Source: Deltaproteobacteria bacterium (GTDB lineage: Bacteria > Myxococcota_A > UBA9160 > UBA4427). Taken from it: a stretch of DNA of 64,000 nt. Where the stretch lies: positions 1,375-65,374 of the forward strand of contig JAFDDH010000010.1 in NCBI GenBank assembly GCA_019310975.1. The letters are read 5' to 3'. Below, one piece after another: positions 1 to 64,000 of the stretch. The notes beneath the pieces were generated by a model, which was not told the DNA's origin, made no database searches, and saw nothing but the letters and a program-made list of their open reading frames with translations. Both the position numbers and the translations under genes were made by a program. Positions within the stretch are counted from its first letter, which is position 1. Each line of letters starts with the position of its first letter.

Positions 1-1808
1 TGCCCGAGGAAGTCGTGAAGCCTTCTGAGTGCCGCTACCTGCTGATCGTAGGACTGCACGTCATCGTCATCGACGACCATTGGCGGTGTGTCCATCAGGA
101 ATCCGATGTCCTCGAGCACTTCGAGCTTTTCCTCCTGGTCGACGGGCACGTAGTCGGCCAGCGTAAGCGTGTGGGAGACCGAGTCGAGCTCCTGCATGCG
201 TGCGGCGACCTCCTGCGCGGCCTCGAGGTCGGATGCCACCGAGTTCACATACCAGGGCGACATCGAGCCGGACTGGGCGAGCAGGTCGTTGAAGGTCTGC
301 ACGGACTCGGTGGTGGGATCGCGCATCTGCACCACGTTGACGTCGAAGCGGGCGCCGGGGATCAGCGCGATGCCGGCCAGCAGGAGGACGCCAGCCGAGA
401 TCATCACCTGATGGGAACGCCTATCGAGGACGCGCCACCACCCGCCGCGGAAGTGCAGCTGGCGTCGGATGTCCCGAGTGGGGTCGATCTGCAGTCCCTT
501 GGTGAGCAGTGCAGGGAAGAGCGTGAGTGTCAGACCCAGGATGATGATCATGCCCGTGCCCGCAATCAGCCCGAGCTCCGCCACGCCGAGGTAGTCGGTG
601 GGCACGAAGACGTAGAATCCGGTGGCGGTGGTGAGGGTGCAGATCATCAGGGAGCCGCCGACATTTCCCGCTGCACGCCGCAGCCCCTCGGCGTGGTCGA
701 AGCCCTCGCGACGCTCATTCGCGTACGCCATGCCCAGGTGGATGCCGAAGTCCACGCCGAGGCCAATGAAGAGGATGGCGAACGAGGCCGAGACGAGGGT
801 GAGATGGCCGACGGCTGCGGCCGCAAAGGCGGCCGTCCACACCAGTCCGATCAAGAGTGTCCCGACCGCTGCCACCACGAGACGCAGCGAGCGCAGCGCG
901 CGGGTCAGCACCATGATCACCAACAGGAAGCAGGCGACTCCGCCGAGCCCGAGATCCCAAGCGAGTCCGATCATCTCTTCATAGTTGAGCGCCGGATTAC
1001 CGGTGATCCGCACCGTGACGCCGCGCTCGGCCTCGAGCCCGAGTGTCAGGGCGTGCTCGCGGATCTGTGCCATGGCGCGGCCGGCGGCGAGGAAGCTGCC
1101 GAAGTCCAGCTGTGGATGGACGACGATCACGCGCCGCGAGATCACCTCCACCGCCGAGCCGCTCAGCAGTAGCTCTTCCCACGAGAGCGCCAAGGGGAAC
1201 TCGGCATAGACGGCCACCGTGGCTTTGCCCACGGAGTCGAGGATGACCGCCCAATCCTGGTCGCGGACGCTGGCGCCGCCAGCGTCCGCGACGGTCGTCT
1301 CGAGTCCCATCTCGACCAACGAGGCCAGGTTGGCGACGCTTGCGTCCTGGCCGAGGGCCGCGAGGATGGGCTGGAGCCGCGCCATCTGGTCCGCGAAGGC
1401 GTCGAGCTCGTCGGGGCTGCGATAGAGCAGGCCCTTCTCCTCGAAGAATCGCTCGCCGCCCGGCACGTAGGCGTCTTCGAAATATTGGGAATCGGATTCG
1501 AGAGCGTCCGAGAGTGCGTTCGCGGACTCGCGCGCGAGCTCGGGTGTCTCGCCATCCACCACGACGAGCAGCGCATTCTCGAGATTCGGGAAGAGCCTCG
1601 CGAAGGCCTCGTGGTTGCGGCGTGACGGCAGGTCCTTGGCGACGAGGCGGACATTGTCCGAGTTGATGCCGAGGAAGAGCACCGCGTAGACGCCCGCCGC
1701 CACGGTGATCAGCAGGCAGGCGGCGATGACGGGCAGCGCGCGCCGTCTCGCGGCGTCCACCCAGCGGGTCGCCAGCTTGGCGAGCGCGGCATCGATCTGG
1801 CTCTTCAA
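1..1808 (-). CDS. MMPL/RND-family membrane lipid exporter, HpnN-like (3' end runs off the window start)
   Basis: Absent from the ORF track because it is open at the window edge. My reverse-strand translation is uninterrupted for about 600 aa (LPVIAACLLITVAAGVYAVLFLGINSDNVRLV ... FAILFIGLGVDFGIHLGMAYANERREG ... MIIILGLTLTLFPALL), typical of MMPL/RND exporters. TTG at 1808 is the first start after an in-frame TAG; there is no ATG. Confidence 0.8.
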   Translation of the reverse strand, partial: MKSQIDAALAKLATRWVDAARRRALPVIAACLLITVAAGVYAVLFLGINSDNVRLVAKDLPSRRNHEAFARLFPNLENALLVVVDGETPELARESANALSDALESDSQYFEDAYVPGGERFFEEKGLLYRSPDELDAFADQMARLQPILAALGQDASVANLASLVEMGLETTVADAGGASVRDQDWAVILDSVGKATVAVYAEFPLALSWEELLLSGSAVEVISRRVIVVHPQLDFGSFLAAGRAMAQIREHALTLGLEAERGVTVRITGNPALNYEEMIGLAWDLGLGGVACFLLVIMVLTRALRSLRLVVAAVGTLLIGLVWTAAFAAAAVGHLTLVSASFAILFIGLGVDFGIHLGMAYANERREGFDHAEGLRRAAGNVGGSLMICTLTTATGFYVFVPTDYLGVAELGLIAGTGMIIILGLTLTLFPALLTKGLQIDPTRDIRRQLHFRGGWWRVLDRRSHQVMISAGVLLLAGIALIPGARFDVNVVQMRDPTTESVQTFNDLLAQSGSMSPWYVNSVASDLEAAQEVAARMQELDSVSHTLTLADYVPVDQEEKLEVLEDIGFLMDTPPMVVDDDDVQSYDQQVAALRRLHDFLG

Positions 1809-1965
1809 GAGCGCGGACTCCGAGGGGGGCGTGGCCGGGGCGAGCCCATTCTAGGCGAGTCTTGGCCCGACCGGGCTCGGATCGGGCGGGTGAGTGCGCG
1901 AAGAGCCCGACGACCGCCGGCCGGGCGTTCAGTCGCATTGGCCCTCGGGGGTTGTCGTGTCCGCT

Positions 1966-2973
1966 TCAGTCGGGGATGGCCGCCTCGGTCGGGGGCGGAC
2001 GGTTCTGCTCCCATGCGGCCGCGGGCTTGCGGCCAACCACGCGTTGGTTGGAGGTCTCCAGGCCGAGCTTCGTGCGCAGGGTATCCATCACCAGAGCGAG
2101 CCCGAGCAGGATCGGATTCTGGTAGTTGAAGAAGCGCTGCACGAAGCGTGGCCAATCGCGGTCCTTCGCATAGTTGTGGTGGGAGATGATCCAGGACGAT
2201 GTGCTGATCAGGTATTCACAGCGTGTGATCTCGAAGCCCCGCGTCTCGAGCATGCGCACCAGCGCATCGGTCGAGAAGAGGTTCCAGTGGCGCGGGAAAT
2301 GGTAGTGGCCCCACCAGCGTCCCTTGAAGAGCCTGTAGTCGAGACCACCGAGGTTGGGTGTCTCGATGATGAAGACGCCGCCTGGTCTGAGCAGGGTGTA
2401 CACACGCTCGCAGAGGAGCGCCGGATCCTCCACGTGCTCGATCAACTGAAGCATGATGACCGCGTCGTAGCATCCGCGCTGATCGTCACGCTCCGCGAAA
2501 TCCTCTACCCGCTCGGATACGACGTCGAACCCGATGTCGCGACACTGCTTCACAGCACCCTCGTCGAATTCGAGGCCCGCGAGCTCCCACCGCTCGTCTC
2601 CGAAATCGCGCAGCAGCGAGAGCAAGCGCCCGTTCCCGCAGCCCACGTCGAGCAACCGCCGTTCGCCATCGCCCACCAGCTCGCGATAGAGTCGGACCTT
2701 GCCGCTCTCCCACACGCGCTGTAAGCGCGCGACGAGCCTGTTGCTCGTTCCGGTGAACGAGTAGTAGTTGGAGGGATAAATGTCGTCCAGCTGAGAGCTC
2801 GCCGGGCGAGGATTCAGATATTGGTGACCACATCCAAGGCACGAAACCATCTGGAAGACGTCGTCGGAGGTGTCGTACTCGAAATCCACTCCACGGGCGC
2901 AGACCTCGGATTCGCCCGATCCGCAGAGCGCGCAGCGTGCCGCGACGAGTTCAAGCTTTCTGGCGCTGGACAT
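1966..2973 (-). CDS. class I SAM-dependent methyltransferase with N-terminal CxxC...CxxC zinc-ribbon
   Basis: ORF 1966..3096. Motifs: LLDVGCGNGRLL (SAM motif I), VIMLQLIEHVEDP, RPGGVFIIETPN. Start taken at ATG 2973 (MSSARKLELV); the ORF part upstream of that is Arg-rich and overlaps the desaturase gene. Confidence 0.85.
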   Translation of the reverse strand: MSSARKLELVAARCALCGSGESEVCARGVDFEYDTSDDVFQMVSCLGCGHQYLNPRPASSQLDDIYPSNYYSFTGTSNRLVARLQRVWESGKVRLYRELVGDGERRLLDVGCGNGRLLSLLRDFGDERWELAGLEFDEGAVKQCRDIGFDVVSERVEDFAERDDQRGCYDAVIMLQLIEHVEDPALLCERVYTLLRPGGVFIIETPNLGGLDYRLFKGRWWGHYHFPRHWNLFSTDALVRMLETRGFEITRCEYLISTSSWIISHHNYAKDRDWPRFVQRFFNYQNPILLGLALVMDTLRTKLGLETSNQRVVGRKPAAAWEQNRPPPTEAAIPD

Positions 2974-3826
2974 CTTGCGGCTGATTCGTCGCGCTCGCGT
3001 CCTGCAGTCGCGAATGGTGGCGACGGCCGAAGAGGTGAGTCTCGATGGGGACGCCATTCTCGCGCAGGTAGTCAGCCTTCTCGCGGTAGCGCGCAACGTA
3101 GGCGTGCCACGGAATGGTCGGCCACAGGTGGTGGATCGCGTGGTAGTTGTGTGCCAGAACCAGCGGCGTCAGCCAGGCGAGGTCGATGATCCGGGTACCC
3201 AGGAAGCGATCCTGGGGTAGCCCCACGTGTGGCAGGTAGTTGACGTAGAGATCCAGGATCAGCTTCCCGATCATCACGGGGACCAGCCAGAGCAGCACGA
3301 GATCGAAGAGGAAGCCCTGGGTGAAGGCCAGGAGGTAGATGGCCGCGACCACGGCCAGGACGAAGTTGTCCGAAATTCGCATCATCGGCGTGCGCGGATC
3401 GTTCGAGAGCATGCGTCGCGCATAGCCCAGGGTTCGCAGGTAGCGGAAGGGGAGCTGCCAGAGCGGGCCGTCGGCGTAGATCTGGTTGGGATCGTGCGCG
3501 GGGTCGTTCAGGAATCTGTGATGCTCGAGATGGACGGCTCGCTGCAGGAAGTAGGGCGTCGTGTAGGGCCACATGCCCACGATGCCGATTGCGTTGTTGA
3601 TCCATTTCCGGTTGGAGACCGTCCCGTGTACGGTCTCGTGCCAGATCGTGAAGGCCAGGTGGATGGCGATCAGGCAGATCGCCATGTGGATGAAGAGCGG
3701 CCCGGGACTCGTCGCGTAGACGATGAAGTTCCCGGCGAAGAGGAGCCACTGAGCGCACACGAGCAGGAGCGTGTGTGTATCGAGCTGGAGCGGGGGCCTG
3801 GCCATCCGAGCATCCCTGACGCGCAT
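2951..3826 (-). CDS. membrane fatty-acid desaturase/hydroxylase superfamily protein (di-iron, three His boxes)
   Basis: His boxes HETVH, HLEHH and HNYHAIHH, plus several hydrophobic spans. Alternative start ATG 3805 has a better AGGGA RBS. The stop overlaps the downstream methyltransferase start by 23 nt. Confidence 0.85.
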   Translation of the reverse strand: MRVRDARMARPPLQLDTHTLLLVCAQWLLFAGNFIVYATSPGPLFIHMAICLIAIHLAFTIWHETVHGTVSNRKWINNAIGIVGMWPYTTPYFLQRAVHLEHHRFLNDPAHDPNQIYADGPLWQLPFRYLRTLGYARRMLSNDPRTPMMRISDNFVLAVVAAIYLLAFTQGFLFDLVLLWLVPVMIGKLILDLYVNYLPHVGLPQDRFLGTRIIDLAWLTPLVLAHNYHAIHHLWPTIPWHAYVARYREKADYLRENGVPIETHLFGRRHHSRLQDASATNQPQDVQRQKA

Positions 3827-3862
3827 CCGCGAAGCGGATCCGGTGGCGTCCGCGGTGCAATA

Positions 3863-3891
3863 AGCTTACGAATCACGCAGGTTTACGTCAA
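3863..3891 (-). promoter_or_regulatory. candidate sigma70-type promoter for the desaturase operon
   Basis: The minus strand reads TTGACG-N17-TAAGCT about 35 nt upstream of ATG 3826, inside the divergent intergenic region. The -10 element is weak. Confidence 0.25.
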
Positions 3892-4036
3892 TTCCGGTAC
3901 GCATCGGCAAGACTCGGAGCCCGCGCCGATCCGCCCTGCGGGGATCCAGTCTGGATGGGCGGTTGGGTGGTCTCCAGACTGGTCGCGGGCGCCCGAAGTG
4001 GCCGCGCTCTTGCCTGGGGCCCTGTGGCAGACTCGG

Positions 4037-4933
4037 ATGGCTGTGATCGAGGCGAGCCCGCCCCGCTGCTTGATCTGTCGGTCCGACGAGTCCCGACGCC
4101 GCTACGCGATCACTCGATTCGACGTGGTGGAGTGCCGCGCCTGCGGGCAGATCTACCTCCACCCGCTGCCGGATCCCGGGGAGATCCGCGTGCTCTTCGA
4201 GTCCCTCTACTCGACCGGCGACGGCTCCCTGCCCGAGCTGAGGGACTACTACCAATTCTGTTACACGGACTCGCCCGACAACCCCCTCACGCAGCGGTAC
4301 GAGGTGTGGCTCGACAAGATCGAGAGCGTCCGCAAACCGGGCCGTGTGCTCGATATCGGCTGTGGGACGGGGCTTTTCCTCTCGGTGGCGCGCCGCCGCG
4401 GATGGGAGCCCTACGGGATCGACGAGAGCGTCGAGGCCACCGACTACGCGCGCGGCCACTTCGGGCTCGATCCCTGGGTGGGCGATTTCGAATCCTTCGC
4501 GGGCACCGGAGAGCAATTCGATCTGGTGACGGGCTGGGACGTGATCGAACATTCGCGCGATCCCGTGAGCCTGCTCCACGCGGCGCGTCAATGCCTCGTG
4601 GGTGACGGCATCTTGAGCCTCTCGACGCCGAATCAGCGCAGCATCCTCGATCTCGTGGCGGGTGCGATGTATCGCACGTCCGGGGGTCGTCTCACGGCGC
4701 CACTCGAGAAGTTCTACATCGAGCAGCATTTTCTCTACTTCACACCGAGCAGCCTGGGCGAGGTTCTTTCGCTGGCCGGGCTCGAGATCACGCAGATGGA
4801 TCTCGAGCTGACAGATCTGCGGCGGCTCACGTTGCCGCCCCTGGTTCGTGCGGGTCTCCACACGATGTTTCTGGCGGCGCGTGTGCTCGGTCGACAGAAT
4901 CGTCTCTTCATCATCGCGCGCGCGAGAGCTTGA
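4037..4933 (+). CDS. class I SAM-dependent methyltransferase with N-terminal zinc-ribbon (paralogue of 1966-2973)
   Basis: In-frame ATG 4037 within ORF 3227..4933. Motifs: CLICRS...CRACGQIYLHP, VLDIGCGTGLFL, VTGWDVIEHSRDP, GDGILSLSTPN. The first 270 aa of the ORF are antisense to the desaturase gene. Confidence 0.85.
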   Translation: MAVIEASPPRCLICRSDESRRRYAITRFDVVECRACGQIYLHPLPDPGEIRVLFESLYSTGDGSLPELRDYYQFCYTDSPDNPLTQRYEVWLDKIESVRKPGRVLDIGCGTGLFLSVARRRGWEPYGIDESVEATDYARGHFGLDPWVGDFESFAGTGEQFDLVTGWDVIEHSRDPVSLLHAARQCLVGDGILSLSTPNQRSILDLVAGAMYRTSGGRLTAPLEKFYIEQHFLYFTPSSLGEVLSLAGLEITQMDLELTDLRRLTLPPLVRAGLHTMFLAARVLGRQNRLFIIARARA

Positions 4934-5166
4934 GCGGGGCCGCATCAGCAGACGTGGCTTCATCGCTGAAGCCGGGCCTCGGCCACACGACGGCTGGACC
5001 CCCTCGCTTCCTCTCGTCTCGCGATTCTGCCCATGAGCTGCGTACCGGAGCGCGGGCGGCCACTCCTCTATGTACCGCGGTCGGCGCAGCTGATACCCTG
5101 CTCCAGCTCAGCGGAGCATCAGCAGGGTGCGCCGCCTGTCCGCCGCCATACGAGGTCGAGCTGGTC

Positions 5167-5949
5167 GTGTCGCAGCCACTCTCCCAAAGTCTTCCGACGA
5201 AGCGTGTCCTGATCGTCGTCCCGACCTACAACGAAGCGGACAACGTGATCCTGCTCTCGAGCGAGGTGCTCGCGCTGGGTCCGTTCATCGAAGTCCTGAT
5301 CGTGGATGACAACAGCCCGGACGGCACCGGTGAGCTGGTCGAAGAGGAGGTCCTGAGGCAGCCCCGCCTCCACCTGCTGCGCCGTCCCGGGAAGCTCGGT
5401 CTGGGCACCGCCTACCTGGCGGGGTTCCGCTACGGACTCGACCATGATTTCGATCGCATCTTCACCATGGACGGCGACTTCAGCCACAACCCGAAGTACC
5501 TGCCCGAGATGCTGAAGGCGATGGACAAGCACGATATGGTGATCGGCTCGCGCTACGTGGCGGGAGGCGGGGTCGAGAACTGGCCCTGGTACCGACGGCT
5601 GCTCTCCGCCTCTGCGAACTTCTACGCTCGCACGCTGCTGCGTCTCGACGTGCGCGATTGCACGGCCGGCTTTCGAGGCTATAGCCGCGAGGTGCTCGAG
5701 ACCGTCGATCCATTCCAGATCCGCTCGTCGGGCTATTCGTTCCTCGAGGAGATGGTGTGGCGGGTCGCACGCTGCGGCTTCAGCGCCGGCGAAATTCCCA
5801 TCCTCTTCGAGCAGCGCAAGGCCGGGTCCTCGAAGATCGAGTCGTCGGAGATCTATTTGGCCGCCTGGTACGTGCTCGCCACAGCGCTGCGACCGCCACC
5901 GCTGCCCGCCCGGCGCGCAAACTCCAAACGTCAACCGACCTCGGGCTAG
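5167..5949 (+). CDS. polyprenyl-phosphate mannose (or other sugar) synthase, GT2 family (Ppm1/DPM1-like)
   Basis: Motifs: VLIVVPTYNEADN, LIVDDNSPDGTG, MDGDFSHNP, VIGSRY. The start is uncertain: GTG 5167 has a GAGG RBS, while the ORF's ATG at 4930 would add about 80 low-complexity residues. Confidence 0.8.
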   Translation: MSQPLSQSLPTKRVLIVVPTYNEADNVILLSSEVLALGPFIEVLIVDDNSPDGTGELVEEEVLRQPRLHLLRRPGKLGLGTAYLAGFRYGLDHDFDRIFTMDGDFSHNPKYLPEMLKAMDKHDMVIGSRYVAGGGVENWPWYRRLLSASANFYARTLLRLDVRDCTAGFRGYSREVLETVDPFQIRSSGYSFLEEMVWRVARCGFSAGEIPILFEQRKAGSSKIESSEIYLAAWYVLATALRPPPLPARRANSKRQPTSG

Positions 5950-6000
5950 GAGATTTCGCGTGCCTGGAGTTCGTGTCGTCGCGATCGTAGATCCAGGGCG

Positions 6001-7464
6001 CTAGCCCTTTGCATCAGGATGCTCGACGAGCACCTTGATGCAGTCGGGTCCGCGTGCGGTGCGCAGCGCCTCTTCGAGCGCGCTGGCGGGAAAACGATGC
6101 GTGATCAGGCGGCGCAGCGCCGTGCGCAGCTCGGCGTCGTGCTCGAGCAGTGCCAGCGCGTCGTGGAAGCTTCCACAGCGCGAGCTCGAGAGCCGAAGGC
6201 CGCGGCCTGCGATCGCCGCAACGAGCGGGCTCGCGGCAGCCCCAGCCCCCGTGCCCGGCCGGATCCAGATCTCGCCTTCGGGCCGCACGAGCGAGCGCTC
6301 GGTTCTGGCGCGCGGGCGAAGGGCGGCGTCGACCGATCGCGCATCGTCGACCACCGCGACATCCGCGGCCGGCAGATCGTGAGTGCGCGACGCGAGCGTG
6401 TCGAAGACGGCGCATGCGTCGGTCGAGACGATCAGCTCGGCTCGTTCGAGCCAGGCTCTGGGGGGCGGGGCGGACGAGAGCCACGCCACCAGAGCGCGTC
6501 CGTTCGGTCGGATGCTGCCGAGCTGCGTGAGGTCGGCTGCGCCGGCGGCGACATCGGCCTCCGTGATGCGCACCAGCGAGATCTCGTCGACGACCAGCTC
6601 GGTGGGGTAGGCGAGGCCGCCGCCGGGCTGGCCGTGGGTGGACTTCAGATGTACTTCGCGTCCCGCAAGTGCGGTCGCGAGGACGAGGCCGTCCGGGCTT
6701 GCGGTGGTGTCGACCACGACGTCGGCGATCCCTCCGGTCGACGCATCGATTGCAGGCGGCGCGAGGGCCTCGTCGGCGCCGAGCCCGAGCGCCAATGCGC
6801 GCAGACCCCGGTGTCGGGAGAGGCCGACGATCCGCCAACGGCCGCCGGTCGCGCGGCGGCGTGCCGAGAGCGCGGCCAGCATCAGCTGGCCGAGCCGGCG
6901 CGTGCCGAGCACCGCGATCGTATCACCGGCACGTGGCTCGATGCGGTCGACACCGCGCAGCGCGGCCGCGAAGGGCTCGATCAGGACGGCGGACTCGTCG
7001 GGCAGGGAATCCGGGAGCGCGATGACGCTGGCGATCGGGGCCAGCACCCAGGGACCAAAGCCGCCGGGCAGATCGTGGATGCCCAGCACCAGCCGATCCG
7101 GACAGTGGTGGTCGAGACCCACGCCGCAATACGCGCAATCGGTCGCAAGCCCGCGCGCTCTATGCGACGCGTTGATCTCCACCACGTGGCGCCCACCCGC
7201 CTCGTCCTCGGCCACGAGTTCGTGTCCGGTGATCTGCGGTAAGGGGAAGGGTAGATGGTGGCGGTCCAGATCCGTCGAGCAGACGCCGCAGCAGCGCGAG
7301 CGCAGCAGCCTGTAGCCGGGCCCCAGCTCGAGATGCGCCTCGCCCCCGCGTGTGATTCGCCAGCCGGATGTGGTCGAGCCCTCCAGCCGATAGACGGCGT
7401 CGCGCAGGGACTGGTCGGCGCAGTACTCGGGCGCGCGGAAGTCCACGTGTCGGAATTTGCTCAT
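6001..7464 (-). CDS. zinc-dependent medium-chain dehydrogenase/reductase (MDR) family protein with long C-terminal extension
   Basis: ATG 7464 (MSKFRHVDF). Motifs: CGVCSTDL, ITGHE, structural-Zn-like CAYCGVGLDHHCP, Rossmann-like AVLGTRRLG. The start overlaps the upstream GT-C stop as ATGA. Confidence 0.8.
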   Translation of the reverse strand: MSKFRHVDFRAPEYCADQSLRDAVYRLEGSTTSGWRITRGGEAHLELGPGYRLLRSRCCGVCSTDLDRHHLPFPLPQITGHELVAEDEAGGRHVVEINASHRARGLATDCAYCGVGLDHHCPDRLVLGIHDLPGGFGPWVLAPIASVIALPDSLPDESAVLIEPFAAALRGVDRIEPRAGDTIAVLGTRRLGQLMLAALSARRRATGGRWRIVGLSRHRGLRALALGLGADEALAPPAIDASTGGIADVVVDTTASPDGLVLATALAGREVHLKSTHGQPGGGLAYPTELVVDEISLVRITEADVAAGAADLTQLGSIRPNGRALVAWLSSAPPPRAWLERAELIVSTDACAVFDTLASRTHDLPAADVAVVDDARSVDAALRPRARTERSLVRPEGEIWIRPGTGAGAAASPLVAAIAGRGLRLSSSRCGSFHDALALLEHDAELRTALRRLITHRFPASALEEALRTARGPDCIKVLVEHPDAKG

Positions 7465-9656
7465 GGCCTCGCACCACCCGCTCGCTCCTGTACCCGGGGA
7501 TCGCGCCACACCTGCGCGAATCCCTTGAAGTCGCGTGGATGGGTCTGGATCCTTCCATCCAGCCAGGTCTCGAAGAGGAGATCGACCTCCTTGCCCGCGA
7601 AGAGCGATAGATCGATCTCCACCGGTCTGTAGGATTGCTCCCGGCCCGAGGCACTTCCGCGCACGACGCGGAAGCGCTCGTCGAAGAGGACGTTGCGAGC
7701 CGCTTCGCCATCGCCCTTCGCCTCTTCCACTACCTCGACGACGATCCGTGCGCGGAGGCGTGTACCCCGACCGACGAGGTAGGGCTGGCGGTAGCCCAGC
7801 TCCAGGCTCAGCCTGCCACCCGCATCGGGTACGCGGACGCGGCAACGGCTGCGCACACCCTCCTCGGGGATCGGATGCTGGTTCGTCGATTTGTGATAGA
7901 GGGCCGAAAAGAGCAGGTGTTGGCGAATCTCCGCCAGCTCGTCCGCGTCATCGCAGTCCTCGAGGACGTCGATGAAGGGCTCTTCGGCCTCGGGCCGAAG
8001 CCGGCGCCGATAGGCGATGAAGCTCTCGCGACTGCCCACGAAGACGCGTTGATAGTGGGTGATGATGTAGTGCGCGAGTTCGGGCGCGTAGTCGAGCAAT
8101 CCGGCGCGATCGGAGAAGAAGTTGTCGTAGCGCGCCACCACGAGACTCACCTCATTGCGCTCGGATCCGTCGATGACCGCGGCCCCTCCGTCCTTTGCGA
8201 TGTGATGCTCGTAGAGATTGTAGTAGGGGCTCGGCACGGGTCTTTGCGTGAGGAAATTCAGCCCTATCAGGTCGGGCATGGTCAGCACCGCTTCACCCTT
8301 CCGCGTATTGCGTTCGATCATCCGCACCTGGATGTCGATTTCGTCGGCCATTGCACGTGTGACCAGGACGCCAGCACGGGGCGAATCGATCGGGGTCGTG
8401 TGGCTGCGGATCAGGCCCGCGTACCAGCAGAGCGCGACCCCCGCGTAGACGAGCGCCACCACGCCATACGGGATGGCGAGTGCCATGCGCGCCGACCCGC
8501 GGTTGGGCCCGAGCTGGCGGAAGGCGTGGTGGAGCACGATGGGTAGAGTGACGAGTACGCCCTGATAGACGTTGACCAGGTGATTGAAGTCCGCGCGCGG
8601 CAGCACGCCCAGAAAGAGCAGACCACAGGTAGTGGTGGTGGTGAGGAGCGCTGCATCGATTCGCCTTCCTCGCTGTCGACCTGTGAAGAGGGCCAGTCCC
8701 AGGCCGCATACGAAGATCAAAGGCGCTAGCCAGTAGGCGAGTACGTGTAGGCGGTGGACGAGGCGCAGCGGATGCAGGAAGCCGATCATCGGCGTTTGAA
8801 GCATCGCGTAGGAGAGGTAGGTGAGCCTTTCGGTCGCAGTCTTGTAGAGATCCGTCCGCCAGAGATCAGTCACAGCCGGATAGGGGATGTCGTGTCGACC
8901 ACCGAACTCGAAGGGGTGGATGACGAGGCTCTCCCATGCGTCCGGAATCACGCCCTGCCAGAGCAGATAGACGAGGAAGGGCAGACCCGCCGCTACTACT
9001 CCGCCCACTACGACGCCAATCTCTGTGACGGTCTCGCTGAGAGGTCGCCGCTTCTCCACCTGCATCGCCAAGTAGCCGAGCGCTGCGCCAACGAGGGCGA
9101 ATATCCCGTAGTTCTGCTTGAAGCAGATCGAGAGCCCGAGCAGCACGCCCGTGAGCCACAAATCTCGCAGCACGCCTTGGCGCTGCCAGGTCAAGAGCCG
9201 CTCGAGCGCCATCAGCGCAAAGAGGACCGAAAAGGGGGAGTAGAATGCGAACGTCCACGCCGGGAATGCCCACACCGAGAAGAGCAGAACGGAGGCCACG
9301 GCGGCGACGCCCCAGACTCTGCTCGTCTGCGCCTCCACGATGCGGAAGACCACCGGACAGAGCGCCACGTAGGCGATCAGGGCGACGAAACGAGAGACGA
9401 GAACGCTCGGCTCGAAGATCGCGAACACACCCGCCAGCAGGAACCACATGCCGGGTGTGATGAATGCATCCATGTCGCGATAGATCACCCTGCCCTGCAG
9501 GAGATCGAGCGATTGCTGGAGCAGGTAGCCCTCGTCGGAAAGGATGATGGCGCGGCGGATGAGCGGCAGCCCGAACGCCAGCGCGACGACCATCAACCCG
9601 GCATAGATCCAGAGTGGCCGATCGAGGGCCAGGAAGCGCCGTAGTCGATCCAGCAC
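7461..9656 (-). CDS. GT-C fold membrane glycosyltransferase (PMT_2/ArnT-like) with about 270 aa soluble C-terminal domain
   Basis: Many TM segments, an acidic loop-1 motif SDEGYLL (D41/E42 at 9531-9536), and the motif FKQNYG. The start codon is GTG 9656. Confidence 0.8.
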   Translation of the reverse strand: MLDRLRRFLALDRPLWIYAGLMVVALAFGLPLIRRAIILSDEGYLLQQSLDLLQGRVIYRDMDAFITPGMWFLLAGVFAIFEPSVLVSRFVALIAYVALCPVVFRIVEAQTSRVWGVAAVASVLLFSVWAFPAWTFAFYSPFSVLFALMALERLLTWQRQGVLRDLWLTGVLLGLSICFKQNYGIFALVGAALGYLAMQVEKRRPLSETVTEIGVVVGGVVAAGLPFLVYLLWQGVIPDAWESLVIHPFEFGGRHDIPYPAVTDLWRTDLYKTATERLTYLSYAMLQTPMIGFLHPLRLVHRLHVLAYWLAPLIFVCGLGLALFTGRQRGRRIDAALLTTTTTCGLLFLGVLPRADFNHLVNVYQGVLVTLPIVLHHAFRQLGPNRGSARMALAIPYGVVALVYAGVALCWYAGLIRSHTTPIDSPRAGVLVTRAMADEIDIQVRMIERNTRKGEAVLTMPDLIGLNFLTQRPVPSPYYNLYEHHIAKDGGAAVIDGSERNEVSLVVARYDNFFSDRAGLLDYAPELAHYIITHYQRVFVGSRESFIAYRRRLRPEAEEPFIDVLEDCDDADELAEIRQHLLFSALYHKSTNQHPIPEEGVRSRCRVRVPDAGGRLSLELGYRQPYLVGRGTRLRARIVVEVVEEAKGDGEAARNVLFDERFRVVRGSASGREQSYRPVEIDLSLFAGKEVDLLFETWLDGRIQTHPRDFKGFAQVWRDPRVQERAGGARP

Positions 9657-9662
9657 CGCCGC

Positions 9663-9691
9663 ATTATATGGCCGGCCACGAGTCCCTACAA
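9663..9691 (-). promoter_or_regulatory. near-consensus sigma70-type promoter directly abutting the GT-C start codon
   Basis: The minus strand reads TTGTAG-N17-TATAAT. The TATAAT ends 6 nt before GTG 9656. This is unusual in such GC-rich DNA. Confidence 0.35.
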
Positions 9692-9713
9692 GAAGCCGGA
9701 TCTGGGCCTTCCT

Positions 9714-11456
9714 TCACCGCACCGTCGGCCCACCCCGGACGAGCCCGACCCAATGCGATCTGCCACCTACGATCATCTCGTCACGCACGAAGTTCAGCTC
9801 GATATGCCGCGCCAGAACGGGGAATAGCAGCTTGAAGGCCGGAAACTCCGGGTACATCTGCGGATTCATGACGATGCAGCGGATCGGCACCTCATCGATG
9901 CGCTGCGCGATCAGCGCTCCGTCCACGTTGCCGGGGATCGTGAGATCGTAGGGCGAGGCATTCGGCCTATTCGTCAGAAAGTAGACGATGGGAATATCCG
10001 GCAGCGCGAGGATGGGCTCGTCTTCCTGCGCGCAACGATTCACGAATCGCACTGCGCCGCCGAGCAGATCCGCCTGCCGCTCGGAAACTCGCAGCGACGC
10101 ACGCGGAAGCTCCAGCGACACGGGATTCCAGCGCGCAACGTCGCGGCTGATCCTGATGCAGACAACAGTGGCCACGAGCGCGAGCACGCCTGCCGCGCCG
10201 CGCAACGACCAGCCCGGCCACGACGTGCCGGGTGCCAGCCGGTCGAGGGCGCTCTCGAGCCGATCGGCCAGGAAGGAGAAGAGCAGTAGGGTCGGCACGC
10301 CGACGAAGGCGAGATGCGACCAGATTGCCGATGGGAAGATGCCCGGAAAGAAGAGGACACCGAATAGCAGCGCGCAGCGATTCGCACGCGCCGGCTCGGT
10401 GTCGTCCCAGCCTCGCGTCCCCCACAGGACGGGCAGCGACACGAGCACAGCCAGCAGCGGCAGCCCATAGCTTGCCCGGATCGCGAATGAGCGAAACCAG
10501 GGCACGATCGTGATCCCCGCCCAGGGCTCGCCATGTACCAGGGCGTTGAAGATCGTCGGTGGTGAGTAGAGAAAGATGAAGCGGCCGTCGTGGTCGGGGT
10601 GTGGGCCGAGGATCGGTGGCATCGGGTTGTTGAAATGCTTCAGCTGTGAGCCGCCAAGAGAGAACACACTGGCGTCCAGCCAGTCGTGGACGGTGCCCGT
10701 GGCCACGAAGAAGCTCACGAGCACGAGCGTGAGAGCCGCCCCGGAGACGGCGATCGGCAGGAGCACGCTGACCAGAGTGCGATTGTCGAGAGCACTCTCC
10801 TTCCAGCTCGAGAGCAGGCCGACCCCCAACGACACGAAAATCAGGAAACCGAAATTCTGCTTGGTGAATACGGCGGCGGCCACGAAGAGCCCGAGCCATA
10901 GCGCATCCAGTCGGCGGCCCCCCTCGAGGTATCGCAGCAGGAAGAGCAGGGCTATGAGTCCGAAACAGACCGCCAGCGTCGAGTAGTTGAAGATCGAGAG
11001 CACGGGAAAGCTCACGACGATGAGCGCCATGTGGAAGAGTGGCACGAGCAGCGCCCAATGCGTCCGGACCATGCGTCGCGCGATCCACCAAAGGGTGAGG
11101 GAGGTTGCCGCGTTGGTTGCGACCGCAGCCAGGCGCGTCACCCACATATCCTCACCGAAGAGCGCGAAGAGACCGGCGGTGATCAGGTAGATACCAGGAA
11201 AGATGCCGGTATGGATGTCGCGGTAGAGTCGCTTGCCATCGAGCAGCCAATCGGCGGCGGCCGCGAGGTGGCCCTCATCCATCGGTACCAGAGCGCGGTC
11301 GTGGATCGTCCACTGCGCGATCACCGAGAGCAGGGCGATGCAGACGGGGACAGCGAAATCGCGGATCCGGTCTTCGTCCACTCGGCTCGGCTCTCCCTCT
11401 CTTGCCTCGACTTCACCTGGATTGCTCGGACACCGCCCCGGTCGCCGCGCGGCCAT
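9714..11456 (-). CDS. GT-C fold membrane glycosyltransferase (PMT_2/ArnT-like), tandem paralogue
   Basis: ATG 11456. Acidic motif PMDEGHL, TKQNFG, many TM segments, and the same architecture as 7461-9656. Confidence 0.8.
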   Translation of the reverse strand: MAARRPGRCPSNPGEVEAREGEPSRVDEDRIRDFAVPVCIALLSVIAQWTIHDRALVPMDEGHLAAAADWLLDGKRLYRDIHTGIFPGIYLITAGLFALFGEDMWVTRLAAVATNAATSLTLWWIARRMVRTHWALLVPLFHMALIVVSFPVLSIFNYSTLAVCFGLIALLFLLRYLEGGRRLDALWLGLFVAAAVFTKQNFGFLIFVSLGVGLLSSWKESALDNRTLVSVLLPIAVSGAALTLVLVSFFVATGTVHDWLDASVFSLGGSQLKHFNNPMPPILGPHPDHDGRFIFLYSPPTIFNALVHGEPWAGITIVPWFRSFAIRASYGLPLLAVLVSLPVLWGTRGWDDTEPARANRCALLFGVLFFPGIFPSAIWSHLAFVGVPTLLLFSFLADRLESALDRLAPGTSWPGWSLRGAAGVLALVATVVCIRISRDVARWNPVSLELPRASLRVSERQADLLGGAVRFVNRCAQEDEPILALPDIPIVYFLTNRPNASPYDLTIPGNVDGALIAQRIDEVPIRCIVMNPQMYPEFPAFKLLFPVLARHIELNFVRDEMIVGGRSHWVGLVRGGPTVR

Positions 11457-11689
11457 GAATCCCCAGGTCGAGCCGGGCCCCCTGGGGCCGATTCGCTGCC
11501 TCCTGCACCGCGGCCGCGCGGTGGCGCTCCGGCGGCGTCGAGTCTACGCGATCCGGGCGCACTCGTACGGATGATTCAGATTGCGTCGCGAGGGGCGGCC
11601 AGGGTCCGATGCTACGTTGATCGTTTGCCATGCTTACCAGAGGGACCCGGTCATCGGTGGAGGCGGTGCGCACGCGGGAGCGCCGAGTG

Positions 11690-12556
11690 ATGATGCGCAC
11701 CGCAATGGTCGGGCTGGCGGGCACATTGGTCGGCGCACTTCTCGTGTGGTGGCTGATCGACGATCCGAATGCCGAGACGCCCCGCCCGTCCGCGCGATCC
11801 GAGTCGTCGTCCGCTCGTGTGCTCTCCGTGGCAGAGCGCGCGACGGACGTCGAGCAGCTGCGCGCCGAGCTCGAGATCGAACGTGAGATGCGGCGCCGGC
11901 TGGCCGACGAGATCCAGAGTCTGAAGCGGCCCCTCCTGCACGCGGCATCCGACTCTGTGGATGCCGATGCGCAAGAGCTCCGCGACCCCGGGACGGATCC
12001 GCGCGAGCGCCCTCGCGCGGATGCGCTCTCGGCCGCCGACGGTGCCTGGTTCTCGACGAGCGACCTGCGCAGCCTCGGCCTGGACGAGCGCGAGATCGAG
12101 CGGATCCAGGAGGTGTGGGATCGCTACGAGATGGCGCGCATCGAGCTCATGCACCGCGTCGCGCGCGAGGGCAAGGAGGGCAAGAAGGGCCACAAGAAGA
12201 TCCATGCCCGCGATCGAATGGCGATCGATCTCCGCGCCCGAGACGATCTCGGCGACGACGGCTACGACGCACTCCTCTATGCGAGTGGCCAGGAGAATCG
12301 GGTGATCCTGTCGGAGATCCTCGAGACGTCGCCAGCCGCGGCGGCAGGCCTGTTGAGAGGTGACGAGTTGATCGGCTACGACGGCCAGCGGATATTCCGT
12401 CCTCGCGACATCCTGCACCTGATCTCGCTCGGCGAAAGCGGCGAGTGGGTCGAGGTGATCGTCAAGCGCGAAGGCAGGGTCCAGCGCCTGCATGTGCAGC
12501 GCGGGCCGCTCGGCGTACGTCTCGGGACCGATCGCCGCGTCCCCTATCTGGACTGA
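11690..12556 (+). CDS. membrane-anchored coiled-coil / PDZ domain protein
   Basis: ATG 11690 (MMRTAMVGLAGTLVGALLVWWL is a TM segment). Charged coiled-coil middle region. C-terminal PDZ-like segment: ILSEILETSPAAAAGLLRGDELIGYDGQRI. Confidence 0.75.
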   Translation: MMRTAMVGLAGTLVGALLVWWLIDDPNAETPRPSARSESSSARVLSVAERATDVEQLRAELEIEREMRRRLADEIQSLKRPLLHAASDSVDADAQELRDPGTDPRERPRADALSAADGAWFSTSDLRSLGLDEREIERIQEVWDRYEMARIELMHRVAREGKEGKKGHKKIHARDRMAIDLRARDDLGDDGYDALLYASGQENRVILSEILETSPAAAAGLLRGDELIGYDGQRIFRPRDILHLISLGESGEWVEVIVKREGRVQRLHVQRGPLGVRLGTDRRVPYLD

Positions 12557-12607
12557 AGGCAGGGCGTGGGCCAGCCGCGTCAGCGGGCGGCGAGTCGATC
12601 GTCTCGA

Positions 12608-13399
12608 TCACGAAGAGCCCGATTTTGGAGTGCGGCAGACGGCCAGCAGATCCAGACAGTCGTCGCGCGCCGGCCCGATCGGGAAGTCGGCCAGCGTGAC
12701 TTCCGGCAGACCGTCACTCCGCTGGATGCCGCGGCGGATGACGACCGCGAGCCGGCCGAAGAGCCAGTCGATGAGCTTGCGCGGCAACACCTTGCGCAGG
12801 CCGAACGGGTCGATGCGCACGATCTTGCGGATGCGCGCGAGCCTGGCGTCGTAGTAGGCCCGTGGCTCCCGGGTCGCCGTGACGCCGAGCATCTCGACGT
12901 CACCGAAGTGGATTCGCAGCAGCAGAGCGAGCTCGTCGGCCGTGTACTCGCGTACGTGGAAGGGATTCTCGTTGTCGGATTCGAGCCTATTTGGGGTCGA
13001 GATCAGCACCAGGCCGTCGGGCCGCAGGATGCGGGCGATCGTGTCGAGGTAGACGCTGGGGTCCTCCAGATGCTCGATGACCTGGAAGCTCACGACCATG
13101 TCGAAGCTTGCCGGGGGCAGCGGAATGCCACCCACATCGGCGCGAATGAAGTGCGCACGGGCGTGGCGCGCCGCGGGGTCGGGTGAGATGCGATCGACGG
13201 CAAAGACACCCGGCAGAGCCGCGGCGAGCTCAGCCGTCCCGTAGCCTGTCCCGCAGCCGAGGTCGAGGATCCGACCCCTCGTGCGCTCCTGCGCGAGCCG
13301 GGTGGCATGCGCGTAGGCGGCGCGATGACGGACGAGGTCGACGCCGAAGAGGGGGTTGTCCGCGTGGAGGCGCTCGCCGGTGAAGAGCAACCGGCTCAC
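12608..13399 (-). CDS. class I SAM-dependent methyltransferase
   Basis: GTG 13399 overlaps the upstream stop as GTGA. Motifs: ILDLGCGTGYG, VVSFQVIEHLEDP, RPDGLVLISTPN. The rest of ORF 12608..14266 is an Arg-rich shadow frame. Confidence 0.85.
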   Translation of the reverse strand: MSRLLFTGERLHADNPLFGVDLVRHRAAYAHATRLAQERTRGRILDLGCGTGYGTAELAAALPGVFAVDRISPDPAARHARAHFIRADVGGIPLPPASFDMVVSFQVIEHLEDPSVYLDTIARILRPDGLVLISTPNRLESDNENPFHVREYTADELALLLRIHFGDVEMLGVTATREPRAYYDARLARIRKIVRIDPFGLRKVLPRKLIDWLFGRLAVVIRRGIQRSDGLPEVTLADFPIGPARDDCLDLLAVCRTPKSGSS

Positions 13400-14382
13400 G
13401 CGTCGACGTCCTCTCGATGCGCGATGGCCTCGCTGGCAAACTCGCGCGCGAAGAGCAGGCCGAGCGTCGAGCGCGTGACGATCATGCCAAAGGAGAGCAG
13501 CAGGCTCGCGGCCAGGAGCGTCTCGGCGGGTGCCCAGCGCTCGAAGAGAGCAACGAAGACCAGCTGCCCGGTTCCCAGCCCGGCCGCGGCGATCGGAAGT
13601 GCCGCCACGAGCAGCATCACGCAGGTGTTGACGATCAGCGGAAGCATTGGGACCGAAACGTCGAAGGCCGCAAGTGTGGCCCAGGCCAGCACGATGAAGC
13701 CGCCCACGAAAAAGCCGCGCAAGAGCCCGAGTCGAATCAGCAGCGCGATCGGCAATGTGCGGGCCGCGCGAAAGATCTTCAGCTCGCGAAGCCGATCGAG
13801 GGGACCCATCGAGACGGGCGCCCTGAGGAATGCGAAGCCGGCGACGATGGCGGCCCCCGCGAGCGCCACGACGCCGGCCTGGACACCGGGTGTATCCGTT
13901 CCCATCAGGGCCAGTCCGACGACCACGAAGGCCAGCAGGCTGCCGAGGTCGAAGAGACCGATCACGAAGACCGAGCCCGCCGCCTCCGCGAGCGGCATTC
14001 CGGCGCGCCGACGAAGCAGCACTGCCAGGGCACCCGCGCCGAGCGCATAGTTGATGATGCTCAGCAGATAGCTGGCGGCCTTGATGCGCGCGGCCAGGAG
14101 TAGACTCGAGAAGGCGACGCTCTGGGAGACCACGAGGACCAGGCAGACGGCCTCGATGAAGAGGGCGACGACGACGAAGCCGAGCAGCGCCGGAACGAAC
14201 ACCATTGCCACCTCGAGTGTCACGCGCTCGAAGACGCGGCCGACGTCCATGCCCGAGAGGATCCATGCGAGCAACGAGCCACTGACCAGAAAGGGAATCA
14301 CCCAGCGCGCAATGGTGGCGGCGCGCGAGCGGCCCACAGCGGTCGCGCCGGCGGGCGGCGCCGTCTCGGCCTCCTCGCTCAT
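13396..14382 (-). CDS. flippase-like / lysylphosphatidylglycerol-synthase TM-region family (UPF0104) membrane protein
   Basis: ATG 14382 (MSEEAETAPP). About 8 hydrophobic spans. The context (GT2 + GT4 + MTase) is typical for this family. Confidence 0.8.
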   Translation of the reverse strand: MSEEAETAPPAGATAVGRSRAATIARWVIPFLVSGSLLAWILSGMDVGRVFERVTLEVAMVFVPALLGFVVVALFIEAVCLVLVVSQSVAFSSLLLAARIKAASYLLSIINYALGAGALAVLLRRRAGMPLAEAAGSVFVIGLFDLGSLLAFVVVGLALMGTDTPGVQAGVVALAGAAIVAGFAFLRAPVSMGPLDRLRELKIFRAARTLPIALLIRLGLLRGFFVGGFIVLAWATLAAFDVSVPMLPLIVNTCVMLLVAALPIAAAGLGTGQLVFVALFERWAPAETLLAASLLLSFGMIVTRSTLGLLFAREFASEAIAHREDVDA

Positions 14383-14431
14383 CGACCCGTCCTGACCGGC
14401 CCGGTGTTCTTCCCGCGTGCGACTACCTCGC

Positions 14432-15562
14432 TCACTCTGTGCTCCGTGCGGCCTCGATTGCGCCGGCCATATCGTCCGCAGTGTGCTCCCAATCGAATTT
14501 CTTCGACCAGAGGAGAGCGGCCGAGGACATCGTCGCGGCGAGGATGTCATCGGCGAGCAGCTCGCCGATGCGCCGAGCGAATCCCTCCACGTCGGCGTCG
14601 GCGACCAGGAAGCCCGTCTCGCCATCGCGTACCGAATCGCGCAATCCGTCCGCGTCGGTCGCGACCACGGGCGTGCCGACTGCGTTCGACTCGACCACCG
14701 TCAACCCCCAGCCCTCCTTTTCGGAGGGACAGACGCATACCCGCGCCTCGGCGAGCAGGCGATCGCGCAGCGCGATCGAGACGAAGCCCTTGAAGTGCGT
14801 TCGATCAGCCAGTCCCAGCTCGGCGGCCAGCTTGCGAAGAGCGGCCTCGGCGGGACCTCGTCCGACGATGGTGATCTGTGCGTCCGGGAATCGGTCCGAG
14901 AGCCTCGCCATCGCACGCAGCATGACATCGACCTTCTTGTAGACCTCGAGGCGACCGACGAATATCACCCCCGCACGATCCGACATCGAGAGATCGGGTG
15001 CGACCTCGGGCGAATCGATGCCGGGATGGCTCACGCGAATCCGCTCGGCGGGAAGCCCACGTGCGATCAGGTCTGATCGCGTGCTCTCCGAGATCGCCAC
15101 GAAGGGTCGCCTCCGGTAGAGGGCCGGGATCAGGCGCTCGGAGGCCCAGACCGTGGCGGCCACCGGCCACGGCTTCTGCTGGAATGCCACCTCGCCAAAG
15201 AGATGGTGGGCCAGCACCAGCACCGGCGCCCGCGAGTAGACGGGGGAGTAGAAGGGCACCTTGTTGAGGCACTCGACCACGACGTCGTACGCGCCCGCAC
15301 GTGTCTCGCGCAGCGTGCTCCACAGGGCGCGCGGGTAGTAGAGGGGCAGCGGCCCGAGCCGTCGGACCTCGATGTCGTCGACCCGCTCGCTCATCGCCCC
15401 GCCCGCGAAGCCTGTCGCGAGATGCGTGACCGCGTAGCCGCGACGCGCAAGCCGGCCGAAGATCTCCGAGACGTGCGTCTCCGCGCCTCCCGCCTTGGGG
15501 TGCTTCGGATCACGCTCGTTCAACACGAGCACACGGCAGGGCGACCGGGCGGGTTCGGTCAT
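14432..15562 (-). CDS. GT4-family (GT-B fold) glycosyltransferase
   Basis: ATG 15562 (MTEPARSPCRVLVL). The GGAETHV motif and the C-terminal E-x7-E-type region PSEKEGWGLTVVESNAVGTPVV. Confidence 0.85.
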   Translation of the reverse strand: MTEPARSPCRVLVLNERDPKHPKAGGAETHVSEIFGRLARRGYAVTHLATGFAGGAMSERVDDIEVRRLGPLPLYYPRALWSTLRETRAGAYDVVVECLNKVPFYSPVYSRAPVLVLAHHLFGEVAFQQKPWPVAATVWASERLIPALYRRRPFVAISESTRSDLIARGLPAERIRVSHPGIDSPEVAPDLSMSDRAGVIFVGRLEVYKKVDVMLRAMARLSDRFPDAQITIVGRGPAEAALRKLAAELGLADRTHFKGFVSIALRDRLLAEARVCVCPSEKEGWGLTVVESNAVGTPVVATDADGLRDSVRDGETGFLVADADVEGFARRIGELLADDILAATMSSAALLWSKKFDWEHTADDMAGAIEAARSTE

Positions 15563-15596
15563 CGATACGAGCCATGCCGCATGCTGGTGCGGGGTC

Positions 15597-16313
15597 CTAG
15601 AGCCGACCCAGGGCATCGGCGATGCGCAGCCACCAGACCACCCAGAGGGCCTCCAGCCCGATCCGGAACGTGAGCTTCGAGGTGCCGCGTGTGCGATCGA
15701 GGAAGAAGAAGGGGATCTCCTTGATGCGTGCACCGTGCTTGACGAAGCGGTAGTTCATCTCGATCTGGAACGCGTAGCCGTTGGAGCGCACGCGTTCGAA
15801 GCCAACCTTCTCGAGCAGCTCGCGGCGCACGCAGCGAAACCCGCCCGTTGTGTCGCTGACCGGCAGCGCCGTGATTCTCTTGGCGTAGACGTTTCCGAAA
15901 TAGCTGATCAAGATGCGCTCGATCGGCCAATTCACCACGGTGATTCCGTCCAGGTAGCGTGAGCCCAGCACCACATCGTGGTCCTCGATCTCGCGCAGCA
16001 GCTGGGGGATGACGTCCGGCGGATGCGAGAAGTCACAGTCCATCTGGATCACCTGGTCGGCACCCAGCTCGAGGGCGTGTGCGAGCCCGGCCCGGTAGGC
16101 GGGGCCCAAGCCCTGCTTGCTGGCGCGGTGCAGCACGTGGACGCGCTCGCTCCTGCGGGCGAGATCGTCGGCCAGCTTGCCCGTACCGTCCGGCGAGTCG
16201 TCGTCGACGACGAGGATCTCGAGCTCGGCATCCTGCTCGAGCACCGCCGGGACGAGCAGAGGCAGGTTCTCGGCCTCGTTGTAGGTGGGTACGACCACGA
16301 TGGTCCGGGGCAT
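15597..16313 (-). CDS. polyprenyl-phosphate mannose (or other sugar) synthase, GT2 family (second Ppm1/DPM1-like copy)
   Basis: Motifs: IVVVPTYNEAEN, LVVDDDSPDGTG, MDCDFSHPP, VLGSRY. By eye about 45% identical to 5167-5949. Confidence 0.9.
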   Translation of the reverse strand: MPRTIVVVPTYNEAENLPLLVPAVLEQDAELEILVVDDDSPDGTGKLADDLARRSERVHVLHRASKQGLGPAYRAGLAHALELGADQVIQMDCDFSHPPDVIPQLLREIEDHDVVLGSRYLDGITVVNWPIERILISYFGNVYAKRITALPVSDTTGGFRCVRRELLEKVGFERVRSNGYAFQIEMNYRFVKHGARIKEIPFFFLDRTRGTSKLTFRIGLEALWVVWWLRIADALGRL

Positions 16314-16652
16314 CCGGAGCTCCTGGGTGCGCGTCGGGACGCCTGTCCGCGCCCGGCCCCGAGCCGTCCCGCGATCGTTGTGTCGGGCCCGAGGGAAGAA
16401 TTAGCTTACTACTTTCGGGGGGTTCGGGACAAGTCGCCGCGCACCTTCCGGCCCGGCCGGAGCCCTAGCGCCGGTCCGCGAAAGGGCCGGGTTCGGAATC
16501 CGTCCGCGTGCGTCGCCTCCGCGGAGCGACAGGGTGGAATCCCACTCGATCGGGCCCGAATTCGGGAATTGTGCTCGTGATCATCAAGATCGAGCGCCAA
16601 TCGAGCGATATCCAGGCAGGTTGCGCACGTCTGAAACCCGGGAAAGGAACGC

Positions 16653-17453
16653 ATGACACCGCATCGGCATCGTTTGGTCGTATTCGCCCTCTGCGCGGGT
16701 CTCTGGGGAGGGGCTGGCACCGCGAATGCGGACTGGGTCCTCTACCTCTCCGGTGAGATGGGCACCTCGAGCGGGACCGTAGACTGGTCGGGCGAGACTA
16801 GCCTTCTTGCCCGATCGAGGAGCGAGAGCTACGGCGACTCGTCGCCGCTGCTTTCAGGTGCGTTCGGAATCGCGATACCGCTCGACGAGGTGACACCTTG
16901 GGAGTTTCCCTACGACGTTCGGTTGCCGCACTGGCCGCTTCGTTTCGAGATGGAATTCACAGGCCTGCGACACTTCGCGGGTCGTTCGAACGGCTTCACT
17001 ATTCCCATTGATATGTCCGGATCGACCGACTCCTGGTCGATGATGTTCGACTTCTGGCAGGACGTACCCATGCGCGGGCTGAATGGCCCGATCGCGCGCG
17101 CCTTCGGTCGCACGCCGCGCTGGCTCGTGAAGACGCTCGACAACATGACCTTCTTTGCAGGTGCGGGCGTGGGCATGGCCGGCGTGGACTATAGCTTTGA
17201 GGACGGCGTTCACCTGGTCGAGGGCGACACGTACAACTTCGCCTGGCAGGCGGGCACGGGCTTCGGCTACTCGCTCACCAAGGCGGTCACGCTGAGCTTC
17301 GGCTACCGTTACTTCGACTACGGGTCCGTGGAGACGGACCTCATCGACTCGTCACTTGTCATTGTGGGTCCCTTCTCGATCGGCCAGAGCTCGCACGAGT
17401 TTCGCGTCGGGCTTCGCTTCGACATCTGGGGATTCCGCGGCCCCTGGCTCTAA
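16653..17453 (+). CDS. outer-membrane beta-barrel protein (OmpA-like 8-strand / OMP_b-brl type)
   Basis: Signal peptide (VVFALCAGLWGGAGTANA), alternating aromatic beta-strand pattern, and a C-terminal ...FRVGLRFDIWGF. Confidence 0.75.
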   Translation: MTPHRHRLVVFALCAGLWGGAGTANADWVLYLSGEMGTSSGTVDWSGETSLLARSRSESYGDSSPLLSGAFGIAIPLDEVTPWEFPYDVRLPHWPLRFEMEFTGLRHFAGRSNGFTIPIDMSGSTDSWSMMFDFWQDVPMRGLNGPIARAFGRTPRWLVKTLDNMTFFAGAGVGMAGVDYSFEDGVHLVEGDTYNFAWQAGTGFGYSLTKAVTLSFGYRYFDYGSVETDLIDSSLVIVGPFSIGQSSHEFRVGLRFDIWGFRGPWL

Positions 17454-17474
17454 GTGATGTGCGCCGCAATACTT

Positions 17475-17517
17475 GGAGGCTTCCGATAGCACTCCCCGTG
17501 GTGCTGGGATAGCCTCC
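17475..17517 (+). other. imperfect nested stem-loop between the OMP and secretin genes
   Basis: GGAGGCT ... AGCAC-tccccgtg-GTGCT ... AGCCTCC. There is no U-tract. It could be an attenuator or processing site. Confidence 0.3.
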
Positions 17518-17522
17518 GGGCC

Positions 17523-19748
17523 GTGCGTTCCTCCCCGGCCATCGCGACCTGTATCGCCGTGGTGATGCTCTTCGTGCCCAGCACAGCCGCCGCGGCTCGT
17601 CCCGTGCAGCCAAGCGCCGACGCGGGCATTGCGGTCCACTTCGAGAGCCGTGATCTCAGCGAGATCGTCCAGGCGCTCGGCCGCGCAACCGGCGAGCGTT
17701 TCATCTACGGCGATGATCTCCGCGGCATCGTGACCATCACTGTGCCCGGACGTGTCTCGGCCGACGAGGCGCTCGAGCTACTCAATGCGGCACTCTTCCT
17801 GCGCGGCTATGCCATCTTGCCGATGGCCGACGGGGTCAAGAAGATCGTGCCCCTCGCGGAGACGAGCAGCGGGGCGCCCTTCGTCGCTGGAGTGGTGACG
17901 CCGGACGCGGAGCGGCCGATCACGACGCTGATCCATCTCGAGAACGCGGCCGCGGAGTCGGTGGTGAGCGCACTCGCCGGCTTCGTGCCGGGAGCGGGCG
18001 CCGTGTTCTCCTACCCACCCACTAATAGCATCGTGATGGCGGGCACCGAGTCGCAGGTTCGGCGCCTGATCACCATCGCACGCGTGCTCGACCGCGCAGC
18101 CGACGAGAACCTGCTGATTCTTGCGATTCGCTACCGCTCCGCCGATTTCGTCGCCGGATTGATCGAAGACGTATTCAACCAGACTGTCGTCTCGGCACGC
18201 CGAGTCGGCGTGTGGACCGACGGCCGGACGAATCGGTTGATCGTGCAGGGTGATCCTGCCCAGCTCGACGAAATCCGCCAATTCGTCGACGAAGTGGACG
18301 TTCCTCAGGAGTCGGGGGGTCTCCTGCAGGTCGTTCGCATCATCAACCGTGACGTCGACGAAGTGGCCGCTCTCCTGGAAGGCCTCTCGGAGGGACCGGT
18401 CACCGGGCCGCAGAGCCTGATCACCATGCAGGGGGTCACCCAATTTGGCGGCGCGCTGGCCGGACGCGACTACTCGATCACGGTGGATCGCAGCAGCCGC
18501 TCGCTGGTGATCCGCGCCGATCCGGGGACGTTCGAGATTCTCTCGCGCCTGATCGGCAAGATCGACAAGATTCCTGCGCGTGTGAGCGTCGAGGTGATCA
18601 TCTTCCAGCTCTCCCGCCCCAGCGCCTACACGTTCGGCGTGGACTACTTCCTGCCGGTCACCACACCCAAGAGCACGAACGATCTGATCGCATTCATCGA
18701 GCATCGTCCGAGTGGCGGCGACGGCATAGCGGCGGGTCCGGATTCTGTGATGTTCGCCCGCTACGGCCGCAAGCCCTTGATCTTCACCTTCGAGGATGAA
18801 GCCGGGAACTCGATCAGCATCCCGATCTCGCGCGAGTCCGTCGCCGTTCAGGCGGGTGAGCACACCTTCGAGGCGAGCCTGCTGATGCGGCCACACATCG
18901 TGGCCATCAGTGGCGAGGCGAACGAGATCTTCATCGGCAACAACATCCCGATTCCGGTGGCGGCGGGAAGCGCAGCTGCGACGACCACGACCGAGGCGGG
19001 CGAGGTGACGGCTGCGGCGCCCAACCCCTTTCTGTCGAATCGTCAGACCATCGAGCGCCAGGACGTGGGCGTGCGCATGCGTATCACGCCGACGCTTGGC
19101 GAGGACACCGATATTCTCCTCGAAGTGGATCTCCAGCTGACGGATATCGGCCCGCCGATTGCGGGTGATCCGATCGTAGTCGGTGTGAGCCTGGAGGAGC
19201 GGATTCTCAAAACCCGGATCCGATTGAACGAGGGCGAGATTGCAGTCATCGGTACATCGGAGCAGCAGAGTGAAGCGTACCGGGTACGCGGCATCCCCTT
19301 TCTGATGAACATTCCGCTGGTCGGCTATCTCTTCAAACGCGTCGACAAGCGTGTGGTGGATACATCACTCGTGATGATCGTGGAGGCACGGGTGATGCGT
19401 AGCCCCAGCGACGATGTGGCAGAAACGATTCGGCGCAGGATGGCCCTCGAGCGTTCGATGGCGCGGGTCTCGGATCTGGGTCGGCTGAGCGAGAGCCCCT
19501 ACGCGGTACTCCTCGACACCGTGCTGAGCGAGTCGATGGCGACGCGCATCGCGGATACGTTCACGAGCGATGGCTTCGATACCCGCGTGATTTCGTGGCA
19601 GGCGTCGGGCCAGCCGGTCTGGGACGTCTACGTGATCGAGCTCGCGTCCTTCGACGAGGCCGGCGGGCTGGCGCGGCAGCTCTACGACGCGGGCTGGCGG
19701 CCGGAGATCACCGTGCTCCCGCGCGAGAACGAGCTAGCCGGCGATTAG
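17523..19748 (+). CDS. secretin (GspD/PilQ superfamily) with C-terminal SPOR-like domain
   Basis: GTG start and signal peptide. N0 domain (IAVHFESRDLSEIVQALGRATGERFIY) followed by repeated N-domains. Secretin core ending GIPFLMNIPLVGYLFK. The last ~84 aa have a SPOR-like b-a-b-b-a-b pattern. Confidence 0.9.
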   Translation: MRSSPAIATCIAVVMLFVPSTAAAARPVQPSADAGIAVHFESRDLSEIVQALGRATGERFIYGDDLRGIVTITVPGRVSADEALELLNAALFLRGYAILPMADGVKKIVPLAETSSGAPFVAGVVTPDAERPITTLIHLENAAAESVVSALAGFVPGAGAVFSYPPTNSIVMAGTESQVRRLITIARVLDRAADENLLILAIRYRSADFVAGLIEDVFNQTVVSARRVGVWTDGRTNRLIVQGDPAQLDEIRQFVDEVDVPQESGGLLQVVRIINRDVDEVAALLEGLSEGPVTGPQSLITMQGVTQFGGALAGRDYSITVDRSSRSLVIRADPGTFEILSRLIGKIDKIPARVSVEVIIFQLSRPSAYTFGVDYFLPVTTPKSTNDLIAFIEHRPSGGDGIAAGPDSVMFARYGRKPLIFTFEDEAGNSISIPISRESVAVQAGEHTFEASLLMRPHIVAISGEANEIFIGNNIPIPVAAGSAAATTTTEAGEVTAAAPNPFLSNRQTIERQDVGVRMRITPTLGEDTDILLEVDLQLTDIGPPIAGDPIVVGVSLEERILKTRIRLNEGEIAVIGTSEQQSEAYRVRGIPFLMNIPLVGYLFKRVDKRVVDTSLVMIVEARVMRSPSDDVAETIRRRMALERSMARVSDLGRLSESPYAVLLDTVLSESMATRIADTFTSDGFDTRVISWQASGQPVWDVYVIELASFDEAGGLARQLYDAGWRPEITVLPRENELAGD

Positions 19749-20687
19749 GGGCGCCGCAGCGCCGAGCGGCCCGGTGGTCTCGGGCGCGATGGTGCCGCTC
19801 ACGCGGCCCCGCGCGTCCACCGAGAGATGCGGCAGCCCGACCTCTGCCAGCCAGGCGCGGCCCGCGTGTTCCCCCTTCAGCATCGCGATGGTCGAGGTCG
19901 TGCCCGCCACCACGCACTGCGGCGCGATGACGCTGACGCCAGCGAGCCCGCTGACCGGCCAGCCCTGCGTCGGATCCAGGATGTGGCCATAGCGAACGCC
20001 GTCCACGAGCATGAAGCGCTCGTAATCGCCGCTGCTCGCGATGGCGCCACTGGAGAGCCCGACCCAGGCGATGGCGGCCTGCGGCGCGCGCGGATGGCGA
20101 ATTCCCACCCGCCACGGGCTGCCCTCGGGCTGTGGACCGATGACCGCGATATCGCCGCCGAGATCCACGAAGCCGTGCCGCGCCCCCATCCCGCGACAGA
20201 GTTGAACGACGCGATCCGCCGCGTACTCCTTCACGTAGCCGCCGAGGTCGATCTGCATCCCTCTGCGAGGGAGCGCGATGCGCGGTCGCTCCCAGACCAC
20301 TTTTCGCCAACCCACCAGGGGCAGGAGCGCTTCGATCTGCTGCGGTGTCGGCAGCCGATTCGAGCGGAAGTCCCAGGCGCGCCGCAGCACACCGGAGGTC
20401 ACATCGAAGAGTCCATCACTGAGGCGGTGCCCGATGTCCGCATAGTCGAGCAGCGCTGCCGTCTCGGCGTCGACCTCGATGCCCTCCGCGTCACCCGCAC
20501 TGGCATTGATGTGGGAGACGACGCTGTCGCTGCGGAAACGGGAGTATTTGTGCTCGAGGCGCTCGATGTCGTCGCGCGCCGCGCGCACGATCGCGTCGGC
20601 GTCGCGTCCGGCATGAAGCTGGATCTGGCAGCGCGACCCCATCGCTCGGAAGGGGTAGCGACGAAGCTTTTGTTCAGAACTTCGCAC
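19734..20687 (-). CDS. apbE: FAD:protein FMN transferase (ApbE family)
   Basis: Motifs: YPFRAMGSRCQIQL, SRFRSDSVVSHIN, DLGGYVKEYA, ASSGDYERF. Start options are GTG 20687 (14-nt overlap with the upstream gene), ATG 20744 and ATG 20642. None gives an obvious signal peptide. Confidence 0.85.
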   Translation of the reverse strand: MRSSEQKLRRYPFRAMGSRCQIQLHAGRDADAIVRAARDDIERLEHKYSRFRSDSVVSHINASAGDAEGIEVDAETAALLDYADIGHRLSDGLFDVTSGVLRRAWDFRSNRLPTPQQIEALLPLVGWRKVVWERPRIALPRRGMQIDLGGYVKEYAADRVVQLCRGMGARHGFVDLGGDIAVIGPQPEGSPWRVGIRHPRAPQAAIAWVGLSSGAIASSGDYERFMLVDGVRYGHILDPTQGWPVSGLAGVSVIAPQCVVAGTTSTIAMLKGEHAGRAWLAEVGLPHLSVDARGRVSGTIAPETTGPLGAAAPLIAG

Positions 20688-22020
20688 CGAGCAGCACCGA
20701 GAAGAGGTGGTATTCCACCAGGCCAGGGTTGGCGAGCTCCACATCGGAGATCGCCCAGTCTGCGCTCGTCCTATAGCGCTGGTAGGCGAGGGAGAGGATC
20801 CAGCTCAGGTCCCGATCCGGCCAGCCGTCGAGGTGGGCGTTTGCTCGCAGCCCGTAGCTGATCGCGCCGAAGGGAGAGAGTCGGTAGTCGCTCGTGCGAT
20901 AGGTCGGTATGCCGAAGCGGAAGACCGGACCGTAGAAGTCCGCCTGGCTCTGCGAGTAATAGCGGAAGGACGGGATCAGCTCGAAGCGCTCGAAGAGCGT
21001 CTGGTACCACGCGACCTCGGCCGTAAAGGAAGAGACGCTCCACGAATCCCACTGGCCGGCGACGTCGACGTGAAGAGACGCGTTTGCGGGCCGGATGAAG
21101 TGCCGGTAGCGCGCGAAGGGTGTGAGCTGATGGCGCTCGCTCGGGCGCCGGTCATCGACGGTGGTGCCATCGTTGCTGACCTCGACCCGCTTGTAGGGAT
21201 CGGATAGATAGCCGTCGCCGTGCTTGTAGGCGAGGCCGGCCTGGAGGATCGCGTCGCGGTAGAGGATCTGCGAAAGGGTCAGATTGAAGGCCTGCGCCTT
21301 CTTGTAGTAGACGCCGAGGCCGAGGTCGTCATGCTGAGCCGGGTCGGTCGGCGTGATGGTATCCCACGAGAATCCCAAGCCGACGTTGAGGACGGTATTC
21401 TTGTCGTTGAAGCTGCGTTCGATATCGAAGCCGAAATTGCCCGAGAGGTAGTCCTTCTCGGACGAGACGCCACCCGTCAGCCCGATGCGCCCGCGGTCGA
21501 AGTAGTGATTGACGCCGATCTGCCCGTCGACGCGCTGCTCGAAGATGGTGGCGCCGCTCATGACCTGCAGATACTTCTGCTGCCCCTGGTCCCACGTGAC
21601 CCACCAGGGCGAGGCGCCGGACATGGTCTCGAAGACGAGGTCGACCCGGGTATCGATCCGCGAGGTCACCGGTGCGATCAGACTGAATTGGTGGGCGAAG
21701 ATCTCGTAGCGATTGCGGCTACCGCCGAGGTCTTCGTTCCACAGCCCGGGGCTGAGGTTGTCCTCCTTGTAATAGGAGAACGAGTAATCGGCCGAGGGCT
21801 CCTGGACGGGTGAGTCCGCACCCGCCGGCCCGGCCAGCATGCCCGGCAGCGCGAGCGCGCCCGAGGTGAGGGCCGCGAGCTTGGCGGACGGGCCGATCGG
21901 CAGGGTCTCACGCGCTTCCTGCGAGCGGCCGTCGCACGCCGCCTGCAGCCGCCCCCCCACGGCGACATCGCCCTTCACCCGATCCATCCCCTCTGCTCCG
22001 CCCCCCGTCGGATCCGCCAT
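20674..22020 (-). CDS. DUF3570-like outer-membrane-type protein
   Basis: Signal-like region ALTSGALALPGMLAGPAGA, aromatic-rich beta pattern, C-terminal ...LFSVLLGAKF. Two SGA[ST] motifs are present. The family assignment is from memory of the conserved DUF4266/DUF3570/ApbE/thioredoxin neighbourhood. Confidence 0.8.
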   Translation of the reverse strand: MADPTGGGAEGMDRVKGDVAVGGRLQAACDGRSQEARETLPIGPSAKLAALTSGALALPGMLAGPAGADSPVQEPSADYSFSYYKEDNLSPGLWNEDLGGSRNRYEIFAHQFSLIAPVTSRIDTRVDLVFETMSGASPWWVTWDQGQQKYLQVMSGATIFEQRVDGQIGVNHYFDRGRIGLTGGVSSEKDYLSGNFGFDIERSFNDKNTVLNVGLGFSWDTITPTDPAQHDDLGLGVYYKKAQAFNLTLSQILYRDAILQAGLAYKHGDGYLSDPYKRVEVSNDGTTVDDRRPSERHQLTPFARYRHFIRPANASLHVDVAGQWDSWSVSSFTAEVAWYQTLFERFELIPSFRYYSQSQADFYGPVFRFGIPTYRTSDYRLSPFGAISYGLRANAHLDGWPDRDLSWILSLAYQRYRTSADWAISDVELANPGLVEYHLFSVLLGAKF

Positions 22021-22254
22021 TCAGTTGCAGCCGCAGCCCCCGCCCCCGCCCCCGCCAGGCGGCAGCGAGCCCTCTTTGCTGAAGCGGATGTGATTCTGAA
22101 GTGCCGCGGCCTGCGGGTCGGGATCCCAGAGCATGTCGGCCCTCGCCAGTGTGTCCCGCTCCCAGGGCTTCACGGCCACGCAGCCCGACGTCGCGCCGAT
22201 CAGTGCGATCCCGATCGCGACTGCGATCCAGTCTCCCCTGCGAGCGCGCATCAT
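22021..22254 (-). CDS. DUF4266-like small lipoprotein with Gly7-CGCN C-terminus
   Basis: ATG 22254 overlaps the tlpA-like stop (ATGA). Lipobox IGATSGC. Ends ...PPGGGGGGGCGCN. Its stop abuts the start of the next gene. Confidence 0.75.
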   Translation of the reverse strand: MMRARRGDWIAVAIGIALIGATSGCVAVKPWERDTLARADMLWDPDPQAAALQNHIRFSKEGSLPPGGGGGGGCGCN

Positions 22255-22775
22255 TTCCTCTCCAGCCACTTGCGGACCTCGGCCCTGATCTTCTTCATGT
22301 CCCCGTCGCGGTAGCCCTTGTGGACGACGCGAACGACACCATCGCGATCGATGAGATACGAGGTCGGCATCGTCTCCAGCCCGTATCGGTCCGGTAGTGC
22401 GCCCTGCGGATCGCTGCCGCTCGGGTATCCGACGGGATTGCGGGCGAGGAACTTGAGTGCCTTCTTCTTGTCCTCGTCGAGGTTCACCGCGACGATCTGA
22501 AACTCGCCGGCTGGCATCTGCTTGCGGAGCTCTTCGAGCTCGGGCAGCGAGCTCAGGCAGGGCGGGCACCAGGAAGCCCAGAAGTCCAGCCATACGACCT
22601 TGCCCCGGTGGCTCTGCAGTGAGACATCGCCCTTGCCATCGAGTGATGGAAGGCTGAAGCCCGGGGCTTTGTCGCCCGGTTCCAACGCCACTGCCGCCTC
22701 TGCGATCAGGGCGCAGCCGAGAACGACCACCACGATCGTGGCCAGAACACCCGGCTTCGATTGGCATCGGATCAT
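22251..22775 (-). CDS. TlpA/ResA-family periplasmic thiol:disulfide oxidoreductase (membrane anchored)
   Basis: ATG 22775 with a GGAG RBS. TM anchor VLATIVVVVLGCALI. Active site WASWCPPC. Confidence 0.9.
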   Translation of the reverse strand: MIRCQSKPGVLATIVVVVLGCALIAEAAVALEPGDKAPGFSLPSLDGKGDVSLQSHRGKVVWLDFWASWCPPCLSSLPELEELRKQMPAGEFQIVAVNLDEDKKKALKFLARNPVGYPSGSDPQGALPDRYGLETMPTSYLIDRDGVVRVVHKGYRDGDMKKIRAEVRKWLERK

Positions 22776-22875
22776 CGAAGCGTCTCCACTTGCGCGCGGA
22801 CCTGCACGTGGAGGCGAGCCCACGCTGCTCTCTCATCGTCGCGACTGCGTGCTTCGATGAGTCGATTCTCGTTCT

Positions 22876-25257
22876 TCAGGAGGCCGCGTCGCGAGTCGTC
22901 GGCGGCGCTGCGGCCCGGATGGAATCCACGACGACGCCGATGCTCAGCAGCTCCGGTAGCACCTGGGGCCGCTCTGGGGAGCTCGGGTCGTAGACGAGGT
23001 AGAGGGGCACGCCCGCGCGTCCATGGCGGGCGAGCTCCGCGCGGATCGTCTCGTCACGCTGGGTCCAGTCGGCCCTGAGGACGCGTACGTTCAGTCGCTC
23101 GAGCTCGGCGAGCACGCGCGAGTCTCGCAGCACGACAGTCTCGTTCAGCTTGCACGTGATGCACCACTCCGCCGAGAAGGCCACCAGCACCGGCCGACCT
23201 TCCTCGAGTGCCGCGCTGACCTGCCCGGGACTCCACGCCGCCCAGCCCTCGGCACTCTCGCCCGGCAGCGGTGGTGTCGCGGTCGCGAGTCGCGCGCGAA
23301 CCAGATCGAGCCCCACCAGGGCGAGCAGAACCAGCGCGATTCCGGCGCTGGTGCGCAGCCAGGTGCGCTCCCCGTGCTGGAGCATTCCGTAGATCCACAA
23401 TCCGAAGGCGATCGCGACCAGCAGCGCCAGCAGGGTCGTCATGCCTTCGGTGCCCGAGAGCCCCCCGGCGATCCAGAGCAACCACACCACCGTGGCCAGC
23501 AGCGCAAAGCCCAGCCCGGACCGCAGCTTGAGCATCCACGCTCCCGAGCGCGGCACAAAGCGCGACCAGGCGGGCACCCAACTGATGAGCACGAAGGGCG
23601 CTGCGAGGCCGGCACCGATACAGAGAAAGATCAGGACGATGGTGAGTGCCGAGCCCGCGAACGCGAAGCCCACGGCCGTCCCCAGGAAGGGCGCCGAGCA
23701 GGGCGTTGCGAGCACGACTGCCAATAGGCCCTCGAAGAAGCTGCGCCGCGTGCCCGTGGTCTGTTCGCCCAGGCGCGCGGCTCCCCCCGCGTCGAAGCTG
23801 ATCTCGAAGACGCCGAAGAGATTGAGTGCGAAGGTGACCAGCACGATCGAGATGGCAGACACGAAGAGCGGCGATTGGAATTGGAACCCCCAGCCCACCT
23901 GGCCGCCGGCTGCCCGCAGCGCGAGCACCGCTCCCGCCAGCACAGCCATGGAAATGAGGATCCCGAGCGCGTAGGCGCCACCGCTCCGGCGCAGCGCGCT
24001 CCGATCGCGGCCGGCCATCTCGGCGATGCCGAAGACCTTGATGGCCAGGACCGGCAGCACGCAGGGCATCAGGTTCAGGATCAGCCCGCCGAGCAGCGCG
24101 AGCAGGATGACCTCTAGCAGACTCGGGCTGGAGTGGATCGCCACCCCCCCGGCCGGGTCTTCGTGCACGCCCGGAAGCCAGTGCTCTCCGAGCAGCGTGA
24201 CCTGCGCGCTCGCGTCGATGGATGGCAGGGGCAGGTCCACGTCCACGTGGGCGCGACGGCCGGAGAGGTCCTGCAGGACGAGCACGCCGCGCAGACGCGG
24301 CTCGGATGTCGCGGCACTCTCGTCTGCTCCTTCCCAGTCTTCGCTCACCTCGGCCTCGAAGCCGGCGAGCGAATGGTGCGGATCGTCTCTGGTGGGCAAC
24401 GCGGCTGCCGGCTCGGCACGGATCGGGAAAGTGGCGGCGGGAAAGAAGACGACGCCCTCGGCTGCGATTCGCCAGGGCACGCACTCGCCCGGCGTCGTGC
24501 AGGCGCGTGCTCCGATGGCGGCGTGAAAGGTCGATCCCGGTCGCAGCGCACTACGGTCGTAGAGCGATTCGAGCTCGACGCCGAGGCTCGCCGGTGCCAC
24601 AGGTACCCGCGCCTCGAAGTCGTCGAAGATCCGGCTGAGGCTGGCGTTGTCGGGTGAATCGACCAGCGCGGCGGTCAGCGAGCGCTCCAGCTCGATGCGT
24701 GCGGGAATGCACTCGCGCTGGCAGATCAGCAGGTCGATGTCGACGGCGATGCGGTGCTCGCGATCGAATTCCGGTGCGAGCGTGACATCGCTGGCCAGCA
24801 ACACACGCCCCTCGTAGCCGAAGGTGACGAAGAGGCCGTCGGCCTCGCTGAAGCTCTGCGGAGCGGGCCAGCGCAGCGCTCCCGCCTCGCCGCCTTCGAC
24901 CCTCCAATGCACCCGTGTCGGCAGCCCCGTGTCGCCAGAATTGCGCCAGTAGAGGTGCCAGCCCGGGTCGAGATCGAAGAGGACGCCGACGCGAACCAAG
25001 TCGGGCGTGGCCCGGCCCGCATCCACGAGAAGGTGCGCCCGCAACCGGGCCCCGCCCTCGTAATGACCGCTCTCACCGCTCGCTCCGGCGGGAAGCGCAC
25101 GCAGCACGCTCGAGGAAGCAGTGGCCGCCCGGAGCTGCGATCCGCCCAGAGCGAAGAGCCATGCAACCAGGAAGACGAGTATGCGGCCGGCTCGCCCTGC
25201 GGCGGCCGGGCCGGGCTTCCTCTCTTCTTCGTCCGCTTCTTCCGGTATCCGCTTCAT
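22876..25257 (-). CDS. dsbD: thiol:disulfide interchange protein DsbD/ScsB-type (N-terminal DsbD-alpha-like, CcdA-like TM core, C-terminal thioredoxin)
   Basis: ATG 25257 (MKRIPEE). Motifs: GWHLYWRNSGDTGLPT and ICQRECIP (alpha domain), LMPCVLPVL and ATPCSAPFLG (TM cysteines), AEWCITCK (thioredoxin). Confidence 0.9.
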   Translation of the reverse strand: MKRIPEEADEEERKPGPAAAGRAGRILVFLVAWLFALGGSQLRAATASSSVLRALPAGASGESGHYEGGARLRAHLLVDAGRATPDLVRVGVLFDLDPGWHLYWRNSGDTGLPTRVHWRVEGGEAGALRWPAPQSFSEADGLFVTFGYEGRVLLASDVTLAPEFDREHRIAVDIDLLICQRECIPARIELERSLTAALVDSPDNASLSRIFDDFEARVPVAPASLGVELESLYDRSALRPGSTFHAAIGARACTTPGECVPWRIAAEGVVFFPAATFPIRAEPAAALPTRDDPHHSLAGFEAEVSEDWEGADESAATSEPRLRGVLVLQDLSGRRAHVDVDLPLPSIDASAQVTLLGEHWLPGVHEDPAGGVAIHSSPSLLEVILLALLGGLILNLMPCVLPVLAIKVFGIAEMAGRDRSALRRSGGAYALGILISMAVLAGAVLALRAAGGQVGWGFQFQSPLFVSAISIVLVTFALNLFGVFEISFDAGGAARLGEQTTGTRRSFFEGLLAVVLATPCSAPFLGTAVGFAFAGSALTIVLIFLCIGAGLAAPFVLISWVPAWSRFVPRSGAWMLKLRSGLGFALLATVVWLLWIAGGLSGTEGMTTLLALLVAIAFGLWIYGMLQHGERTWLRTSAGIALVLLALVGLDLVRARLATATPPLPGESAEGWAAWSPGQVSAALEEGRPVLVAFSAEWCITCKLNETVVLRDSRVLAELERLNVRVLRADWTQRDETIRAELARHGRAGVPLYLVYDPSSPERPQVLPELLSIGVVVDSIRAAAPPTTRDAAS

Positions 25258-25649
25258 GGTTTTGGGGGGGCGTCCAGCATCGTCGATCGCATGGTCGCAC
25301 GTCTCGAAGTATCGACGCCCATCGGTCTGAACATGTGATCTTTGACCATACGCACCTCGCCCGGCCATGGATACAAGCGCGCCGTGGATCCGATCGGTCT
25401 CTGCGTTGCCGACGACGTGCCGATGGGTTGCGCATGAAACGCTTGCTCGAGAGGCGAAGCTGAATCGAAGCGACCGGAAGTGTAGGAGAAAGACCCAAGA
25501 GTGTGACACAACACACCGATACGAGGCGTGCTGACCCGATATCTCTCTCGGACCGCGACGGCACCGACCTCGGTTTCGGCGTGGACGGCGTCGATGCTGC
25601 GAGGCGGGGCCCGGGTCGAGCCGTTGGTGCGAAGCGGAGTGAATAGAAT

Positions 25650-26909
25650 ATGATGGCAAGCCCCGACCGGATCCCGGCGCCCTTGCGCCGTCTCGGCGGC
25701 CTCGAGAGATTCACGTACATGCTCGTCCTGGCGGCTGCCCTCGCGGTGCTCCCGCTGGTGGCGAGCGCAGGCTCGCAGGAGCGCGCCAAGCGCATCCACG
25801 ATCGCCTCGTGGGCATCCCGCCGGATGCCCCCACGCTCGCGACCATGGTGTCGATCCTCGACACCCAGACCCCCGAAGAGGGGCCCAAGGCCGCGGCCCT
25901 CTTCGCCCTCGAGCATCCCGTCTTCTACACGTCGACGCTGAAGAACTTCGCGGCGCCGTGGACGAATGTCGATCAGACGGTCTTCGTGCCGCTGAACGAC
26001 TACTCGGCCACCGTGATCGGGATGATTCGCGACGAGGTGCCCTTCAATACGGTGCTCAGCGCGGATCTCGTCTATCACGGTGCCAACGGAGTCGTGGCGA
26101 ATCGCTACTCGCATGACAACAACCACCACTACGAGCAGCTCGAGGCCGACCATATCGACCTCAGCGATACCAGCGACTTCATCGGGCGGCCCCAATCGAC
26201 GCTGCCCGGTAGCCAGCTCTCCGGCGGCAACACCGCCGGCGTGATCACCACGCGTGCGGCGGGCGAGGCGTACTTCAGTGCCGGCACCAATCGCCGCATG
26301 TGGCGTTTTACCGCAATGAACTTTCTGTGCCGAGATATGGAGGACCTGCTCGACACGAGCTTGACCTCGGATTGGATCCGGCAGGACGTGACGAGGAGCC
26401 CGGGTGGGGATAGCTCGATCTTCCTGAACTCCTGCATCGGTTGCCACAACGGAATGGATCCGATGGCGGGCGCGTACGCGTACTTCGAGTGGGTGCCCGG
26501 GGACGACGCCGACGCCGACGACAACGGCCGTGTGATCCACACCCTGGGCCAGGTCCAGCCCAAGTACCTCATCAACGGCAACATCTTTCCCTTCGGCTAC
26601 GTGACGACCAGCAATCGTTGGGAGAATCGCTGGCTCGAAGGCAAGAACTCGGTGATGGGCTGGCCGGCCGCACCGAAGGAGGGCTTCGGCGCGAAGGGGC
26701 TCGGCGTGGCGGTGGGCAATAGCGATGCGTTCGCGACCTGCCAGGTCGAGAAGGTCTTCAAGCAGATCTGCTTTCGCGAGGACTCCAGCGACCCGGACCG
26801 CACCCTGATCAGCACAGTTACCGAGAATTTCAAGGCCAACGACTACAACCTGAAGCACGTCTTTGCCGAGGTCGCCGCCTATTGCACGCAGGCCGACGCC
26901 ACCAATTGA
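25650..26909 (+). CDS. exported protein of unknown function with single CxxCH motif (DUF1588/PSCyt-like signature)
   Basis: Hydrophobic leader MLVLAAALAVLPLVASA. CIGCH at 26433-26447 followed by GMDPMAG. Protein-like composition, in contrast to antisense ORF 25254..27020. Confidence 0.75.
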   Translation: MMASPDRIPAPLRRLGGLERFTYMLVLAAALAVLPLVASAGSQERAKRIHDRLVGIPPDAPTLATMVSILDTQTPEEGPKAAALFALEHPVFYTSTLKNFAAPWTNVDQTVFVPLNDYSATVIGMIRDEVPFNTVLSADLVYHGANGVVANRYSHDNNHHYEQLEADHIDLSDTSDFIGRPQSTLPGSQLSGGNTAGVITTRAAGEAYFSAGTNRRMWRFTAMNFLCRDMEDLLDTSLTSDWIRQDVTRSPGGDSSIFLNSCIGCHNGMDPMAGAYAYFEWVPGDDADADDNGRVIHTLGQVQPKYLINGNIFPFGYVTTSNRWENRWLEGKNSVMGWPAAPKEGFGAKGLGVAVGNSDAFATCQVEKVFKQICFREDSSDPDRTLISTVTENFKANDYNLKHVFAEVAAYCTQADATN

Positions 26910-27018
26910 TGATCGTCGAGCGACGGCGATGCAGCCGTGCGGGGATCGACTACCGCGGAGGGGTATTCGCGGGGATCGCGGAATGATGGAACCAACCGAA
27001 CCAAAGGGACACTCCAGC

Positions 27019-29178
27019 ATGAAGATCCGAAAGGCCAGTGGACTCGTACTGCTGCTGCTCTCGGTGGGCTTGCTGGCCGCCTGCGGTGATTACTCGGGCG
27101 GCGACAGGCCTCCGGCGGATCCCTTCGCGACGACCGGCGTCCTGCCGACCGGCATCACCGAGGCGGAGAATATTCAATTCTTCAGCGAGACCGTCTGGCC
27201 GATCGTGAATAGCGAGACCTGCGGCGACTGCCACACCCAGTCGGGCGGGAAGCCCTTCCCCTTCGCAGACCCGAATCTCACCTTCGCGTACCGGACCATC
27301 GTCGACAACGGCAAGGTGAACTTCGGTACGCCCTCCGATTCACGCATCGTCGTGAAAGTCGTCGGTGGACACCACTGCTGGAGCGGTGATTGCTCGTCGG
27401 ACGCGATTGATCTCTTGTTGGCCATGGAAGATTGGATCGCCCGCATCGAGGCAGCGGGCGGCAGCTCTTCGGGCGGTACCGAGGTGGGTGCCGGGACCCT
27501 GGTCAGTCAAACGGTCGACCCAAGGCCTGCTCCGCTTGGCGACGGCGTCGAGGACGAGGGGGGCGCGCGCGTCCTGAACAACCTCATCGCCTTCTACCGA
27601 TTCGACGAGTACGACCCGGACACAATCATCACGACCGCCCAGGATACCAGCGGCGTCCCGCCCGCCATGGACATCGAGTTGGAGGCGGGCGTCGCCCTGA
27701 TGGAGTCCTACGGGGTCGACTTCTCGGCCGGACGTGCGCGGGCTGAGACCAATGGAAGCCGGAAGCTCTACGACCACATCGGCCATCCGGACCTGGGCAC
27801 GGGTCAGTTCAGTATCGAGATGTGGATGGCCCCTGCGAATACGAACCAGGAAGCGCGAATGTTTGCCTTCTCGGACAACTTCCAGCTGATTCAGCAAGAG
27901 TATCAATATCAGTTTCGTGTGCGCAGTCTCGCGCCGAACATCCCGGGCAACGGCTCGGTCGGCACGCTGACGACATACGACCAGGACCGCGATCTGCAAG
28001 CCGGTCTGCAGCACACCGTTGTCACCTACGACCGATTCAACGGCATGCGGGTCTTCGTGAACGGCGAGTACACCGACGATGTGGATGCAAATGGGGGCGG
28101 TCTGCTCTGGAACTGGCGCGAGGATAGGCGGTTGGAGCTCGGCTCCACGGGTGCCGACGGCTGGTATGGCAAGATCAAGATGCTGGCCATCTACAAGCAG
28201 GTGCTCAGCCTCGAGCAGATTCGCCAGAACTGGCAGGCAGGTGTCGGTCTTCGGCTGACTCTCCGATTCGACATCAGTCAATTTGGTGGACCGGGCAGCG
28301 CGATCGAGATCTCGCTCTCGCAGATCGACGATCAGAGCTATCTGCTCTGCCAGCCGACGGTGATCACCGACAATCTCGGCATGAAGATCAGGGGTCTTCG
28401 GATCAAGGCGAACGGCACGGAGACGGGTGTGGGCCAGGCATTCTCACGCCTGAACACGATCGTCACGAGCAACCGCCAGCAGATCTCACCGCATTGCACG
28501 ATGTTGGCGAACGACTCGGGACCGGAGAACTTCCAGCTTGCCTTCGAGGGGCTCTCGGGCTGGATCGATCCGATTCCCGACGTGGATTGGGGCGAGATCC
28601 AGTACGACTACACGGGCGTCGAGATGCCGCCGACCAACGGCATGCGCGACTTCGCGCGGGTCAACGAGACGATGGCGCTGCTCACGAATGTGCCCACCGC
28701 CGATTCCGTCATCGAGGCGACCTATTTGACGCTGGTCCAGCAGCTTCCGGGCAGCGCAGATCTCAGATCCTTCGTGAGCTCCAACCAGGTCGGCATCTCG
28801 AAGTTGGGCTTCTCGTACTGCAACGAGTTGGTAGAAGATCCGGCTGGGCGGGATGTCTTCTTTGATCAGGGCCCGGCGCCGATCGAGTGGAGCCAGCTGC
28901 CCGCGGACGCCTTCCTGAACGACGTCAGCGAGGACAGGCGATTGCGTGTCACGGGTCCGCTGGTGGACAAGATGGTGGGCGATCTCAGCGTACAACCGGC
29001 CCCGGGTGACGTGGAGAATAGGCTCCTCACACTGATGGACGATCTGATGGTCGCCAAGGCGGCGGATTGCACGGACTGCGGTGGAGGCTGCAACGCGTGC
29101 ACCGACCAGGCGACCAAGGACATCGTGAAGGGTGTCTGCACCGCGGTTCTGGCCAGCGGCGCAGCCCAGATGCATTAG
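27019..29178 (+). CDS. lipoprotein with PSCyt-like CxxCH N-domain, LamG (concanavalin-like) domain and Cys-rich C-terminus
   Basis: ATG 27019 (MKIRKASGLVLLLLSVGLLAAC is a lipobox leader). CGDCH at 27220-27234. LamG-like FSIEMWMAP...GMRVFVNGEY. CTDCGGGCNAC near the end. Confidence 0.8.
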   Translation: MKIRKASGLVLLLLSVGLLAACGDYSGGDRPPADPFATTGVLPTGITEAENIQFFSETVWPIVNSETCGDCHTQSGGKPFPFADPNLTFAYRTIVDNGKVNFGTPSDSRIVVKVVGGHHCWSGDCSSDAIDLLLAMEDWIARIEAAGGSSSGGTEVGAGTLVSQTVDPRPAPLGDGVEDEGGARVLNNLIAFYRFDEYDPDTIITTAQDTSGVPPAMDIELEAGVALMESYGVDFSAGRARAETNGSRKLYDHIGHPDLGTGQFSIEMWMAPANTNQEARMFAFSDNFQLIQQEYQYQFRVRSLAPNIPGNGSVGTLTTYDQDRDLQAGLQHTVVTYDRFNGMRVFVNGEYTDDVDANGGGLLWNWREDRRLELGSTGADGWYGKIKMLAIYKQVLSLEQIRQNWQAGVGLRLTLRFDISQFGGPGSAIEISLSQIDDQSYLLCQPTVITDNLGMKIRGLRIKANGTETGVGQAFSRLNTIVTSNRQQISPHCTMLANDSGPENFQLAFEGLSGWIDPIPDVDWGEIQYDYTGVEMPPTNGMRDFARVNETMALLTNVPTADSVIEATYLTLVQQLPGSADLRSFVSSNQVGISKLGFSYCNELVEDPAGRDVFFDQGPAPIEWSQLPADAFLNDVSEDRRLRVTGPLVDKMVGDLSVQPAPGDVENRLLTLMDDLMVAKAADCTDCGGGCNACTDQATKDIVKGVCTAVLASGAAQMH

Positions 29179-29199
29179 GCAGGGACGGAGGCCTACGAG

Positions 29200-30744
29200 A
29201 TGACGCGACGAAAGAGCGACCCGACTGTGCTTGCGCCCCTCCGCCACAACAGCCATCGGCGACCGGTGACGCGGCGCGAGTTCCTCGCCCAGGGATTCCT
29301 GACGGGGTCCGCGTATGTGGCCATGCCGGCCGTCCTCTCGCTGCTCACACAGCCGAGGTCGGCGCTGGCGGCGATGGATTGTGCGCTCGGCGGCGGAACA
29401 GGGAATATCCCCTTCCTCTGCTTTGATCTGGCGGGCGGTGCGAACATTGCCGGCTCGAACGCAATGGTGGGGACCACCGCACAGATGGCACCGCTCTCGC
29501 TGAGCGGTTACCGGATGCTCGGTCTGCCGGAGGAGCTGACCCCCGGCCGCATTGTCGGCCCCGCCATCAACGATGAATTCGGTCTCAAATTCCATCCCGA
29601 TAGTGCGATGCTACGCGGGATGCTGGCCCGGACTTCGGCCACTACGCGCGCGAATGTCAACGGTGTCGTGATCGCGGCACGCTCCGCGAACGACACGGGA
29701 AACAATCCCCACAACCCGGTCTACGGCATCAACAAGGCCGGTGCGAGCGGCGGCCTGCTCGAGCTCGTGGGTACGGAGGCCTCCGATTCGGGTGGCAATT
29801 CGTTGGCGCCGATGGACATGATCGACCCCTCCAAGCGGCCGACGAAGATCGATCGTCCCTCGGATGCGCGCGGTCTCGTCGATACCGGCGAAATGGTCAA
29901 TATGCTCGGCACCACGGGTGCGGGCGACGTCATGCAGGCGATCGAGGACATCAGCAAGGACAAGATCGCGCTGATGGCCGAGGAGGAGGCCGTATCCGAC
30001 GTCGTGACCTGTGCGTACGAGCAGAGCCGGCAGCTGATCGTGGACTTCGGCGATCCCGACGCCCTCGACCCTCTGCTCGATAAGGACATTGCGGCAGGCG
30101 ATCCGCTGGACCCGAGCCTGATCCCGATCTTCGCCGATGCGAACGAAGTGAACGGCACCAGCCACTACCGCAAGACCGCCTCGGTGATGAAGCTCGTCGT
30201 CGAGGGCAAGGCGGGTGCCGGCACGATCGAGTTCGGCGGCTATGACTATCACAACAGCACCCGCACCACCGGCGAGCAGCGCGATGAGCTGGCCGGCGAA
30301 TCCATCGGGGCCGCCTTGGAGTTCGCGGCGCGGCGGAACCAGGATCTGATGATCTATGTCTTCAGCGACGGCTCCGTATTCTCGAACGGGCAGGTGGATA
30401 ATAATGTTGGCAAGGGCGTCTGGACGGGCGACAACTCGAGCACGGCGGCGTCCCTGATCCTCGTCTACGGCAAGGATGGGCGACCGCCCCTGCGCAACGC
30501 CGACAATCAGATCGGCATCTACCGAGACAGCGGCTCAGTCGAGACCTCGCATTCTCTTCCCTCGGTGCAGATCTCGAACTCGCCCGAGCTGCTCGCCGAG
30601 GCGATCGTGCTCAACTACCTCGCTCTCCACGGTCGCGAGGGTGATTATGCGAGTGTGATGAACAACGCACCCAAGCTGGCCGGCAGCGCTGCAGAGCTCG
30701 ATCAGCTGATCGGCTTCACGAATATTCGCGCGCCGGGCGTATAG
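29200..30744 (+). CDS. Tat-exported DUF1501-like (sulfatase/alkaline-phosphatase-fold-like) protein
   Basis: GGAGG RBS. Twin-arginine leader TRREFLAQGFLTGSAYVAMPA. FGGYDYHN resembles the GGWDTH motif of DUF1501. Confidence 0.8.
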   Translation: MTRRKSDPTVLAPLRHNSHRRPVTRREFLAQGFLTGSAYVAMPAVLSLLTQPRSALAAMDCALGGGTGNIPFLCFDLAGGANIAGSNAMVGTTAQMAPLSLSGYRMLGLPEELTPGRIVGPAINDEFGLKFHPDSAMLRGMLARTSATTRANVNGVVIAARSANDTGNNPHNPVYGINKAGASGGLLELVGTEASDSGGNSLAPMDMIDPSKRPTKIDRPSDARGLVDTGEMVNMLGTTGAGDVMQAIEDISKDKIALMAEEEAVSDVVTCAYEQSRQLIVDFGDPDALDPLLDKDIAAGDPLDPSLIPIFADANEVNGTSHYRKTASVMKLVVEGKAGAGTIEFGGYDYHNSTRTTGEQRDELAGESIGAALEFAARRNQDLMIYVFSDGSVFSNGQVDNNVGKGVWTGDNSSTAASLILVYGKDGRPPLRNADNQIGIYRDSGSVETSHSLPSVQISNSPELLAEAIVLNYLALHGREGDYASVMNNAPKLAGSAAELDQLIGFTNIRAPGV

Positions 30745-30870
30745 CCCGGGTGCGGACACAGCGTCGACGACCGGGGGGATGTCGGTGGCACGGAGCGTGA
30801 TCAAGACCAGTCCTCCCCGATCCGATGAGGGTCATGCCAGAGCATGGCGGCCAGGGAAGTGGGAGCGAAA

Positions 30871-31335
30871 ATGAACGACAAGAGTCCCGGCGCACCCTCC
30901 TGGCTCTTCTCATTCGTGGACCTCGCGTTCCTGATGCTGATCGCGATGACCCAGCTCGCCCCCGACCCGAGCCGGCAGGCCCCGGATCTCGGCGAGATGG
31001 TCGTGCCGCGCATCTCCGAGAAGTCGTCGGGCGAGATGCCGGGCGACGCGGCTCGCGCCTGGCAGCTGCGCATCCACCCGCCCTCCGAGCCGGCCGCCGA
31101 GCGCTTCGAGCTCGTCCTCATCGACCCGACGGCTGCGCGGAGCTCCGAGTTCTACACCGAGGTGGGTGGCCTGCGTGAGCGGCTCGCCGAGCTGGACCGT
31201 GCATCGGGTCCGCGACCGCTGCTCGCTCCGCACGAGGATGCGCGCAGCCAGGACCTGCTGGACGCTGCGGCGCTGCTCGAAGAGTACTGGCCGGGAAGGC
31301 GGCGCGTGACGATCGCCCGCGTCTTCGACAGCTGA
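30871..31335 (+). CDS. divergent ExbD/TolR-family protein
   Basis: ATG 30871 with a GGGAG RBS. Single TM segment SWLFSFVDLAFLMLIAMT carrying the conserved Asp (30919-30921). Short periplasmic domain. Confidence 0.7.
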   Translation: MNDKSPGAPSWLFSFVDLAFLMLIAMTQLAPDPSRQAPDLGEMVVPRISEKSSGEMPGDAARAWQLRIHPPSEPAAERFELVLIDPTAARSSEFYTEVGGLRERLAELDRASGPRPLLAPHEDARSQDLLDAAALLEEYWPGRRRVTIARVFDS

Positions 31336-31336
31336 G

Positions 31337-32671
31337 ATGGGTGCCTGGCGGGTCGATCAGCACTACGGGGTGGGTGTGGCCAACGTGCGCCTCCACGCCG
31401 AGCCCTATCTACATCCAGAACGCCGCTGGACGTTGCGCGAGGGCCTCGACGCCCTGCGCGAGGATCTCCACGATCGGGACCGCAGTCTGCGTCGCGCCGT
31501 CGGCGTGCTGCCCGGAATCCTGCTCGGCACGGTCGTGCTGCTGAGCTTCGTCCTCACCGTCGTGCGCGACCGCAGCGACGACACCGGAGTCGAGCTGGTG
31601 CTGTGGACGAGTGCACCGCCGCAGCCCGAGGCGATACCCGAGCAGGCGCCGCCACCGATCCCGATCCCGAAGCCGGTTGAGCGAGCCGAGCCCGTAGAGC
31701 CCCCGCCCCTCAAGCCGGTCGCCAAGCCGATCGCCAAACCGCCGCCGCGCCCCGAGCCGATTCGCATCGCCGAGGCGCCGCCGAGGCCCGCCCCGCCGCC
31801 GCGCGCGGAGCGCCTGCGCAGGCCGCCGCCAAGGCCCGCACAGCAGCCCAGCGTGCGGATCGATTCCCTGGCGCGTGCGCCGGTGTCGCCGGCGCCGTCA
31901 CGCCCGACGCGCGGCCAGGCGCCGAAGCCACCCGCCGAGCGGTCGCAGATGGAGGTGCTCCCGATCGCGAATCGCACCCCACCGCGCGTCGAGGCGTCCT
32001 CACCGGAGCCGCGGCGCTTCGCGGCGGTGCGTCCACCGCCCTCCCGAAAAAACTCGGCGCCTGCCGTGGCGCCGGCGATCGCCGCCCTGCCGCGCTCTCC
32101 GCAGCCTGCGAACCGGGCGCCCTCGGAACGTGGGAAGAAACCAGCAGCCGTGTCTCGCACTTCGAGAGGTGCGCCTCCCAGGCCCGAGCTTGCGGCCCCA
32201 GCCAGTATCGCGACGGATCGAGCGTCCCCCGATCGACCCACGCGGAGTGCCCGAAATGCCCCTACCAAGGTGGCCCGCGGCAGTGGCCCACGGCCCGACG
32301 TGCGCATGGCCGGCGTCTCGCACACGACGCAGTCGCCGGCGTCGCCCTCGATCGCCCCGATGCGCTCCGGCGTCGCCCCGCTTCGCCCCAGCGCCTCGAG
32401 GCCTGTCCGCGAGCAGCCCGGCCTGGCGGGTGTACCCCTGGGATCGCTCGCCAGCTGTCTGTCGGATCGGCAGGAGGATGCCCTCAAGCAGCGCGTCGTG
32501 GCTGCCGTTAGGACGCAGGAGCAGTGTGTAAGCCGCGCCGGAAGCTACCGATTCATCGAGACAAAGAACCTGAATTCATTCCTCATGTGGGTCGATCGGG
32601 CGCCGACGCGCACGCATGGGGACCGCTGCGACGAGCTCAGGCTCGCACTCGAGTGCCTCGCGTCGCAGTGA
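31337..32671 (+). CDS. TonB/TolA-like anchor: one N-terminal TM, long Pro-rich spacer, novel 4-Cys C-terminal domain
   Basis: ATG lies 1 nt after the exbD-like stop. TM segment VLPGILLGTVVLLSFVLTVV. (P-x)n tract PPPIPIPKPVERAEPVEPPPLKPVAKPIAKPPPRPEP. Caveat: Pro-rich frames arise easily in GC-rich DNA. Confidence 0.6.
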   Translation: MGAWRVDQHYGVGVANVRLHAEPYLHPERRWTLREGLDALREDLHDRDRSLRRAVGVLPGILLGTVVLLSFVLTVVRDRSDDTGVELVLWTSAPPQPEAIPEQAPPPIPIPKPVERAEPVEPPPLKPVAKPIAKPPPRPEPIRIAEAPPRPAPPPRAERLRRPPPRPAQQPSVRIDSLARAPVSPAPSRPTRGQAPKPPAERSQMEVLPIANRTPPRVEASSPEPRRFAAVRPPPSRKNSAPAVAPAIAALPRSPQPANRAPSERGKKPAAVSRTSRGAPPRPELAAPASIATDRASPDRPTRSARNAPTKVARGSGPRPDVRMAGVSHTTQSPASPSIAPMRSGVAPLRPSASRPVREQPGLAGVPLGSLASCLSDRQEDALKQRVVAAVRTQEQCVSRAGSYRFIETKNLNSFLMWVDRAPTRTHGDRCDELRLALECLASQ

Positions 32672-32691
32672 ATCAAGGAGTCGCACGCCGG

Positions 32692-34389
32692 ATGGAGAAT
32701 CAGCCTCGACACGAGAGCGTCGCGTGCAAGCTCACGACGATCGGCGCGTTCATCGCGACCACACTCGTCGCTGGAATCGCGAGCGCACAGATCGCCGCCA
32801 TCGATACCGCCCGCTGGGATGGCTACCTCGACTACGCGTACGTCTACGCCTCAGCCAACGCGGACGCATTGCGGACGCGAATCGACGATTACGGCCGCGA
32901 GGCCGGCATGACGCTCGACGAGTACGTGACGGTGGTATCCACGGACGTGCGCGCCAAGCCCGAGGCGGTCGACGACGCCCTTCGCCGCCGCCTGGCCATC
33001 GCCAACCTCTTGCAATACCTGGCGACGCGCGAGCCGCAGGCGCTGGACCGCAGCGTCGAGCTCATCAACGAGTTCGAGGAGCAGCAGGGCCGGCACCAGA
33101 ATCTCTATTGGTACCACTACATCCACTCGAATCGCGCGCTCGAGAAGGGCAGCGGCAGCGAGTTCACACGGCACACCCTCCAGCTCTGGTTGCAGGTCGT
33201 GGTGCCGCTCGAGAGCCCGTACGAGACCCTGCAGGCGCTCTCACTCAGTCAGTCGGCCAATTCCGGCTTCGTCTCGGCCCTGCCCTACGTGTACGAGAAC
33301 GTGGCGCGCATCGTGTTGATCCGCAGCCAGGAGATGGGCATCCGCCGCGATCTCGATCCCCTCTCCGCCATCGTACGAATGTTGGCCCAGGGACGTGTCG
33401 GCGCACACCCGGATGTGATCCCCTACGAGGCCTCATCGAAGCAGTATCTGGATCGCATCATCGCGCGCCTGGATGGGCCCGAGTCCGACGCCGGCAGCCT
33501 GACCTTCACCCTCGTACTTTTCGAGGCCGGCAAGTACCACGACCATGCGCGCTCCCTGCTCGCCAGCGAGGGACTCTCGAAGGCGACCATCGAGGCCATC
33601 GGCGTATCGAGCGGCGCCTACCAGACGGCGCTGAATCTCGCGCATACGCTGCAGGGCCAGAGCGCCGTCTACGCCAGGGTGCTGCGTCAGCTCGGTGAGG
33701 TATGGGCCGCCAAGCAGCGTCTCGGTGTCGACCCTTACGTGGAGGCGCCCTTCACCATCGATGGGGCGATGAGGGTGTGGCGCGAGCTCTACAGCGTGCA
33801 CGCCGAGGGCGAATGGAAGCAGGTCGGCTTCCGCAACACCGGTTACGAGTCCTATGTATTGTCGATGCAGACGCTCTGGCAGGAGATCCAGGAGTCGAGC
33901 CTCAACGCCGCCGACTACTACCTGACGCGCAGCATCACCGATCCAGCTCGCAGCGACGAGCACATCCGCTCCGCGGCGCGGACTTATCTGCGCTATCTGG
34001 CATTTTTCGACCAGCATTCGACCGAGCAGGCCGCCGAATTCGTGCCCGACGCCGCCTACTTCGCCGCCTACGAGGCCGCCAAGGGCTACGGTGACGCGTT
34101 CCTCGCCTACGCGGGCGGGCAGACCACGGCCACCGAGGTGGATACCGCGGTGGAGCGCTACCTGATGGCACTCGGCATCTTCCCCTTTGATCGCCATCTC
34201 TGGCCCGGCTATGCGTCGGCACTCGAGCGCCAGGGCCGAGCAAACCAATACCTCGCCAAGGTGCGACCGATTGCCGAGTCGGTGGCGCGCTCGCGCCACG
34301 TCGACGCGTGGATTCAGGCCGGCGAGCCCGGCGGCCCGTGCGGAGATCGAACGTCGGATCCTGCAGCTTTCGGGCAAGCTTCCCGCTGA
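32692..34389 (+). CDS. large exported helical-repeat protein of unknown function (apparently frameshifted near 34330)
   Basis: ATG 32692 with an AAGGAG RBS. Signal-like TTIGAFIATTLVAGIASAQ. Helix-rich composition. The last ~20 codons (GPCGDRTSDPAAFGQASR) look non-native. Confidence 0.7.
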   Translation: MENQPRHESVACKLTTIGAFIATTLVAGIASAQIAAIDTARWDGYLDYAYVYASANADALRTRIDDYGREAGMTLDEYVTVVSTDVRAKPEAVDDALRRRLAIANLLQYLATREPQALDRSVELINEFEEQQGRHQNLYWYHYIHSNRALEKGSGSEFTRHTLQLWLQVVVPLESPYETLQALSLSQSANSGFVSALPYVYENVARIVLIRSQEMGIRRDLDPLSAIVRMLAQGRVGAHPDVIPYEASSKQYLDRIIARLDGPESDAGSLTFTLVLFEAGKYHDHARSLLASEGLSKATIEAIGVSSGAYQTALNLAHTLQGQSAVYARVLRQLGEVWAAKQRLGVDPYVEAPFTIDGAMRVWRELYSVHAEGEWKQVGFRNTGYESYVLSMQTLWQEIQESSLNAADYYLTRSITDPARSDEHIRSAARTYLRYLAFFDQHSTEQAAEFVPDAAYFAAYEAAKGYGDAFLAYAGGQTTATEVDTAVERYLMALGIFPFDRHLWPGYASALERQGRANQYLAKVRPIAESVARSRHVDAWIQAGEPGGPCGDRTSDPAAFGQASR

Positions 34390-34438
34390 CGACCCGGCGC
34401 CGGCGTCGATCGCGGATGACGCCGGAGAACGCGAGAGC

Positions 34439-34645
34439 GTGGTCGAGCGGGCGGAGCGGCATCGGAAGATCGAAGAGGCCAAGCTGCTGCTCGACAAGCT
34501 CGACAAGCAGCTCGAGGCCCGCAAGCGGGCATTGCCCCTCTATCAGGAGACCCTCCAGACCGATGGCCTGATCGACGAGCTGCGCGCCCAGCGCGATCAC
34601 CCGGCCCACACGCTGCTGCGCCGCTTCTATTACGAGAAGCGCTAA
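34439..34645 (+). CDS. coiled-coil segment, either the frameshifted 3' end of 32692-34389 or a 68-aa stand-alone ORF
   Basis: The +1 frame shows good coding character from about 34331 (ARAEIERRILQLSGKLPADD...KIEEAKLLLDKLDKQLEARKRALPLYQE...RRFYYEKR). The first usable start in that frame is GTG 34439. Confidence 0.4.
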   Translation: MVERAERHRKIEEAKLLLDKLDKQLEARKRALPLYQETLQTDGLIDELRAQRDHPAHTLLRRFYYEKR

Positions 34646-35247
34646 TGAGGACGTCCCCCATGAACCGAGAGAACGAAGAGCCGACCCTGGAGATGTGCAC
34701 GCTGCGAGCACGAAGAAGCCGCCTTGGCCTCTCTGCGCTGCTCGTGGTCGCGGCGCTGCTCGCCACCGCGTGTTCGGGCGTGCGCCCCGCCTATCAGACC
34801 ACCAACCAGCGCGAGCTCTCCGTCGAGGAGGCGCCGCTCGGCGGCGAGGCGCTCAGCCAGCGCAAGCAGGATCTGGAGCGCGCGCTCGGGGATATGGCGG
34901 CCTTCCATGCCACGATGGCGAGCCTCATCGATCGTCGCGATGGCCGGGGGCTCTCGGCCTTCGACGATTTCGTGGCCGCCTATATGGGCGAGCACCTGGA
35001 TCCGCTGCTGGCCGGCGAATGGCAGAGCAGTCATCCCGAGGTGATGGCCGTGGACGCCAATCTGCGCTTCACCAAGGCCGACGTGCTGATCCAGATGCGC
35101 TACCCGCGCCGCGTGCAGCGAGTCATCGACGATATCGAGCGCCGCTATGAGAGTCACGGGAATATGGTCGTCGACTACCCGTTGGGTGACCAGAACTCGA
35201 TCACCGACGCACTCGAGATCCTCAAGAACCGGAAGTGGGAGGGGTAG
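34645..35247 (+). CDS. lipoprotein of unknown function
   Basis: TAATG stop/start overlap at 34645. Lipobox LLATAC. Alternative start ATG 34693. Confidence 0.7.
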   Translation: MRTSPMNRENEEPTLEMCTLRARRSRLGLSALLVVAALLATACSGVRPAYQTTNQRELSVEEAPLGGEALSQRKQDLERALGDMAAFHATMASLIDRRDGRGLSAFDDFVAAYMGEHLDPLLAGEWQSSHPEVMAVDANLRFTKADVLIQMRYPRRVQRVIDDIERRYESHGNMVVDYPLGDQNSITDALEILKNRKWEG

Positions 35248-35249
35248 AA

Positions 35250-35900
35250 ATGGAATCGGAATTCCTGAATGCGATCACGCCGAGCGACGACGTCCTCACC
35301 TGGCTCGTCACACTCTTCGCGCTCGTCGCGGTATGGTTGCCCTTCTTTCGCGGCTTGAAGCTCTCCCTGCAGGCGTGGACGGCCACACGCCACTGCACGT
35401 CGGGCGAGCTGCGCAAGGGGAGGGCGGATACACGCGGGACCGACGTCGAGCCCATCGCGCTCTTGATGATGCGGGTCCTGAAGAAGGCGTTGAACGAGAA
35501 CGAGGCGGAGCGCCACCCCCGCGACTTCATATTCGATGCCACGCGGCAGTATGTGATCAACGAGTACGATGACCACTACACACGGCTGATCGGCATGTAT
35601 GCGAGCCTGCTTCCGCCGATCGGGTTCATTGGGACGACCGGCGGCATGTTGATCCTCTTCCTCTCGATGCACTTTGACAACTCGTCCCTGGAGCTCGGCG
35701 CCCTCGCCATCGCGCTGACATCGAGCATCTTCGCCCTGGTCGGCTACTCGGTGCTCGAGGGTCTGAAGATCCGCCTATATGGACGCTTGCTCCACTGTCT
35801 GCGCGACGTCCATGACCTCTACCAGGAGGCCGACCGCAAGCGCACAGGTCGGCAGTCGGATGGGGCCGCAGGCATGACGCCGGAGCCGGGTCTGGCTTAG
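35250..35900 (+). CDS. MotA/TolQ/ExbB-family proton-channel protein
   Basis: ATG 35250 after a GGGAGGGG RBS. LPPIGFIGTTGGMLILF and ALAIALTSSIFALVGYSVL match the TolQ/ExbB TM2-TM3 signatures. Confidence 0.8.
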   Translation: MESEFLNAITPSDDVLTWLVTLFALVAVWLPFFRGLKLSLQAWTATRHCTSGELRKGRADTRGTDVEPIALLMMRVLKKALNENEAERHPRDFIFDATRQYVINEYDDHYTRLIGMYASLLPPIGFIGTTGGMLILFLSMHFDNSSLELGALAIALTSSIFALVGYSVLEGLKIRLYGRLLHCLRDVHDLYQEADRKRTGRQSDGAAGMTPEPGLA

Positions 35901-35999
35901 CTCCGTCTCCCGATGGGCCGGGTCGCGCCGCCCGAATTGGGGCATACTCCGCTTCGAGGATCCGGGATGTTCCGGTGCCGACCGAGGAGTGGAAGAGTC

Positions 36000-36350
36000 A
36001 TGAGCAAGTCGATCCAGCTCGTCACCAGCACGATGATCATCGTGGGCCTGCTGCTCGCCGGTGTGCCGGCCGCGGCCATCGAGTCCAGCGTCTCGCCGGC
36101 ACTGCACGACCCGGCCGAGCCCGATGGCATTACGTGGTACGAGGTGGTCCCCCCCTACGCGATGAATGCGCGCGATACGGTCGATCTGGAGGAGCACGGC
36201 GGCTGGTCGGGCGAGTACGTATTCGGCATGACGAAGGGATTGATGCGGTCGACGCTCGTGCCGGCCCTGAAGCCGGTCTTCCTGATCTTCACCGTGCCCT
36301 TGGATCTCGTCTTCCTGCCCTTTGCGGCCATCGGCGGGTTCTTCCGCTGA
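36000..36350 (+). CDS. small exported/membrane protein of unknown function
   Basis: ATG 36000 with a GGAG-rich RBS. N-terminal signal/TM segment IIVGLLLAGVPAAAIE and C-terminal TM segment LIFTVPLDLVFLPFAAIGGFF. Confidence 0.6.
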   Translation: MSKSIQLVTSTMIIVGLLLAGVPAAAIESSVSPALHDPAEPDGITWYEVVPPYAMNARDTVDLEEHGGWSGEYVFGMTKGLMRSTLVPALKPVFLIFTVPLDLVFLPFAAIGGFFR

Positions 36351-36351
36351 C

Positions 36352-37728
36352 TCAACGCGGCGAGGTCACCACCACGGCCGCGTAGCCGCCTGGCTGCAGG
36401 GTGACGGTCTTTGCGATGCTGTCGGCGCCGCCGCTGCCAAGCATCACCTCTATTTCGTGTTGGCCGGCGGGTAGCCGTTCGCGGAAGACGAAGACCTGCT
36501 CGGGCAGGTGCATCCAGGAGCGGGTATCCGGCTTGTCCATCGCCACCATGACCGCCTCCGTGAGGAGCGCGAGCGCCCAGCCCAATCCCGCGCTCTGCTG
36601 GTTGCCGGCCTGGCGGACGCCCTCGGAGGCGGCGGCGCGGACGATCATTCGTGAGATGGCCGCGCCGATGATCCGGGGCTTGATCTCTTCGTACTCGCGT
36701 GTGATTTCGGCGCCGAGGTCGGAGGCCAGCTCGAGCTGTGCGGGGCGGTCGTCAATGCGCAGCCGGACCTTGTCGTAGACACTGCCGTTCGGGACGAGCT
36801 CCGGGTAGACGACGAATTTCATCGCCGTGTGGCCGAGCACTTCGGGGTTGCCGCTGATCCATGCGCCGGCCATGCCCACCGCCGCACCGATGGGTATGCG
36901 TTTCGGGACCTTGAAGGGGACGCGCCCGACGCTCACGACCACGAGCAGGTCGGCAGCACCCTCCCTTTCCTCTTCGGCCGCGCCTTGCGCCAACACCTGA
37001 GCGAGCATCTTGCCTCGAAACGAGGTCATCGGGGCGAGCCGCCGAATCGGTGCACCCAACGATTCGAAACGCTGCGCCTGCAGGGCCTCGTCGTAGTAGC
37101 GAATGGCACCCTGCCATTCGCCGAGCATTTCGAAGGTGAAGCCCGCCAGGTAGGATCCGATGGCGACGTGAACCTCCTCGATGCCGCTGTTCTCGAGGTA
37201 GGTCTGCATGACGGTGAAGCGGCGCGCCTCGACCCGCGAGCCGCGCAGATCCCCGTTGGCGAGGAAGTTCGCCATATTGAAGGAATTAAGGGAGAGCTTC
37301 TCGGTGGGTGTGGCCTGGTAGAGGGTCGCGCTGTCGCTGTAGACGTAGCGGCCGATATTGCCGGCCGTGTCGTCCGTCAGGTCGAGCACCTGGAGCTCGC
37401 GATCGGCGACGATGAAGTCCCGCGAGCTCCCGGGGTAGTCGAAGAGCGCCTGCTCGAGTGTGCCCCGCTCGAGCAGGCCGAGCGCCGTCTCGGATTCGAT
37501 CTTTTCGGGCATCTGCCCACGCTGGCCGACACCCATGATCTTCTCGACCTTGGTGATGCTTGCCTCGAAGTCGCCGGCCGTCGTCGTCTCCATGACCTTG
37601 GCCATCTTGTCCGAGTAGGTCGCACAACCCGACGAGAAGGGCGCCATCAGCGCGAGCAATACGAGAAGAGCACGCACGCGTGCTCCCCCACCTCGCAGCG
37701 GTGTGGTCAGGCCGGAGCGGCTGGACAT
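36352..37728 (-). CDS. large lipoprotein of unknown function (partner of LpoB-like gene)
   Basis: ATG 37728. Lipobox APFSSGC. 458 aa with protein-like composition. Separated by 9 nt from the upstream gene. Confidence 0.8.
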   Translation of the reverse strand: MSSRSGLTTPLRGGGARVRALLVLLALMAPFSSGCATYSDKMAKVMETTTAGDFEASITKVEKIMGVGQRGQMPEKIESETALGLLERGTLEQALFDYPGSSRDFIVADRELQVLDLTDDTAGNIGRYVYSDSATLYQATPTEKLSLNSFNMANFLANGDLRGSRVEARRFTVMQTYLENSGIEEVHVAIGSYLAGFTFEMLGEWQGAIRYYDEALQAQRFESLGAPIRRLAPMTSFRGKMLAQVLAQGAAEEEREGAADLLVVVSVGRVPFKVPKRIPIGAAVGMAGAWISGNPEVLGHTAMKFVVYPELVPNGSVYDKVRLRIDDRPAQLELASDLGAEITREYEEIKPRIIGAAISRMIVRAAASEGVRQAGNQQSAGLGWALALLTEAVMVAMDKPDTRSWMHLPEQVFVFRERLPAGQHEIEVMLGSGGADSIAKTVTLQPGGYAAVVVTSPR

Positions 37729-37737
37729 TTCGCGGAT

Positions 37738-38346
37738 TCAGCCCTTGAGTGCCTTGCTGCGCGTGGTCTCGTGTTGGAACTTCACCAGACCCGTCTCGAG
37801 CTCGATGATCTGCAGGAAGAGTGTGTACTGGAGCCGGCGCGTTTTCTGCAGCCGCTCGTCCACGGCCGTGAGCTTGCCGGTGATGAAGTACTTCGCCCCG
37901 AGCTGGCGACCGAGCCGAGCCGCGCCACCGGGGTCGTAGATGGCGCCCTGCTGGATGCCGATCTCGCGGGCGAGCTCGGCCTGGCGGGAGCGGGCGACGA
38001 TCTGTACGTCACCGCTGTTGATCAGGCTGGTCTCGATGGACGAGAGCAGCGTCAGCATCTGATCCTCGAGATGCTCGGATGTCGCATTCTCGATCGGCCA
38101 GATCGCCATGATCGGCGGCCTGGCAGCCGTCTCCACCTCGCCCCTCCAGAAGCGGGAATCGAAGAGCGCGTCCAGATTGCGATCCACCAGGAAGGTGATG
38201 TCGCTGCGATCGAGCGTGGTGGACATGGCGGGTGCGTCCATGTTGGGGTTCTCGGTCCCCTCGCCGCCCCGCATTGCTCTGGGCGCGCAGGCCAGCGAGA
38301 AAGCGACGAGGACGAGGAGCATTGCCGTGAGGAGCTGCCGGATCAT
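37738..38346 (-). CDS. LpoB-like lipoprotein (penicillin-binding-protein activator family fold)
   Basis: Lipobox AFSLAC. IWPIENATSEHL...LGAKYFITGKL...LFLQIIELETGLV parallels E. coli LpoB (NSTN..., GAHYVLY, LQMQLMLVQTGEIIW). Confidence 0.8.
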   Translation of the reverse strand: MIRQLLTAMLLVLVAFSLACAPRAMRGGEGTENPNMDAPAMSTTLDRSDITFLVDRNLDALFDSRFWRGEVETAARPPIMAIWPIENATSEHLEDQMLTLLSSIETSLINSGDVQIVARSRQAELAREIGIQQGAIYDPGGAARLGRQLGAKYFITGKLTAVDERLQKTRRLQYTLFLQIIELETGLVKFQHETTRSKALKG

Positions 38347-38460
38347 GAAGGATCCCCCCTATCTGGTTCACGATTGGTGGTGCCCAGGGATTCTCGCACA
38401 CTCCGCGGGATGACGGCTAGACTTGGGCGCCCATCCTGCTGGTGGATCGGAGCGGAGGCG

Positions 38461-38787
38461 ATGCGCGAGGCCCAATTCGGAATCGGAGAGATCGTCCGTC
38501 ACCGAGTCCACCCCTTTCGGGGTGTGATCTTCGACGTCGACCCTACCTTCAACAATACGGAGGAGTGGTGGCTGTCGATTCCCGAGAAGGTGCGCCCGGC
38601 CAGGGATCAGCCCTACTACCATGTGTTGGCCGAGAACGCGGAGACGACCTATGTCGCCTACGTGTCCGAGCAGAATCTCCTACCGGATGAGACCGGAGAA
38701 GCCTGTCGCCATCCGCAGATCGTCGAGCTCTTCGAGGGGCCCTACGAGGGTCGCTACCACCCGCGCTTCTCTCCAACGCGAAATTGA
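38461..38787 (+). CDS. hspQ: heat-shock protein HspQ / YccV-like hemimethylated-DNA-binding domain protein
   Basis: In-frame ATG 38461. Sequence: FGIGEIVRHRVHPFRGVIFDVDP...PYYHVLAEN...YVSEQNL. Confidence 0.85.
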   Translation: MREAQFGIGEIVRHRVHPFRGVIFDVDPTFNNTEEWWLSIPEKVRPARDQPYYHVLAENAETTYVAYVSEQNLLPDETGEACRHPQIVELFEGPYEGRYHPRFSPTRN

Positions 38788-38823
38788 GCAGGCGCGTGGC
38801 GCGTGCGATCGCTCCTCGCTCGA

Positions 38824-39426
38824 CTATGCGCAGGAGCTGCTAGCGGCCAGGACCGCGTGGATGTCGGGAATGTTGCGCCGTAGTAAGTTGCGACTGCGAC
38901 GCAGACTGTCCTTCACGTTGCTCGTGGGCTTACCGGTCGCCTGCGAGATGACGCGAAGCGGGCAGCCGCAGCCGTAGAAGAGATGGAAGATCTCGAGGTG
39001 TTCGGGATTGCGGTTGCGGGTGAGTGTGCTGGTGCACCTCTCGACGGCACGCGCGGCGTCGAGCCTGCGCTCCGCGCAGCTATGGACCGTCATCCGCTCG
39101 CTGGTGATTGCGCTCTCGAGCGGGAGCGTATCCATGCGCCGGCCGTGGAAGTGGCGGCAGGTCACGTTGTGCGCGATGCCGAAGATCCAGGTGGCGAGCC
39201 TGGCGCGGCCCCGGTAGGAGCCGATGGATCGATGGATCTGCAGAAAGACCTCCTGAGTGATGTCCTCGGCGTCGGCAGGGTTGCCGACCCGGCGCAGCGC
39301 GAATCCGAAGACGCGGCGGTGGAAGGTTTCGTAGAGCTCGTCGAAGTGCTCACTCTCCCCCGAGAGCAGGCCGGCCACCAGCTCCCATTCCTTCGACTCG
39401 GATCGCTCGCCAACAGCCTTGGCCAC
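38824..39426 (-). CDS. ECF-type RNA polymerase sigma-70 family factor
   Basis: GTG 39426 preceded by a GGGAGG RBS. Region 2: DAEDITQEVFLQIHRSIGSYRG...WIFGIAHN. Region 4 HTH: ISQATGKPTSNVKDSLRRSR. Confidence 0.85.
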   Translation of the reverse strand: MAKAVGERSESKEWELVAGLLSGESEHFDELYETFHRRVFGFALRRVGNPADAEDITQEVFLQIHRSIGSYRGRARLATWIFGIAHNVTCRHFHGRRMDTLPLESAITSERMTVHSCAERRLDAARAVERCTSTLTRNRNPEHLEIFHLFYGCGCPLRVISQATGKPTSNVKDSLRRSRNLLRRNIPDIHAVLAASSSCA

Positions 39427-39548
39427 GTCGTGCCTCCCTCTGGCGCCTACACGCACCTTCTCGTGCAGGACTGCCCCGCCCGCACGATACGAATATTGGG
39501 GGAATTTCTCGCGGGCCACTGTGAAGCCCTTCACACTCGCGATCAGAA

Positions 39549-41084
39549 TCAAGGAAGCGGGCCGAAACGACCCAGTGGCGCCGAGCCAAGGCTGGCGCGG
39601 GCATCGCCGAGGGCGAGGCCGCGAAGCAGCGCATCGCGCATCTCGCGCGGATCGATGATCTCGTCGAATCCCATGCTGTCGGCGATTCGCCAGGGTCCGC
39701 CGGCCTCGGCCGCATCGAGGGCGGCTTGCTGCTCCGCGGCGGCGCCCGCGGCCATCCCGCCACCCTCGGCGGGCATCGCGCCGAGCGTTGCGCCCGGAAA
39801 CGCGAGTGAAAGAGTCTGCCGATCGAAGGGATTCATCGCCATCATCGAGCTGCCGAATCCGAACGCCTTGCGGAGCGTGACGTGGAGCTTCGGCGAGCGC
39901 AGCCGCCGTTGTGCGGCGAACATCCGGGCGGCGGCCCGCAATGCGCCCTCACGTTCTGCCGCCTTGCCGGCCATCATGCCTGGATTGTCGGCCAGGAAGA
40001 CGACCGGCAGATGAAAGCTGCCCATCACCTCCAGGAAGCGGGCGCCCTTCTCGGCTGCCGCGCGGTCCAGGGTGCCGGCCTTCGCCATCGGGTCGTTCGC
40101 GACAATCGCCACCGAGCGCCCGCCAAGTCGTGCCAGTGCAGTGATCAGCGCCGCGCCGTATCGTGGCTGGATCTCCAGCAGGCTGTGGGCATCCACGAGG
40201 CGCTCGAGCACCCTGCGCATCTTGTAGGGGCGGCGCGAGTCGCAGGGGATGATCGAGAGAATGTCGTGGAGCGGGCGCTCGCCCGTATCGCCCGTGTCGA
40301 TGCGTGGTGGGCCCGACCAGGCGTTCGAGGGCAAGTGGGCCAGGTATTGCCGCGCGAGAGCGACGGCGGCCCTATCGTCCTCCACCACGTTGTGGACCAC
40401 GCCACTCGCGATTCCGTGCACCTCGGGACCGCCAAGCTCCTCCTTGCTCACCTTCTCCCCGATGGCCGCCTCGACGAGTGGAGGGCCAGCGGCAAAGAGC
40501 GCGGCGCTCTTCGTCATCACCGCGAAATCCATTAGCGGTGCGGCCAGCGCGCTGTGGCCGGCGGAAGGGCCGAGTACGAGGCAGACCGTCGGCACCACGC
40601 CCGAGAGATCCACGAGGCCCTGCAGATCGTTGGGCCCACGCCCGTGTCCCTTGAGTGCGTTGGTTATACGATGGCCCGCGCCGTGCAGCATGAAGATCAG
40701 CGGGACGCGCTCCTCGGCGGCCAGCTGCGTGAGCCGGTAGCGCTTGTCGGCGGCACCGAGCCCGATCGAACCACCCTTGACGGTGAAGTCTTCGGCGCCC
40801 ACCAGCACCGGGCGCCCGTCGACGCGACCGAAGCCAGCCGGGAAGGCGTCCGCGGGTGCGTCGGGCTCGCTCACACCGCCCACCAGGCTACCGATCTCGG
40901 AGAAGCTGTCCGCATCGAGCAGCTCCCGGATGCGTTCGCGTGCGTTCAGCAGGCCGCGCGACCGCTGGCGCTCGAGCTTCTCGGCCCCGCCCATTTCGTG
41001 GGATCGGCGGCGGCGCCGATCGAGACTCTCTAGCATCGGCCCCCAGCCATGAAGATCGTCGCCCTTTTCCCGATCGCTCCCCAT
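39549..41084 (-). CDS. acyl-CoA carboxylase carboxyltransferase subunit (propionyl-CoA carboxylase beta / methylmalonyl-CoA decarboxylase alpha family)
   Basis: ATG 41084 with a GGGAGGGG RBS. Motifs: ERIRELLDADSF, EDFTVKGGSIG, GPSAGHSALAAP, FLADNPGMMAG. Confidence 0.9.
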   Translation of the reverse strand: MGSDREKGDDLHGWGPMLESLDRRRRRSHEMGGAEKLERQRSRGLLNARERIRELLDADSFSEIGSLVGGVSEPDAPADAFPAGFGRVDGRPVLVGAEDFTVKGGSIGLGAADKRYRLTQLAAEERVPLIFMLHGAGHRITNALKGHGRGPNDLQGLVDLSGVVPTVCLVLGPSAGHSALAAPLMDFAVMTKSAALFAAGPPLVEAAIGEKVSKEELGGPEVHGIASGVVHNVVEDDRAAVALARQYLAHLPSNAWSGPPRIDTGDTGERPLHDILSIIPCDSRRPYKMRRVLERLVDAHSLLEIQPRYGAALITALARLGGRSVAIVANDPMAKAGTLDRAAAEKGARFLEVMGSFHLPVVFLADNPGMMAGKAAEREGALRAAARMFAAQRRLRSPKLHVTLRKAFGFGSSMMAMNPFDRQTLSLAFPGATLGAMPAEGGGMAAGAAAEQQAALDAAEAGGPWRIADSMGFDEIIDPREMRDALLRGLALGDARASLGSAPLGRFGPLP

Positions 41085-41262
41085 TATCCCCTCCCTTTCC
41101 TGCCTCACTTCGTTCTCACAGCTCTGCGCCGGGCTCGGCGGCGTGCTCGCTTGGCACGTCTTGACGCTGTGGGCAGAGTCGGATCATTGTACCTGGCATG
41201 ACCCGCACCACACGTAGTGTCTGGGTCGTGGGAGCGCGCGTTCCGACACAGAGGATAGTCGT

Positions 41263-42327
41263 ATGGCCGCCCCGGAGTTGACGCCAGACTCGCCGATGCG
41301 GGTGCTCGTCACGGGCGCGACCGGATTCGTCGGCTCGCATACCGCGATGCGCCTGCTCGAGTCGGGTCATGGCCTACGCCTACTGGTGCGCGATCGACGC
41401 AAGGCCGAACACATCTTCGGCCCCGTGCGGCTGCGCGACGTGGAGCTCGTGGTGGGCGATGTCTCGGACCTGGGACTCGTGCGCGAGGCGCTGCGCGGCT
41501 GCGACGGCGTGGTGCATACGGCAGCGGTGACGCCCGTCGGGCTTCGGCCCGACCAGGATCTCGAGGCGGTGAACGTCGGCGGCGTCCGCGCCGTGGTGGG
41601 CGGCGCCTGTGAGGAGGGGATCGAGTCGGTGGTCTACGTCTCGAGTCTGAAGGCCATCTTCCATCCCGATGCGAGCAGGATGACGGCAGAAGCGCCGATC
41701 GCGAAGTCGCGTCTTGCCTATTCGCGGTCCAGGGCTCGGGCGGAGCACTACGTGCGATCCGTTCAGCAGACGGGTGCGCCGGTGATGATCATCTATCCCG
41801 GCAGCGTCCTGGGCCCGGACGATCCCGGTCTCTCATCCGCCGCTGCGGCGCTGCGTGACCGCATCACTCGGCGCTTCACGATCACGTCCAGCGGAGCACA
41901 GCAGATCGACGTTCGCGATCTCGCCGACGTCGTTACGACGCTGATCGAGGAGGCCTGCGGGCCGGGCCGCTTCCTCGCGCCGGGTCACTTCCTCAGCTGG
42001 AGCGAGATGGCGGACCTGCTCGAGAGGCTGGTTGGCCGTTCGCTCGAGCGCGTTCACGTGCCTGGCTGGCGGCTTCGGCTCTCCGGCCGCGCCGTCGACT
42101 GGCTGCGCGCGTTTGCACGCATCGACTCACCGCTCTCGGCAGAGTCGATGCGCCACGCCACGCGCTGGCCGCCGGTGGAGCCCTCCCCCGAGCTCGCCGA
42201 GATGGGGGTGGTGTTCCGCACTCCGGAGGAGACCTTTCGCGATACTCTGCTGTGGATGTGCGAGGCCGGGCACCTGGACCGGGCCTTCGCGCCGGGGCTC
42301 GAAGGCGTGGCCGGGGCCGACCGATAG
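41263..42327 (+). CDS. NAD-dependent epimerase/dehydratase (extended SDR)
   Basis: MRVLVTGATGFVGSH Rossmann motif and YSRSRARAE (YxxxK-like region). GAGGA RBS before ATG 41263. Confidence 0.85.
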   Translation: MAAPELTPDSPMRVLVTGATGFVGSHTAMRLLESGHGLRLLVRDRRKAEHIFGPVRLRDVELVVGDVSDLGLVREALRGCDGVVHTAAVTPVGLRPDQDLEAVNVGGVRAVVGGACEEGIESVVYVSSLKAIFHPDASRMTAEAPIAKSRLAYSRSRARAEHYVRSVQQTGAPVMIIYPGSVLGPDDPGLSSAAAALRDRITRRFTITSSGAQQIDVRDLADVVTTLIEEACGPGRFLAPGHFLSWSEMADLLERLVGRSLERVHVPGWRLRLSGRAVDWLRAFARIDSPLSAESMRHATRWPPVEPSPELAEMGVVFRTPEETFRDTLLWMCEAGHLDRAFAPGLEGVAGADR

Positions 42328-42362
42328 GGGGTGATGGGGGGGTGGTCGGGAGAGGTCGCTTC

Positions 42363-43274
42363 GTGTGCTGCGCTCGCGCGTGGCTCGGCTCAATGCTGCT
42401 GGCGGCTACTGCGTATTCGCTCGTTGCGCCGGGGTCTGCGTCCGCGCAGGACCTGATTCTTCCCGAGTGGGAGTACGAGCCGAGCGAAGATGCATCCAAG
42501 ACCCGCCGTGGGGCGGGCAAGGCGGCCGAGATCTCGTACTCGTTCGTGAATGACACCGTGTCCGATGCCTGGTCGATTACCAAATCGCCCCTCGGCTGGG
42601 GGCCGAAGGACTGGCTCTGGGTTGCGGCCCTCGCGGGCGCGACCACGGGCATCGTCTACACCGTGGACAGCCAGGTGCGCGAGGCGGCGCTGGGTAGTCA
42701 CGGCTTCGAGAAATTCGGGGACGGCATACGTCCGCTCGGCACGGGACCGGGGTTGGTGGCGCTGACCGGTGGCTTCCTGCTGGCCGGTGCCGTCCTCGAC
42801 AGGCCGAAGGAGATCGAGACTGCACGGCTCCTGCTCGAGGCCTCGGCGATCGGGCTGGGCTTCACGGTCCTCGGCAAGTACACGATCGGGCGCTACCGCC
42901 CGCGTGCCAATCGCGGCCCGCTCGCCTTCGAACCCTTTGGTGGCAGCGTCTCGATGCCCTCCGGCGAGACGACGAGCGCCTTCATCATGGCCGGTGTGAT
43001 TGCGTCGCAGTATCCGCAGTGGTATTGGCAGCTGACGGCCTACTCGTTGGCCACCGCGGTGGGAGCGGGCCGGGTCGCATTGGACGCGCACTGGACGAGC
43101 GACGTCTTCGTGAGTGCGGTGCTGGGAATCGCGGTCTCCAAAGCGGTCGTGCACCTCAATCGCATACGCGTCGAGCGCCGCCGCCTGCGCCAGGGAAGAG
43201 GTGGCAAGCCCGACATCCAGCACCACTACTTCGCCGTGACGCCGCGCTCGTTCCGCTGGACCTATATCTGGTAG
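42363..43274 (+). CDS. PAP2-superfamily (phosphatidic acid/undecaprenyl-PP type) phosphatase, exported/membrane
   Basis: Motifs: KYTIGRYRP, PSGETT, GRVALDAHWTSD. Start at GTG 42363 (GGGAGAGG RBS) or ATG 42393. Confidence 0.8.
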   Translation: MCCARAWLGSMLLAATAYSLVAPGSASAQDLILPEWEYEPSEDASKTRRGAGKAAEISYSFVNDTVSDAWSITKSPLGWGPKDWLWVAALAGATTGIVYTVDSQVREAALGSHGFEKFGDGIRPLGTGPGLVALTGGFLLAGAVLDRPKEIETARLLLEASAIGLGFTVLGKYTIGRYRPRANRGPLAFEPFGGSVSMPSGETTSAFIMAGVIASQYPQWYWQLTAYSLATAVGAGRVALDAHWTSDVFVSAVLGIAVSKAVVHLNRIRVERRRLRQGRGGKPDIQHHYFAVTPRSFRWTYIW

Positions 43275-43281
43275 CCAGAGC

Positions 43282-43728
43282 GTGGGGGCCGGTGTAGTTT
43301 GGATCGACCGCGCAGCGCGGCCGGAGGCCCAGTTGACTCGCGACAACCAATTTGCCGAATACTGCCGGCGCGTGTGCGAAGCGCAGGGCTGGGAGCTGCT
43401 TCCTACGGGCATCAACGTGCGCTTCGGGGACGGAAGGCATCAGCTCGTCTCGCTGGAGCTCTTCGAGCTCGGCCGCGAGATGTTGGTGCGGCTGTCCAGC
43501 GGAATTGGCGATGTGGCTGCGCTCAGCCGGGAGCAGCTGGAGAGTGCCCTCCAGCACAACGCAGAGCTCGCGCACGGTGCTCTGGCGATCCGCGGCGCTG
43601 AACTCTGTATGACCGACACGTTGATGGTCGAAGCCACGGGGCCGGCAGAGATCGAGGCTGCGGTGGAGTATCTTGCCAACCTCGCGGATGTCTACGAGAA
43701 CACCTTCTTCGGTACCGACGTCCACTGA
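43282..43728 (+). CDS. hypothetical cytoplasmic protein (YbjN / secretion-chaperone-like pattern, tentative)
   Basis: GTG start and good coding composition. The fold guess rests only on the a/b pattern and the acidic C-terminus. Confidence 0.6.
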   Translation: MGAGVVWIDRAARPEAQLTRDNQFAEYCRRVCEAQGWELLPTGINVRFGDGRHQLVSLELFELGREMLVRLSSGIGDVAALSREQLESALQHNAELAHGALAIRGAELCMTDTLMVEATGPAEIEAAVEYLANLADVYENTFFGTDVH

Positions 43729-43736
43729 CCACCTCG

Positions 43737-44876
43737 ATGTACAACGACACCCTGGCTCCTTTTGCGAATGGATTCAGCGTCACCGGCCACCCGGTGCACA
43801 CGCGCTCTCTCGAGGTCGAGGTCGACCAGGCCGAGGACGGTCGGATGCGTGCGGGAGGCCGCATCCTGGATCTGCGCAAGCACGGCTTCGTGCCGACGGG
43901 TGGCGACCTGCAAATGTCGGGCTTCATCCACAACATGATGGTGGACGCCTGGGTCGATCCGGAGACGCGGGTACTCGAGGTCATCGAGCCGACGCAGCCC
44001 GTCGTGGCCTTCGAGTCCAGCCCGCGCATCGGGGGCGAAAGCTGCCGCGACACCGCCCACCACCTGCGCGATCTGGCGGGCGAGCGGCTCGACGACGGCT
44101 TCGCGAAGAAGCTCTCACAGCGCTTCGGTGGTCCGCTCGGCTGCTCGCACCTGCTGACCCTCACACAGCTACTCGCCTCGACGCTGCGCGGCGCACTCGA
44201 TCTGGAGGCCGTGGTCGCGAAATCGAGTCCCCCGCGCGAGCCCGGCGAGCGGATATTCAAGCGCAGCCTCGTGGTGGACGGCTTCGAGCAGGATGATGGA
44301 GCCAGGATGGCCCTCACCCTGCAGCAGAATGACGTGCTCACGACGCCATTCGGGCTGGTCGAGTCGCCCCTGGACCGCTTTCGCCGTCAGCACGAGGTGC
44401 GCGTGCTCGCTCATGTCGATATGCAGACGATGACCTTCGCGGACATCACCGGCGAGGAACGCACGCGCGATCGGGAGCGGCTGGTCGGGCCGAGATGGGA
44501 GAGCCGCGCGGACTTGCTGGCTCCCTTCGTCGGCCAGTCCGCCCTCTCCGGTCTCGCTGCCTCACTCATGAGTCATTTTGGCGACGATCCAGCGCACCGC
44601 GCACTGCTCGATGTGATGCTGAACTTCGCGCCCGGCCTGATCCAGTGCATGGCCGCCATGGCGCACCGAATCGTCGAGAAGAGCCAGAGCAACGAGCCGG
44701 ATACCCTGGGCGGGCCCAGCATCGTGCAGCTCGGGGGCCAGGCCGATAGCTGCTACATCTGGCGAGCCGGCGGGCCCGGGCAACGGATGTGGGGCTGGGT
44801 GGATGATGGTGGGGCGGATCTTGGAGGCGTGGGCGAAGGTGGAGTGGGCGAAGGCGGAGTGGACGAAGAGACGTGA
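43737..44876 (+). CDS. hypothetical protein, tentatively duplicated DUF2889-like, with C-terminal GGVGEGGV repeats
   Basis: ATG 43737. FGGPLGCSHLLTLTQLL resembles the G-C-x-H-L motif I associate with DUF2889. The tail is encoded by 18-nt tandem repeats at about 44806-44870. Confidence 0.7.
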   Translation: MYNDTLAPFANGFSVTGHPVHTRSLEVEVDQAEDGRMRAGGRILDLRKHGFVPTGGDLQMSGFIHNMMVDAWVDPETRVLEVIEPTQPVVAFESSPRIGGESCRDTAHHLRDLAGERLDDGFAKKLSQRFGGPLGCSHLLTLTQLLASTLRGALDLEAVVAKSSPPREPGERIFKRSLVVDGFEQDDGARMALTLQQNDVLTTPFGLVESPLDRFRRQHEVRVLAHVDMQTMTFADITGEERTRDRERLVGPRWESRADLLAPFVGQSALSGLAASLMSHFGDDPAHRALLDVMLNFAPGLIQCMAAMAHRIVEKSQSNEPDTLGGPSIVQLGGQADSCYIWRAGGPGQRMWGWVDDGGADLGGVGEGGVGEGGVDEET

Positions 44877-44891
44877 GCGCCGCGCGCCCGC

Positions 44892-45539
44892 TCAGGCGGC
44901 GCCGCCGCCAAGCAGCGCGCGTCCGGCCGCGACGAGTCCGAGCGCCAGCAGTAGAGCGCCCATCACGCGCATCGCAATCGCACGCGCGCGCGCCGAGATG
45001 TGGGCGTGGTGCTGGTGGAGGAGTCGCAGTACGACGGCGAACCACAGCATGATTCCCATGCCCACGCCGAGCCCGAATGGGATCGCAAGCCCGGGTGCCG
45101 GCTCGAGCAGGCCGAGCGAGTAGACGAGCGCGATCGCGGCCGCCCAGTTGACGATCAAGGTCGGATTCAAGCCGGTGAGCGAAAGACCAAGCAATAGGCT
45201 GCGCGCCGCACCGGTTTCGGGCACGGACTCGGCGGAGGTCAGCGCGGCGGGGCGTCCGGCGCGCAGCACGAGCAGCCCGCCGATGCCCAGCAGCAGGAGC
45301 ACACTGATGGCCTGAGAGATGGGCTCGATCCAGGCGTGCCGTTCGACCAGCGCCGCAAATCCCCACAGCGCGAGACACGCCCAGGTGCTCTCCGGGATCG
45401 AGGATCCGAGCCCGACCAGTCCGGCCGCGCGCGCGCGCCCCTCCAGACCGAGGCTCACGACGAGTGCAGTCGTTGGACCCGCCACCGGAATCGAGCTCGC
45501 CATGCCCATTATGAGTCCGATCACCCATGCGGTGAGCAA
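44892..45539 (-). CDS. LysE/RhtB-family amino-acid exporter
   Basis: TTG 45539. Six hydrophobic spans, SIPVAGPTTALVV (PGP-like motif), size about 215 aa. Confidence 0.85.
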   Translation of the reverse strand: MLTAWVIGLIMGMASSIPVAGPTTALVVSLGLEGRARAAGLVGLGSSIPESTWACLALWGFAALVERHAWIEPISQAISVLLLLGIGGLLVLRAGRPAALTSAESVPETGAARSLLLGLSLTGLNPTLIVNWAAAIALVYSLGLLEPAPGLAIPFGLGVGMGIMLWFAVVLRLLHQHHAHISARARAIAMRVMGALLLALGLVAAGRALLGGGAA

Positions 45540-45659
45540 TGGTCCGTCCCGTCCTCGTCGTGGTGAGGGTGATTCCGGCGCGTTCGAGGCGTCTCACGAC
45601 GCGCGGACTCTATCGCAGGCCGCGTCTTCGCGTAGGCCAATCTCGAACGCTTAAACAGG

Positions 45660-46529
45660 CTATCCGCCCAGGGGCTCCATGACGTCGCGGCGGAACGTTT
45701 CGAGCACCTTGCGCATCTCCCCCAGGTCGCCCGTGGGTGCCGAGATCAGCAGCCGATCGACGCCCTGCTTCAAGTATGTGTTGGCGACCGCCGGGTCGAG
45801 GTTCGTCATACACGTCACCTCGATCGCTGCCGGATCCCGCCCGCTCTCCTCCGCGCTTGCGCGCATCAGCGCAAGCAGGTCGTCGAGCTTCGATCCCGTC
45901 AGTCCCAGCGGATAGATGCCGTCACCCAGCCGCCCAGCGCGACGCGCGGCGGCCCTGCTGTGGCCGCCCACGATGATGGGTACGCCCTGCGATGAGAGCG
46001 GCTTGGGTCGGCTCACCACCTTCTCGAAGCGGAAATGATCGCCCTCGTAGCTGGAGATCGGCTCGCACCAGAGTGCGCGCATGGCCTCGATGGCTTCGTC
46101 GCAGCGCCGCCCGCGGCTCGCGAAGTCCGTGCCCGCGGCCTCGGCCTCTTCGCGCACCCAACCCACCCCGACACCCAGCAGCACGCGTCCGCCCGAGAGC
46201 CGATCGAGGCTCGCCACCGTCTTGGCGAGCACGACGGGATTGCGGAGCGGCAGGATCAGGATGCCGGTTGCGAGCTTGATTCGCTGCGTGGAGGCGGCTA
46301 CCCAGCCGAGCCAGATCAACGGATCGGGCTGCACGACATCTTCGTGGAAGGGCGTGCGTCCGCTCGGATCGTAGGGATAGGTGGATGTGTAATCCGGGCA
46401 CATGACCACGTGATCGACCGCCCAGATGGACTCGAAGCCCAGCTCCTCGGCGAGCCGTCCGAACTCCGCCGCGTAGTCGCCGTCCTCGACCGGGCCAAGC
46501 TGGTAGGGCGCCATGATTCCGAACTTCAT
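45660..46529 (-). CDS. LLM-class (luciferase-like) F420/flavin-dependent oxidoreductase
   Basis: ATG 46529. Sequence: MKFGIMAPY...GFESIWAVDHV...LILPLRNPVVLAKTVASLDRLSGGRVLLGVGVGW. Confidence 0.9.
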   Translation of the reverse strand: MKFGIMAPYQLGPVEDGDYAAEFGRLAEELGFESIWAVDHVVMCPDYTSTYPYDPSGRTPFHEDVVQPDPLIWLGWVAASTQRIKLATGILILPLRNPVVLAKTVASLDRLSGGRVLLGVGVGWVREEAEAAGTDFASRGRRCDEAIEAMRALWCEPISSYEGDHFRFEKVVSRPKPLSSQGVPIIVGGHSRAAARRAGRLGDGIYPLGLTGSKLDDLLALMRASAEESGRDPAAIEVTCMTNLDPAVANTYLKQGVDRLLISAPTGDLGEMRKVLETFRRDVMEPLGG

Positions 46530-46714
46530 ACGCTGGGCTCCCGGATTGGCGCGGGCACTGCCCGACACGCGAATTGGCTGCTGAATCCTCCAGGCTAGCA
46601 GCGTCCGCATCGGCCGCCGGGGTGGCGCTATCTCTCCGGTATTGCGCGGGATTCCGTCGCACACCGGAGGCGGGGGCGAGCTTCGGAGATGGCCGTTCGG
46701 CGACTTCACTGCAA

Positions 46715-46730
46715 TGTGACTGTCGTCACA
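46715..46730. promoter_or_regulatory. perfect CRP/FNR-family-type palindrome TGTGA-N6-TCACA
   Basis: The sequence tgtgactgtcgtcaca read directly. It is centred about 60 nt upstream of ATG 46783, with a CATCAT -10-like hexamer at 46752-46757, which gives class-II-like spacing. Confidence 0.45.
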
Positions 46731-46782
46731 GAAGAGCGGATCTGCGGGCTTCATCATGCGGCGCCAGGAGGGTATCCCCCAA

Positions 46783-46998
46783 ATGTGGACCATTCACAAG
46801 ATCGCGAAGCTGCTGGTTGCCTTGTTGGTGGCCAGCACCCTGTCCTTCACCGCGATGGCAGATAGCCACGAAGCCGGCGAGAGCGCCGGTGCCGACGAGG
46901 TCGAGGCGAGCGACACCACCGACGCCCCGCCCGTGGACTCCGCTCCGCCGGAATCCGACGAAGCAGCCGGTGACACCGCAGAAGAGGCTCAGGACTAG
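46783..46998 (+). CDS. small secreted, extremely acidic protein (71 aa precursor)
   Basis: AGGAGGG RBS. Signal peptide MWTIHKIAKLLVALLVASTLSFTAMA. The mature part is D/E/A/S/P-rich with no Lys or Arg. Confidence 0.6.
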   Translation: MWTIHKIAKLLVALLVASTLSFTAMADSHEAGESAGADEVEASDTTDAPPVDSAPPESDEAAGDTAEEAQD

Positions 46999-47015
46999 CT
47001 GCCTGTTCAAAGTCC

Positions 47016-47053
47016 GCGGGCAGTGGGGCCGGCACGCCGGCCCCACTGCCCGC
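47016..47053 (+). terminator. perfect 17-bp GC-rich hairpin (terminator or REP-like)
   Basis: gcgggcagtggggccgg-cacg-ccggccccactgcccgc, located 18 nt after the stop codon. There is no immediate U-tract; TTTT occurs 12 nt later. Confidence 0.5.
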
Positions 47054-47186
47054 GCGCGATCCGCATTTTCGACGCGGATGAGTGGGCCGACCCAGGTGCG
47101 GTCGACGATCCACTGCGCGAAGCCTCCGGCCGTCATGACCGTTCCCGTGGTTGCGTACACGGATCCGATCGGAGAACGTTCCGCGC

Positions 47187-48248
47187 ATGCCGGAGAGCTC
47201 CGCACCGGTTCCGCCGTCCGTCCTGGCCGCGCTCGGCGCCTGGAAGGGCCTCGAAGGCGCGCACGTCGAGCCGCTCCCGGGTGGCCTCGTCAATACCAGC
47301 TATACGGTGAGGACGCCGGACGCCACATTCATCGCGCAGCGCGTGAACCCGATTTTTTCGCCGCGCATCCACGACAATATTGTGGCCGTGAGCTCGCACC
47401 TCGCGAGCAAAGGCGAGCTGAGCGTGGAGCTCGTCCCGACGCGCGACGGTCGTCTCTTCGTGGAGCAGGCTGGCGAGGGCTGCATACGCCTGCTCGCGCG
47501 TTTGGACGGCACGACCTTCGATATCTGTTCAGGGGCCGCGCCGGCGCGTAGCGCCGGCGCGTTGATCGCCCGCTTCCACGAGGCGTTGGCCGATTTCGAC
47601 GCTCGGCTGCACCCGCTCGGATTCCCCTTCCACGATACGCGTCGTCATCTCGAGGATCTGGGCGACGCACTCGGCCGGCACGTCGGCCACGCCTTCCACT
47701 CGGACGTGGCGCGTCTGGCCGACGGTATCCTGCACGCCTCGCGGGAGTGGAGCCCTGGCGAGTCGCTGCCGTGCCGCGTCGTGCACGGCGACCTGAAGTT
47801 CAGCAACGTGCTCTTCGCCGGTGCGTCGCCGCCCGATAGTGAGCGAGCGGCTGCGTTGATCGACCTCGACACGCTCTGCCGCCTTCCGCTCTACTACGAC
47901 CTCGGCGATGCCTGGCGGTCCTGGTGCAATACGCGGGGTGAGGATGCGAGCGAGGCCGAGCTCGACGCATCGATCTTCGAAGCCTCTGCCGAGGGCTACC
48001 TCTCGGCGCTCTCTTCGTCGCCGAGCCGGGATGAGCTGGTCTCCTTTGGCGAAGCGCTCGAGCGGATCAGCCTCGAGGTGTGTGCGCGCTTCGCCGCGGA
48101 CGTGCTCGAGGAGAGCTATTTCGACTGGGACCCAGCGCGCTTTGCGTCGGCGGCTGAACACAACTGGCTGCGGGCACGCGGGCAGTGGAGCCTCTACGAG
48201 CAGGCGAAGGCCACGCGCGAGGAGCGTCTTCGCTTCCTGCTTGGGTAG
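47187..48248 (+). CDS. aminoglycoside/choline-kinase-type phosphotransferase (APH family)
   Basis: ATG 47187. Motifs: GGLVNTSY, and VVHGDLKFSNVLF...LIDLDT (Brenner and DxD motifs). Confidence 0.8.
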   Translation: MPESSAPVPPSVLAALGAWKGLEGAHVEPLPGGLVNTSYTVRTPDATFIAQRVNPIFSPRIHDNIVAVSSHLASKGELSVELVPTRDGRLFVEQAGEGCIRLLARLDGTTFDICSGAAPARSAGALIARFHEALADFDARLHPLGFPFHDTRRHLEDLGDALGRHVGHAFHSDVARLADGILHASREWSPGESLPCRVVHGDLKFSNVLFAGASPPDSERAAALIDLDTLCRLPLYYDLGDAWRSWCNTRGEDASEAELDASIFEASAEGYLSALSSSPSRDELVSFGEALERISLEVCARFAADVLEESYFDWDPARFASAAEHNWLRARGQWSLYEQAKATREERLRFLLG

Positions 48249-48350
48249 AAGAATGCTCGGCGCCAGAGGGGAAACTCGCGCAGGGCTGAGCGCAGGAGCG
48301 AGCCCGTAGAGAAGCGGCATGGTGATCGACGAATCCGAGGTGTCCGGCCT

Positions 48351-49064
48351 TCAGTCTTGGGCCTCGCGCGCCTTGCGCTGTTCGTTCTTCCAGGATTCGG
48401 CCGCGTAGTCGATCACCGAGACCGCTTGGCCGCGCGAGCCGGTGCCGATCAGGTTCACCTTGCTGCGCTTGCCATGTGCGTTGGCCCACCACAGGCTGAG
48501 AATCTCGTCGGACCCGGGATAGCGGCGGCGCAGGGACTCGATGTCGAAGACGTCTTTGAGGGTTGGCCCCTCCATCACGGCGAGCACCTTGTCGTCCTGC
48601 TCCATGCGATCCACCACGCGAATCACACCGATCGCGCGGGCTCTTACGGTCGTGCCACGTGGCACGGCGGGGCCGATCACCATGACGTCGAGAGCGCCGC
48701 CGTCCCCGCCCTGCTCGATGCTGAGCAGCGTGCGCGGGATCAGGCCGTAATTGCCCGGGTAGGGGAGGTAGTCGATCACGCGGGGGTTCTCGCCGGTGAA
48801 GTCTCGCACCAGCCGGGTGCCGTCCTCGTTGACTTCCCACTTCTCGCTGGTACCCGCCGGAATTTCGATTACCGCGTTGATCGTGCCGTCGGCGTTCTTC
48901 GGCATGTGGTTGGTGAGGAGATTGCGCTTGGATTTGTACGCGTAGGGGCCGTCGCGGCTGAGGCCCGCCGCAACGGGCATTTGGCCGCCGCCGCTCGCAC
49001 ACGCGTTCGCGAGCAGGGCAACGAAGAGCGGAATCGTGACTCGGTGCAGGGCGCGCTCGGGCAT
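48351..49064 (-). CDS. ppa: family I inorganic pyrophosphatase with N-terminal export signal
   Basis: ATG 49064 with a GAGGAGAAGG RBS. VIEIPAGTSEKWEV, YPGNYGLIPRT, GDGGALDVMV and DDKVLAV parallel E. coli Ppa. Leader: VTIPLFVALLANA-C. Confidence 0.85.
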   Translation of the reverse strand: MPERALHRVTIPLFVALLANACASGGGQMPVAAGLSRDGPYAYKSKRNLLTNHMPKNADGTINAVIEIPAGTSEKWEVNEDGTRLVRDFTGENPRVIDYLPYPGNYGLIPRTLLSIEQGGDGGALDVMVIGPAVPRGTTVRARAIGVIRVVDRMEQDDKVLAVMEGPTLKDVFDIESLRRRYPGSDEILSLWWANAHGKRSKVNLIGTGSRGQAVSVIDYAAESWKNEQRKAREAQD

Positions 49065-49283
49065 GCCTTCTCCTCGTGCTGGGCGCTCGGCTCGTCCCGG
49101 CAATGGGCAGCCGCACGCGGGGCGGGGGATCTTTCTAGCCCATCGACCCCAGCTTGGCGTCCTCCCAGACCGTCCTCCCAGACAACGGCCAGGACTTGGC
49201 CGCACCCGCCCGCCCGCTGGTCCCGCGGGGCTTGGGACCGCCAGATGGGACAGAGTCCGTGCCTTGCCGCATGCTCGGCCAGG

Positions 49284-50444
49284 ATGAGAGGTCGAGGGAT
49301 CCGCTGGTGGATACTGCTGGCCGTCGTCGGGTTGGGGGGCGCTTCGCTGGGCGCCTCGGCGCCGGCGCCGCGCAGTATTGATTCCAATCGGCAGTGGGAC
49401 GTGCTTCCGGCTGTCTCGGATCCCGAGGGTCGGCGCCGCACGTTGGCGGCCGCCGCACGGGCGCTCGGGGACTGGCAGGTCCATCTCTCCGGTGTCGCGA
49501 TCGGCGCTGCCGATCTGCAGGCCATCGCGGCGACGCCTGCCGGCGAGTCGCTGGTCCGCGCGCTACGCGAGCATACGCGCCGTGCGATCGACCTCGATGA
49601 TTTCCTCCTCTTCCTGGATGATGTGCTGCGAGACGGGCGTGCGGGCCTGCGCGGTGAGCTGGTCTGGGTGACGCCCGGGCGGGGGCGCCGGCATGGCATC
49701 CTCATCCACCCGGATGAGGTCTTCGCGGGCGAGCCGCGCCGCTACGGTGTGCGCGGCCGGATCGTCATCGATCAACCGCGCCCGCAGCGTGCTCACGCGC
49801 CGGCCGCCGACGGCGATCCGCCCGGTCCCGGTTGGACGATGCGCTTTCGCAATCCCGAAGGCGAGGCCGAGATGCTGGCCGCGCTCTCGAAGCAGCGCGA
49901 GAGTGGCTCGTTTCAGGAGCGCATCGCCGACCTGATCGGCCAGCTGCGCGCACAGGGTGCGGATGTCTACCTCAACTCCACTTTGCGGAGCCCGGAGCGC
50001 GGCTACCTGATGTGGGGTGCGTGGCGGCTCTCGCGGTCGAAGGGCGAGAACGATCTGCGCCGAACGGCCGCCTCGCTGGAGGAGACGAATCTCTCCTGGG
50101 GGCTGGGTGTGCCGATCGTGTGGTGGCATCCGGCCGGCTGGCAGGCGACGCGCGAGGCCGCGCGCGAGATGGCCGACACCTACGACGTCGTCTATGCGAC
50201 CGAGCAGGGTGCGCGCTCGTCGCACCATTATACGGGTCACGCAGTGGATCTCGTGGCCGTGGGGCTGCCGCGCCGACTCGAATTCGTGGCGCCGGACGGG
50301 GCCGCGCGTTCCTTCGACCTCATGGAGGCCAATCAGACTCGCGATCTGAGCCTCACTCCCGAACTGATCGAGTGGATCGAGGCACACTTCCAGCTCAGCA
50401 AGTTGCGCAGCGACTATCCGCACTGGGACGATGCGCAGCGCTGA
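49284..50444 (+). CDS. secreted protein with C-terminal LAS/M15-type (VanY-like D,D-peptidase) domain
   Basis: ATG 49284. Signal peptide IRWWILLAVVGLGGASLGASA. Motifs: STLRSPERGY, HHYTGHAVDLV, YPHWD. Confidence 0.75.
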   Translation: MRGRGIRWWILLAVVGLGGASLGASAPAPRSIDSNRQWDVLPAVSDPEGRRRTLAAAARALGDWQVHLSGVAIGAADLQAIAATPAGESLVRALREHTRRAIDLDDFLLFLDDVLRDGRAGLRGELVWVTPGRGRRHGILIHPDEVFAGEPRRYGVRGRIVIDQPRPQRAHAPAADGDPPGPGWTMRFRNPEGEAEMLAALSKQRESGSFQERIADLIGQLRAQGADVYLNSTLRSPERGYLMWGAWRLSRSKGENDLRRTAASLEETNLSWGLGVPIVWWHPAGWQATREAAREMADTYDVVYATEQGARSSHHYTGHAVDLVAVGLPRRLEFVAPDGAARSFDLMEANQTRDLSLTPELIEWIEAHFQLSKLRSDYPHWDDAQR

Positions 50445-50481
50445 GTCTTTCCTCGTCGCCAATCCTGCGGAAGGGCCGCCG

Positions 50482-52521
50482 CTACTCTGGCCCGTACCAG
50501 ATCGGCGAGCTCCAAGCCCGCTCTTGAATGGTGCGCGGCGTTCCGGGCGCGTCGCAGTCCGCTGGGCGATCGTCGCCCTCTAGCGACAGGCACTGCCAGG
50601 CGTCGAAGCGGCAGCTGGGGTTCTCGACCACGCGTGCGTAGTAGACGGCGCGGCGTTCGGGATCGAATTTCGGGTCTTCCCATAGCGCGCAGAGTGTGTC
50701 GAAGCCCTTGCCCCAGGGCTGGCAGGTGGCGGTGTCCACCGACGCAGCACTCTGCGGATCTCCGCCCACATCGAAGACCTGCTGCTCGAGTCCGCCCGCG
50801 TCGTTCACCCATCCCTTCACGATCTGAATCCGCTCCAGTAGGCCACCCGGCGCGTCCTGCGTCCCGGGGTCGCGCGTCGCGGAGAGCAGGAAGCGCGGTG
50901 CCCGGTCGTTCCGGCTCCGGGCCGGCAGGTCCGATCCCATCGGAACCCCGGTCGCGTAGGCGGCGGCCACGGCCCCCGACCGCTCGCAGAGATCTGGCGC
51001 CAGCTCCCAGCCGCCGAAAAAGCGCACGCCGATGCGTGGTCCGCTGGTACCGAAGACCTCGCGCCGTCGCATCGCGTCGAAGAGGTCTGCGCGTGTGTTC
51101 TGCTCTGCCCAGACACCGATCAGTCCGCCTGGGTTGTTGCTTGCGTTGCCTGGAATCGACTTTTCCCAGGCGACCCGCTCTTGCGGCGTATCGTCACCGA
51201 GGCCCAGGTGGCCTGCGAAGTCGCGCTCGCGCACCCCGCCTGCCAGGCCATTATGGGTGTCGGTGCTGGCCATCAAGCCAAATTTGAATGGATTGACACC
51301 GATGCGCGCCTCCTCGACCAACCCCTGGATCAGCGCATAGCGGGCGTAGCTCATCGGAGAGAGGCAGTTCGGACCCAGATGAGGCACGCAGTCCGCGAAG
51401 CAGCCGTCATAGCAGGCGCCCGTATCCGCACCGTCCCCAGTGGTCCGGAACGCGAAATCCTCGAATTTCTCGAAGGAGCAGAGCTCGTCGGGCGCGCCCG
51501 CGACGCCAGGCATGTCGACGCGACATTCGGAATCGCCCTTGTGCTGCATGATCTCTACGATCGGTTCCGACGCCGCGCGCAGCCGTGCGCGATCACGCTG
51601 CGCGCCCTCTCCGCGGGCACCGGGGTAGTCGACGGCGAACATGCGCCCGTTGCTGATATTCGAGTTGTGCGGAATCGCGAGCACATCACAGCCGGTACCG
51701 GCCTCGCGGCACTGCACGCGGAGTGCTTCCCAGAGCTGCCACTCGCGGCGCGCCTCGATGTAGCTCGTCGGCAGCGCGGGGATGGCTGAGCCCTTGAAGA
51801 TCACGTTGCGGTGCAGGTTGGAGCCGAGGCGATGCGACGAGTACTCATATGCGATGAATGCAGTGCGCTCGCAGCGCTCGCTGGTGTCGTTCCACGTCTC
51901 GGCCGCGCGAATCGTCTCCGCCCAGGCGGCTCCGGCCGCGGCCCGGCAGCGCTCGCCACTCCATCCGCAGACGGAGATGCTGCGCCAGGGGATCGGACTC
52001 ATGATTCGTGCGATTAGATGAGGGTTACGGCCGCCGGAGCTCCGGTACGCAACGCAGAAGCGTGTAATGTAGGCCTCGGACTCGGGATCTCCGCAGAGTA
52101 GGCCTTCGCCCAGGAACTCGGCATGGTCGGTGACAGCCGCGAAGTCCAGGGGCCGATCGATTCGAATCGGGCGACCGCCGTCGTCGTAGGGTGGAAGCTC
52201 GATCCGCTCGCCGAACGCGTAGCGATAGGCGTCGTCGGGGGTCACGCGTACACCAAACGCCCAGGCGTCGGCAGAGAGTGCTGTGTGAACGTGCAGATCG
52301 CCATAGAAGGCGCGGCGCAGGGATGTTCGGTCGGCGCATAGTCGCTTCGGGGAGCTCGACTGGTCGAGGGGGGTGGGTAGTGGCTGATCTGATCCACCAC
52401 CACACGCGGTCCACACGATCGTGATGATCACGATTCCGATTGCCGAGTGTTGGCCGGCCAAGCCATCTCCTCCTGCGGGCCCGTGATGGAGTCTTGCACA
52501 TCTTCGTCCGCCCTCCGACAC
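50482..52521 (-). CDS. DUF3604-like (PHP-fold-like metal-dependent) exported protein / lipoprotein
   Basis: Motifs: FYGDLHVHTALSADA, AVTDHAEF, LAIPHNSN, ASTDTHNG. Lipobox IVWTAC. Start at GTG 52521 or TTG 52461. Confidence 0.8.
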   Translation of the reverse strand: MSEGGRRCARLHHGPAGGDGLAGQHSAIGIVIITIVWTACGGGSDQPLPTPLDQSSSPKRLCADRTSLRRAFYGDLHVHTALSADAWAFGVRVTPDDAYRYAFGERIELPPYDDGGRPIRIDRPLDFAAVTDHAEFLGEGLLCGDPESEAYITRFCVAYRSSGGRNPHLIARIMSPIPWRSISVCGWSGERCRAAAGAAWAETIRAAETWNDTSERCERTAFIAYEYSSHRLGSNLHRNVIFKGSAIPALPTSYIEARREWQLWEALRVQCREAGTGCDVLAIPHNSNISNGRMFAVDYPGARGEGAQRDRARLRAASEPIVEIMQHKGDSECRVDMPGVAGAPDELCSFEKFEDFAFRTTGDGADTGACYDGCFADCVPHLGPNCLSPMSYARYALIQGLVEEARIGVNPFKFGLMASTDTHNGLAGGVRERDFAGHLGLGDDTPQERVAWEKSIPGNASNNPGGLIGVWAEQNTRADLFDAMRRREVFGTSGPRIGVRFFGGWELAPDLCERSGAVAAAYATGVPMGSDLPARSRNDRAPRFLLSATRDPGTQDAPGGLLERIQIVKGWVNDAGGLEQQVFDVGGDPQSAASVDTATCQPWGKGFDTLCALWEDPKFDPERRAVYYARVVENPSCRFDAWQCLSLEGDDRPADCDAPGTPRTIQERAWSSPIWYGPE

Positions 52522-52692
52522 AGCTCGGAGCCGGCGGCGGGTGGCTTGCCGGACCTTGGAAAAAAACTTCGCCTCCGAGATTGACGAGGGGGATCCGCTC
52601 TCTACGAGATTCTCTGCCAGCGCGCGAGGTCCGATTTGCGAGCGCGTGTAGAGACGCGCGTGAGGTCTACGATGACGATCGTAGCGTGGCGA

Positions 52693-52701
52693 TGTTAGAA
52701 T
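52693..52701 (+). promoter_or_regulatory. extended -10-like element TGtTAGAAT
   Basis: Lies in the AT-richer intergenic region about 50 nt upstream of ATG 52753. Only a poor -35 element is present (ATGACG at 19 nt). Confidence 0.25.
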
Positions 52702-52752
52702 GCGCGTACGCTAGGAAACACACAGAATATTGTGTCGGAGGTACCGAGAGTT

Positions 52753-53310
52753 ATGAGCGAAATCGAAGCCCAGGGGGGCATGATTGCTGCACGCGGGCCA
52801 TGCGCAATCCTCTCCACTGCGATCGCGAGCGTCACCCTTGCACTCTTCTTCTTCGGCTTCGGCGCCGTGGGCACTTCCCTCGCCACGGATCTACCGCTCG
52901 TTCTCACCAACGACAGCATTGGTATGTCGGCGGAGGAGATCGATGAGGTCCAGGGCCCGGACGACTTCAAGGATCTCGACGCCGACGGTCCGGATGCGTT
53001 CCCCGCCGAGGAAGGTGATGACGGAATCCTGAAGCTCACCCAGGACGACATCGACTGGGCGTCGCAGCCGCAGGCCGAGGCCAGCGCCGAGCAGATGAGC
53101 GAGTTCACGTCTGTCGAGGGGCCCGTTGCCGGGGAGTCAGCGCCAGTCGATGAGCCTGCCCTTGCAGAGCCGGTACCCGCCGAGGATACGGTCGGAATCG
53201 CATCCTACGCGCAATGCGTCGAAGCGGCGATTCGGGGCGGCCAAGGCTTCCACGAGTCCTCCGGCGTCTGTCGTGTCCTCTTTCCCGCCGAGGCCGCGCC
53301 CGCCATCTGA
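52753..53310 (+). CDS. membrane-anchored acidic hypothetical protein
   Basis: ATG 52753 after a GGAGG RBS. TM segment ILSTAIASVTLALFFFGFGAVG. D/E-rich ectodomain. Confidence 0.55.
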   Translation: MSEIEAQGGMIAARGPCAILSTAIASVTLALFFFGFGAVGTSLATDLPLVLTNDSIGMSAEEIDEVQGPDDFKDLDADGPDAFPAEEGDDGILKLTQDDIDWASQPQAEASAEQMSEFTSVEGPVAGESAPVDEPALAEPVPAEDTVGIASYAQCVEAAIRGGQGFHESSGVCRVLFPAEAAPAI

Positions 53311-53408
53311 TCCTGTCCTACGCTCGATCGCCCGCACGGGGCCACTCACCTCTGGTCGAGGGACGCCAGCCCCTCGCCGAGGACGATGTGGCCTTCGCCG
53401 AGGGGTGA

Positions 53409-54800
53409 ATGAGTCCGGACAGCCAGCACGACGAATCCTCCTCGAAGAGCGCCAGCGTTGGAAGTCGTGAAGCACCGCTCTCACTCTGGGTGGTGACGAA
53501 CTACAACCTCCCGACCGTGGGGGTTGGGTTCATGTTCCTGCTGGTGAACATCTATCTGATGAAGTTCGCCACCGATGAGCTCCTCGTGCCGGCGTCGGCG
53601 ATGGGTATGATCTTTGGCTTGTCCCGAATCTGGGACGCCCTGACAGATCCGCTGGCCGGGTACTGGAGCGATCGGACGCAGACCGCCATGGGGCGCCGCC
53701 GCCCGTGGATTCTCGCGTCCGTCATCCCCATTGGCCTCGCCTTCTACATGATCTGGAATCCGCCAGTCGGGCTGCAGGGGAGTGCACTGATTGCCTGGAT
53801 GGGCGTGGGCGTCTTCCTCTTCTACACGTCGATGACCATCGTGATCGTGCCCCACACCTCGCTCGGCGCCGAGCTCTCGATTCACCATCACGAACGCACA
53901 CGCATCTTCGGCGCCCGGCACGTGATGTGGAGCGTGGGCTCCTTCGTCGCAATTGGAGCCATGGGGTTGATGATCTCCTCCGACGAGCCCCGCGCGCTGG
54001 CCTCGCAGATCTCGGTCGTCGCGGCCATAGTGACCGGCATTCTCCTGGTGTGGATGGTGGCAAGTGTGCGGGAGCGGGTCGAGTATCAGGGACGCGGCGA
54101 GTCGAAGCCCTTCAAGGCATTCGCGGATGTCCTCCGCAACCGGCACGCTCGCCTCCTCCTCATCGTCTTCCTGATCGAGAGCCTGGGTGGCGCCACGATT
54201 GGTGTGCTCACCCCCTACGTGTCCGAATACATCATCGGCACACCGGAGAAGACCCCCCTCTATATCATGGTCTACGCCGTGCCGTCGGCGGCCTCCGTCC
54301 CCTTCTGGGTCGCCATGTCTCGCCGATTCGGGAAGAAGCGCCTCTGGATCCTATCCATGCTGGTCACGGCGTTCGGCTTCGGGGCGATGTTCTTCCTGCA
54401 GGAGGGCGATGTCGTTCCGATCACGATCCTGGCCTTCCTGCTGGGCATCGGGGCCGGGGCGGGCGCAGTCGTGGCGCCGTCCATCGAGGCGGACGTCATC
54501 GACTACGACGAGCTCGAGACTGGGCAGCGCAAGGAGGGTGCCTACTTTGCGGCTTGGAATTTCGTATTCAAGAGCGCGACTGGTGTCACGCTGATGCTGA
54601 CGGGATTCGTGCTCGAAATGTCAGGCTTCGTGCCCAACGAGATACAGAGCGAGGACGCGAAGCTGGCCCTCCTGAGCCTCTACGCGCTCTTCCCAATGGC
54701 CTGCTATCTGCTGGGCACGCTGATCTTCACGCGCTTCAGCCTCGACGAGGCCGAGCATGCGCGGATTCGCCGGGCGCTCGACGAACGCGCCGGGCGTTAG
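53409..54800 (+). CDS. MFS transporter, glycoside-pentoside-hexuronide (GPH):cation symporter family
   Basis: RIWDALTDPLAGYWSDRTQTAMGRRRPW is the GPH signature. 12 predicted TM segments. Confidence 0.9.
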   Translation: MSPDSQHDESSSKSASVGSREAPLSLWVVTNYNLPTVGVGFMFLLVNIYLMKFATDELLVPASAMGMIFGLSRIWDALTDPLAGYWSDRTQTAMGRRRPWILASVIPIGLAFYMIWNPPVGLQGSALIAWMGVGVFLFYTSMTIVIVPHTSLGAELSIHHHERTRIFGARHVMWSVGSFVAIGAMGLMISSDEPRALASQISVVAAIVTGILLVWMVASVRERVEYQGRGESKPFKAFADVLRNRHARLLLIVFLIESLGGATIGVLTPYVSEYIIGTPEKTPLYIMVYAVPSAASVPFWVAMSRRFGKKRLWILSMLVTAFGFGAMFFLQEGDVVPITILAFLLGIGAGAGAVVAPSIEADVIDYDELETGQRKEGAYFAAWNFVFKSATGVTLMLTGFVLEMSGFVPNEIQSEDAKLALLSLYALFPMACYLLGTLIFTRFSLDEAEHARIRRALDERAGR

Positions 54801-54808
54801 CGCGTGAA

Positions 54809-56860
54809 TCAGAGACGGAAGCGCCCGATCTCTTCTTCGAGCACGTGTGAGCGTTCGGAGAGGTCAGTCAGGCTCGTGCGCAGCTCTTCGCCCCGCACAT
54901 TGCTCTTTTGCATGACCTCGCGGAAGACCTGCAGGGCTTCGAGGATCTGCTCGCCCTGCTTGCTCTGATCCGTGGTGGCCTCGAGGATCTGCTGAATGCG
55001 CGCGGCGACGACCTCCACAGATTGGGTGATCAGGCCGCTCTCCTTGCGCTGTTCCTGAGTCGATCGCTTCACACGCTGCCCGAGATCGCGCATGCGCTCC
55101 ACGGCGCGCGTAATGTCCGAGCTCGCGTTGTCCTGCTCGTGCGTGCCCCGATTGAGCTGTGCCGCGATGGTCTTCACCTGCGATACGGCGGAGTCCACCT
55201 TCTCGATGTCCGCTCTCTGTCGCTCCGAAGAGCTCACGATGGTATGAATGCGCTCGCTCGACTGGCGCGCACTCTCGCCGATCGCACGCAGGATTTCACC
55301 GGCCTGGCGTGAGAGCACCACACCATTGCGGACGCGTTCGTTGCCCTGCTCCATGGCGGAGACCGCCGAGCTCACGCCCTCTTGGACGCTCTCGATCAGG
55401 CCCGAGATCTCGCGTGTGGATCCGGCGGTCCGCTCAGCCAGGTTGCGCACCTCATCGGCCACCACTGCGAAAGCGCGTCCGTGCTCGCCTGCTTGTGACG
55501 AGATGATGGCGGCGTTCAGCGCAAGTAGGTTGGTCTGCTCGACGACGCCCTCGATCACCTTGACGACCTCACCAATCGACTCCGACTTGATGTTCAGGTC
55601 GGCGATGATCTCCTCGAGTCCCTCGAAGCTGGTCTGGATCTCCTGCATACCGCCAACCGTCTGCTGCACGCTCTCCATGCCGATCTCGGCCTGCTCTGCG
55701 GTCTTCTCCGAGAGCTCGTGGGTCTCCTGGGCGTTGACCTCGACGTCCTTCACGGCGCGCGAGAGCAGACCCAGCGCGGTGATGGTGGAGTCGGTGGACT
55801 CGTTGAGCTGGTCGGCGTTGCGAGCAATCTCGCGTATGGCGCCCGTCATCTCGACCACCGAGGATGCGGTCCCATCGATGGTTTCCGAGAGGCTATCCAT
55901 GTGTGAGGCGATCTCGCCGATGGAGGTGTCCATCTGCAAGGCGGCCGACGACGTTTCCGTTGCCGTATGCGCAACGGTTTCGATGCTGGTGTTGACTTCG
56001 CGAATCGAATCGCTGATTCGTTGCACCGACTCCTCGGTGTCGTTGACCGCGATCTCCTGCCGGCTCGCCTCGACGCCCAGGGCGTCGCTGGCATCGCGCA
56101 AGGTCTGGCTCACATTGGCGACTGATGCAGTATTGCGGCCCACCTGGGAAACCAATTCGCGCAGGCTCGACACCATGGCGTTGAACGCCAGGGCGAGAGT
56201 CCCGAGCTCGTCATCCCGGGAGATGTCCACCTCGACCGAGAGATCTCCCTCCGCCATTCGCCGGGACCCTTCCACCAGTGCGCTGAGCGGATCGGTAATC
56301 TGGCGGCGTAGAAGGGAAGCGCCCAGGTAGCAGACGATGAGGGCGCCGGTTGTGACGACGAGGAAGATTTCCAGGTAGCTTCGAAAGAGAGCAGCAAGCT
56401 TGCGGGTGTCCGAGCGGATGAAGACCGTACCAATGCGATCACCGTCGATCAGCACCGGTTCGAAGACGTCCAGAGTGCCAGTGCCCCAGTGATGGCCGTC
56501 CTCGAAGTTCACTGGGACCGGAAGGTCTTGGACATCGTCGCGCAGATAGCCCGCGAAGGCACTGCCGGCGTCGTCGTAGAGGACGCCGGACATCACATTC
56601 GGCTGGGCCTGGAGGGCGCGCAGCATCACCTCGGCGTCGCCCTTGTCGGCGAAGAGCAGCGACGCGCCCGTGTTGTCACCGATCATGAGCGCGATGGTGG
56701 TGAGCTGCTCCTCCATGTCGGTGCGCGCTCGCAGGTACTGGCTGCCGAAGAAGGCAGAGGAGGCCAGCGTGAGCGCCAGGCCAGTGGTGAGCATGAAGCT
56801 CAGCATCAGCCGGCGGCGGATAGAGTTCCGACCGAGCTCGATCTGCTTCATCGTGTCCAT
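54809..56860 (-). CDS. methyl-accepting chemotaxis protein with CHASE8-type periplasmic sensor and HAMP
   Basis: Two TM segments flank LLFADKGDAEVMLRALQAQPNVMSGVLYDDAGSAFAGY. HAMP: DELGTLALAFNAM. MCP hairpin: EQTNLLALNAAIISSQAGEHGRAFAVVADEVRNLAERT. Confidence 0.9.
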   Translation of the reverse strand: MDTMKQIELGRNSIRRRLMLSFMLTTGLALTLASSAFFGSQYLRARTDMEEQLTTIALMIGDNTGASLLFADKGDAEVMLRALQAQPNVMSGVLYDDAGSAFAGYLRDDVQDLPVPVNFEDGHHWGTGTLDVFEPVLIDGDRIGTVFIRSDTRKLAALFRSYLEIFLVVTTGALIVCYLGASLLRRQITDPLSALVEGSRRMAEGDLSVEVDISRDDELGTLALAFNAMVSSLRELVSQVGRNTASVANVSQTLRDASDALGVEASRQEIAVNDTEESVQRISDSIREVNTSIETVAHTATETSSAALQMDTSIGEIASHMDSLSETIDGTASSVVEMTGAIREIARNADQLNESTDSTITALGLLSRAVKDVEVNAQETHELSEKTAEQAEIGMESVQQTVGGMQEIQTSFEGLEEIIADLNIKSESIGEVVKVIEGVVEQTNLLALNAAIISSQAGEHGRAFAVVADEVRNLAERTAGSTREISGLIESVQEGVSSAVSAMEQGNERVRNGVVLSRQAGEILRAIGESARQSSERIHTIVSSSERQRADIEKVDSAVSQVKTIAAQLNRGTHEQDNASSDITRAVERMRDLGQRVKRSTQEQRKESGLITQSVEVVAARIQQILEATTDQSKQGEQILEALQVFREVMQKSNVRGEELRTSLTDLSERSHVLEEEIGRFRL

Positions 56861-56870
56861 TCCGATGACC

Positions 56871-57461
56871 TCACCCGATCACGTTCACGATGCGGAGAAG
56901 GCGCGCACTGACCTTGAGATTGGCGCTCTCTGCGGCCCTGCGGTTGATTTCCAGGCGAATCTTCTTGCCACTGCGGATGAAATTCGCGACACCACCCATC
57001 TCGGCGAAGCCGGTCGCGGCCGAAATGGTGAACACGCTTCGTCCAGACGTCTGCTCGATGAGGGCCCGGTGCTGGCCGGCCTCGCCCTCGGGTACGAAGA
57101 AGATGTGACAGCCAGCGGAGTCGACCACGTCGATTCGCTCCTGGATGGCTATGGTGCGGTCGTTCACCGTGTGGTCGCCGATCACCTCGGCCGTCGTCGT
57201 GGCGAACTCGGAGTCGTTCAGGACACAGATCACGAAGGGTGCCTGCTCTCCCTCGAAAGAGGACTCGGGCCAGTCGACGAAGCGTGTGAAGTTCAGCAGG
57301 AATGCCGCCTTGACCTCCGATTCGCTATAGGAGGCCGAGCCGGATATCGACGGGGCGAGAATCGAAAGGGCCACCATGCTGACCATCAGGGCGGAGGCGA
57401 AGCCACCACTAGGGCGCACGCCTGCACTCGATCGCGCGACGTGCTGCATCCTGCGTTTCAT
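56871..57461 (-). CDS. yfiR: YfiR-family (DUF4154) periplasmic repressor protein
   Basis: GGAGGGAAG RBS and a signal peptide. Motifs: EVKAAFLLNFTRFVDWPE, CHIFFV, GGVANFIRSGKKIRLEIN. Confidence 0.85.
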   Translation of the reverse strand: MKRRMQHVARSSAGVRPSGGFASALMVSMVALSILAPSISGSASYSESEVKAAFLLNFTRFVDWPESSFEGEQAPFVICVLNDSEFATTTAEVIGDHTVNDRTIAIQERIDVVDSAGCHIFFVPEGEAGQHRALIEQTSGRSVFTISAATGFAEMGGVANFIRSGKKIRLEINRRAAESANLKVSARLLRIVNVIG

Positions 57462-57542
57462 CTTCCCTCCGGAGGACTCGGACGTCTCACCTCCAGTGCA
57501 CTCTTCGGCAGACGGGCCTGGAAACAGAGTCCGCGAACCTTC

Positions 57543-57779
57543 CTAATTCCGGCAGAAAGTGAGAAAATCTGCGTGCGCGCGCGCGTGCAGATTGCAGGTT
57601 GATTGAAGGATTCCGTGCCGATCGCAATCGTGGCCCCGCATGCTGGCTTCCCTGCGCTGCACCGCGGGTGTCCGCGAGAGCTGGGCGACGACCTCGGGCC
57701 GCAGGTCGGTGAGATCGTTGTGCTCTTCGGGGCCGGCAATCAGGTCGAAGAGTTCCGTGCGCTCTCGTTCTGCCGGGCC
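57543..57779 (-). pseudogene. relic 3' fragment of a sulfatase-like gene
   Basis: The minus-strand frame encodes ERTELFDLIAGPEEHNDLTDLRPEVVAQL, which matches the (L/Y)DLxxDPxExxNL...PEVVxxL motif common at arylsulfatase C-termini. GC3 is high. No N-terminal part is present. Confidence 0.3.
57551..57593 (-). terminator. rho-independent-type terminator on the minus strand
   Basis: The minus strand reads AATCTGC-ACGCGCGCGCGCAC-GCAGATT followed by TTTCTCACTTTCT. The stem has a 2x2 internal mismatch. Confidence 0.45.
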
Positions 57780-58508
57780 TCAAGGAGCCGGCACCTCGGC
57801 CTCGGTCGCTTTGACTGGCTCGCGCCTCTTCGCCTGCGGGGGCGGCTGTGCGAGCCCGCGAAGATCGCAGAGCCCGTTCTTCCCGACCAGGCTGAGGACC
57901 CGCTTGCCCTTGGGTCGGTACTCGATGGAGGCCGTCCCGCTCGCGATCGGTCCCTCGCAGACCTCGCTGACGGGCACGATGGCGATCAGGTCAGACGAGC
58001 CGCTGAAGCCGAGCCGCGCAGCCTGCGGGAAGGTGCCGCGCAGGAGTGCGACGTCGTCGTCGCGGTGGATGAGCTGGTAGCTCGCCTGGGAGCGTGGTGC
58101 GAGCTGGCTGGCGGAGCGGACTTTGCGGTCGCGCCAGATGCGCAGATTCCCGACGCCGAGGACTTGGCAGTGGAAGCCGGCCCGCTCGAATTCGCCGAGC
58201 GGACCGCTGTCGATGTAGGTCACCTTCGCACCCGGCTGGAAGATGGAGCGGCAGTCGTCGCCGATGAGTGCATAAGCGAAGAAGTCCTTGCCGCTCATGT
58301 CGAGCCTGGCCTCGATGTAGGGACCGCGATCGTTCACCTCGTGAACCGTCATATCGGTTTGCGTCTTCGAAAGGCCGGGGCTCAGGTCCGCGGCGGCGGC
58401 GCGCCCGAGAGGGATGCTCTGCGCCGCGCATAGCCCGATCATTGCGATGAGCAGCCACGTCCGAGGGGCGTGCTCTTGCATCGGGATCGGGAGGCAATGC
58501 GTCTGCAT
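57780..58508 (-). CDS. exported hypothetical protein
   Basis: ATG 58508 with an AGGAG RBS (alternative start 58481). Signal peptide TWLLIAMIGLCAAQS. Good coding composition. Confidence 0.65.
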   Translation of the reverse strand: MQTHCLPIPMQEHAPRTWLLIAMIGLCAAQSIPLGRAAAADLSPGLSKTQTDMTVHEVNDRGPYIEARLDMSGKDFFAYALIGDDCRSIFQPGAKVTYIDSGPLGEFERAGFHCQVLGVGNLRIWRDRKVRSASQLAPRSQASYQLIHRDDDVALLRGTFPQAARLGFSGSSDLIAIVPVSEVCEGPIASGTASIEYRPKGKRVLSLVGKNGLCDLRGLAQPPPQAKRREPVKATEAEVPAP

Positions 58509-58722
58509 CGTCGGCTCCTGCAGTCCACGAGCGGACCGTCGACACGCGCGATGGTGGCAGACGGTCGGCAGGTCTACAACACGAGTGCGCAGGGCCCTCG
58601 GGGTGGGAGTCGTCGAGCTGCATCGGCCGATGCGGTAAGCGGTCGCGCATCGAATCGGATCAGGTCGTGGACGCGGCCACCCGATACGGGACGAAGGTGG
58701 CCAGTCCATCTCGGAGCGACCT

Positions 58723-58986
58723 ATGATCGATGCAGCCGAGTCTCTTCAGCGACCGCGCAAGCGACGGCGGTCGAGACGTCGCAAGCTGGCTGAGAGCGTC
58801 GCGCTCGTGCTCGGAGTGCCGGCCCTGATCTTCGTCGTGCTCGCTCTCTTCGTGGACGTGATCGAGTATCGACCGGTGCAGGCCAAGGCTCCGGATATGA
58901 CCGGTGTGATGCCGGTCGAGCGCATCGAGATTCCGCCTCTTCGTCTGCACGACGACCCCGATCGGCCTTCGCTGCTGCTCCGGTAG
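58723..58986 (+). CDS. small single-pass membrane protein (hypothetical)
   Basis: Basic N-terminus RPRKRRRSRRRK followed by TM segment VALVLGVPALIFVVLALFV. High GC3. The competing minus-strand ORF is compositionally junk. Confidence 0.45.
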   Translation: MIDAAESLQRPRKRRRSRRRKLAESVALVLGVPALIFVVLALFVDVIEYRPVQAKAPDMTGVMPVERIEIPPLRLHDDPDRPSLLLR

Positions 58987-59053
58987 CGACGGATCCTTCG
59001 GATTCGCTGACCGCCCTGCCGATGCGAGAGCGGTCGGTTCCCCGGATCCCTTG

Positions 59054-59539
59054 CTAGATCTCGAGTTCGTCCTGTGGCTTCGGGATTTCCGGCGAGAGCG
59101 GCGAGCGGCCAAAGATGAACGCAAGCGGCCGCTCCACGATGGCGAGGGACGCACGCATGGTCCCCCAGCCCAGGCCGAGGGCCCCGCAGTCGTTCTCGGG
59201 CCGCTGGCTGAAATCGCCGAGTGGGCGCTTGAACGTATAACGCGCGGGTGCCTGGATGCAGCGCTCCAGCACGTGATGGGTGCGACCGCTGCCGAGTGCG
59301 AGTGGGTACGCGACCAGTGTCACAGCCGCTCCCACCAGCGTCTCGACGGCGCCGATGGGTCGCTCGATGACCGCGTCGTACATCATGACCCCCGCGGAGC
59401 GCGGTTGGCTCTTCGCTCCCGCCTGGCGGGGTGCCGCAGCCAGAATGAGAGCGAGCAACAGAAGTGCGAGCGCCGGGTGAGAGCGGGGTCGGACTCGTGC
59501 ACGCCCTTGTGCGAGCACCTGGGGGACGGGACTTGCCAT
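59054..59539 (-). CDS. exported hypothetical protein
   Basis: Start at internal ATG 59539. Leader RSHPALALLLLALILAAAPRQAGA. No recognisable family. Confidence 0.5.
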   Translation of the reverse strand: MASPVPQVLAQGRARVRPRSHPALALLLLALILAAAPRQAGAKSQPRSAGVMMYDAVIERPIGAVETLVGAAVTLVAYPLALGSGRTHHVLERCIQAPARYTFKRPLGDFSQRPENDCGALGLGWGTMRASLAIVERPLAFIFGRSPLSPEIPKPQDELEI

Positions 59540-59660
59540 CGTCTCCTCTTCATCGTCCACCCCAGACTCCGGCATGACTCGACCTGCGAGCCGCCTTCTT
59601 GAACGCGCGTGCGATGCCGCCGCGCTGCGTGTGGGAGAGTGGGTCTGATAAGCTCTGCGT

Positions 59661-60443
59661 ATGCCCGGTCAGGTGCATTGCGAAGTAGAGCACCACGTCG
59701 GCTGGATCGTCTTCGACCATCCGGAGCGGCGCAATGCGCTCTCGGCGAATATGTGGGCCGAGCTCTCCGAGGCCGCGCGTCGCCATCAGGCAGACGACGA
59801 AGTTCGTGTCGTCGTCATGCGCGGTGCGGGCGACACCGCGTTCGTGTCCGGCGCCGATATCTCACAATTCGAGGGCTCGGGCGGTGGTGAGGTGCAGGGA
59901 GGGCTGGTGCGTGGTGGCGGCAATGCCTTCAACGATCTCGCGGCTCTCGACAAGCCGCTGATCGCCATGATCCACGGCTGGTGCATCGGCGGAGGTCTGG
60001 CCGTCGCCCTGATGGCGGATATGCGTTATGCCGACGAGGGGGCGCGCTTCGGCATTCCGGCGGCACGGCTGGGTGTCGGATACGACCTGGGTGGCATCGA
60101 GGCATTGGCGGATGAGGTCGGGCTCTCACGCGCCAAGGAGATCCTCTTCACGGCCGATCGCTACACGGCCGACGAGGCGCTTGCGATGGGACTGATTGGG
60201 AAGGTGCTCCCGAAGCCCGAGCTCGAAGGCTATGTGCGCGATCTCGTCGGTCGAATCGCTGAGAATGCGCCCCTCACGGTGCGCAGTGTGAAGATTCTTT
60301 CGCGCGAGATCCGGCGCGAGTCCGCGCAACGCGACGCCGCGAAGGTGAAGGCCGCCGTCGCCGCCTGCTTCGAGAGCGAGGATTTCGCAGAGGGCGTAGA
60401 GGCCTTCCTGCAGAAGCGCGCGCCGCGCTTCAAGGGACGGTGA
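59661..60443 (+). CDS. enoyl-CoA hydratase/isomerase (crotonase) family protein
   Basis: Motifs: WIVFDHPERRNALS, VVVMRGAGDTAFVSGADI, MIHGWCIGGGLAVAL, FAEGVEAFLQKR. Confidence 0.9.
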   Translation: MPGQVHCEVEHHVGWIVFDHPERRNALSANMWAELSEAARRHQADDEVRVVVMRGAGDTAFVSGADISQFEGSGGGEVQGGLVRGGGNAFNDLAALDKPLIAMIHGWCIGGGLAVALMADMRYADEGARFGIPAARLGVGYDLGGIEALADEVGLSRAKEILFTADRYTADEALAMGLIGKVLPKPELEGYVRDLVGRIAENAPLTVRSVKILSREIRRESAQRDAAKVKAAVAACFESEDFAEGVEAFLQKRAPRFKGR

Positions 60444-60452
60444 GGATCCGGA

Positions 60453-61649
60453 GTGGGCTTGGCGGGACAGTACGCGCCACGTGATGACGAGCCCGGAGCG
60501 CTCTCCGGGATCCGGGTCGTCGATTTCACGATCGCGCGTGCAGGCCCGACCTGCGTGCGACAGCTGGCCGACATGGGGGCGGAGATCATTCGGGTCGGCG
60601 GACCTCTTCGCCATGATCTCGGCGGGTCGGACAGCCACAACCTCAATCGCAACAAACGCTCGATCCTGATTGATCTGAAGCACGACGAGGGGCGTGCTGT
60701 CTTTCGCCGGCTGGTGGAGAGCGCCGACGTGCTGGTCGAGAACTTCCGCGCCGACGTGAAGCAGCGCCTCGGGATCGACTACGAGACGGTCGCGCAGACC
60801 AATCCCCGCATCGTCTACGCCAGCATCTCCGGCTTCGGCCAGGAGGGCCCCTACGCGACGCGTCCCGGTCTCGACCAGATCGCGCAGGGCATGGGCGGAC
60901 TCATGAGTGTCACGGGACCGGCGGGCTCGGGACCCTGGCGCGCGGGCATCGCCGTCTCGGATACGGCGTCGGGCACCTTCCTCACCCAGGGTGTGCTGGC
61001 CGCTCTCTACGCCCGCGAGCGCACGGGTCGAGGGCAGTGGGTCCACACCTCGCTCCTCGAGGCGATGATCAACTTCATGGACTTCCAGGCGGCACGCTGG
61101 CTGATCGATGGGGTGGTGCCTGCTCAGGCGGGCAACGACCACCCGACCCTCTTCCCGATGGGCGCGTTCGCGACCAAGGACGGAAGCATCAACATTGCCG
61201 TCCTCTCCGGCTGGGACCGTTTCGTGGCGGCCATCGAGGCGCCGGAGCTCGCTGACGATTCCCGCTTCGCCGACTTCGACTCGCGGATCGCGCATCGCGA
61301 ACCGCTGCGCGAGGCTGTCGAGGCGCGCCTGCGCACGCGCACGAGTGCCGAGTGGATCGAGGTGCTGACGGCGGCGGATCTACCCTGCGGACCCATCCTC
61401 GCCATGGATGAGGTCTTCGGCGATCCGCAGGTGCGACACCTCAATCTCACCCGGCAGGTCGTGCACGAAACGGACGGCGAGATGGCGGTGCTGCGTCATC
61501 CCGTGACTTTCTCGGAGACGCCGACCAGCGTGCGCAGCGGGCCGCCGCTGCCCGGGCGCCACACGCGCGAGATCCTGGGCGAGCTCGGCTACGCGGCGGA
61601 TGAGATCGATCGGCTGCACGCCGCGGGTGCGGTGGCCAGCGAGCGCTGA
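60453..61649 (+). CDS. family III CoA-transferase (CaiB/BaiF/Frc type)
   Basis: GTG start after a GAGGA RBS. Motifs: LSGIRVVDFTIARAGPTC, NLNRNKRS, VENFRADV, ISGFGQEGPY, GNDHP. Confidence 0.9.
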   Translation: MGLAGQYAPRDDEPGALSGIRVVDFTIARAGPTCVRQLADMGAEIIRVGGPLRHDLGGSDSHNLNRNKRSILIDLKHDEGRAVFRRLVESADVLVENFRADVKQRLGIDYETVAQTNPRIVYASISGFGQEGPYATRPGLDQIAQGMGGLMSVTGPAGSGPWRAGIAVSDTASGTFLTQGVLAALYARERTGRGQWVHTSLLEAMINFMDFQAARWLIDGVVPAQAGNDHPTLFPMGAFATKDGSINIAVLSGWDRFVAAIEAPELADDSRFADFDSRIAHREPLREAVEARLRTRTSAEWIEVLTAADLPCGPILAMDEVFGDPQVRHLNLTRQVVHETDGEMAVLRHPVTFSETPTSVRSGPPLPGRHTREILGELGYAADEIDRLHAAGAVASER

Positions 61650-61651
61650 GC

Positions 61652-62779
61652 TCAGAAGCGGTCGAGCAGCCAGCGCGCACGCGCCAGCCCGACCCGAAGC
61701 GTTTGGCACTCCGTACCGCGAGGCAGCGAGAATCCGGTCTGCCGCTGGCTCTCGGCCGGGATCTGGTCGAGCGCAACCGCGAAGGCTTCGCCCCCGCAGT
61801 CGACCTCGACGACCGCCTTGTCGATCTCCTGGCGGGCGCGGTTATGGCCCGTCACGCCGACTTCGATGCGGCCGTTCCAGAGGCGTCGCGCCTCGGAGTG
61901 GATCTCCAGCCAGGGCGCCACGTCGAGCTGACGGTCGCCGGCGCGATGCCGGCCGCGAAGGTCGATTCGCTTGCGATCGTGGTCGAGGGAGACCTGAAAC
62001 TGGCGCGAGACGTTGAGTCCGAGCAGGCCCACCGCCGGTGGGTTCGCGCAGCTGTCGCAGACCGCCACCGTGACCCACTCGACGGGCTCGTCTCCCATCC
62101 AGATTGCGTCCACCAGTACGAGCGGCGCCTCGATGCGCCCGTTCGCGGTCTGCAGTGTGACGCGTGGAGCGCTGACGGGGACGTCGAGACCGAGGGCCCG
62201 CAGTGTCCGCTCGTCGAGTGTCGTGAACGTGGCTCCGGTGTCGAAGATCATGTCGAACTGCTCGCCGAGCCGGGGCCCGTCGATATCTACCTTGATTCGG
62301 AGGCTGCGTTCGTCGCCCTCGTAGGGGAGCTTCACCAGGATCATTTCGTCCTCCGGCTCCGGGGGGCGGATGCGAATTCGCCGACTCGGCCGAGATTGGG
62401 CCTGGCTGCTCGCGGTGTTCGCCGCGGTCGCCATGCTCGGCAAGACCGGCGCTTGGTCGCGCCCGAGTAGCCCCACCGCTGCGGCCGCGAGGTCGCCCGC
62501 CGCGCTGGAGACCTGCTCGCCGCTGGCCGCCATCAGCCACCGTGTGCCCGCCGCGGCCGCGGGCACGCGCTCGCCCGGGAAGTAGAGCGGTAACGCGGCC
62601 AGCAACGCCAGCGACCAGAGCCACGCTCCAACCAACCAGCGCATCCGGCGTGGCCCGCCGAGCAGCACGCCCAGGCCCAGGATCGGTAGGAGGCTGAGGG
62701 CGAGCGCGCAGGCCAGAGCGAGGCCGGCGGGCACACCCCGCTTCAAGCCGAGCCCGATCAGCGTGGCCAGAACAACCAC
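61652..62779 (-). CDS. membrane-anchored retropepsin-like (clan AA) aspartic protease
   Basis: N-terminal TM segments. FDMIFDTGATFTTL catalytic DTG motif and GLLGLNV flap-like motif. About 110 extra C-terminal residues. GTG start. Confidence 0.75.
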   Translation of the reverse strand: MVVLATLIGLGLKRGVPAGLALACALALSLLPILGLGVLLGGPRRMRWLVGAWLWSLALLAALPLYFPGERVPAAAAGTRWLMAASGEQVSSAAGDLAAAAVGLLGRDQAPVLPSMATAANTASSQAQSRPSRRIRIRPPEPEDEMILVKLPYEGDERSLRIKVDIDGPRLGEQFDMIFDTGATFTTLDERTLRALGLDVPVSAPRVTLQTANGRIEAPLVLVDAIWMGDEPVEWVTVAVCDSCANPPAVGLLGLNVSRQFQVSLDHDRKRIDLRGRHRAGDRQLDVAPWLEIHSEARRLWNGRIEVGVTGHNRARQEIDKAVVEVDCGGEAFAVALDQIPAESQRQTGFSLPRGTECQTLRVGLARARWLLDRF

Positions 62780-63039
62780 CCACGGCAGACCCGTGGCGAA
62801 CCCGCAGAGGATCGCTACGGCCGCGCGCCTGCGCGGACCGTGATCGCCGACACCCGCTCGGATGGTCGTCAGCTTCGCCCCCTTTGCGGCCCGGGACCGC
62901 GCATCTGATCCGCCCGATAGCGTCGCTGCACTTCGTGTGGGACACCGTTGGACGCCGCGAGGTTAGCCCTTCGACCTGTTCCGGCGCGCGGGGTCGCGGC
63001 CACGGCGTGCGAGGGCAGGGCTGCTACATTCTGCGGCCC

Positions 63040-63897
63040 ATGCGACAGCGGTACGCTCTCATCCTCGTCCTGATGACCTCGCTGCTCTCGCCGGGCTGCA
63101 GGATGCTTGCGAGCTCCGCCACCACGCGCCTGGCAGAGAGCGTCTCCGCTGCAGTGCTCGACCAGAACGACGCGCTGCTGGTTCGCGACGGCGCTCCCGC
63201 CTATCTGATCGCCATCGACGGCCTGATCGAGGGCGACCCGAAGAACGAGACGCTGCTGCTCACCGGGGCGCGTCTCTACTCCGCTTATGCGTCCGCGTTC
63301 GTCGAAGATCCGGAGCGGGCTAGCCGGCTCACGAACCGCGCCCACGGCTATGGGAATCGGGCCATCTGCGAGCGGAGCAAGGAGCTCTGCGCTGCCTCGA
63401 AGGGAAACTTCGACGGCTTCGTGGCTGCACTGCAGGGTACCCGCTCCAAGGACCTGCCGGCCCTCTATGGGTACGGCAGCGTCTGGGCAGGCTGGGTCCA
63501 GGTGAACTCTGCGGATTGGAACGCCATCGCGGATCTGCCGAAGGTGCAGGCCGTGATGGAGCGCGTCGTGGAGCTCGACGACGGCTACGAAGAAGGGGGC
63601 GCGCACCTCTATCTGGGTCTCCTCTACACGCTTCGCCCGGCGAGCCTGGGGGGCAAGCCCGAGCTCGGCCGCAAGCATTTCGAGCGCTCCATCGAGCTCA
63701 GTGGCGGCCGCAACCTGATGGCCAAGGTCTTCTTCGCCAGTCAGTACGCGCGTCTGGTCTTCGACCGCCCGCTTCACGACGCGCTGCTGCATCAGGTGCT
63801 CGACGCCGATCCCAATGCCCGGGGCTACACCCTGACAAACACGCTTGCCCAGGAGCAAGCTGAGGTTCTGCTCGCAGACGCCGACGAGTACTTCTGA
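63040..63897 (+). CDS. TatT-family TPR-like lipoprotein (TRAP transporter accessory component family)
   Basis: ATG 63040. Lipobox LLSPGC. Sequence: DGAPAYLIAIDGLIEGDPKNETLLLTGARLYSAYASAFVED...GGAHLYLGLLY. Confidence 0.8.
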   Translation: MRQRYALILVLMTSLLSPGCRMLASSATTRLAESVSAAVLDQNDALLVRDGAPAYLIAIDGLIEGDPKNETLLLTGARLYSAYASAFVEDPERASRLTNRAHGYGNRAICERSKELCAASKGNFDGFVAALQGTRSKDLPALYGYGSVWAGWVQVNSADWNAIADLPKVQAVMERVVELDDGYEEGGAHLYLGLLYTLRPASLGGKPELGRKHFERSIELSGGRNLMAKVFFASQYARLVFDRPLHDALLHQVLDADPNARGYTLTNTLAQEQAEVLLADADEYF

Positions 63898-63952
63898 GCG
63901 TGTGCCCCGTCACCCGAACGATGCCCCCCCCCGCTCTCCTCCAAGGAGCCAA

Positions 63953-64000
63953 ATGTCCGTCCCCGCCCTCCGACTGCTGATCGTCCTCGCGGCCCTCGCC
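63953..64000 (+). CDS. 5' end of an exported protein (truncated by window end)
   Basis: AAGGAG RBS at 63943-63948, followed by ATG and MSVPALRLLIVLAALA. Given the position after tatT, a TRAP/TAXI binding protein would be expected, but this cannot be shown from 16 codons. Confidence 0.45.
   Translation, partial: MSVPALRLLIVLAALA

Follow-up and report, generated by a model that had tools for sequence, protein, structure and literature searches.

A conserved DsbD-type flavinylation cluster of a Myxococcota-type genome combines a predicted cysteine-free outer-membrane barrel with an ApbE that has no recognisable export signal

The window analysed here, a 64,000-nucleotide stretch of contig JAFDDH010000010.1 from a Deltaproteobacteria bacterium (Myxococcota_A in GTDB), carries five co-directional genes on the minus strand between positions 19734 and 25257. 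All five gene products pass their Pfam thresholds, and the genes and their principal features are the following.

22876 to 25257, minus strand: DsbD/ScsB-like membrane thiol:disulfide electron transporter, ATG start, 793 aa (Pfam DsbD_N, E 4e-13; DsbD_TM, E 1e-17; Thioredoxin_7, E 2e-17)
22251 to 22823, minus strand: TlpA/ResA-like periplasmic thioredoxin-fold reductase, active site WCPPC (Pfam Redoxin, E 1e-25; AhpC-TSA, E 5e-24)
22021 to 22254, minus strand: DUF4266 small predicted lipoprotein, precursor of 77 aa, mature size about 55 residues (PF14086, E 2e-19)
22024 to 22056, minus strand: poly-glycine arm and Cys-Gly-Cys-Asn terminus of DUF4266 (GGGGGGGCGCN), a putative mobile dithiol/disulfide shuttle
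20674 to 22020, minus strand: DUF3570 predicted outer-membrane β-barrel, 448 aa from the first ATG, barrel residues 76-448, C-terminal Phe (PF12094, E 1e-54)
21610 to 21621, minus strand: flavinylation motif 1 of DUF3570, SGAS at residues 134-137, predicted FMN-phosphoester on S137
21547 to 21558, minus strand: flavinylation motif 2 of DUF3570, SGAT at residues 155-158, predicted FMN on T158
19734 to 20687 (or 20744), minus strand: ApbE-family FAD:protein FMN transferase, 317 aa from GTG 20687, domain starting at the MGS motif (PF02424, E 9e-76, 255 bits against a cutoff of 25.6)

The genes are tightly packed. The stop of TlpA and the start of DUF4266 share an ATGA overlap at 22254-22251, the DUF4266 stop TGA (22023-22021) abuts the DUF3570 ATG at 22020, and the DUF3570 stop (20676-20674) lies within a 14-nt overlap with ApbE if the latter starts at GTG 20687. 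Only DsbD and TlpA are separated by a real gap, which measures 52-100 nt from the DsbD stop at 22876 to the start of TlpA at GTG 22823 or ATG 22775. Open reading frames, Pfam and a direct reading of the junctions thus agree with an earlier note on this DNA, which had described five minus-strand genes joined in this way. No promoter- or terminator-like sites were found in 19400-25900, by a scan that is weakly informative at best for this organism.

The arrangement was followed in 160 related loci, 80 of them Myxococcota-type loci from GTDB species genomes (the first set, found by a genome scan with an alignment as query, a single window protein as query having found none) and 80 gammaproteobacterial (the second set), with the neighbouring genes of the first set counted by tblastn using the window's own open reading frames. 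TlpA, DUF4266, DUF3570 and ApbE occur in the same order and on the same strand in 72 of the 74 first-set loci with enough flanking sequence, and these four genes keep this order in 54/80 second-set loci. DsbD lies directly upstream of them in 55/80 first-set loci. Because the order is kept and DsbD is upstream in so many loci, the arrangement is far beyond chance, and TlpA–DUF4266–DUF3570–ApbE is a nearly invariant core; the co-occurrence that the earlier note had proposed as a check on its reading is therefore found. The adjacency of DsbD is restricted to the Myxococcota-type loci and is seen at none of the gammaproteobacterial ones, where DsbD is absent within 6-7 kb. The cultured hosts Zhongshania, Hahella and Allohahella carry the core, so genetic work is feasible.

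Both the composition of the cluster and the flavinylation of DUF3570 have been known since 2021, when Méheust, Huang, Rivera-Lugo, Banfield & Light (eLife 10:e66878, PMC8238504) defined this gene cluster as the "DsbD system". Judged by its sequence, the window's five-gene cluster is a typical member of this published flavinylation-associated system: DsbD (PF02683), a thioredoxin-like protein, DUF4266 with its CXC, DUF3570 with two [ST]GA[ST] motifs and ApbE are common to both, a hybrid thiol/flavin electron transfer was proposed there too, and at the five-gene level there is practically no difference. The thioredoxin-like family of that paper, PF13899, matches the C-terminal domain of DsbD in the window, and the separate reductase is of the Redoxin/AhpC-TSA type. 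The same study counted 285 flavinylation clusters that contain DsbD and 316 more without a nearby DsbD, and remarked on the conserved CXC at the C terminus of DUF4266. When the DUF3570 protein of Chlorobium luteolum was co-expressed with its cognate ApbE, it gave UV fluorescence on SDS-PAGE that was abolished only by mutating the serines of both [ST]GA[ST] motifs, and the protein became flavinylated even though it lacked its signal peptide and formed inclusion bodies (PMC8238504). The suggestion in the earlier note that this could be an undescribed system was thus mistaken, while its gene identities, its tight coupling and its picture of a self-contained thiol-plus-flavin envelope module are borne out by Pfam, the junctions and the related loci. 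Its statement that DUF3570 has no assigned function is outdated in that the protein is an established ApbE substrate and still correct for the physiological role; the co-expression and fluorescence experiment that it proposed had already been positive for the C. luteolum homologue (PMC8238504), and ApbE here is dedicated to DUF3570 rather than to the NQR/RNF-type target that the note had raised against itself. The text of PMC8238504 does not say that DUF3570 is a predicted outer-membrane barrel, that the ApbE linked to it lacks a signal peptide, or that neighbours with PSCyt/PSD-type CXXCH, Tat and secretin features recur, and it is to these points that we turn below.

In the DsbD-like protein, CQREC lies in the N-terminal, Ig-like DsbD_N domain, two Pro-Cys motifs lie in the transmembrane domain and WCITC lies in the thioredoxin-like C terminus; all three Cys pairs are kept in 45/45 full-length relatives. 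It is not an equivalog of the E. coli-type DsbD, since it scores 131.8 bits against the cutoff of 330 of the NCBIfam model (NF001419), and its N-terminal region of about 380 aa, much longer than that of the E. coli type and with extra Cys pairs, may resemble that of ScsB. For the TlpA-like protein, ATG 22775 is the likely start in preference to GTG 22823, as it would yield a signal- and lipobox-like N terminus (VVVLGC). WCxxC is present in 73/73 relatives, and the Redoxin and AhpC-TSA matches together with WCPPC place the protein in the TlpA/ResA/CcmG family of exported periplasmic thioredoxin-fold proteins; it is best taken as a member of the family and of no named orthologue group, because it scores under the equivalog cutoffs of NCBIfam ResA, DsbE and TlpA alike. 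The pair is built like the known DsbD/ScsB–TlpA/ScsC/CcmG pathways, in which a membrane transporter of three domains and three Cys pairs supplies a thioredoxin-fold protein with CxxC in the periplasm. Known clients of these pathways are apocytochromes, peroxiredoxins, isomerases and copper-related proteins, whereas in the window the client that is conserved along with them is a predicted lipoprotein of 55 residues with a CGC tail, which has a predicted flavinylated barrel as its partner.

That predicted lipoprotein, DUF4266, has its putative lipobox cysteine at residue 25 (22180-22182). The window's lipobox, IALIGATSG-C, is atypical in having Thr at -3, whereas relatives match the canonical pattern L[AST][GA]C; the cysteine is present in every relative with a located N terminus, and the pattern missed about 30 of 76. 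The other end of the protein is nearly fixed. The window's protein ends in …GGGGCGCN and so has the C-terminal CXC, the tail reads CGCN in 76/76 first-set loci and GCGCN in 72/77 second-set loci, and across relatives the family is a predicted lipoprotein of about 55 residues with GGGCGCN nearly always at its end.

We confidently predict DUF3570 to be a cysteine-free outer-membrane β-barrel. An AlphaFold2 model (mean pLDDT 82, pTM 0.79) has β-strands throughout residues 76-447, about 16-18 in number, with periplasmic turns of 2-7 residues and all long loops on one side, and these short turns, the C-terminal Phe (71/80 loci) and a signal-peptide-like segment, LAALTSGALALPGMLAGPAGA/DS, judged by eye, are those of a BAM-assembled barrel. 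No cysteine at all is present in 75/80 of the barrels. Motif 1 is kept in the form [STA]GA[ST] in 80/80 relatives, motif 2 is canonical in 73/80 and degenerate in 7, and in the model both flank a short hairpin within the loop 136-158. By strand order and loop lengths alone, this flavin loop would face outward or into the lumen; the long "outer" loops (LSDPYK, DYRLSPYGA) are unusually conserved and so may fold into the lumen. A Foldseek search of the PDB with the model returned only generic outer-membrane barrels (FadL, BcsC, PgaA, PelB; TM ≤ 0.47) and no functional analogue. MtrCAB conduits likewise tie a redox cofactor-bearing unit to an outer-membrane barrel as a potential electron path across the outer membrane, but their cofactors sit on multihaem proteins threaded through the barrel, whereas the window's cofactor is predicted to be FMN bound covalently to the barrel itself, and the MtrB barrel has 26 strands that sheathe a decahaem cytochrome. 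We rejected DUF3570 as an MtrB-type porin-cytochrome conduit, as its match to 6r2q_B is generic (TM 0.38) and there is no multihaem protein in the cluster. Export of DUF3570 by the Tat route was rejected too: only about 8 of 35 homologues have twin arginines ahead of their hydrophobic segment, and the window's protein does not. Such a route would have suited loading of the cofactor in the cytosol.

Beyond the five genes, the module has recurrent neighbours on the plus strand, to either side of it.

25650 to 26909, plus strand: secreted 419-aa protein with one CXXCH (CIGCH), divergent from the cluster, remotely PSCyt3/PSD2 (DUF1588/DUF1585)-like
26863 to 29178, plus strand: lipoprotein-like CXXCH (CGDCH) protein with a LamG/concanavalin-like domain and a Cys-rich C terminus (Pfam Laminin_G_3, E 1e-15)
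29200 to 30744, plus strand: 514-aa protein with a twin-arginine signal (TRREFLAQG), a conserved neighbour without a family
17523 to 19748, plus strand: GspD-like secretin, convergent with ApbE, the stop codons overlapping by 15 nt (Pfam Secretin, Secretin_N, N0)
16653 to 17453, plus strand: small outer-membrane β-barrel protein upstream of the secretin (Pfam OMP_b-brl, E 2e-5, sub-threshold)

The 419-aa protein occurs in 59/80 loci, with exactly one CXXCH in 54/54; PSD2 matches 7/9 members and PSCyt3 5/9, and hhalign aligns it to a gammaproteobacterial PSCyt protein (probability 88%, E 3e-6). The CGDCH protein, with a likely start at M53 near 27019, is found in 53/80 loci. The Tat motif of the 514-aa protein is kept in 5 full-length relatives, and the protein had no match in Pfam, NCBIfam or the PDB, by sequence or profile, nor by hhalign to a DUF1501 neighbour. 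The secretin (259 bits against the cutoff of 351 of NCBIfam GspD) is in 44/80 loci, in 6 of which it is relocated behind the Tat protein, and the small barrel gene is in 41/80. The module therefore recurrently adjoins PSCyt/PSD-type CXXCH proteins and a Tat-signal protein, which is DUF1501 in Gammaproteobacteria and the family-less 514-aa protein in Myxococcota, with the secretin in Myxococcota.

Taken together, these components suggest an electron relay from thioredoxin through DsbD, TlpA and the CGC tail to the FMN of the barrel and on to an acceptor, and we place this proposal, as a whole and as a system of the published type, just on the probable side. Reducing equivalents of cytoplasmic thioredoxin would cross the inner membrane through the three Cys pairs of the DsbD/ScsB-like protein, a transfer that is established chemistry for the family. 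From there they would pass to the CxxC of the TlpA-like protein, as family membership and co-conservation suggest, and TlpA would in turn reduce the C-terminal Cys-Gly-Cys of DUF4266, whose poly-glycine arm may act as a mobile dithiol/disulfide shuttle. The DUF4266 dithiol would then reduce the predicted FMN on Ser137 and Thr158 of DUF3570 by thiol-to-flavin transfer; the barrel has no cysteine of its own, so DUF4266 and DUF3570 would together form a split flavo-thiol oxidoreductase. If the usual topology of outer-membrane proteins holds, the flavin loop is at the end of the barrel that faces outward or into the lumen, and the electrons could go on to an acceptor on the cell surface or within the lumen, for which the neighbouring CXXCH proteins, iron or another metal are candidates.

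The closest parallel for the shuttle is found in the Erv/ALR/QSOX oxidases. The shuttle motif of yeast Erv2p is itself Cys-Gly-Cys. Flavoenzymes of the Erv family feed their flavin centres through CXC shuttle disulfides on flexible tails (PMC3509050), and in the proposed relay, too, a CXC shuttle on a flexible tail would connect a flavin centre with a thioredoxin-fold partner. The folds are unrelated, a helical FAD domain there and an outer-membrane β-barrel with predicted covalent FMN here; in the window the shuttle would belong to a predicted lipoprotein of its own, the barrel has no CXXC close to the flavin, and the likely direction is reductive where Erv is oxidative. The Erv shuttle feeds its flavin-proximal CXXC and none exists here, so the CGC must meet the flavin directly, which counts against the relay, as do the lack of any gammaproteobacterial locus in which DsbD adjoins the core and the degenerate motif 2 in 7/80.

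A different use of the same parts would be the handling of metal, with the GGGCGCN tail as a ligand for Cu(I) or Fe and the flavo-barrel as a ferric or cupric reductase or gate in the uptake or detoxification of metal. DsbD and TlpA would then keep the thiols that bind the metal in reduced form, as happens in copper tolerance by the ScsB/ScsC pathways. The DsbD-like protein, with its long, ScsB-like N-terminal region and extra Cys pairs, fits this, and the DUF4266 tail is conserved residue by residue, which suggests a role beyond that of a simple disulfide. However, the conserved neighbourhood of the 160 loci has no metal transporter, VIT1 or copper gene; the TonB-dependent receptor just upstream at one Zhongshania locus is not conserved, with weak matches at only 2 other loci; and a covalent flavin beside a thioredoxin-fold partner indicates electron transfer first. 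We consider a metal-handling function unlikely.

The relay depends on a flavinylated barrel, and the ApbE of this cluster raises the matter of where the flavin is attached. It shares the enzyme family and the [ST]GA[ST] phosphoester chemistry with the ApbE systems of NqrC and RnfG, but it scores 89 bits against the cutoff of 498 for the E. coli-type equivalog, and the N-terminal signal peptide or lipobox of extracytosolic ApbEs was found neither in the window, where the conserved core (…YPFRAMGSRCQIQL; AMGS) begins 15 residues past the start codon GTG 20687, nor in 145 related loci (78 Myxococcota-type and 67 gammaproteobacterial), as assessed from hydropathy and from the codons available. In 23/78 Myxococcota-type loci the conserved AMG motif has fewer than 20 in-frame codons ahead of it, and in the 67 gammaproteobacterial loci the longest possible N terminus has a median of 11 residues and is non-hydrophobic in 66; two of these loci in which ApbE heads the operon (MKLAPIQRAPKWQLYGLSFK/AMGSPC) are likewise without a signal peptide. 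A twin-arginine motif followed by a hydrophobic stretch was not found in ApbE either. In high-GC loci the ApbE frame is often open far upstream. A DUF3570-ApbE fusion or read-through was rejected because the commonest spacing, 29 nt, sets ApbE in another frame.

Absence of a signal peptide is shared with the cytosolic ApbE of the Klebsiella fumarate reductase, but the characterised cytosolic ApbEs all serve cytosolic targets (PMC12052999), whereas the only linked substrate of the window's ApbE is a predicted outer-membrane protein. Either the flavin is attached before the outer-membrane protein is exported, or some unrecognised route takes ApbE into the periplasm, and a signal-less ApbE in 145 loci of two phyla is in this sense a topological puzzle. 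For the first alternative we know of no precedent. ApbE, translationally coupled to DUF3570 and free of any export signal, would most likely flavinylate the unfolded precursor before its export or assembly; DUF3570 in inclusion bodies was still flavinylated, so ApbE can act on a non-assembled substrate (PMC8238504). On the second alternative, an unrecognised export route or an unannotated start would bring ApbE to the periplasm to modify DUF3570 there as canonical ApbEs do, and the missing signal peptide would then be mechanistically meaningless. The well-studied ApbEs with exported substrates are indeed all lipoproteins or secreted, a Salmonella ApbE made cytosolic failed to complement (PMC12052999), and the open upstream frames could hold such a start, but the short or non-hydrophobic N termini described above and the lack of a Tat-like signal argue against it, and a periplasmic ApbE seems to us rather improbable.

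The cluster might also combine two unrelated neighbours, DsbD and TlpA serving the maturation or maintenance of cytochrome c for the CXXCH proteins, and DUF4266, DUF3570 and ApbE forming a separately powered flavin module. TlpA/ResA/CcmG-type proteins and DsbD/CcdA are the classical reductants of apocytochromes, two divergent CXXCH genes lie beside DsbD in 53-59 of 80 loci, and DsbD is evidently separable from the core. However, TlpA overlaps or abuts DUF4266 in about 125 loci, including 40 gammaproteobacterial ones without a nearby CXXCH gene, and where DsbD is relocated (L042-44, L051, L067) the CXXCH genes remain with TlpA–DUF4266–DUF3570, which makes such a division of labour improbable in our view. 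A reversed flow appears very unlikely. In it, the flavo-barrel would act as an Erv-like sulfhydryl oxidase, oxidising the CGC dithiol, giving up the electrons to O2 or to some acceptor outside and making disulfides at the outer membrane, with TlpA as isomerase or oxidase partner. Flavin-dependent sulfhydryl oxidases characteristically have CXC shuttles on their tails (PMC3509050), flavinylated systems might in principle also move electrons backwards, and published clusters without linked DsbD outnumber those with it, 316 versus 227 (PMC8238504), but DsbD, a dedicated importer of reducing power, sits directly upstream in most Myxococcota-type loci. Every characterised member of the TlpA family is, to our knowledge, a reductant.

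In conclusion, a predicted cysteine-free outer-membrane barrel with its flavin sites on one loop points to redox chemistry that takes place at the outer membrane or across it and is based on flavin rather than haem. As a speculative extension of the relay, which we regard as doubtful in its full form, the system may be a thiol-to-flavin conduit across the outer membrane: cytosolic ApbE would flavinylate the unfolded barrel before Sec export, BAM would fold it so that two FMNs sit at its mouth, on the outside or in the lumen, the poly-Gly–CGC tail of DUF4266 would thread into the barrel and bring electrons from the DsbD/TlpA relay, and the clients would be the PSCyt/PSD-type CXXCH proteins and Tat partners, plus a dedicated secretin in Myxococcota. 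As far as we know, the PSCyt/PSD-type CXXCH families are large and have been without a function since they were first defined in Planctomycetes. If the pathway is shared, the flavin module and its PSCyt/PSD and Tat partners would give each other's function a handle, and the barrel fold, the signal-less ApbE and the PSCyt/PSD linkage make the role of the system more testable.

The five co-directional minus-strand genes described in the earlier note were all recovered as open reading frames at that place, and their Pfam assignments were unambiguous:

22876-25257, minus strand: DsbD-like protein (DsbD_N, DsbD_TM and Thioredoxin_7)
22251-22823, minus strand: TlpA-like protein with WCPPC (Redoxin/AhpC-TSA)
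22021-22254, minus strand: DUF4266 (E 2e-19)
20674-22020, minus strand: DUF3570 (E 1e-54)
19734-20687, minus strand: ApbE (E 9e-76)

Each of the claimed junctions was also present when read on the reverse strand. The TlpA-like and DUF4266 genes share an ATGA overlap at 22254-22251, the TGA stop of DUF4266 (22023-22021) is followed immediately by the DUF3570 ATG at 22020, and the ApbE GTG at 20687 lies 14 nt within the end of DUF3570, whose stop is at 20676-20674. In NCBIfam, the DsbD-like, TlpA-like and ApbE proteins fall in their own families, far under all curated orthologue cutoffs, and DUF4266 and DUF3570 have no model. No promoter-like or terminator-like sites were found in a scan of the block interior, which is weak evidence. 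The 3' ends of ApbE and a convergent secretin gene overlap by 15 nt (19734-19748), leaving no intergenic space for a terminator.

A full-text literature search on the names DUF4266 and DUF3570 led to Méheust et al. 2021 in eLife, where the same cluster is published as the 'DsbD system' (PMC8238504). The observation of the genes in the earlier note therefore stands, and its interpretation is upheld in part: the suggestion of a possibly undescribed system does not hold. The study reported 285 DsbD-containing flavinylation clusters, typically holding ApbE, DUF3570 (227), a thioredoxin-like protein (183) and DUF4266 (221), as well as 316 more clusters with the same genes and no adjacent DsbD, and found the C-terminal CXC of DUF4266 to be conserved (PMC8238504). 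The co-expression of DUF3570 with ApbE proposed in the earlier note had already given a positive result there: the Chlorobium luteolum DUF3570 protein co-expressed with its ApbE was UV-fluorescent on SDS-PAGE, and the fluorescence was abolished only by replacing the serines in both [ST]GA[ST] motifs (PMC8238504). Since DUF3570 in the window carries both motifs, ETM-SGAS-PWW (residues 134-137) and QVM-SGAT-IFE (residues 155-158), the locus adds a new member to this known system. A preprint on C-terminal sorting signals (bioRxiv 10.1101/2023.06.07.544157) reports DUF4266, DUF3570 and TlpA genes as conserved neighbours of some JDVT-CTERM proteins, a hint of a further partner in a few species.

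We followed the genes through 160 related loci, with gene order assessed by tblastn with the window proteins. From a 35-homologue alignment, 80 loci were taken from GTDB species genomes, mostly Myxococcota and 'Deltaproteobacteria' MAGs with a few Gammaproteobacteria, and a gammaproteobacteria-centred scan gave 80 more. Co-conservation was borne out for four of the five genes: TlpA–DUF4266–DUF3570–ApbE kept order and strand in 72 of the 74 first-set loci with sufficient flank and was in order in 54/80 loci of the second set. DsbD was immediately upstream in 55 first-set loci, 2-6 kb downstream on the opposite strand in 5, and absent from the flanks of every gammaproteobacterial locus in both sets. 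As its placement varies while the order of the core holds, the invariant unit is the four-gene core and DsbD is a lineage-specific addition, in agreement with the published split of 227 versus 316 (PMC8238504). The redox residues were well kept, with all three cysteine pairs of DsbD conserved in 45/45 full-length relatives, the TlpA WCxxC in 73/73 and the first flavin motif of DUF3570 in 80/80. The second motif was canonical in 73/80 and degenerate in 7/80 (TAAT, SGPS/SGPT, TEAT, TQAT), and some members probably carry a single flavin, judging by sequence; the degenerate forms occur in L011, L028, L041, L042, L044, L047 and L048, always with an intact first motif. Many of the closest MAGs are labelled 'uncultured Spirochaetaceae/Spirochaetales' (L002-L004, L007, L009, L012, L018, L025, L026 and others); their loci are collinear with and most similar to those of Myxococcota MAGs, and the labels look unreliable.

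DUF3570 is predicted to be an outer-membrane barrel, a word absent from the eLife text (PMC8238504). AlphaFold2 gave a confident model from the 35-sequence alignment (mean pLDDT 82, pTM 0.79), in which residues 1-67 are disordered and 76-447 form β-strands throughout. Foldseek matched it only to outer-membrane barrels (FadL, BcsC, PgaA, PelB and porins; best TM 0.47), and 71/80 relatives end in Phe. In the DSSP strand list, short turns of 2-7 residues lie on one side (118-121, 175-176, 205-208, 255-256, 310-313, 343-345, 399-405) and long loops all on the other (87-105, 223-237, 271-294, 358-385, 419-436); the model thus shows the customary arrangement, with short turns facing the periplasm and long loops facing outwards. 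The flavin motifs fall within segment 134-158 on the long-loop side, one ending strand 122-135 and the other beginning strand 159-174, with a short hairpin (138-144/149-154) between them. With both motifs on that side flanking one hairpin, we infer that the two FMNs should lie next to each other at the mouth of the modelled barrel, on its outer or lumenal side. The most conserved motifs in the 35-homologue alignment, LSDPYK, D-x-RP, YYSQSQA-FY and SSDYRLSPYGA, are located in the long loops (residues 270-294 and 355-386), which is unusual for surface loops, normally variable, and suggests that they fold into the barrel with the flavin loop as a structured site. The presumed signal peptide, within residues 1-67 (window 21820-22020, minus strand), has a hydrophobic part that is itself conserved in sequence, L-x-A-L-T-S-x-A-L-A-L-P-G. 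Ahead of this part there is often a long N-terminal extension, strongly basic and 20-50 residues in length, which is atypical of Sec signals.

The predicted DUF4266 lipoprotein has, when mature, about 55 residues after the putative lipobox cysteine and ends in CGCN in 76/76 first-set loci; in the second set, 72/77 tails end in GCGCN, three in CGCY and one in CGCSN. A glycine run with a terminal Cys-Gly-Cys is the form expected of a slender, mobile dithiol/disulfide arm. Because the DUF3570 barrel has no cysteines (none at all in 75/80), this CGC would be the sole thiol pair available beside its flavins. The shuttle of yeast Erv2p is likewise a Cys-Gly-Cys. The tail resembles the CXC or CXXC 'shuttle disulfides' that, on flexible tails, bring electron pairs to the flavin centre of Erv-family sulfhydryl oxidases (PMC3509050). 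The best-supported reading is a reductive relay. Electrons would pass from cytoplasmic thioredoxin through DsbD, or an unlinked equivalent, to TlpA, by chemistry that has been shown for both families. Past TlpA, we infer each transfer and the direction of flow: to the CGC tail of DUF4266, then to FMN on the barrel, and finally to an acceptor, either inside the barrel lumen or on the cell surface. In one rival reading the module handles metals, with CGC as a ligand; the published account calls the function 'uncertain' and links it tentatively to iron through 25 VIT1-carrying clusters (PMC8238504). In another, electrons flow in the oxidative direction, as in the Erv family.

In the window, the conserved fold of ApbE starts (…YPFRAMGSRCQIQL) 15 codons past GTG 20687. 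Across 78 Myxococcota-type loci the AMG motif begins a median of 32 nt past the DUF3570 stop, and 23 of these have fewer than 20 in-frame codons ahead of it. In 67 gammaproteobacterial loci, the longest possible N-terminus measures 11 residues in the median and is non-hydrophobic in 66; among these loci are cultured Zhongshania and two from Thiotrichaceae with ApbE as the first gene of the operon (MKLAPIQRAPKWQLYGLSFK followed by AMGSPC). Over 145 loci in all, spanning Myxococcota and Gammaproteobacteria, neither signal peptide nor lipobox was found on the DUF3570-linked ApbE. The first motif of these proteins holds a conserved Cys (AMGSPCE). Canonical ApbEs are lipoproteins or secreted, and the few known cytosolic ones act on cytosolic substrates (PMC12052999), whereas the only linked substrate here is a predicted outer-membrane protein. 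Once the predicted barrel is folded, its modification sites would be inaccessible. On the simplest reading, the DUF3570 precursor receives its FMN while still unfolded, most likely in the cytoplasm and ahead of post-translational Sec export. In support, the two genes are tightly coupled for translation, DUF3570 became flavinylated despite being insoluble when it was expressed in the cytoplasm of E. coli (PMC8238504), and Sec, according to reviews, can carry chains bearing side-chain adducts or a disulfide-closed loop. A Tat route for DUF3570 was rejected, as twin arginines are not conserved ahead of the hydrophobic segment in the 35-homologue alignment. Sec is reportedly subject to size limits on what it carries, described by Bonardi et al. 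in 2011. The rival to flavinylation before export is a conventionally periplasmic ApbE, for instance through an unrecognised export route.

When every window ORF was compared with the related loci by tblastn, synteny reached past the five genes to three divergent from DsbD and two convergent with ApbE:

25650-26909 (within 25650-30744), plus strand: secreted 419-aa protein with one CXXCH, in 59 loci
within 25650-30744, plus strand: lipoprotein-like LamG-domain protein with CXXCH, in 53 loci
29200-30744 (within 25650-30744), plus strand: 514-aa protein with a conserved twin-arginine signal, no known family
within 16653-19748, plus strand: GspD-like secretin, convergent with ApbE, in 44 loci
within 16653-19748, plus strand: small OMP, convergent with ApbE, in 41 loci

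All 54 full-length copies of the 419-aa protein, a remote relative of PSCyt3/PSD2 (DUF1588/DUF1585), have exactly one CXXCH. In six loci (L042-44, L051, L054, L067) the 419-aa, LamG, Tat and secretin genes form, in that order, a single divergent operon still attached to TlpA–DUF4266–DUF3570–ApbE; DsbD has shifted downstream to the other strand in five of them and was not found within the flank of L054. That the neighbourhood survives rearrangement argues for a functional link.

Independently, in about 14 of the 80 gammaproteobacteria-centred loci TlpA is immediately preceded, on the same strand, by two genes, one for a 786-aa PSCyt3/PSD4/cytochrome-c-domain protein and one for a DUF1501 protein with a Tat signal (L071 2483-6175; L081-L093, L097, L134, L154). 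The carriers include Hahellaceae, Hahella, Allohahella, Oleiphilaceae, Thiotrichaceae, Methylococcales and Pseudohongiellaceae, and two Thiotrichaceae loci (L089, L093) have the six-gene order ApbE–PSCyt–DUF1501–TlpA–DUF4266–DUF3570. The 419-aa family profile aligns with the gammaproteobacterial PSCyt protein over a C-x-G-C-H-x-x-M-D-P motif (hhalign probability 88%, E 3e-6). The eLife text does not mention PSCyt/PSD, DUF1501 or other neighbour families (PMC8238504). For now, the CXXCH proteins and their Tat-signal partners are the strongest candidate clients or partners of the flavin module. That DsbD and TlpA serve only the maturation of the neighbouring CXXCH proteins is a weakened alternative, since TlpA remains with the flavin core in loci that lack a nearby CXXCH gene, and since it is TlpA, not DsbD, that the CXXCH genes accompany.

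Past the small OMP lie glycosyltransferase genes (GT4 and two GT2; 14432-16313, minus strand, and 4930-5949, plus strand), and 13 related loci have homologues at their edge. The Tat protein is followed downstream (30844-34389, plus strand) by three ORFs without a Pfam match, of 163 aa, 444 aa (Pro/Ala-rich) and 621 aa. In 6-10 loci, homologues of the 163-aa and 621-aa ORFs lie to the other side of the cluster, so conservation may extend further than the neighbourhood described here. A 145-aa protein without known family recurs a few kb from the core in Zhongshania genomes (L052 5615-6052; homologues in L060, L063, L066, L078, L079), and one Zhongshania locus has a TonB-dependent receptor upstream.

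In conclusion, the remaining interest of this published system lies in its function and in an ApbE without an export signal whose substrate is a predicted outer-membrane protein. To these we add the newly noted link of the module to PSCyt/PSD-type CXXCH proteins, Tat-signal partners and a secretin.

Follow-up and report, generated by a model that had tools for sequence, protein, structure and literature searches.

A conserved three-gene envelope unit beside redox genes and a divergent Tol/Ton-like motor cassette in a Myxococcota genome

Introduction

Planctomycetes and Verrucomicrobia are reported to possess numerous PSCyt genes with varied domain combinations, and the planctomycete pairs formed by PSCyt and DUF1501 or DUF1552 proteins are uncharacterised (PMC5615132). 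Within the 'DsbD system', DUF3570 was found by experiment to be a flavinylated substrate of ApbE, as reported in the DUF3570, DUF4266 and DsbD passages of Meheust et al. 2021 (PMC8238504); those passages make no mention of the gene trio described below, of a secretin or of a Tol/Ton-like cassette alongside the system.

Envelope motors of the Tol-Pal and ExbB-ExbD-TonB type comprise an inner-membrane MotA/TolQ/ExbB-family channel, a small bitopic partner and a membrane-anchored, periplasm-spanning protein, and the Agl-Glt gliding system of Myxococcus has a TolQR-like motor with the TonB-like proteins GltG and GltJ. Here, we analysed a 64,000-nucleotide stretch of a Myxococcota genome (contig JAFDDH010000010.1; hereafter, the window), in which positions 25650–36350 had originally been predicted to form a discrete, eleven-gene unit encoding a proton-motive-force-driven envelope machine. 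The locus is a composite of two modules, a trio of genes (g1–g3, 25650–30744) and an optional motor cassette (g4–g9, 30871–35900).

Results

Gene content and export signals

An ORF scan of the window revealed an unbroken series of plus-strand ORFs from 25650 to 36350, with a third-position GC content of 0.81–0.87, versus approximately 0.45–0.6 at the second position, which bore out the predicted co-directional cluster. Nine genes were present instead of eleven, one of them disrupted (g6 and g7 are a single gene), a number already implied by the eight gaps listed in the prediction. Public gene calls reproduced the gaps of 21, 126, 1, 20, 2 and 99 nt, and gave 109 nt where 110 had been reported. 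The 392-nt gap to the divergent DsbD gene was confirmed, with the DsbD start corresponding to the JGI gene call, and the convergent gene (458 aa) stops at 36352, 1 nt past the last cluster stop (36350), as had been described. No intrinsic-terminator-like sites were found on the plus strand between 25000 and 37000, a pattern that would be compatible with co-transcription of the cluster.

The export signals or membrane anchors attributed to the proteins were read from the translations and were maintained in the alignments. These were a signal peptide in g1 and in g6, a LAAC lipobox in g2, a TRREFL Tat motif with an invariant RR in g3, one membrane anchor apiece in g4 and g5, and two hydrophobic segments in g10. 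The lipobox of g8 is non-canonical, and this protein is a probable lipoprotein. Several hydrophobic segments were present in g9 and were taken as approximately three membrane helices, two of which align with TM2 and TM3 of TolQ/ExbB. In line with the prediction, no curated family is dedicated to the exported unknowns.

A widespread trio adjoining redox genes

The first gene of the trio, g1 (25650–26909, plus strand; third-position GC 0.87), encodes an exported protein of 419 aa with a CxxCH motif (CIGCH), remotely related to the planctomycete PSCyt3/PSD2 proteins (DUF1588/DUF1585). PSD2 was matched in 22 of the 25 family members (best E-value 7e-6) and PSCyt3 in 9 of 25, mostly by sub-threshold matches; residues C262, C265 and H266 were invariant in the alignment. 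The second, g2 (27019–29178, plus strand), encodes a 719-aa lipoprotein with a CxxCH motif (CGDCH; C68, C71 and H72 invariant in the alignment) and a LamG/ConA-like domain. The latter matched Laminin_G_3 (E-value 1e-15) and was found in 25 out of 25 family members, 20 of which also contained Cytochrome_CBB3.

The third gene, g3 (29200–30744, plus strand), encodes a Tat-exported protein of 514 aa. Its family is unnamed and very large, at more than 7,600 homologue clusters, with no Pfam domain among the 120 best clusters listed. The RR pair, D76 and GGYDYH were invariant in the alignment. A DUF1501-like protein had been predicted in the cluster; Pfam and NCBIfam models did not recover this family for the window proteins, and none of 26 members of the g3 family matched DUF1501. 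In the AF2 model of g3 (pLDDT 73), the top Foldseek matches were all alkaline phosphatases, sulfatases or iPGM; these matches were weak (E-value about 3e-3, TM about 0.25), and suggest that g3 probably adopts an alkaline-phosphatase-superfamily fold.

The trio thus resembles the planctomycete systems in having an exported haem-motif protein with PSD2/PSCyt3-like regions, a LamG-domain protein that also carries a haem motif and an adjoining Tat-exported partner of probable alkaline-phosphatase-superfamily fold, as well as in its gene order and predicted location. It differs in that g3 matches neither DUF1501 nor DUF1552 (0/26), and in that, at the loci examined, its three genes form one fixed unit. 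Its gene order was retained in Myxococcota and many Gammaproteobacteria: g2 and g3 kept their order in all 80 of the g3-seeded genome loci, and g1-g2-g3 was found wherever upstream DNA was present. Relatives of g3 were encoded on at least 586 matching stretches of a one-genome-per-species collection, and the trio proteins were approximately 50% identical across phyla. The trio is ancient and of fixed order.

Conserved genes extend beyond the predicted borders, to a divergent redox module (19734–25257, minus strand) and a secretin. On the basis of Pfam results precomputed for an identical JGI contig, the redox module comprises genes for DsbD (22876–25257), a thioredoxin-like protein (22251–22775), DUF4266 (22021–22254), DUF3570 (20674–21987) and ApbE (19734–20642), which is the exact gene set described in the passages of Meheust et al. 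2021 on this system (PMC8238504). The plus strand beyond it encodes a small OMP-like protein (16653–17453; Adr-like OMP model, 42 bits) and a GspD-type secretin (17523–19748; type_II_gspD, 259 bits, under the cut-off of 351). The five redox genes lie divergently upstream of the trio in the window and in Myxococcota, and gammaproteobacterial trios are flanked by thioredoxin, ApbE and DUF3570 genes. The trio nearly always adjoins genes for extracytoplasmic thiol/flavin electron transfer. We infer that it forms a redox-assisted enzyme module of the periplasm or outer membrane.

A divergent Tol/Ton-like motor cassette

None of the proteins g4, g5, g6/7, g8 and g9 has its own Pfam or NCBIfam family. 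The Tol/Ton-type stator claimed for the cluster was substantiated by g9 (35250–35900, plus strand), a divergent MotA/TolQ/ExbB-family proton-channel subunit. Its top Pfam match was PF01618 (MotA_ExbB; 19.1 bits, under the threshold of 22.9), which was also the best family in all six g9 orthologues scanned, two of them exceeding the gathering threshold. Alignment with canonical ExbB/TolQ by hhalign (P 3e-4) covered TM2–TM3, with the GxxGTxxG and ALxxT/S signature motifs retained.

The predicted ExbD-like subunit, g4 (30871–31335, plus strand), is a bitopic protein of 154 aa whose membrane helix contains an Asp that was invariant across 33 sequences (D17). A search of 1.84 billion representatives yielded only 146 relatives. 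In the AF2 model, the topology is TM followed by beta-beta-beta-alpha-beta-alpha. The ExbD assignment was not recovered by the Pfam and NCBIfam models; sub-threshold ExbD matches were obtained in 2 out of 10 remote relatives. In a structure search, TolR structures were matched with a TM of about 0.5 and E-values of 0.18–0.31, and the best E-value (0.04) corresponded to an unrelated fold. We consider g4 a probable, very divergent ExbD/TolR-like stator subunit.

Next to it, g5 (31337–32671, plus strand; 444 aa) combines a membrane anchor with a long Pro-rich spacer and, at its C-terminus, a conserved domain of 85 aa with four invariant Cys in the alignment, a predicted architecture that is TonB/TolA-like. 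No match to TonB_C or TolA domains was obtained, and no relatives were found in Pfam, NCBIfam or the PDB. The cassette also includes g8 (34660–35247, plus strand, from the gene call in the 99%-identical strain L164), which encodes a probable lipoprotein of approximately 195 aa, has no Pfam or NCBIfam match, and was maintained in 65 of 80 cassette loci. The order g4-g5-g6/7-g8-g9 was constant over 80 metagenome loci seeded with g6/7.

Like Tol-Pal and ExbB-ExbD-TonB, the cassette thus has a channel subunit, a bitopic partner with a membrane Asp and an anchored protein with a periplasm-spanning spacer; like Tol-Pal, it has a periplasmic TPR/coiled-coil protein (g6/7; cf. CpoB/YbgF) and a lipoprotein in the position of Pal (g8). 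Unlike them, it lacks ExbD HMM matches in g4, TonB_C or TolA_III in g5, an OmpA-like domain in g8, a TolB propeller and a nearby TonB-dependent receptor, and its ExbD-like gene comes first and its ExbB-like gene last. The combination of a TolQ/TolR-type motor with TPR and TonB-like envelope proteins also recalls Agl-Glt; however, other Glt components were absent, and the window cassette proteins matched none of the Glt, Agl and Nfs NCBIfam models.

Disruption and loss of the cassette

In place of the helical protein of about 650 aa predicted originally, the window contains two frames. The 5' part of the gene, g6 (32692–34389, plus strand), encodes a periplasmic protein with TPR-like and coiled-coil profile matches in the PDB, and ends in an out-of-frame tail. 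The 3' remnant, g7 (34337–34645, plus strand), encodes the coiled-coil C-terminus in the +1 frame and lacks a separate start codon close to the junction. The reading frame shifts at about 34333–34337, with a switch in third-position GC at about 34200–34350, and a tblastn match with the protein of a relative (L004) splits into two frames at the same junction. The counterpart was one ORF of about 690–760 aa in all eight relatives, and an intact 690-aa gene, free of the deletion, was present in L164. The window is short of 119 nt between two copies of a 7-nt repeat, GGCGGCC (junction repeat at 34330–34336). Because this deletion is out of frame, the motor module is probably impaired in the window genome.

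The last gene, g10 (36000–36350, plus strand, from the L164 gene call), encodes a small, lineage-specific membrane protein; of 163 loci, L003 and L004 alone carried it. In L003, whose flanks are identical to those of the window, g1–g3 and g10 are present without g4–g9, so that g10 stays with the trio; in L004, both motor subunits, g4 and g9, are missing and the rest persists. Judged by this gene content and by the 119-nt deletion, the cassette is accessory and decaying, and is being lost among the closest relatives of the window.

These losses bear on the view that the cluster is one discrete operon for a single obligate machine, with all the exported unknowns as structural motor parts. Co-directional genes, tight spacing, the terminator-free plus strand and a g1-to-g9 order repeated in many loci speak for it, but the loss of motor subunits in L004 and of the whole cassette in L003, the gene disrupted here and intact in the sister strain, a conserved neighbourhood exceeding the predicted coordinates, and a trio that is widespread and stable without a motor all speak against it. 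This version is already contradicted by the comparative data, and we regard it as highly improbable.

Co-occurrence of the modules

The neighbourhood comparison revealed synteny in relatives, with the cassette repeatedly beside the trio in several orders. The trio, the secretin or redox genes, singly or in combination, accompanied the cassette in 24 of 30 informative loci, the redox set in 19 and the secretin in 16, in several cases directly adjacent. The arrangements included trio followed by a co-directional cassette, cassette followed by secretin and inverted trio, trio followed by inverted cassette, and redox genes followed by secretin and cassette. Trio and cassette seem, from these arrangements, to be linked, recurring together in shuffled order.

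The cassette was far less common than the trio, the trio family being at least eight times the size of the g4 family, and 31 of the 55 informative trio loci had no motor within 6–10 kb, contrary to a discrete unit. Some cassette loci had no trio within 8 kb, and several stood beside a secretin with none within 8–10 kb. Together with the trio retained alone in L003 and a vertically conserved neighbourhood, as indicated by the DsbD synteny, these counts would fit functionally unrelated neighbours that stay together in one lineage of Myxococcota through inherited gene order, the cassette maintaining envelope integrity as a Tol-Pal paralogue or serving the secretin only. Inherited order, and not functional coupling, could account for much of the Myxococcota co-occurrence. 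Yet this closeness outlasts at least four different rearrangements, inversions included, g3, g4 and g5 are separated by short gaps that contain no plus-strand terminator, and in another phylum the trio is followed directly by a different Tol-like cassette of canonical type. We hold independence to be a possible but doubtful explanation.

In that other phylum, many Gammaproteobacteria carry the trio followed by a TolQ/TolR/TonB-like cassette that looks unrelated to that of the window; 13 trio loci of this type continue into genes for TPR proteins, a TolQ-like protein, two ExbD/TolR proteins and a TonB-like protein. The last of these ends in an AgmX/PglI domain (69 bits against a cut-off of 40), a further likeness to Agl-Glt. 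Homology between the two kinds of cassette was detectable solely in the ExbB-like subunit (P 3e-4), and the parallel is therefore an argument by analogy. Between g5 and the gammaproteobacterial TonB-like protein, hhalign gave a weak match (P about 4e-4 to 2e-3).

The cassette might also energise or anchor the orphan GspD-like secretin in a transport or pilus-like apparatus, for which the trio would be cargo on occasion or simply a neighbour. Besides the shared loci, this is favoured by trio-less loci in which the secretin immediately adjoins g4 or g9 (L098–L100, L116, L120, L127, L128, L133, L136, L140, L144 and L150) and by a secretin that is GspD-like yet under the GspD equivalog cut-off. 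Against it, a secretin was missing within 10 kb of the gammaproteobacterial trio-plus-motor loci, further T2SS or pilus genes were not noticed near the secretin, with domain searches covering part of the window, and we know of no secretin energised by a Tol/Ton-like motor. We judge it unlikely.

Discussion

The explanation we favour, with about even confidence, is that a widespread, redox-linked trio is served by an accessory, very divergent Tol/Ton-like machine. Of the envelope machine driven by proton-motive force that was proposed originally, the stator and the proximity of cassette and trio held, while the single discrete unit and an intact cassette in the window did not. We found neither a Pfam or NCBIfam model of, nor a paper on, the combination of trio and motor.

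Proton flow through the TolQ/ExbB-like channel g9 and its ExbD/TolR-like partner g4 would power conformational work, which g5, as a membrane-anchored rod whose Pro-rich spacer is joined to a novel, Cys-rich head, and g6/7 would relay across the periplasm. Neighbouring genes provide three candidates for the outer-membrane partner, namely the GspD-like secretin, the small OMP and DUF3570 as a putative barrel. The relayed work may gate export of the trio, its surface display or its access to substrate. Family and domain assignments, motif conservation, synteny and the deletion are what we observed, whereas how the parts couple physically, which partner acts at the outer membrane and what chemistry takes place are inferred. 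An association of trio and cassette would offer candidate partners to the orphan DsbD/DUF3570/ApbE electron-transfer system.

Gene content and borders of the cluster

Between 25650 and 36350, each long plus-strand open reading frame exhibited a gene-like third-position G+C bias, with a GC3 of 0.81–0.87 versus 0.42–0.61 at codon position 2, in a genome of 66% G+C. Gene coordinates were taken from public gene calls on two related contigs: L001, whose proteins were 99.7–100% identical to those of the window over the genes in common, and L164, which was about 99% identical in DNA. All genes lie on the plus strand: g1 (25650–26909), g2 (27019–29178), g3 (29200–30744), g4 (30871–31335), g5 (31337–32671), g6/7 (32692–34645), which is broken, g8 (34660–35247), g9 (35250–35900), and g10 (36000–36350). 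The co-directional cluster of the original prediction is therefore real, but by public calls it contains nine genes, one of them broken, rather than eleven; nine is also the number implied by the eight gaps that the prediction itself listed. The 392-nt divergent gap to the DsbD gene and the 1-nt gap to a convergent gene encoding a 458-aa protein were as it described, and the export signals that it listed were seen in the translations and kept in the alignments.

Searches of ten open reading frames against Pfam and NCBIfam returned only LamG, a weak PSD2 match, a weak MotA_ExbB match, and chance-level matches. No plus-strand feature was found in the region by Rfam, tRNA, promoter, or terminator scans, the last of which detected no terminator-like hairpin on that strand. 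The convergent pair downstream (36352–38346, minus strand) encodes the 458-aa protein, which is lipoprotein-like and has no assigned family, and an LpoB-like lipoprotein (62 bits, below the cut-off). This pair was kept with the same flanks in L164 and in two other related loci, L003 and L004, and appears to be unrelated to the cluster.

Upstream, precomputed Pfam annotation of an identical JGI contig placed DsbD, thioredoxin-like, DUF4266, DUF3570, and ApbE genes at 19734–25257 on the minus strand. These five genes are the same co-located set as the DsbD system in the passages of PMC8238504 that describe it (Meheust et al. 2021). That work demonstrated flavinylation of DUF3570 by ApbE and left open what the DsbD system does; those passages mention neither g1–g3, nor a secretin, nor g4–g9. 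Further upstream, at 16653–19748 on the plus strand, we found a small outer-membrane-protein (OMP)-like gene, with a weak Adr-like match, and a GspD-type secretin, which scored 259 bits, below the GspD equivalog cut-off of 351. The exact sequence of this secretin is not on record, and no other type II secretion genes were noticed beside it in a listing of the window's open reading frames. In other lineages, the OMP and secretin pair directly adjoins g4–g9.

Exported proteins encoded by g1–g3

The first three genes, hereafter the trio, encode exported proteins. The CIGCH motif (CxxCH) of g1 was invariant across 25 sequences. The window protein matched PSD2 (DUF1585) with an E-value of 0.021 and 15 bits, against a cut-off of 25.8; among its relatives, PSD2 was matched in 22 of the 25 (best E 7e-6) and PSCyt3 (DUF1588) in 9 of the 25. 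The product of g2 is a lipoprotein whose CGDCH motif (CxxCH) was likewise invariant across 25 sequences, and its relatives matched a Cytochrome_CBB3-type domain (20 out of 25) and a LamG domain (25 out of 25). Both proteins thus combine export with a conserved CxxCH, as c-type cytochromes do, and haem binding is predicted for both. In the g2 family alignment (A6), the consensus of the gammaproteobacterial proteins (~830 aa) has two haem-motif modules, and the window and Myxococcota proteins (~720 aa) have one.

The g3 protein carries an invariant twin-arginine motif. It had been labelled DUF1501-like, a label rejected at the level of sequence, as none of 26 family members matched the DUF1501 model (PF07394), even at E-values up to 1. 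A Foldseek search with its AF2 model (pLDDT 73) gave weak matches (E 3e-3 or weaker, TM ~0.25), and all 50 listed were alkaline phosphatases, sulfatases, iPGM, or MCR-1. The invariant D76, GGYDYH, and SDG are compatible with the D/DxH metal site of the alkaline-phosphatase superfamily, in which they would serve as ligands. Among described proteins, the trio comes closest to the planctomycete PSCyt proteins with their Tat partners.

The motor cassette encoded by g4–g9

The following genes, g4 to g9, form a Tol/Ton-like cassette. Against PF01618 (MotA/TolQ/ExbB), the window's g9 protein scored 19.1 bits, below the threshold of 22.9. The same profile was the top match in all six orthologues searched, over profile positions 6–102, and two of them passed (24.9 and 25.3 bits). 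An hhalign comparison of 43 g9 relatives with canonical ExbB/TolQ covered 84 columns (P 3e-4), with the segments LLPPIGFIGTTGGM and LGALAIALTSSIFAL aligned to the TM2 GxxGTxxG and TM3 ALxxT/S signature segments. By these alignments, g9 is a divergent MotA/TolQ/ExbB protein.

The ExbD/TolR model (PF02472) matched neither the window's g4 protein nor four orthologues, and only two out of ten remote relatives gave sub-threshold ExbD matches (E 9e-4 and 0.011). Searched against 1.84 billion representatives, the g4 profile returned only 146 proteins and so does not reach canonical ExbD. Residue D17, located in FSFVDLAFLMLIA of the single N-terminal membrane helix, was invariant in 33 sequences. The AF2 model was of low confidence (pLDDT 59.5) and exhibited a beta-beta-beta-alpha-beta-alpha topology, which is that of TolR/ExbD. 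In a structure search, the best matches were RNase-H-like folds (E 0.04), and the TolR structures 2jwk and 5by4 were found at ranks 16 and 25, with a TM of ~0.5 by target and non-significant E-values of 0.18–0.31. Taken together, g4 is quite probably ExbD/TolR-like.

The g5 protein shares with TonB/TolA an N-terminal anchor (residues ~65–85) and a long proline-rich spacer (~95–350 in its family alignment, A4), without the known C-terminal domain: no TonB_C (PF03544) or TolA_III domain was found in Pfam, NCBIfam, or PDB-profile searches. Instead, it ends in a novel head of 85 residues, four of them invariant cysteines, for which a homologue search returned 32 unnamed fragments. PDB profile searches with g4 and g5 gave no match at all, and for g6/7, a periplasmic helical protein, they gave only generic TPR-like and coiled-coil matches. 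The product of g8 is a probable lipoprotein, with no OmpA-like or other domain match in Pfam or NCBIfam.

From these protein features, the cassette is likened to Tol-Pal/Ton in architecture, but it does not belong to either with respect to TolA/TonB, TolB, or Pal; the TolB propeller protein is absent from the cassette, and the OmpA-like domain of Pal is absent from g8. It also falls outside the Agl-Glt/Nfs gliding complexes, since Glt/Agl NCBIfam models matched none of the window's cassette proteins or their orthologues, and the AgmX/PglI tail was matched only by a gammaproteobacterial TonB-like protein. More generally, no Pfam or NCBIfam model was found for the g3 family or the cassette proteins.

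A deletion in g6/7

The two frames labelled g6 and g7 form a single open reading frame of about 690–760 aa in eight relatives, including a conserved stretch of ~41 residues that is absent from the window. In the window, the GC3 signal switches frame near 34200–34350. Alignment by blastn with L164, in which the gene is intact (690 aa), revealed that 119 nt are missing, with the junction between two copies of the 7-nt repeat GGCGGCC (window 34330–34336; compare L164 6530–6655). The loss shifts the reading frame: g6 is truncated and ends in a 22-residue foreign tail, and near the junction the 3' remnant, g7, lacks its own start codon. A programmed frameshift was rejected, because comparison with the 99%-identical strain shows a 119-nt deletion rather than a slippery site. 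The change looks like a microhomology-mediated deletion rather than a homopolymer sequencing error. The microhomology at the junction favours a real deletion over an assembly artefact, although sequence alone cannot tell such an artefact from a true strain variant. The cassette of the window genome is probably impaired.

Distribution of the trio and the cassette

The trio was surveyed by a one-genome-per-species scan seeded with the g3 family, which gave at least 586 matching stretches, of which 80 loci were kept. Genes g2 and g3 were adjoining and co-directional in every kept locus with upstream DNA, and g1, g2, and g3 adjoined wherever the DNA sufficed. Carriers included Myxococcota metagenome-assembled genomes and many Gammaproteobacteria, with Marinobacter, Microbulbifer, Alteromonas, Gilvimarinus, and Ningiella among the cultured ones. 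The g3 family comprises more than 7,600 sequence clusters, of which the 120 best listed carry no Pfam domain, and is about 50% identical between Myxococcota and Gammaproteobacteria. No g3 homologue was found in a plasmid collection.

The cassette is much rarer than the trio (909 clusters for g4). In a metagenome scan seeded with g6/7, the block g4–g5–g6/7–g8–g9 was conserved across 80 loci. Cassette loss is stepwise among the window's nearest relatives: L004 keeps g5, g6/7, g8, and g10 and lacks exactly the motor subunits g4 and g9 (11545–11650 and 15682–15764), and L003, with the same flanks on both sides as the window, has only g1, g2, g3, and g10, the cassette being absent (11539–12332). 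In both, g10 stays beside the trio. As the closest relatives are losing the cassette, the trio does not require it in this lineage.

Across the 55 trio loci whose downstream DNA extended for 6 kb or more, a window-type cassette was present in 6, a different TPR-plus-Tol-like cassette in 13, and TPR genes only in 5; the remaining 31 had no motor in range. In 13 gammaproteobacterial loci, the downstream genes encoded ApbE or thioredoxin, a pair of large TPR proteins of which one is YbgF/CpoB-like, a TolQ-like protein, two ExbD/TolR proteins, and a TonB-like protein with an AgmX/PglI C-terminal domain. Two kinds of Tol/Ton-like motor are thus recruited beside the trio, one canonical and one too divergent for standard models. 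Full homology of the Myxococcota and gammaproteobacterial cassettes was rejected: in hhalign comparisons with shallow and then deeper alignments, only g9 versus ExbB was supported (P 3e-4), g5 versus the TonB-like protein and g6 versus the TPR proteins were marginal, and any similarity of g4 to ExbD was confined to the membrane helix. The last protein of the gammaproteobacterial cassette, which is TonB-like (L016, 10843–11820, plus strand, and relatives), matched the AgmX/PglI domain at its C-terminus with 69 bits (cut-off 40); NCBIfam has related full-length models for GltG and GltJ, which are gliding proteins of Myxococcus.

Divergently upstream of nearly all gammaproteobacterial trios, we found genes for a haem lipoprotein, two small OMPs, and a thioredoxin (for example, L058 3051–5780, L066 2371–3159, and L083 1945–2616, all on the minus strand). 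The lipoprotein (~900 aa) combines two CxxCH motifs with a PD40 propeller and, in its middle, a hydrazine-synthase-alpha domain (E 2e-14); the OMPs are an SH3-plus-beta-barrel protein and an OMP_myx_plus barrel.

Linkage of the trio, the cassette, and their neighbours

The neighbours of the cassette recurred in varying orders and orientations, with four arrangements observed: DsbD genes followed by the trio and the cassette, as in the window; the cassette followed by the secretin, an inverted trio, and thioredoxin/DUF4266; the trio followed by an inverted cassette; and DsbD/DUF3570/ApbE followed by the secretin, a small OMP, and the cassette, with no trio within 8–10 kb. Of the 30 cassette loci for which 8 kb or more of flanking DNA was available, 17 had the trio nearby, 16 a secretin, and 19 DsbD-type redox genes; 24 had at least one of the three. 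The conserved system therefore reaches past the borders of the discrete eleven-gene machine that had been proposed. Proximity survives rearrangement, and a second kind of motor has been recruited in another phylum, which argues for functional coupling of trio and cassette, without proving it; some of the pattern could stem from gene order inherited within Myxococcota. The earlier view of a motor fused to exported proteins thus holds in that a Tol/Ton-like motor is present and plausibly linked to them, but as a separable accessory module.

A possible envelope-spanning system

The trio almost always adjoins extracytoplasmic electron-transfer genes (DsbD/DUF3570/ApbE), which makes it a concrete candidate for the missing partner of the DsbD system. 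A tentative reading, to which we give rather less than even weight, is that the trio, the DsbD/thioredoxin/DUF4266/DUF3570/ApbE conduit, often a dedicated Tol/Ton-like motor, and, in Myxococcota, an orphan secretin form one undescribed envelope-spanning system. In the mechanism that we consider most likely, the trio would be an extracytoplasmic enzyme module that is redox-assisted, with the DsbD/flavin conduit serving it, and the cassette would be an accessory transducer of the proton-motive force. By analogy with ExbBD/TolQR, protons would flow through g9/g4 via the invariant aspartate and drive work, which g5 and g6/7 would carry to an outer-membrane partner, candidates being the secretin, the small OMP, and the putative DUF3570 barrel. 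The transmitted work may gate the export of the trio, its display at the surface, or its access to substrate.

Tol/Ton-like transducers, PSCyt-like pairs, and DsbD flavinylation systems are of known kinds, but their combination is undescribed. A literature search on the domain combinations found no description of the trio or the cassette, yielding only the flavinylation paper, a description of PSCyt proteins in Verrucomicrobia, and an incidental mention. The presence of two different motor kinds beside the trio suggests a new class of client for proton-motive-force transducers. The trio is unnamed and occurs very widely, and it can be tested in bacteria that are cultivable; its presence in Marinobacter, Microbulbifer, Alteromonas, and Gilvimarinus should make knock-outs and localisation feasible. 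If the proposed system is real, hundreds of Myxococcota and Gammaproteobacteria species would carry it, and in it thiol, flavin, and haem electron transfer and proton-driven mechanical work would cooperate on an extracytoplasmic substrate or on the surface display of haem lipoproteins.

Follow-up and report, generated by a model that had tools for sequence, protein, structure and literature searches.

A conserved five-gene operon that probably encodes a divergent branch of the pmf-driven envelope machines

Five genes of the same direction, A-B-C-D-E, are packed nearly end to end on the forward strand at positions 30871-35900 of the 64,000-nucleotide stretch analysed here (the window), and constitute one operon (Table 1). 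Its products probably represent a divergent branch of the pmf-driven envelope machines, the class that includes Ton, Tol-Pal and Agl-Glt. Several bacterial lineages inherit the five families together as a unit, and the arrangement found in the window recurs far beyond chance.

Table 1. Features of the operon and of its upstream neighbours, in positions of the window
Feature	Coordinates	Strand	Basis
g419, CxxCH, weakly PSD2/PSCyt3-like	25650-26909	+	Pfam
LamG lipoprotein, 771 aa, also CxxCH	26863-29178	+	Pfam
514-aa protein with twin-arginine signal	29200-30744	+	sequence
Upstream neighbour trio (the three genes above), facultative, outside the core module	25650-30744	+	synteny, Pfam
Gene A, ExbD/TolR/MotB-like plug subunit, 154 aa	30871-31335	+	invariant motif with Asp17, topology
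Gene B, TonB/TolA-like in architecture only, 444 aa	31337-32671	+	hydropathy, composition, cross-clade alignments
Gene C, 5' part, secreted all-alpha TPR-like solenoid	32692-34389	+	tblastn with intact homologues
Gene C, 3' part, C-terminal coiled coil, other frame	34336-34645	+	DNA alignment with L117
Gene D, small helical periplasmic protein/lipoprotein, about 180-200 aa	34645-35247 (start 34645 or 34660)	+	lipobox
Gene E, MotA/ExbB/TolQ-like channel subunit, 216 aa	35250-35900	+	three transmembrane helices, TM2 motif

The TGA of gene A ends at 31335 and the ATG of gene B lies at 31337, which leaves the 1-nt spacer described by the first-pass annotation as coupling to a Pro-rich anchor protein; in relatives, the two genes frequently overlap by 4 nt. 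The TAA of gene C (34643-34645) overlaps the first ATG of gene D, and D and E are separated by 2 nt. Gene E starts 3.9 kb past the end of gene A, and the coordinates 35250-35900 given earlier for a MotA/TolQ/ExbB-like gene at that distance agree with the sequence.

Gene A had been described as an ExbD/TolR-like gene placed first in the locus, with a membrane Asp at 30919-30921. Codon 17, at these positions, is indeed GAC and lies within the sole hydrophobic segment of the protein, which is composed of a short cytoplasmic N-terminus, one transmembrane helix harboring Asp17 and an alpha/beta domain in the periplasm. Sets of 23 and 37 homologues show no variation in the motif APxWLFSFVDLAFLMLIAMTQ, Asp17 included, and this residue is aligned with D25 of ExbD and D32 of MotB. 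The window protein had no match in Pfam, NCBIfam or PDB sequence and profile searches, and Pfam ExbD (PF02472) gave weak matches in three of 23 A homologues, with E-values of at least 0.0076. The AF2 model, of moderate confidence (pLDDT 60 overall, about 78 for the periplasmic domain), predicts a transmembrane helix followed by a beta-beta-beta-alpha-beta-alpha domain. A fold search with this model returned no significant match, TolR (2jwk, 5by4) appearing with a probability of 0.72-0.75 at ranks 9-12 among generic alpha/beta folds.

The hydropathy of gene E reveals helices at about residues 20-38, 125-143 and 156-174 and, together with the alignment, a topology of the ExbB/TolQ type, in which TM1 is followed by a cytoplasmic helical domain and a TM2-TM3 hairpin. 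TM2 carries a P-P-x-G-F-x-G-T-x-G-M motif that is invariant across the aligned family; the invariant LLPPIGFIGTTGGM of this helix aligns with PYIGLFGTVWG of TolQ and PFVGLFGTVWG of ExbB, and its G-T with T145 of TolQ and T148 of ExbB, the channel-lining position. In TM3, ALTSS...LEG is invariant and T162, S163 and S164 are conserved, the hhalign register putting T178 of TolQ (the equivalent of ExbB T181) five residues off. The window protein itself scores 19.1 bits against Pfam MotA_ExbB (PF01618), below the gathering score of 22.9. This Pfam family is matched by 24 of the 25 members of the wider E family (best E 8.4e-10), and a precomputed PF01618 match is present on some close homologues.

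It could be argued from the marginal similarity of the window proteins to the canonical families that the ExbB/ExbD likeness is superficial and that the operon encodes no motor but something unrelated, such as a defence system of the Zorya type or a module for membrane stress. This is very improbable, given the transitive MotA_ExbB homology through the wider family and the invariance of the functional Asp and of the G-T motif. Besides, none of eight proteins matched a PADLOC model at E<=0.1, those of Zorya (ZorA/ZorB and the associated ZorC/D/E) included. All other clades have gene A next to gene E, an arrangement typical of 5:2 motors, where the gene for the motor's B subunit normally lies directly downstream of that for its A subunit (PMC12505986; 5:2 motors are reviewed in PMC9389320).

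As judged by profile comparison, neither E nor A belongs to the canonical TolQR/ExbBD clade, since their hhalign scores are far below those of the controls. The E family reached a probability of 39% with E. coli TolQ, 2.8% with ExbB and 0.2% with MotA, against 99.7% for TolQ-ExbB, and the A family about 1% with TolR and ExbD, against 97.8% for TolR-ExbD. The first-pass annotation had suggested that the locus may define a distinct Ton/Tol/Agl-class machine, and this reading is supported, since neither of the two refuting conditions examined (membership of the canonical clades, an order confined to this assembly) holds. The similarity between E and TolQ, with an hhalign E-value of 3e-4 over 108 columns, is stronger than the TolQ-MotA control, and at E<=1e-3 the E profile retrieves no more than 98 of 1.84 billion representative proteins.

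Gene B encodes a protein with the three-part architecture of TonB and TolA, consisting of an N-terminal transmembrane helix (its only one, residues 55-73), a Pro-rich linker and a small C-terminal domain. Pro accounts for 16.9% of its residues, and the linker, 270 residues long (about 90-360), is rich in Pro, Arg and Ala. Alignments across clades define a C-terminal domain of 80 aa in which four Cys are invariant, as well as a conserved YGxG..R motif in the cytoplasmic N-terminus. The SHLS/His motif of TonB and TolA serves for motor binding, or docking. Neither the SHLS pattern nor a conserved His is present in the transmembrane helix of B in any of the clades aligned. Its C-terminal domain has no match in Pfam or PDB, TonB_C (PF03544) and TolA-III included, and hhalign detects no signal between B and E. 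coli TonB or TolA. Because B lacks the SHLS/His motif and its end domain matches nothing, the coupling of B to the motor is a conjecture.

Between B and E, an about 650-aa helical protein and a lipoprotein had been described. The lipobox-like signal of D agrees with this, but C is not one open frame in this window. It runs from 32692 to 34389 and switches frame before going on to 34645. A 119-nt deletion accounts for the break, as shown by DNA alignment with L117, a contig of 99% identity that encodes the 690-aa protein intact. According to tblastn with intact homologues, the homology of the 5' part stops at about 34335, with 18 codons out of frame and a stop codon after it; a second HMM match to the C family was seen in the window and in no other locus. 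With gene C disrupted in this way, the system may be impaired in the window's organism, or the assembly may be faulty. The signal peptide of C ends in ...IASA/Q, and the window protein has no Pfam match. The AF2 model of its 690-aa, 99%-identical homologue P0241 (pLDDT 87) predicts a TPR-like fold with a coiled coil, whose Foldseek matches are generic TPR superhelices. The signal peptide of D ends in the lipobox-like ...LLATA-C. This Cys is kept in most homologues from class-1 loci, that is, those of the A-B-C-D-E type; a few of these homologues lack it, as do most of the Geobacter type. D matches no Pfam or NCBIfam family.

Among the canonical systems, Tol-Pal contains the best-scoring relative of E, namely TolQ, and it shares with the module the use of a periplasmic protein with TPR and coiled coil (cf. 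CpoB) and of a lipoprotein (cf. Pal). The likeness appears to be only one of design, as far as sequence comparison can tell. The module has no TolB-like beta-propeller and D no OmpA-like peptidoglycan-binding domain. C has 690 aa and a C-terminal coiled coil, whereas CpoB has 263 aa and an N-terminal one, and neither D with Pal nor C with CpoB gives an hhalign signal. In sequence, B, C and D are not similar to TonB/TolA, TolB/CpoB or Pal, in line with the earlier description of the periplasmic parts as non-homologous, for which searches found no TolB, Pal, TonB_C or TolA-III homology.

The common design (motor, anchored Pro-rich protein, TPR/coiled-coil protein, lipoprotein) might nevertheless mean that the module is the housekeeping Tol-Pal, or Ton, of the lineage, much diverged and rearranged, B being TolA, C CpoB-like and D Pal-like. 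The absence of canonical Tol, Exb, TonB and Pal genes from the 64-kb window, including in tblastn searches with E. coli TolB and Pal, would agree with it. It is, however, an improbable reading in view of the missing beta-propeller and OmpA-like domain and of the lack of hhalign signal for C, D and the end domain of B. The module is also found in Geobacter and Geomonas, and E and A are much more distant from TolQR than ExbBD is. Since Tol-Pal is reported to be retained across Gracilicutes (PMC12204202), and a bona fide tolQRAB-pal is present in M. xanthus (PMC3169522), these genomes are expected to contain a second, canonical system.

The Ton system likewise has a three-helix channel subunit with a P-x-G-x-x-G-T motif in TM2, a single-pass plug with a membrane Asp and a further single-pass protein that combines a Pro-rich periplasmic linker with a small C-terminal domain; the order E-A-B in relatives of the module parallels exbB-exbD-tonB. 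The module differs in that B has the four-Cys domain and the cytoplasmic YGxG motif in the absence of SHLS/His and TonB_C, and in that it includes two extra obligate partners, C and D, with no TonB-dependent receptor linked to it. In the lineage of the window, moreover, the channel gene comes last, 3.9 kb past the plug gene.

The Agl-Glt core complex is formed by the TolQR-like motor AglR/AglQ/AglS, the TonB-like GltG and the TPR proteins GltC/D/E (PMC3169522). It resembles the module in joining a TolQR-like motor to a Pro-rich inner-membrane transducer, large periplasmic TPR proteins and a small lipoprotein (PMC3169522). The module might be a relative of this complex that acts in surface motility or, in the manner of Glt/Nfs, transports envelope or surface material, as the parts lists follow the same logic. 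Some sizes are similar, C with 690 aa and D with about 180 aa compared to GltC with 673 aa and the lipoprotein GltK with 170 aa (PMC3169522). The taxa also overlap (Myxococcota, Geobacter), clustered Agl-Glt homologues being found in Geobacter and gammaproteobacteria (PMC3169522). Such a relationship is nonetheless unlikely. Agl comprises one TolQ-like and two TolR-like subunits, all detectable by Pfam, AglR, AglQ and AglS matching MotA_ExbB and ExbD at 1e-15 to 1e-18 (PMC3169522, Table 1), whereas the module has one A and one E per locus, both below Pfam thresholds. The large AglR family is not among the 98 representatives that the E profile retrieves. GltG carries FHA and TonB_C domains, neither of which Pfam detects in B. 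The core complex has three TPR proteins, unlike the module, the two being set apart here by published descriptions and C and D likened to their counterparts by size and TPR nature. The cluster lacks outer-membrane barrels of the GltA/B/H type, and no outer-membrane component was identified in the module.

Non-canonical transducers adjoining tolQR-like motors are already known (PMC12204202). Those of the vWA type provide a precedent, in which a TolQR-like motor is accompanied by a TolA/TonB-shaped protein with a non-TonB end domain and often by a TPR neighbour gene (PMC12204202). The end domain of the module is instead the 80-residue four-Cys one and not a vWA, SHLS is absent, and the partners and the taxa are others.

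The A-B-C-D-E order was found in 22 of 22 related species-level genomes with contigs spanning the locus, none contradicting it, and five truncated loci agree with it; it is therefore conserved in relatives and not unique to this assembly. Each of the five families is present as a single copy per locus, and their sizes are alike (694 homologues for E, 909 for A and 477 for C at E<=1e-3), which fits their co-distribution. The A-B-C-D-E order is fixed in one high-GC MAG lineage, mostly deposited as Myxococcota. Geobacter sp. and Geomonas have D-E-A-B-C, with the channel gene immediately before the plug gene, and four loci of more distant lineages (L031, L033, L118 and L119) present a small protein of about 200 aa followed by E-A-B-C(-like). 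Besides Geobacter/Geomonas, at least three further clades have one or other of these latter orders. Across 80 metagenome loci no more than two orders appeared: C lies directly before D-E, in agreement with the order of the window, in 30 contigs (GC 62.6-74.6%), and E directly before A in 31 contigs (GC 30-65%).

The order of the window is a derived, lineage-specific cyclic permutation, as the D-E-A-B-C order elsewhere indicates, in which D-E was shifted from the start of the operon to its end. The circular permutation suggested by the first-pass annotation is thus literally true with respect to the module's own relatives, but not with respect to Tol-Pal. Gene order as such has probably no mechanistic meaning, because the genes stay translationally close in one operon.

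In 17 of the 22 class-1 loci, gene A is directly preceded by the trio of genes listed in Table 1. A DsbD gene is located just upstream. In the locus L097 the trio lies downstream of the module and inverted, that is, still adjacent. It has been considered that in the Myxococcota-like clade the motor energises this trio (PSCyt/PSD-like haem protein, LamG lipoprotein and Tat-exported protein), for example in envelope redox or uptake, the rearrangement having brought A-B-C beside it. Such a role would be consistent with the adjacency, the CxxCH motifs, the weak PSD2/PSCyt3 matches and the neighbouring DsbD gene. The odds are nevertheless clearly against it: the trio is missing from five class-1 loci, the complete-chromosome locus L012 among them, and from all Geobacter-type loci and other clades, and so it cannot be the general partner of the module.

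The model that is favored here, a divergent pmf-driven envelope machine, proposes by analogy with ExbB5-ExbD2, TolQ5-TolR2 and MotA5-MotB2 that E would form a pentameric channel around a dimer of A, and that proton flow via Asp17 of A would drive a conformational or rotary cycle. This cycle would be passed on to B, whose linker would span the periplasm, so that its end domain, probably stabilised by two disulfides, could engage an outer partner, with C acting as a putative scaffold and D as a candidate membrane-proximal partner.

It can be proposed more tentatively, as a possibility that falls somewhat short of an even chance, that A-E constitute a separate functional class of pmf-driven envelope machine alongside Ton, Tol-Pal, Agl-Glt and Gld, with a YGxG/four-Cys transducer, obligate TPR/coiled-coil and small helical partners, and an envelope task not yet described. 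If this is true, the class would span Desulfobacterota (Geobacter, Geomonas), the Myxococcota-like MAG lineage and additional clades and would have its own type of transducer, with YGxG replacing SHLS and a four-Cys domain, stabilised by disulfides, replacing TonB_C.

The five co-directional genes of the module, named here A to E, encode an ExbD-like plug (A), a membrane-anchored, Pro-rich protein of TonB/TolA-like build (B), a secreted TPR-like protein (C), a small lipoprotein (D) and a MotA/ExbB/TolQ-like channel (E). On sequence check, the coordinates and gene descriptions of the first-pass annotation at 30871-35900 were correct for all of them except C. The helical protein of about 650 residues described there is present, but it is encoded in two frames in the window rather than in one open frame: homology to intact relatives follows one frame to approximately 34335 and the other frame onward to 34645. 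In a 99%-identical metagenome contig (L117), C is intact and encodes a 690-aa protein (P0241), and the window gene is shorter than this one by exactly 119 nt, at 34335/34336. The deletion causes a frameshift and a stop at 34387-34389, severing the C-terminal coiled coil from the TPR body. No other locus in the analysis has C in two pieces; the split reflects either a lesion specific to the strain or a fault in the assembly.

Features of the module and its neighbourhood, in window coordinates
Feature	Position	Strand	Description
GspD-type secretin	17523-19748	+	N0, Secretin_N x3 and Secretin domains
DsbD-type thiol:disulfide transporter, then DUF4266 and DUF3570 genes	20674-25659	-	DsbD_N, DsbD_TM and thioredoxin-like domains
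Upstream trio	25650-30744	+	CxxCH protein; 771-aa LamG lipoprotein with CxxCH; 514-aa Tat-signal protein
Gene A	30871-31335	+	154 aa; single hydrophobic helix with Asp17 (GAC, 30919-30921)
Gene B	31337-32671	+	444 aa; start 1 nt past A stop
Gene C	32692-34645	+	Cleavable signal peptide; two frames in the window
Gene D	34645 or 34660 to 35247	+	Signal peptide with lipobox-like Cys at its end
Gene E	35250-35900	+	216 aa; three hydrophobic helices; start 2 nt past D stop
Gene F	35913-36350	+	145-aa two-helix membrane protein, downstream of E
TPR lipoprotein	36352-37728	-	458 aa, downstream of E
LpoB-like lipoprotein	37738-38346	-	Pfam LpoB, 4.5e-22

When the window proteins were scanned against Pfam and NCBIfam, A to D matched nothing and E gave only a sub-threshold match to Pfam MotA_ExbB (19.1 bits, cut-off 22.9). 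A also had no match in a PDB profile search, PADLOC matched none of the window proteins, and the E family profile retrieved PomA alone from the PDB sequences, with an E-value of about 1. The motor evidence from the window proteins alone is marginal, and their families are much more informative. In the 694 homologues of E (E-value <=1e-3), LLPPIGFIGTTGGM of TM2 is invariant and ALTSS...LEG of TM3 is common to all. A search of 1.84 billion representatives with the E profile returned only 98 proteins, among them a broader and more varied family that carries these motifs too. Pfam MotA_ExbB is matched by 24 of 25 sampled members of this wider family, down to an E-value of 8.4e-10, and therefore the homology of E to MotA_ExbB is transitive. 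When family profiles were compared with E. coli K-12 proteins by hhalign, E aligned with TolQ at an E-value of 3e-4 over 108 columns, a stronger result than that for TolQ-MotA, two known homologues, and the G-T of its TM2 aligned with T145 of TolQ and T148 of ExbB. The 909 homologues of A share the invariant helix APxWLFSFVDLAFLMLIAMTQ, the Asp of which aligns with D25 of ExbD and D32 of MotB. The periplasmic part of A was modelled, with moderate confidence, as beta-beta-beta-alpha-beta-alpha; a fold search with this model gave no significant match, TolR domains appearing only among the non-significant ones. Both proteins fall outside the canonical TolQR/ExbBD clade, in keeping with the first-pass suggestion of a distinct machine, as hhalign gave at most 39% for E and about 1% for A, against 99.7% and 97.8% for the controls of that clade. 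It is concluded that, within the ExbB/TolQ/MotA and ExbD/TolR/MotB superfamilies, E and A are predicted to form a separate, deep-lying branch.

It had also been proposed that the order of the motor genes is permuted, the plug gene A lying 3.9 kb upstream of the channel gene E, and this order is kept in relatives. A first scan, with one genome per species, yielded 28 loci, all of them from MAGs labelled Myxococcota, Deltaproteobacteria or Spirochaetaceae; each of the 22 loci that cover the whole region reads A-B-C-D-E, five truncated loci fit this order, and 4-nt overlaps of A with B are frequent in related loci. A metagenome scan seeded with 7 distant E-like sequences provided 80 more loci, in which genes were mapped with the round-1 family HMMs, a second iteration that drifted by recruiting overlapping high-GC ORFs having been discarded. 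Only two orders were found among these: C-D-E, extending to A-B-C-D-E, in 30 high-GC contigs, and D-E-A, which extends to D-E-A-B-C, frequently with a second C paralogue after it, in 31 lower-GC contigs. Exact-sequence look-ups assigned the latter type to Geobacter sp. and Geomonas species. In loci of more distant lineages (L031, L033, L118 and L119), a gene for a protein of about 200 aa precedes E-A-B-C(-like). Therefore, the order in the window is an exact cyclic rotation of a five-gene module, and the proposed permutation is real as a rotation relative to the module's own D-E-A-B-C relatives. The layout that is general for the module, and probably ancestral, has the channel gene directly before the plug gene, as in nearly all 5:2 motors (PMC12505986); the permuted order is genuine, yet a derived, lineage-specific rearrangement. 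With the rotation fixed in a single lineage, and the genes still packed closely and read in one direction, there is no reason to give it a mechanistic meaning. It is useful mainly as evidence for the five genes being one unit, the paired orders A-B-C-D-E and D-E-A-B-C making a clean comparative case. The module proteins form hundreds of 90%-identity clusters. Several module-bearing MAGs (L003, L004, L008, L009, L013, L014, L019 and L028) were deposited as 'Spirochaetaceae/Spirochaetales'; their sister loci and the isolate name HK-STAS-MYXO-51 point to Myxococcota, and these records are probably mislabelled as to taxonomy.

In B, a 55-residue cytoplasmic head is followed by one transmembrane helix, a Pro/Arg/Ala-rich stretch of ~270 residues (16.9% Pro in the whole protein) and a C-terminal 80-residue domain with four Cys. 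Alignment across clades revealed no SHLS/His in the helix, and the end domain had no match in Pfam, PDB, or E. coli TonB or TolA; B has the build of TonB/TolA without their marks. The YGxG..R motif of the cytoplasmic N-terminus is kept in every clade, but B of the low-GC locus L033 (9051-10178) lacks the four Cys in its end domain, which is different in look, so that the transducer head is conserved and the tip is variable. B is followed in that locus by two more secreted proteins, both large and helical (710 and 585 aa). A confident model of C (pLDDT 87) shows an all-alpha TPR-like solenoid and then a long coiled-coil hairpin, and its matches by fold and by sequence, PDB sequences included, are generic TPR proteins. 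In the Geobacter-type (D-E-A-B-C) locus L069, a second, longer C paralogue (~860 aa, 11987-14572) lies directly after C, as it does in L034, L043 and L096. The small helical protein encoded by D, for which no known relatives were found, is lipid-anchored in most members of the class-1 loci, that is, the A-B-C-D-E loci of the Myxococcota-like lineage, and merely secreted in a few of them and in most Geobacter-type homologues. None of B, C and D is similar in sequence to TolB, CpoB or Pal. In P0444, a 213-aa protein of the representative library, the D lipoprotein apparently runs on into the final transmembrane helix and the tail of E, which reflects either a natural D::E fusion or a gene call that is frameshifted or chimeric.

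The trio directly upstream of the module holds this place in 17 of the 22 class-1 loci, and in L097 it is downstream and inverted (10800-15727, minus strand). It was rejected as part of the core module, since five class-1 loci and every other clade, Geobacter-type included, are without it, and it may be a lineage-specific client. Its CxxCH protein has weak similarity to Planctomycete PSD2/PSCyt3, and its Tat-signal protein has no family match in Pfam or PDB. The DsbD-DUF4266-DUF3570 genes are divergent from the CxxCH genes, and a periplasmic redox supply adjoins haem-motif and four-Cys proteins. The GspD-type secretin indicates type II secretion or a related outer-membrane channel nearby. Gene F, the TPR lipoprotein and the LpoB-like gene were likewise rejected as module members, since they are common only to the closest relatives, L003 and L117. 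The flanks of the Geobacter-type loci are unrelated.

The design of the module is shared with Ton, Tol-Pal and, above all, the Agl-Glt core complex, which combines a TolQR-like motor with the Pro-rich GltG and TPR proteins, and which is clustered in Geobacter too (PMC3169522). The defining features of each of these systems, for Agl-Glt as published, were sought in the module and were absent from it. By tblastn, no canonical Tol/Exb genes were found in the 64-kb window, and the other loci gave only two Pal-like matches, in parts unrelated to the module. Non-canonical pairings of motor and transducer have recently been shown by the vWA-type transducers (PMC12204202), which are a different family from B. 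By analogy with the 5:2 motors ExbB5D2, TolQ5R2 and MotA5B2 (PMC9389320), five E subunits would surround a dimer of A, and protons passing via Asp17 of A would power a cycle to be taken over by B. The Pro-rich linker of B could span the periplasm, and the end domain of B, which presumably carries disulfide bonds, would contact an outer partner; C would serve as scaffold and D as a membrane-proximal partner. Support for such a machine is limited to topology, conserved residues, co-inheritance and the modelled fold of C.

The module is real and conserved, an unannotated variant within the Ton/Tol/Agl class, and literature searches found no paper describing it. Machines of the Ton/Tol/Mot class are the sole known route by which energy reaches the periplasm and outer membrane in diderms, and with every new branch to date (Agl-Glt, GldLM, Zorya) a new cell-biological function has come to light. 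The present module evades Pfam and NCBIfam naming, and in this lineage it would be overlooked by surveys that pair motor subunits by adjacency, given the distance between its plug and channel genes. Because Geobacter and Geomonas carry it and can be cultivated, studies of its deletion, localisation and structure are feasible, and the interest of a five-part machine accessible in these organisms is greater than that of the gene order itself.
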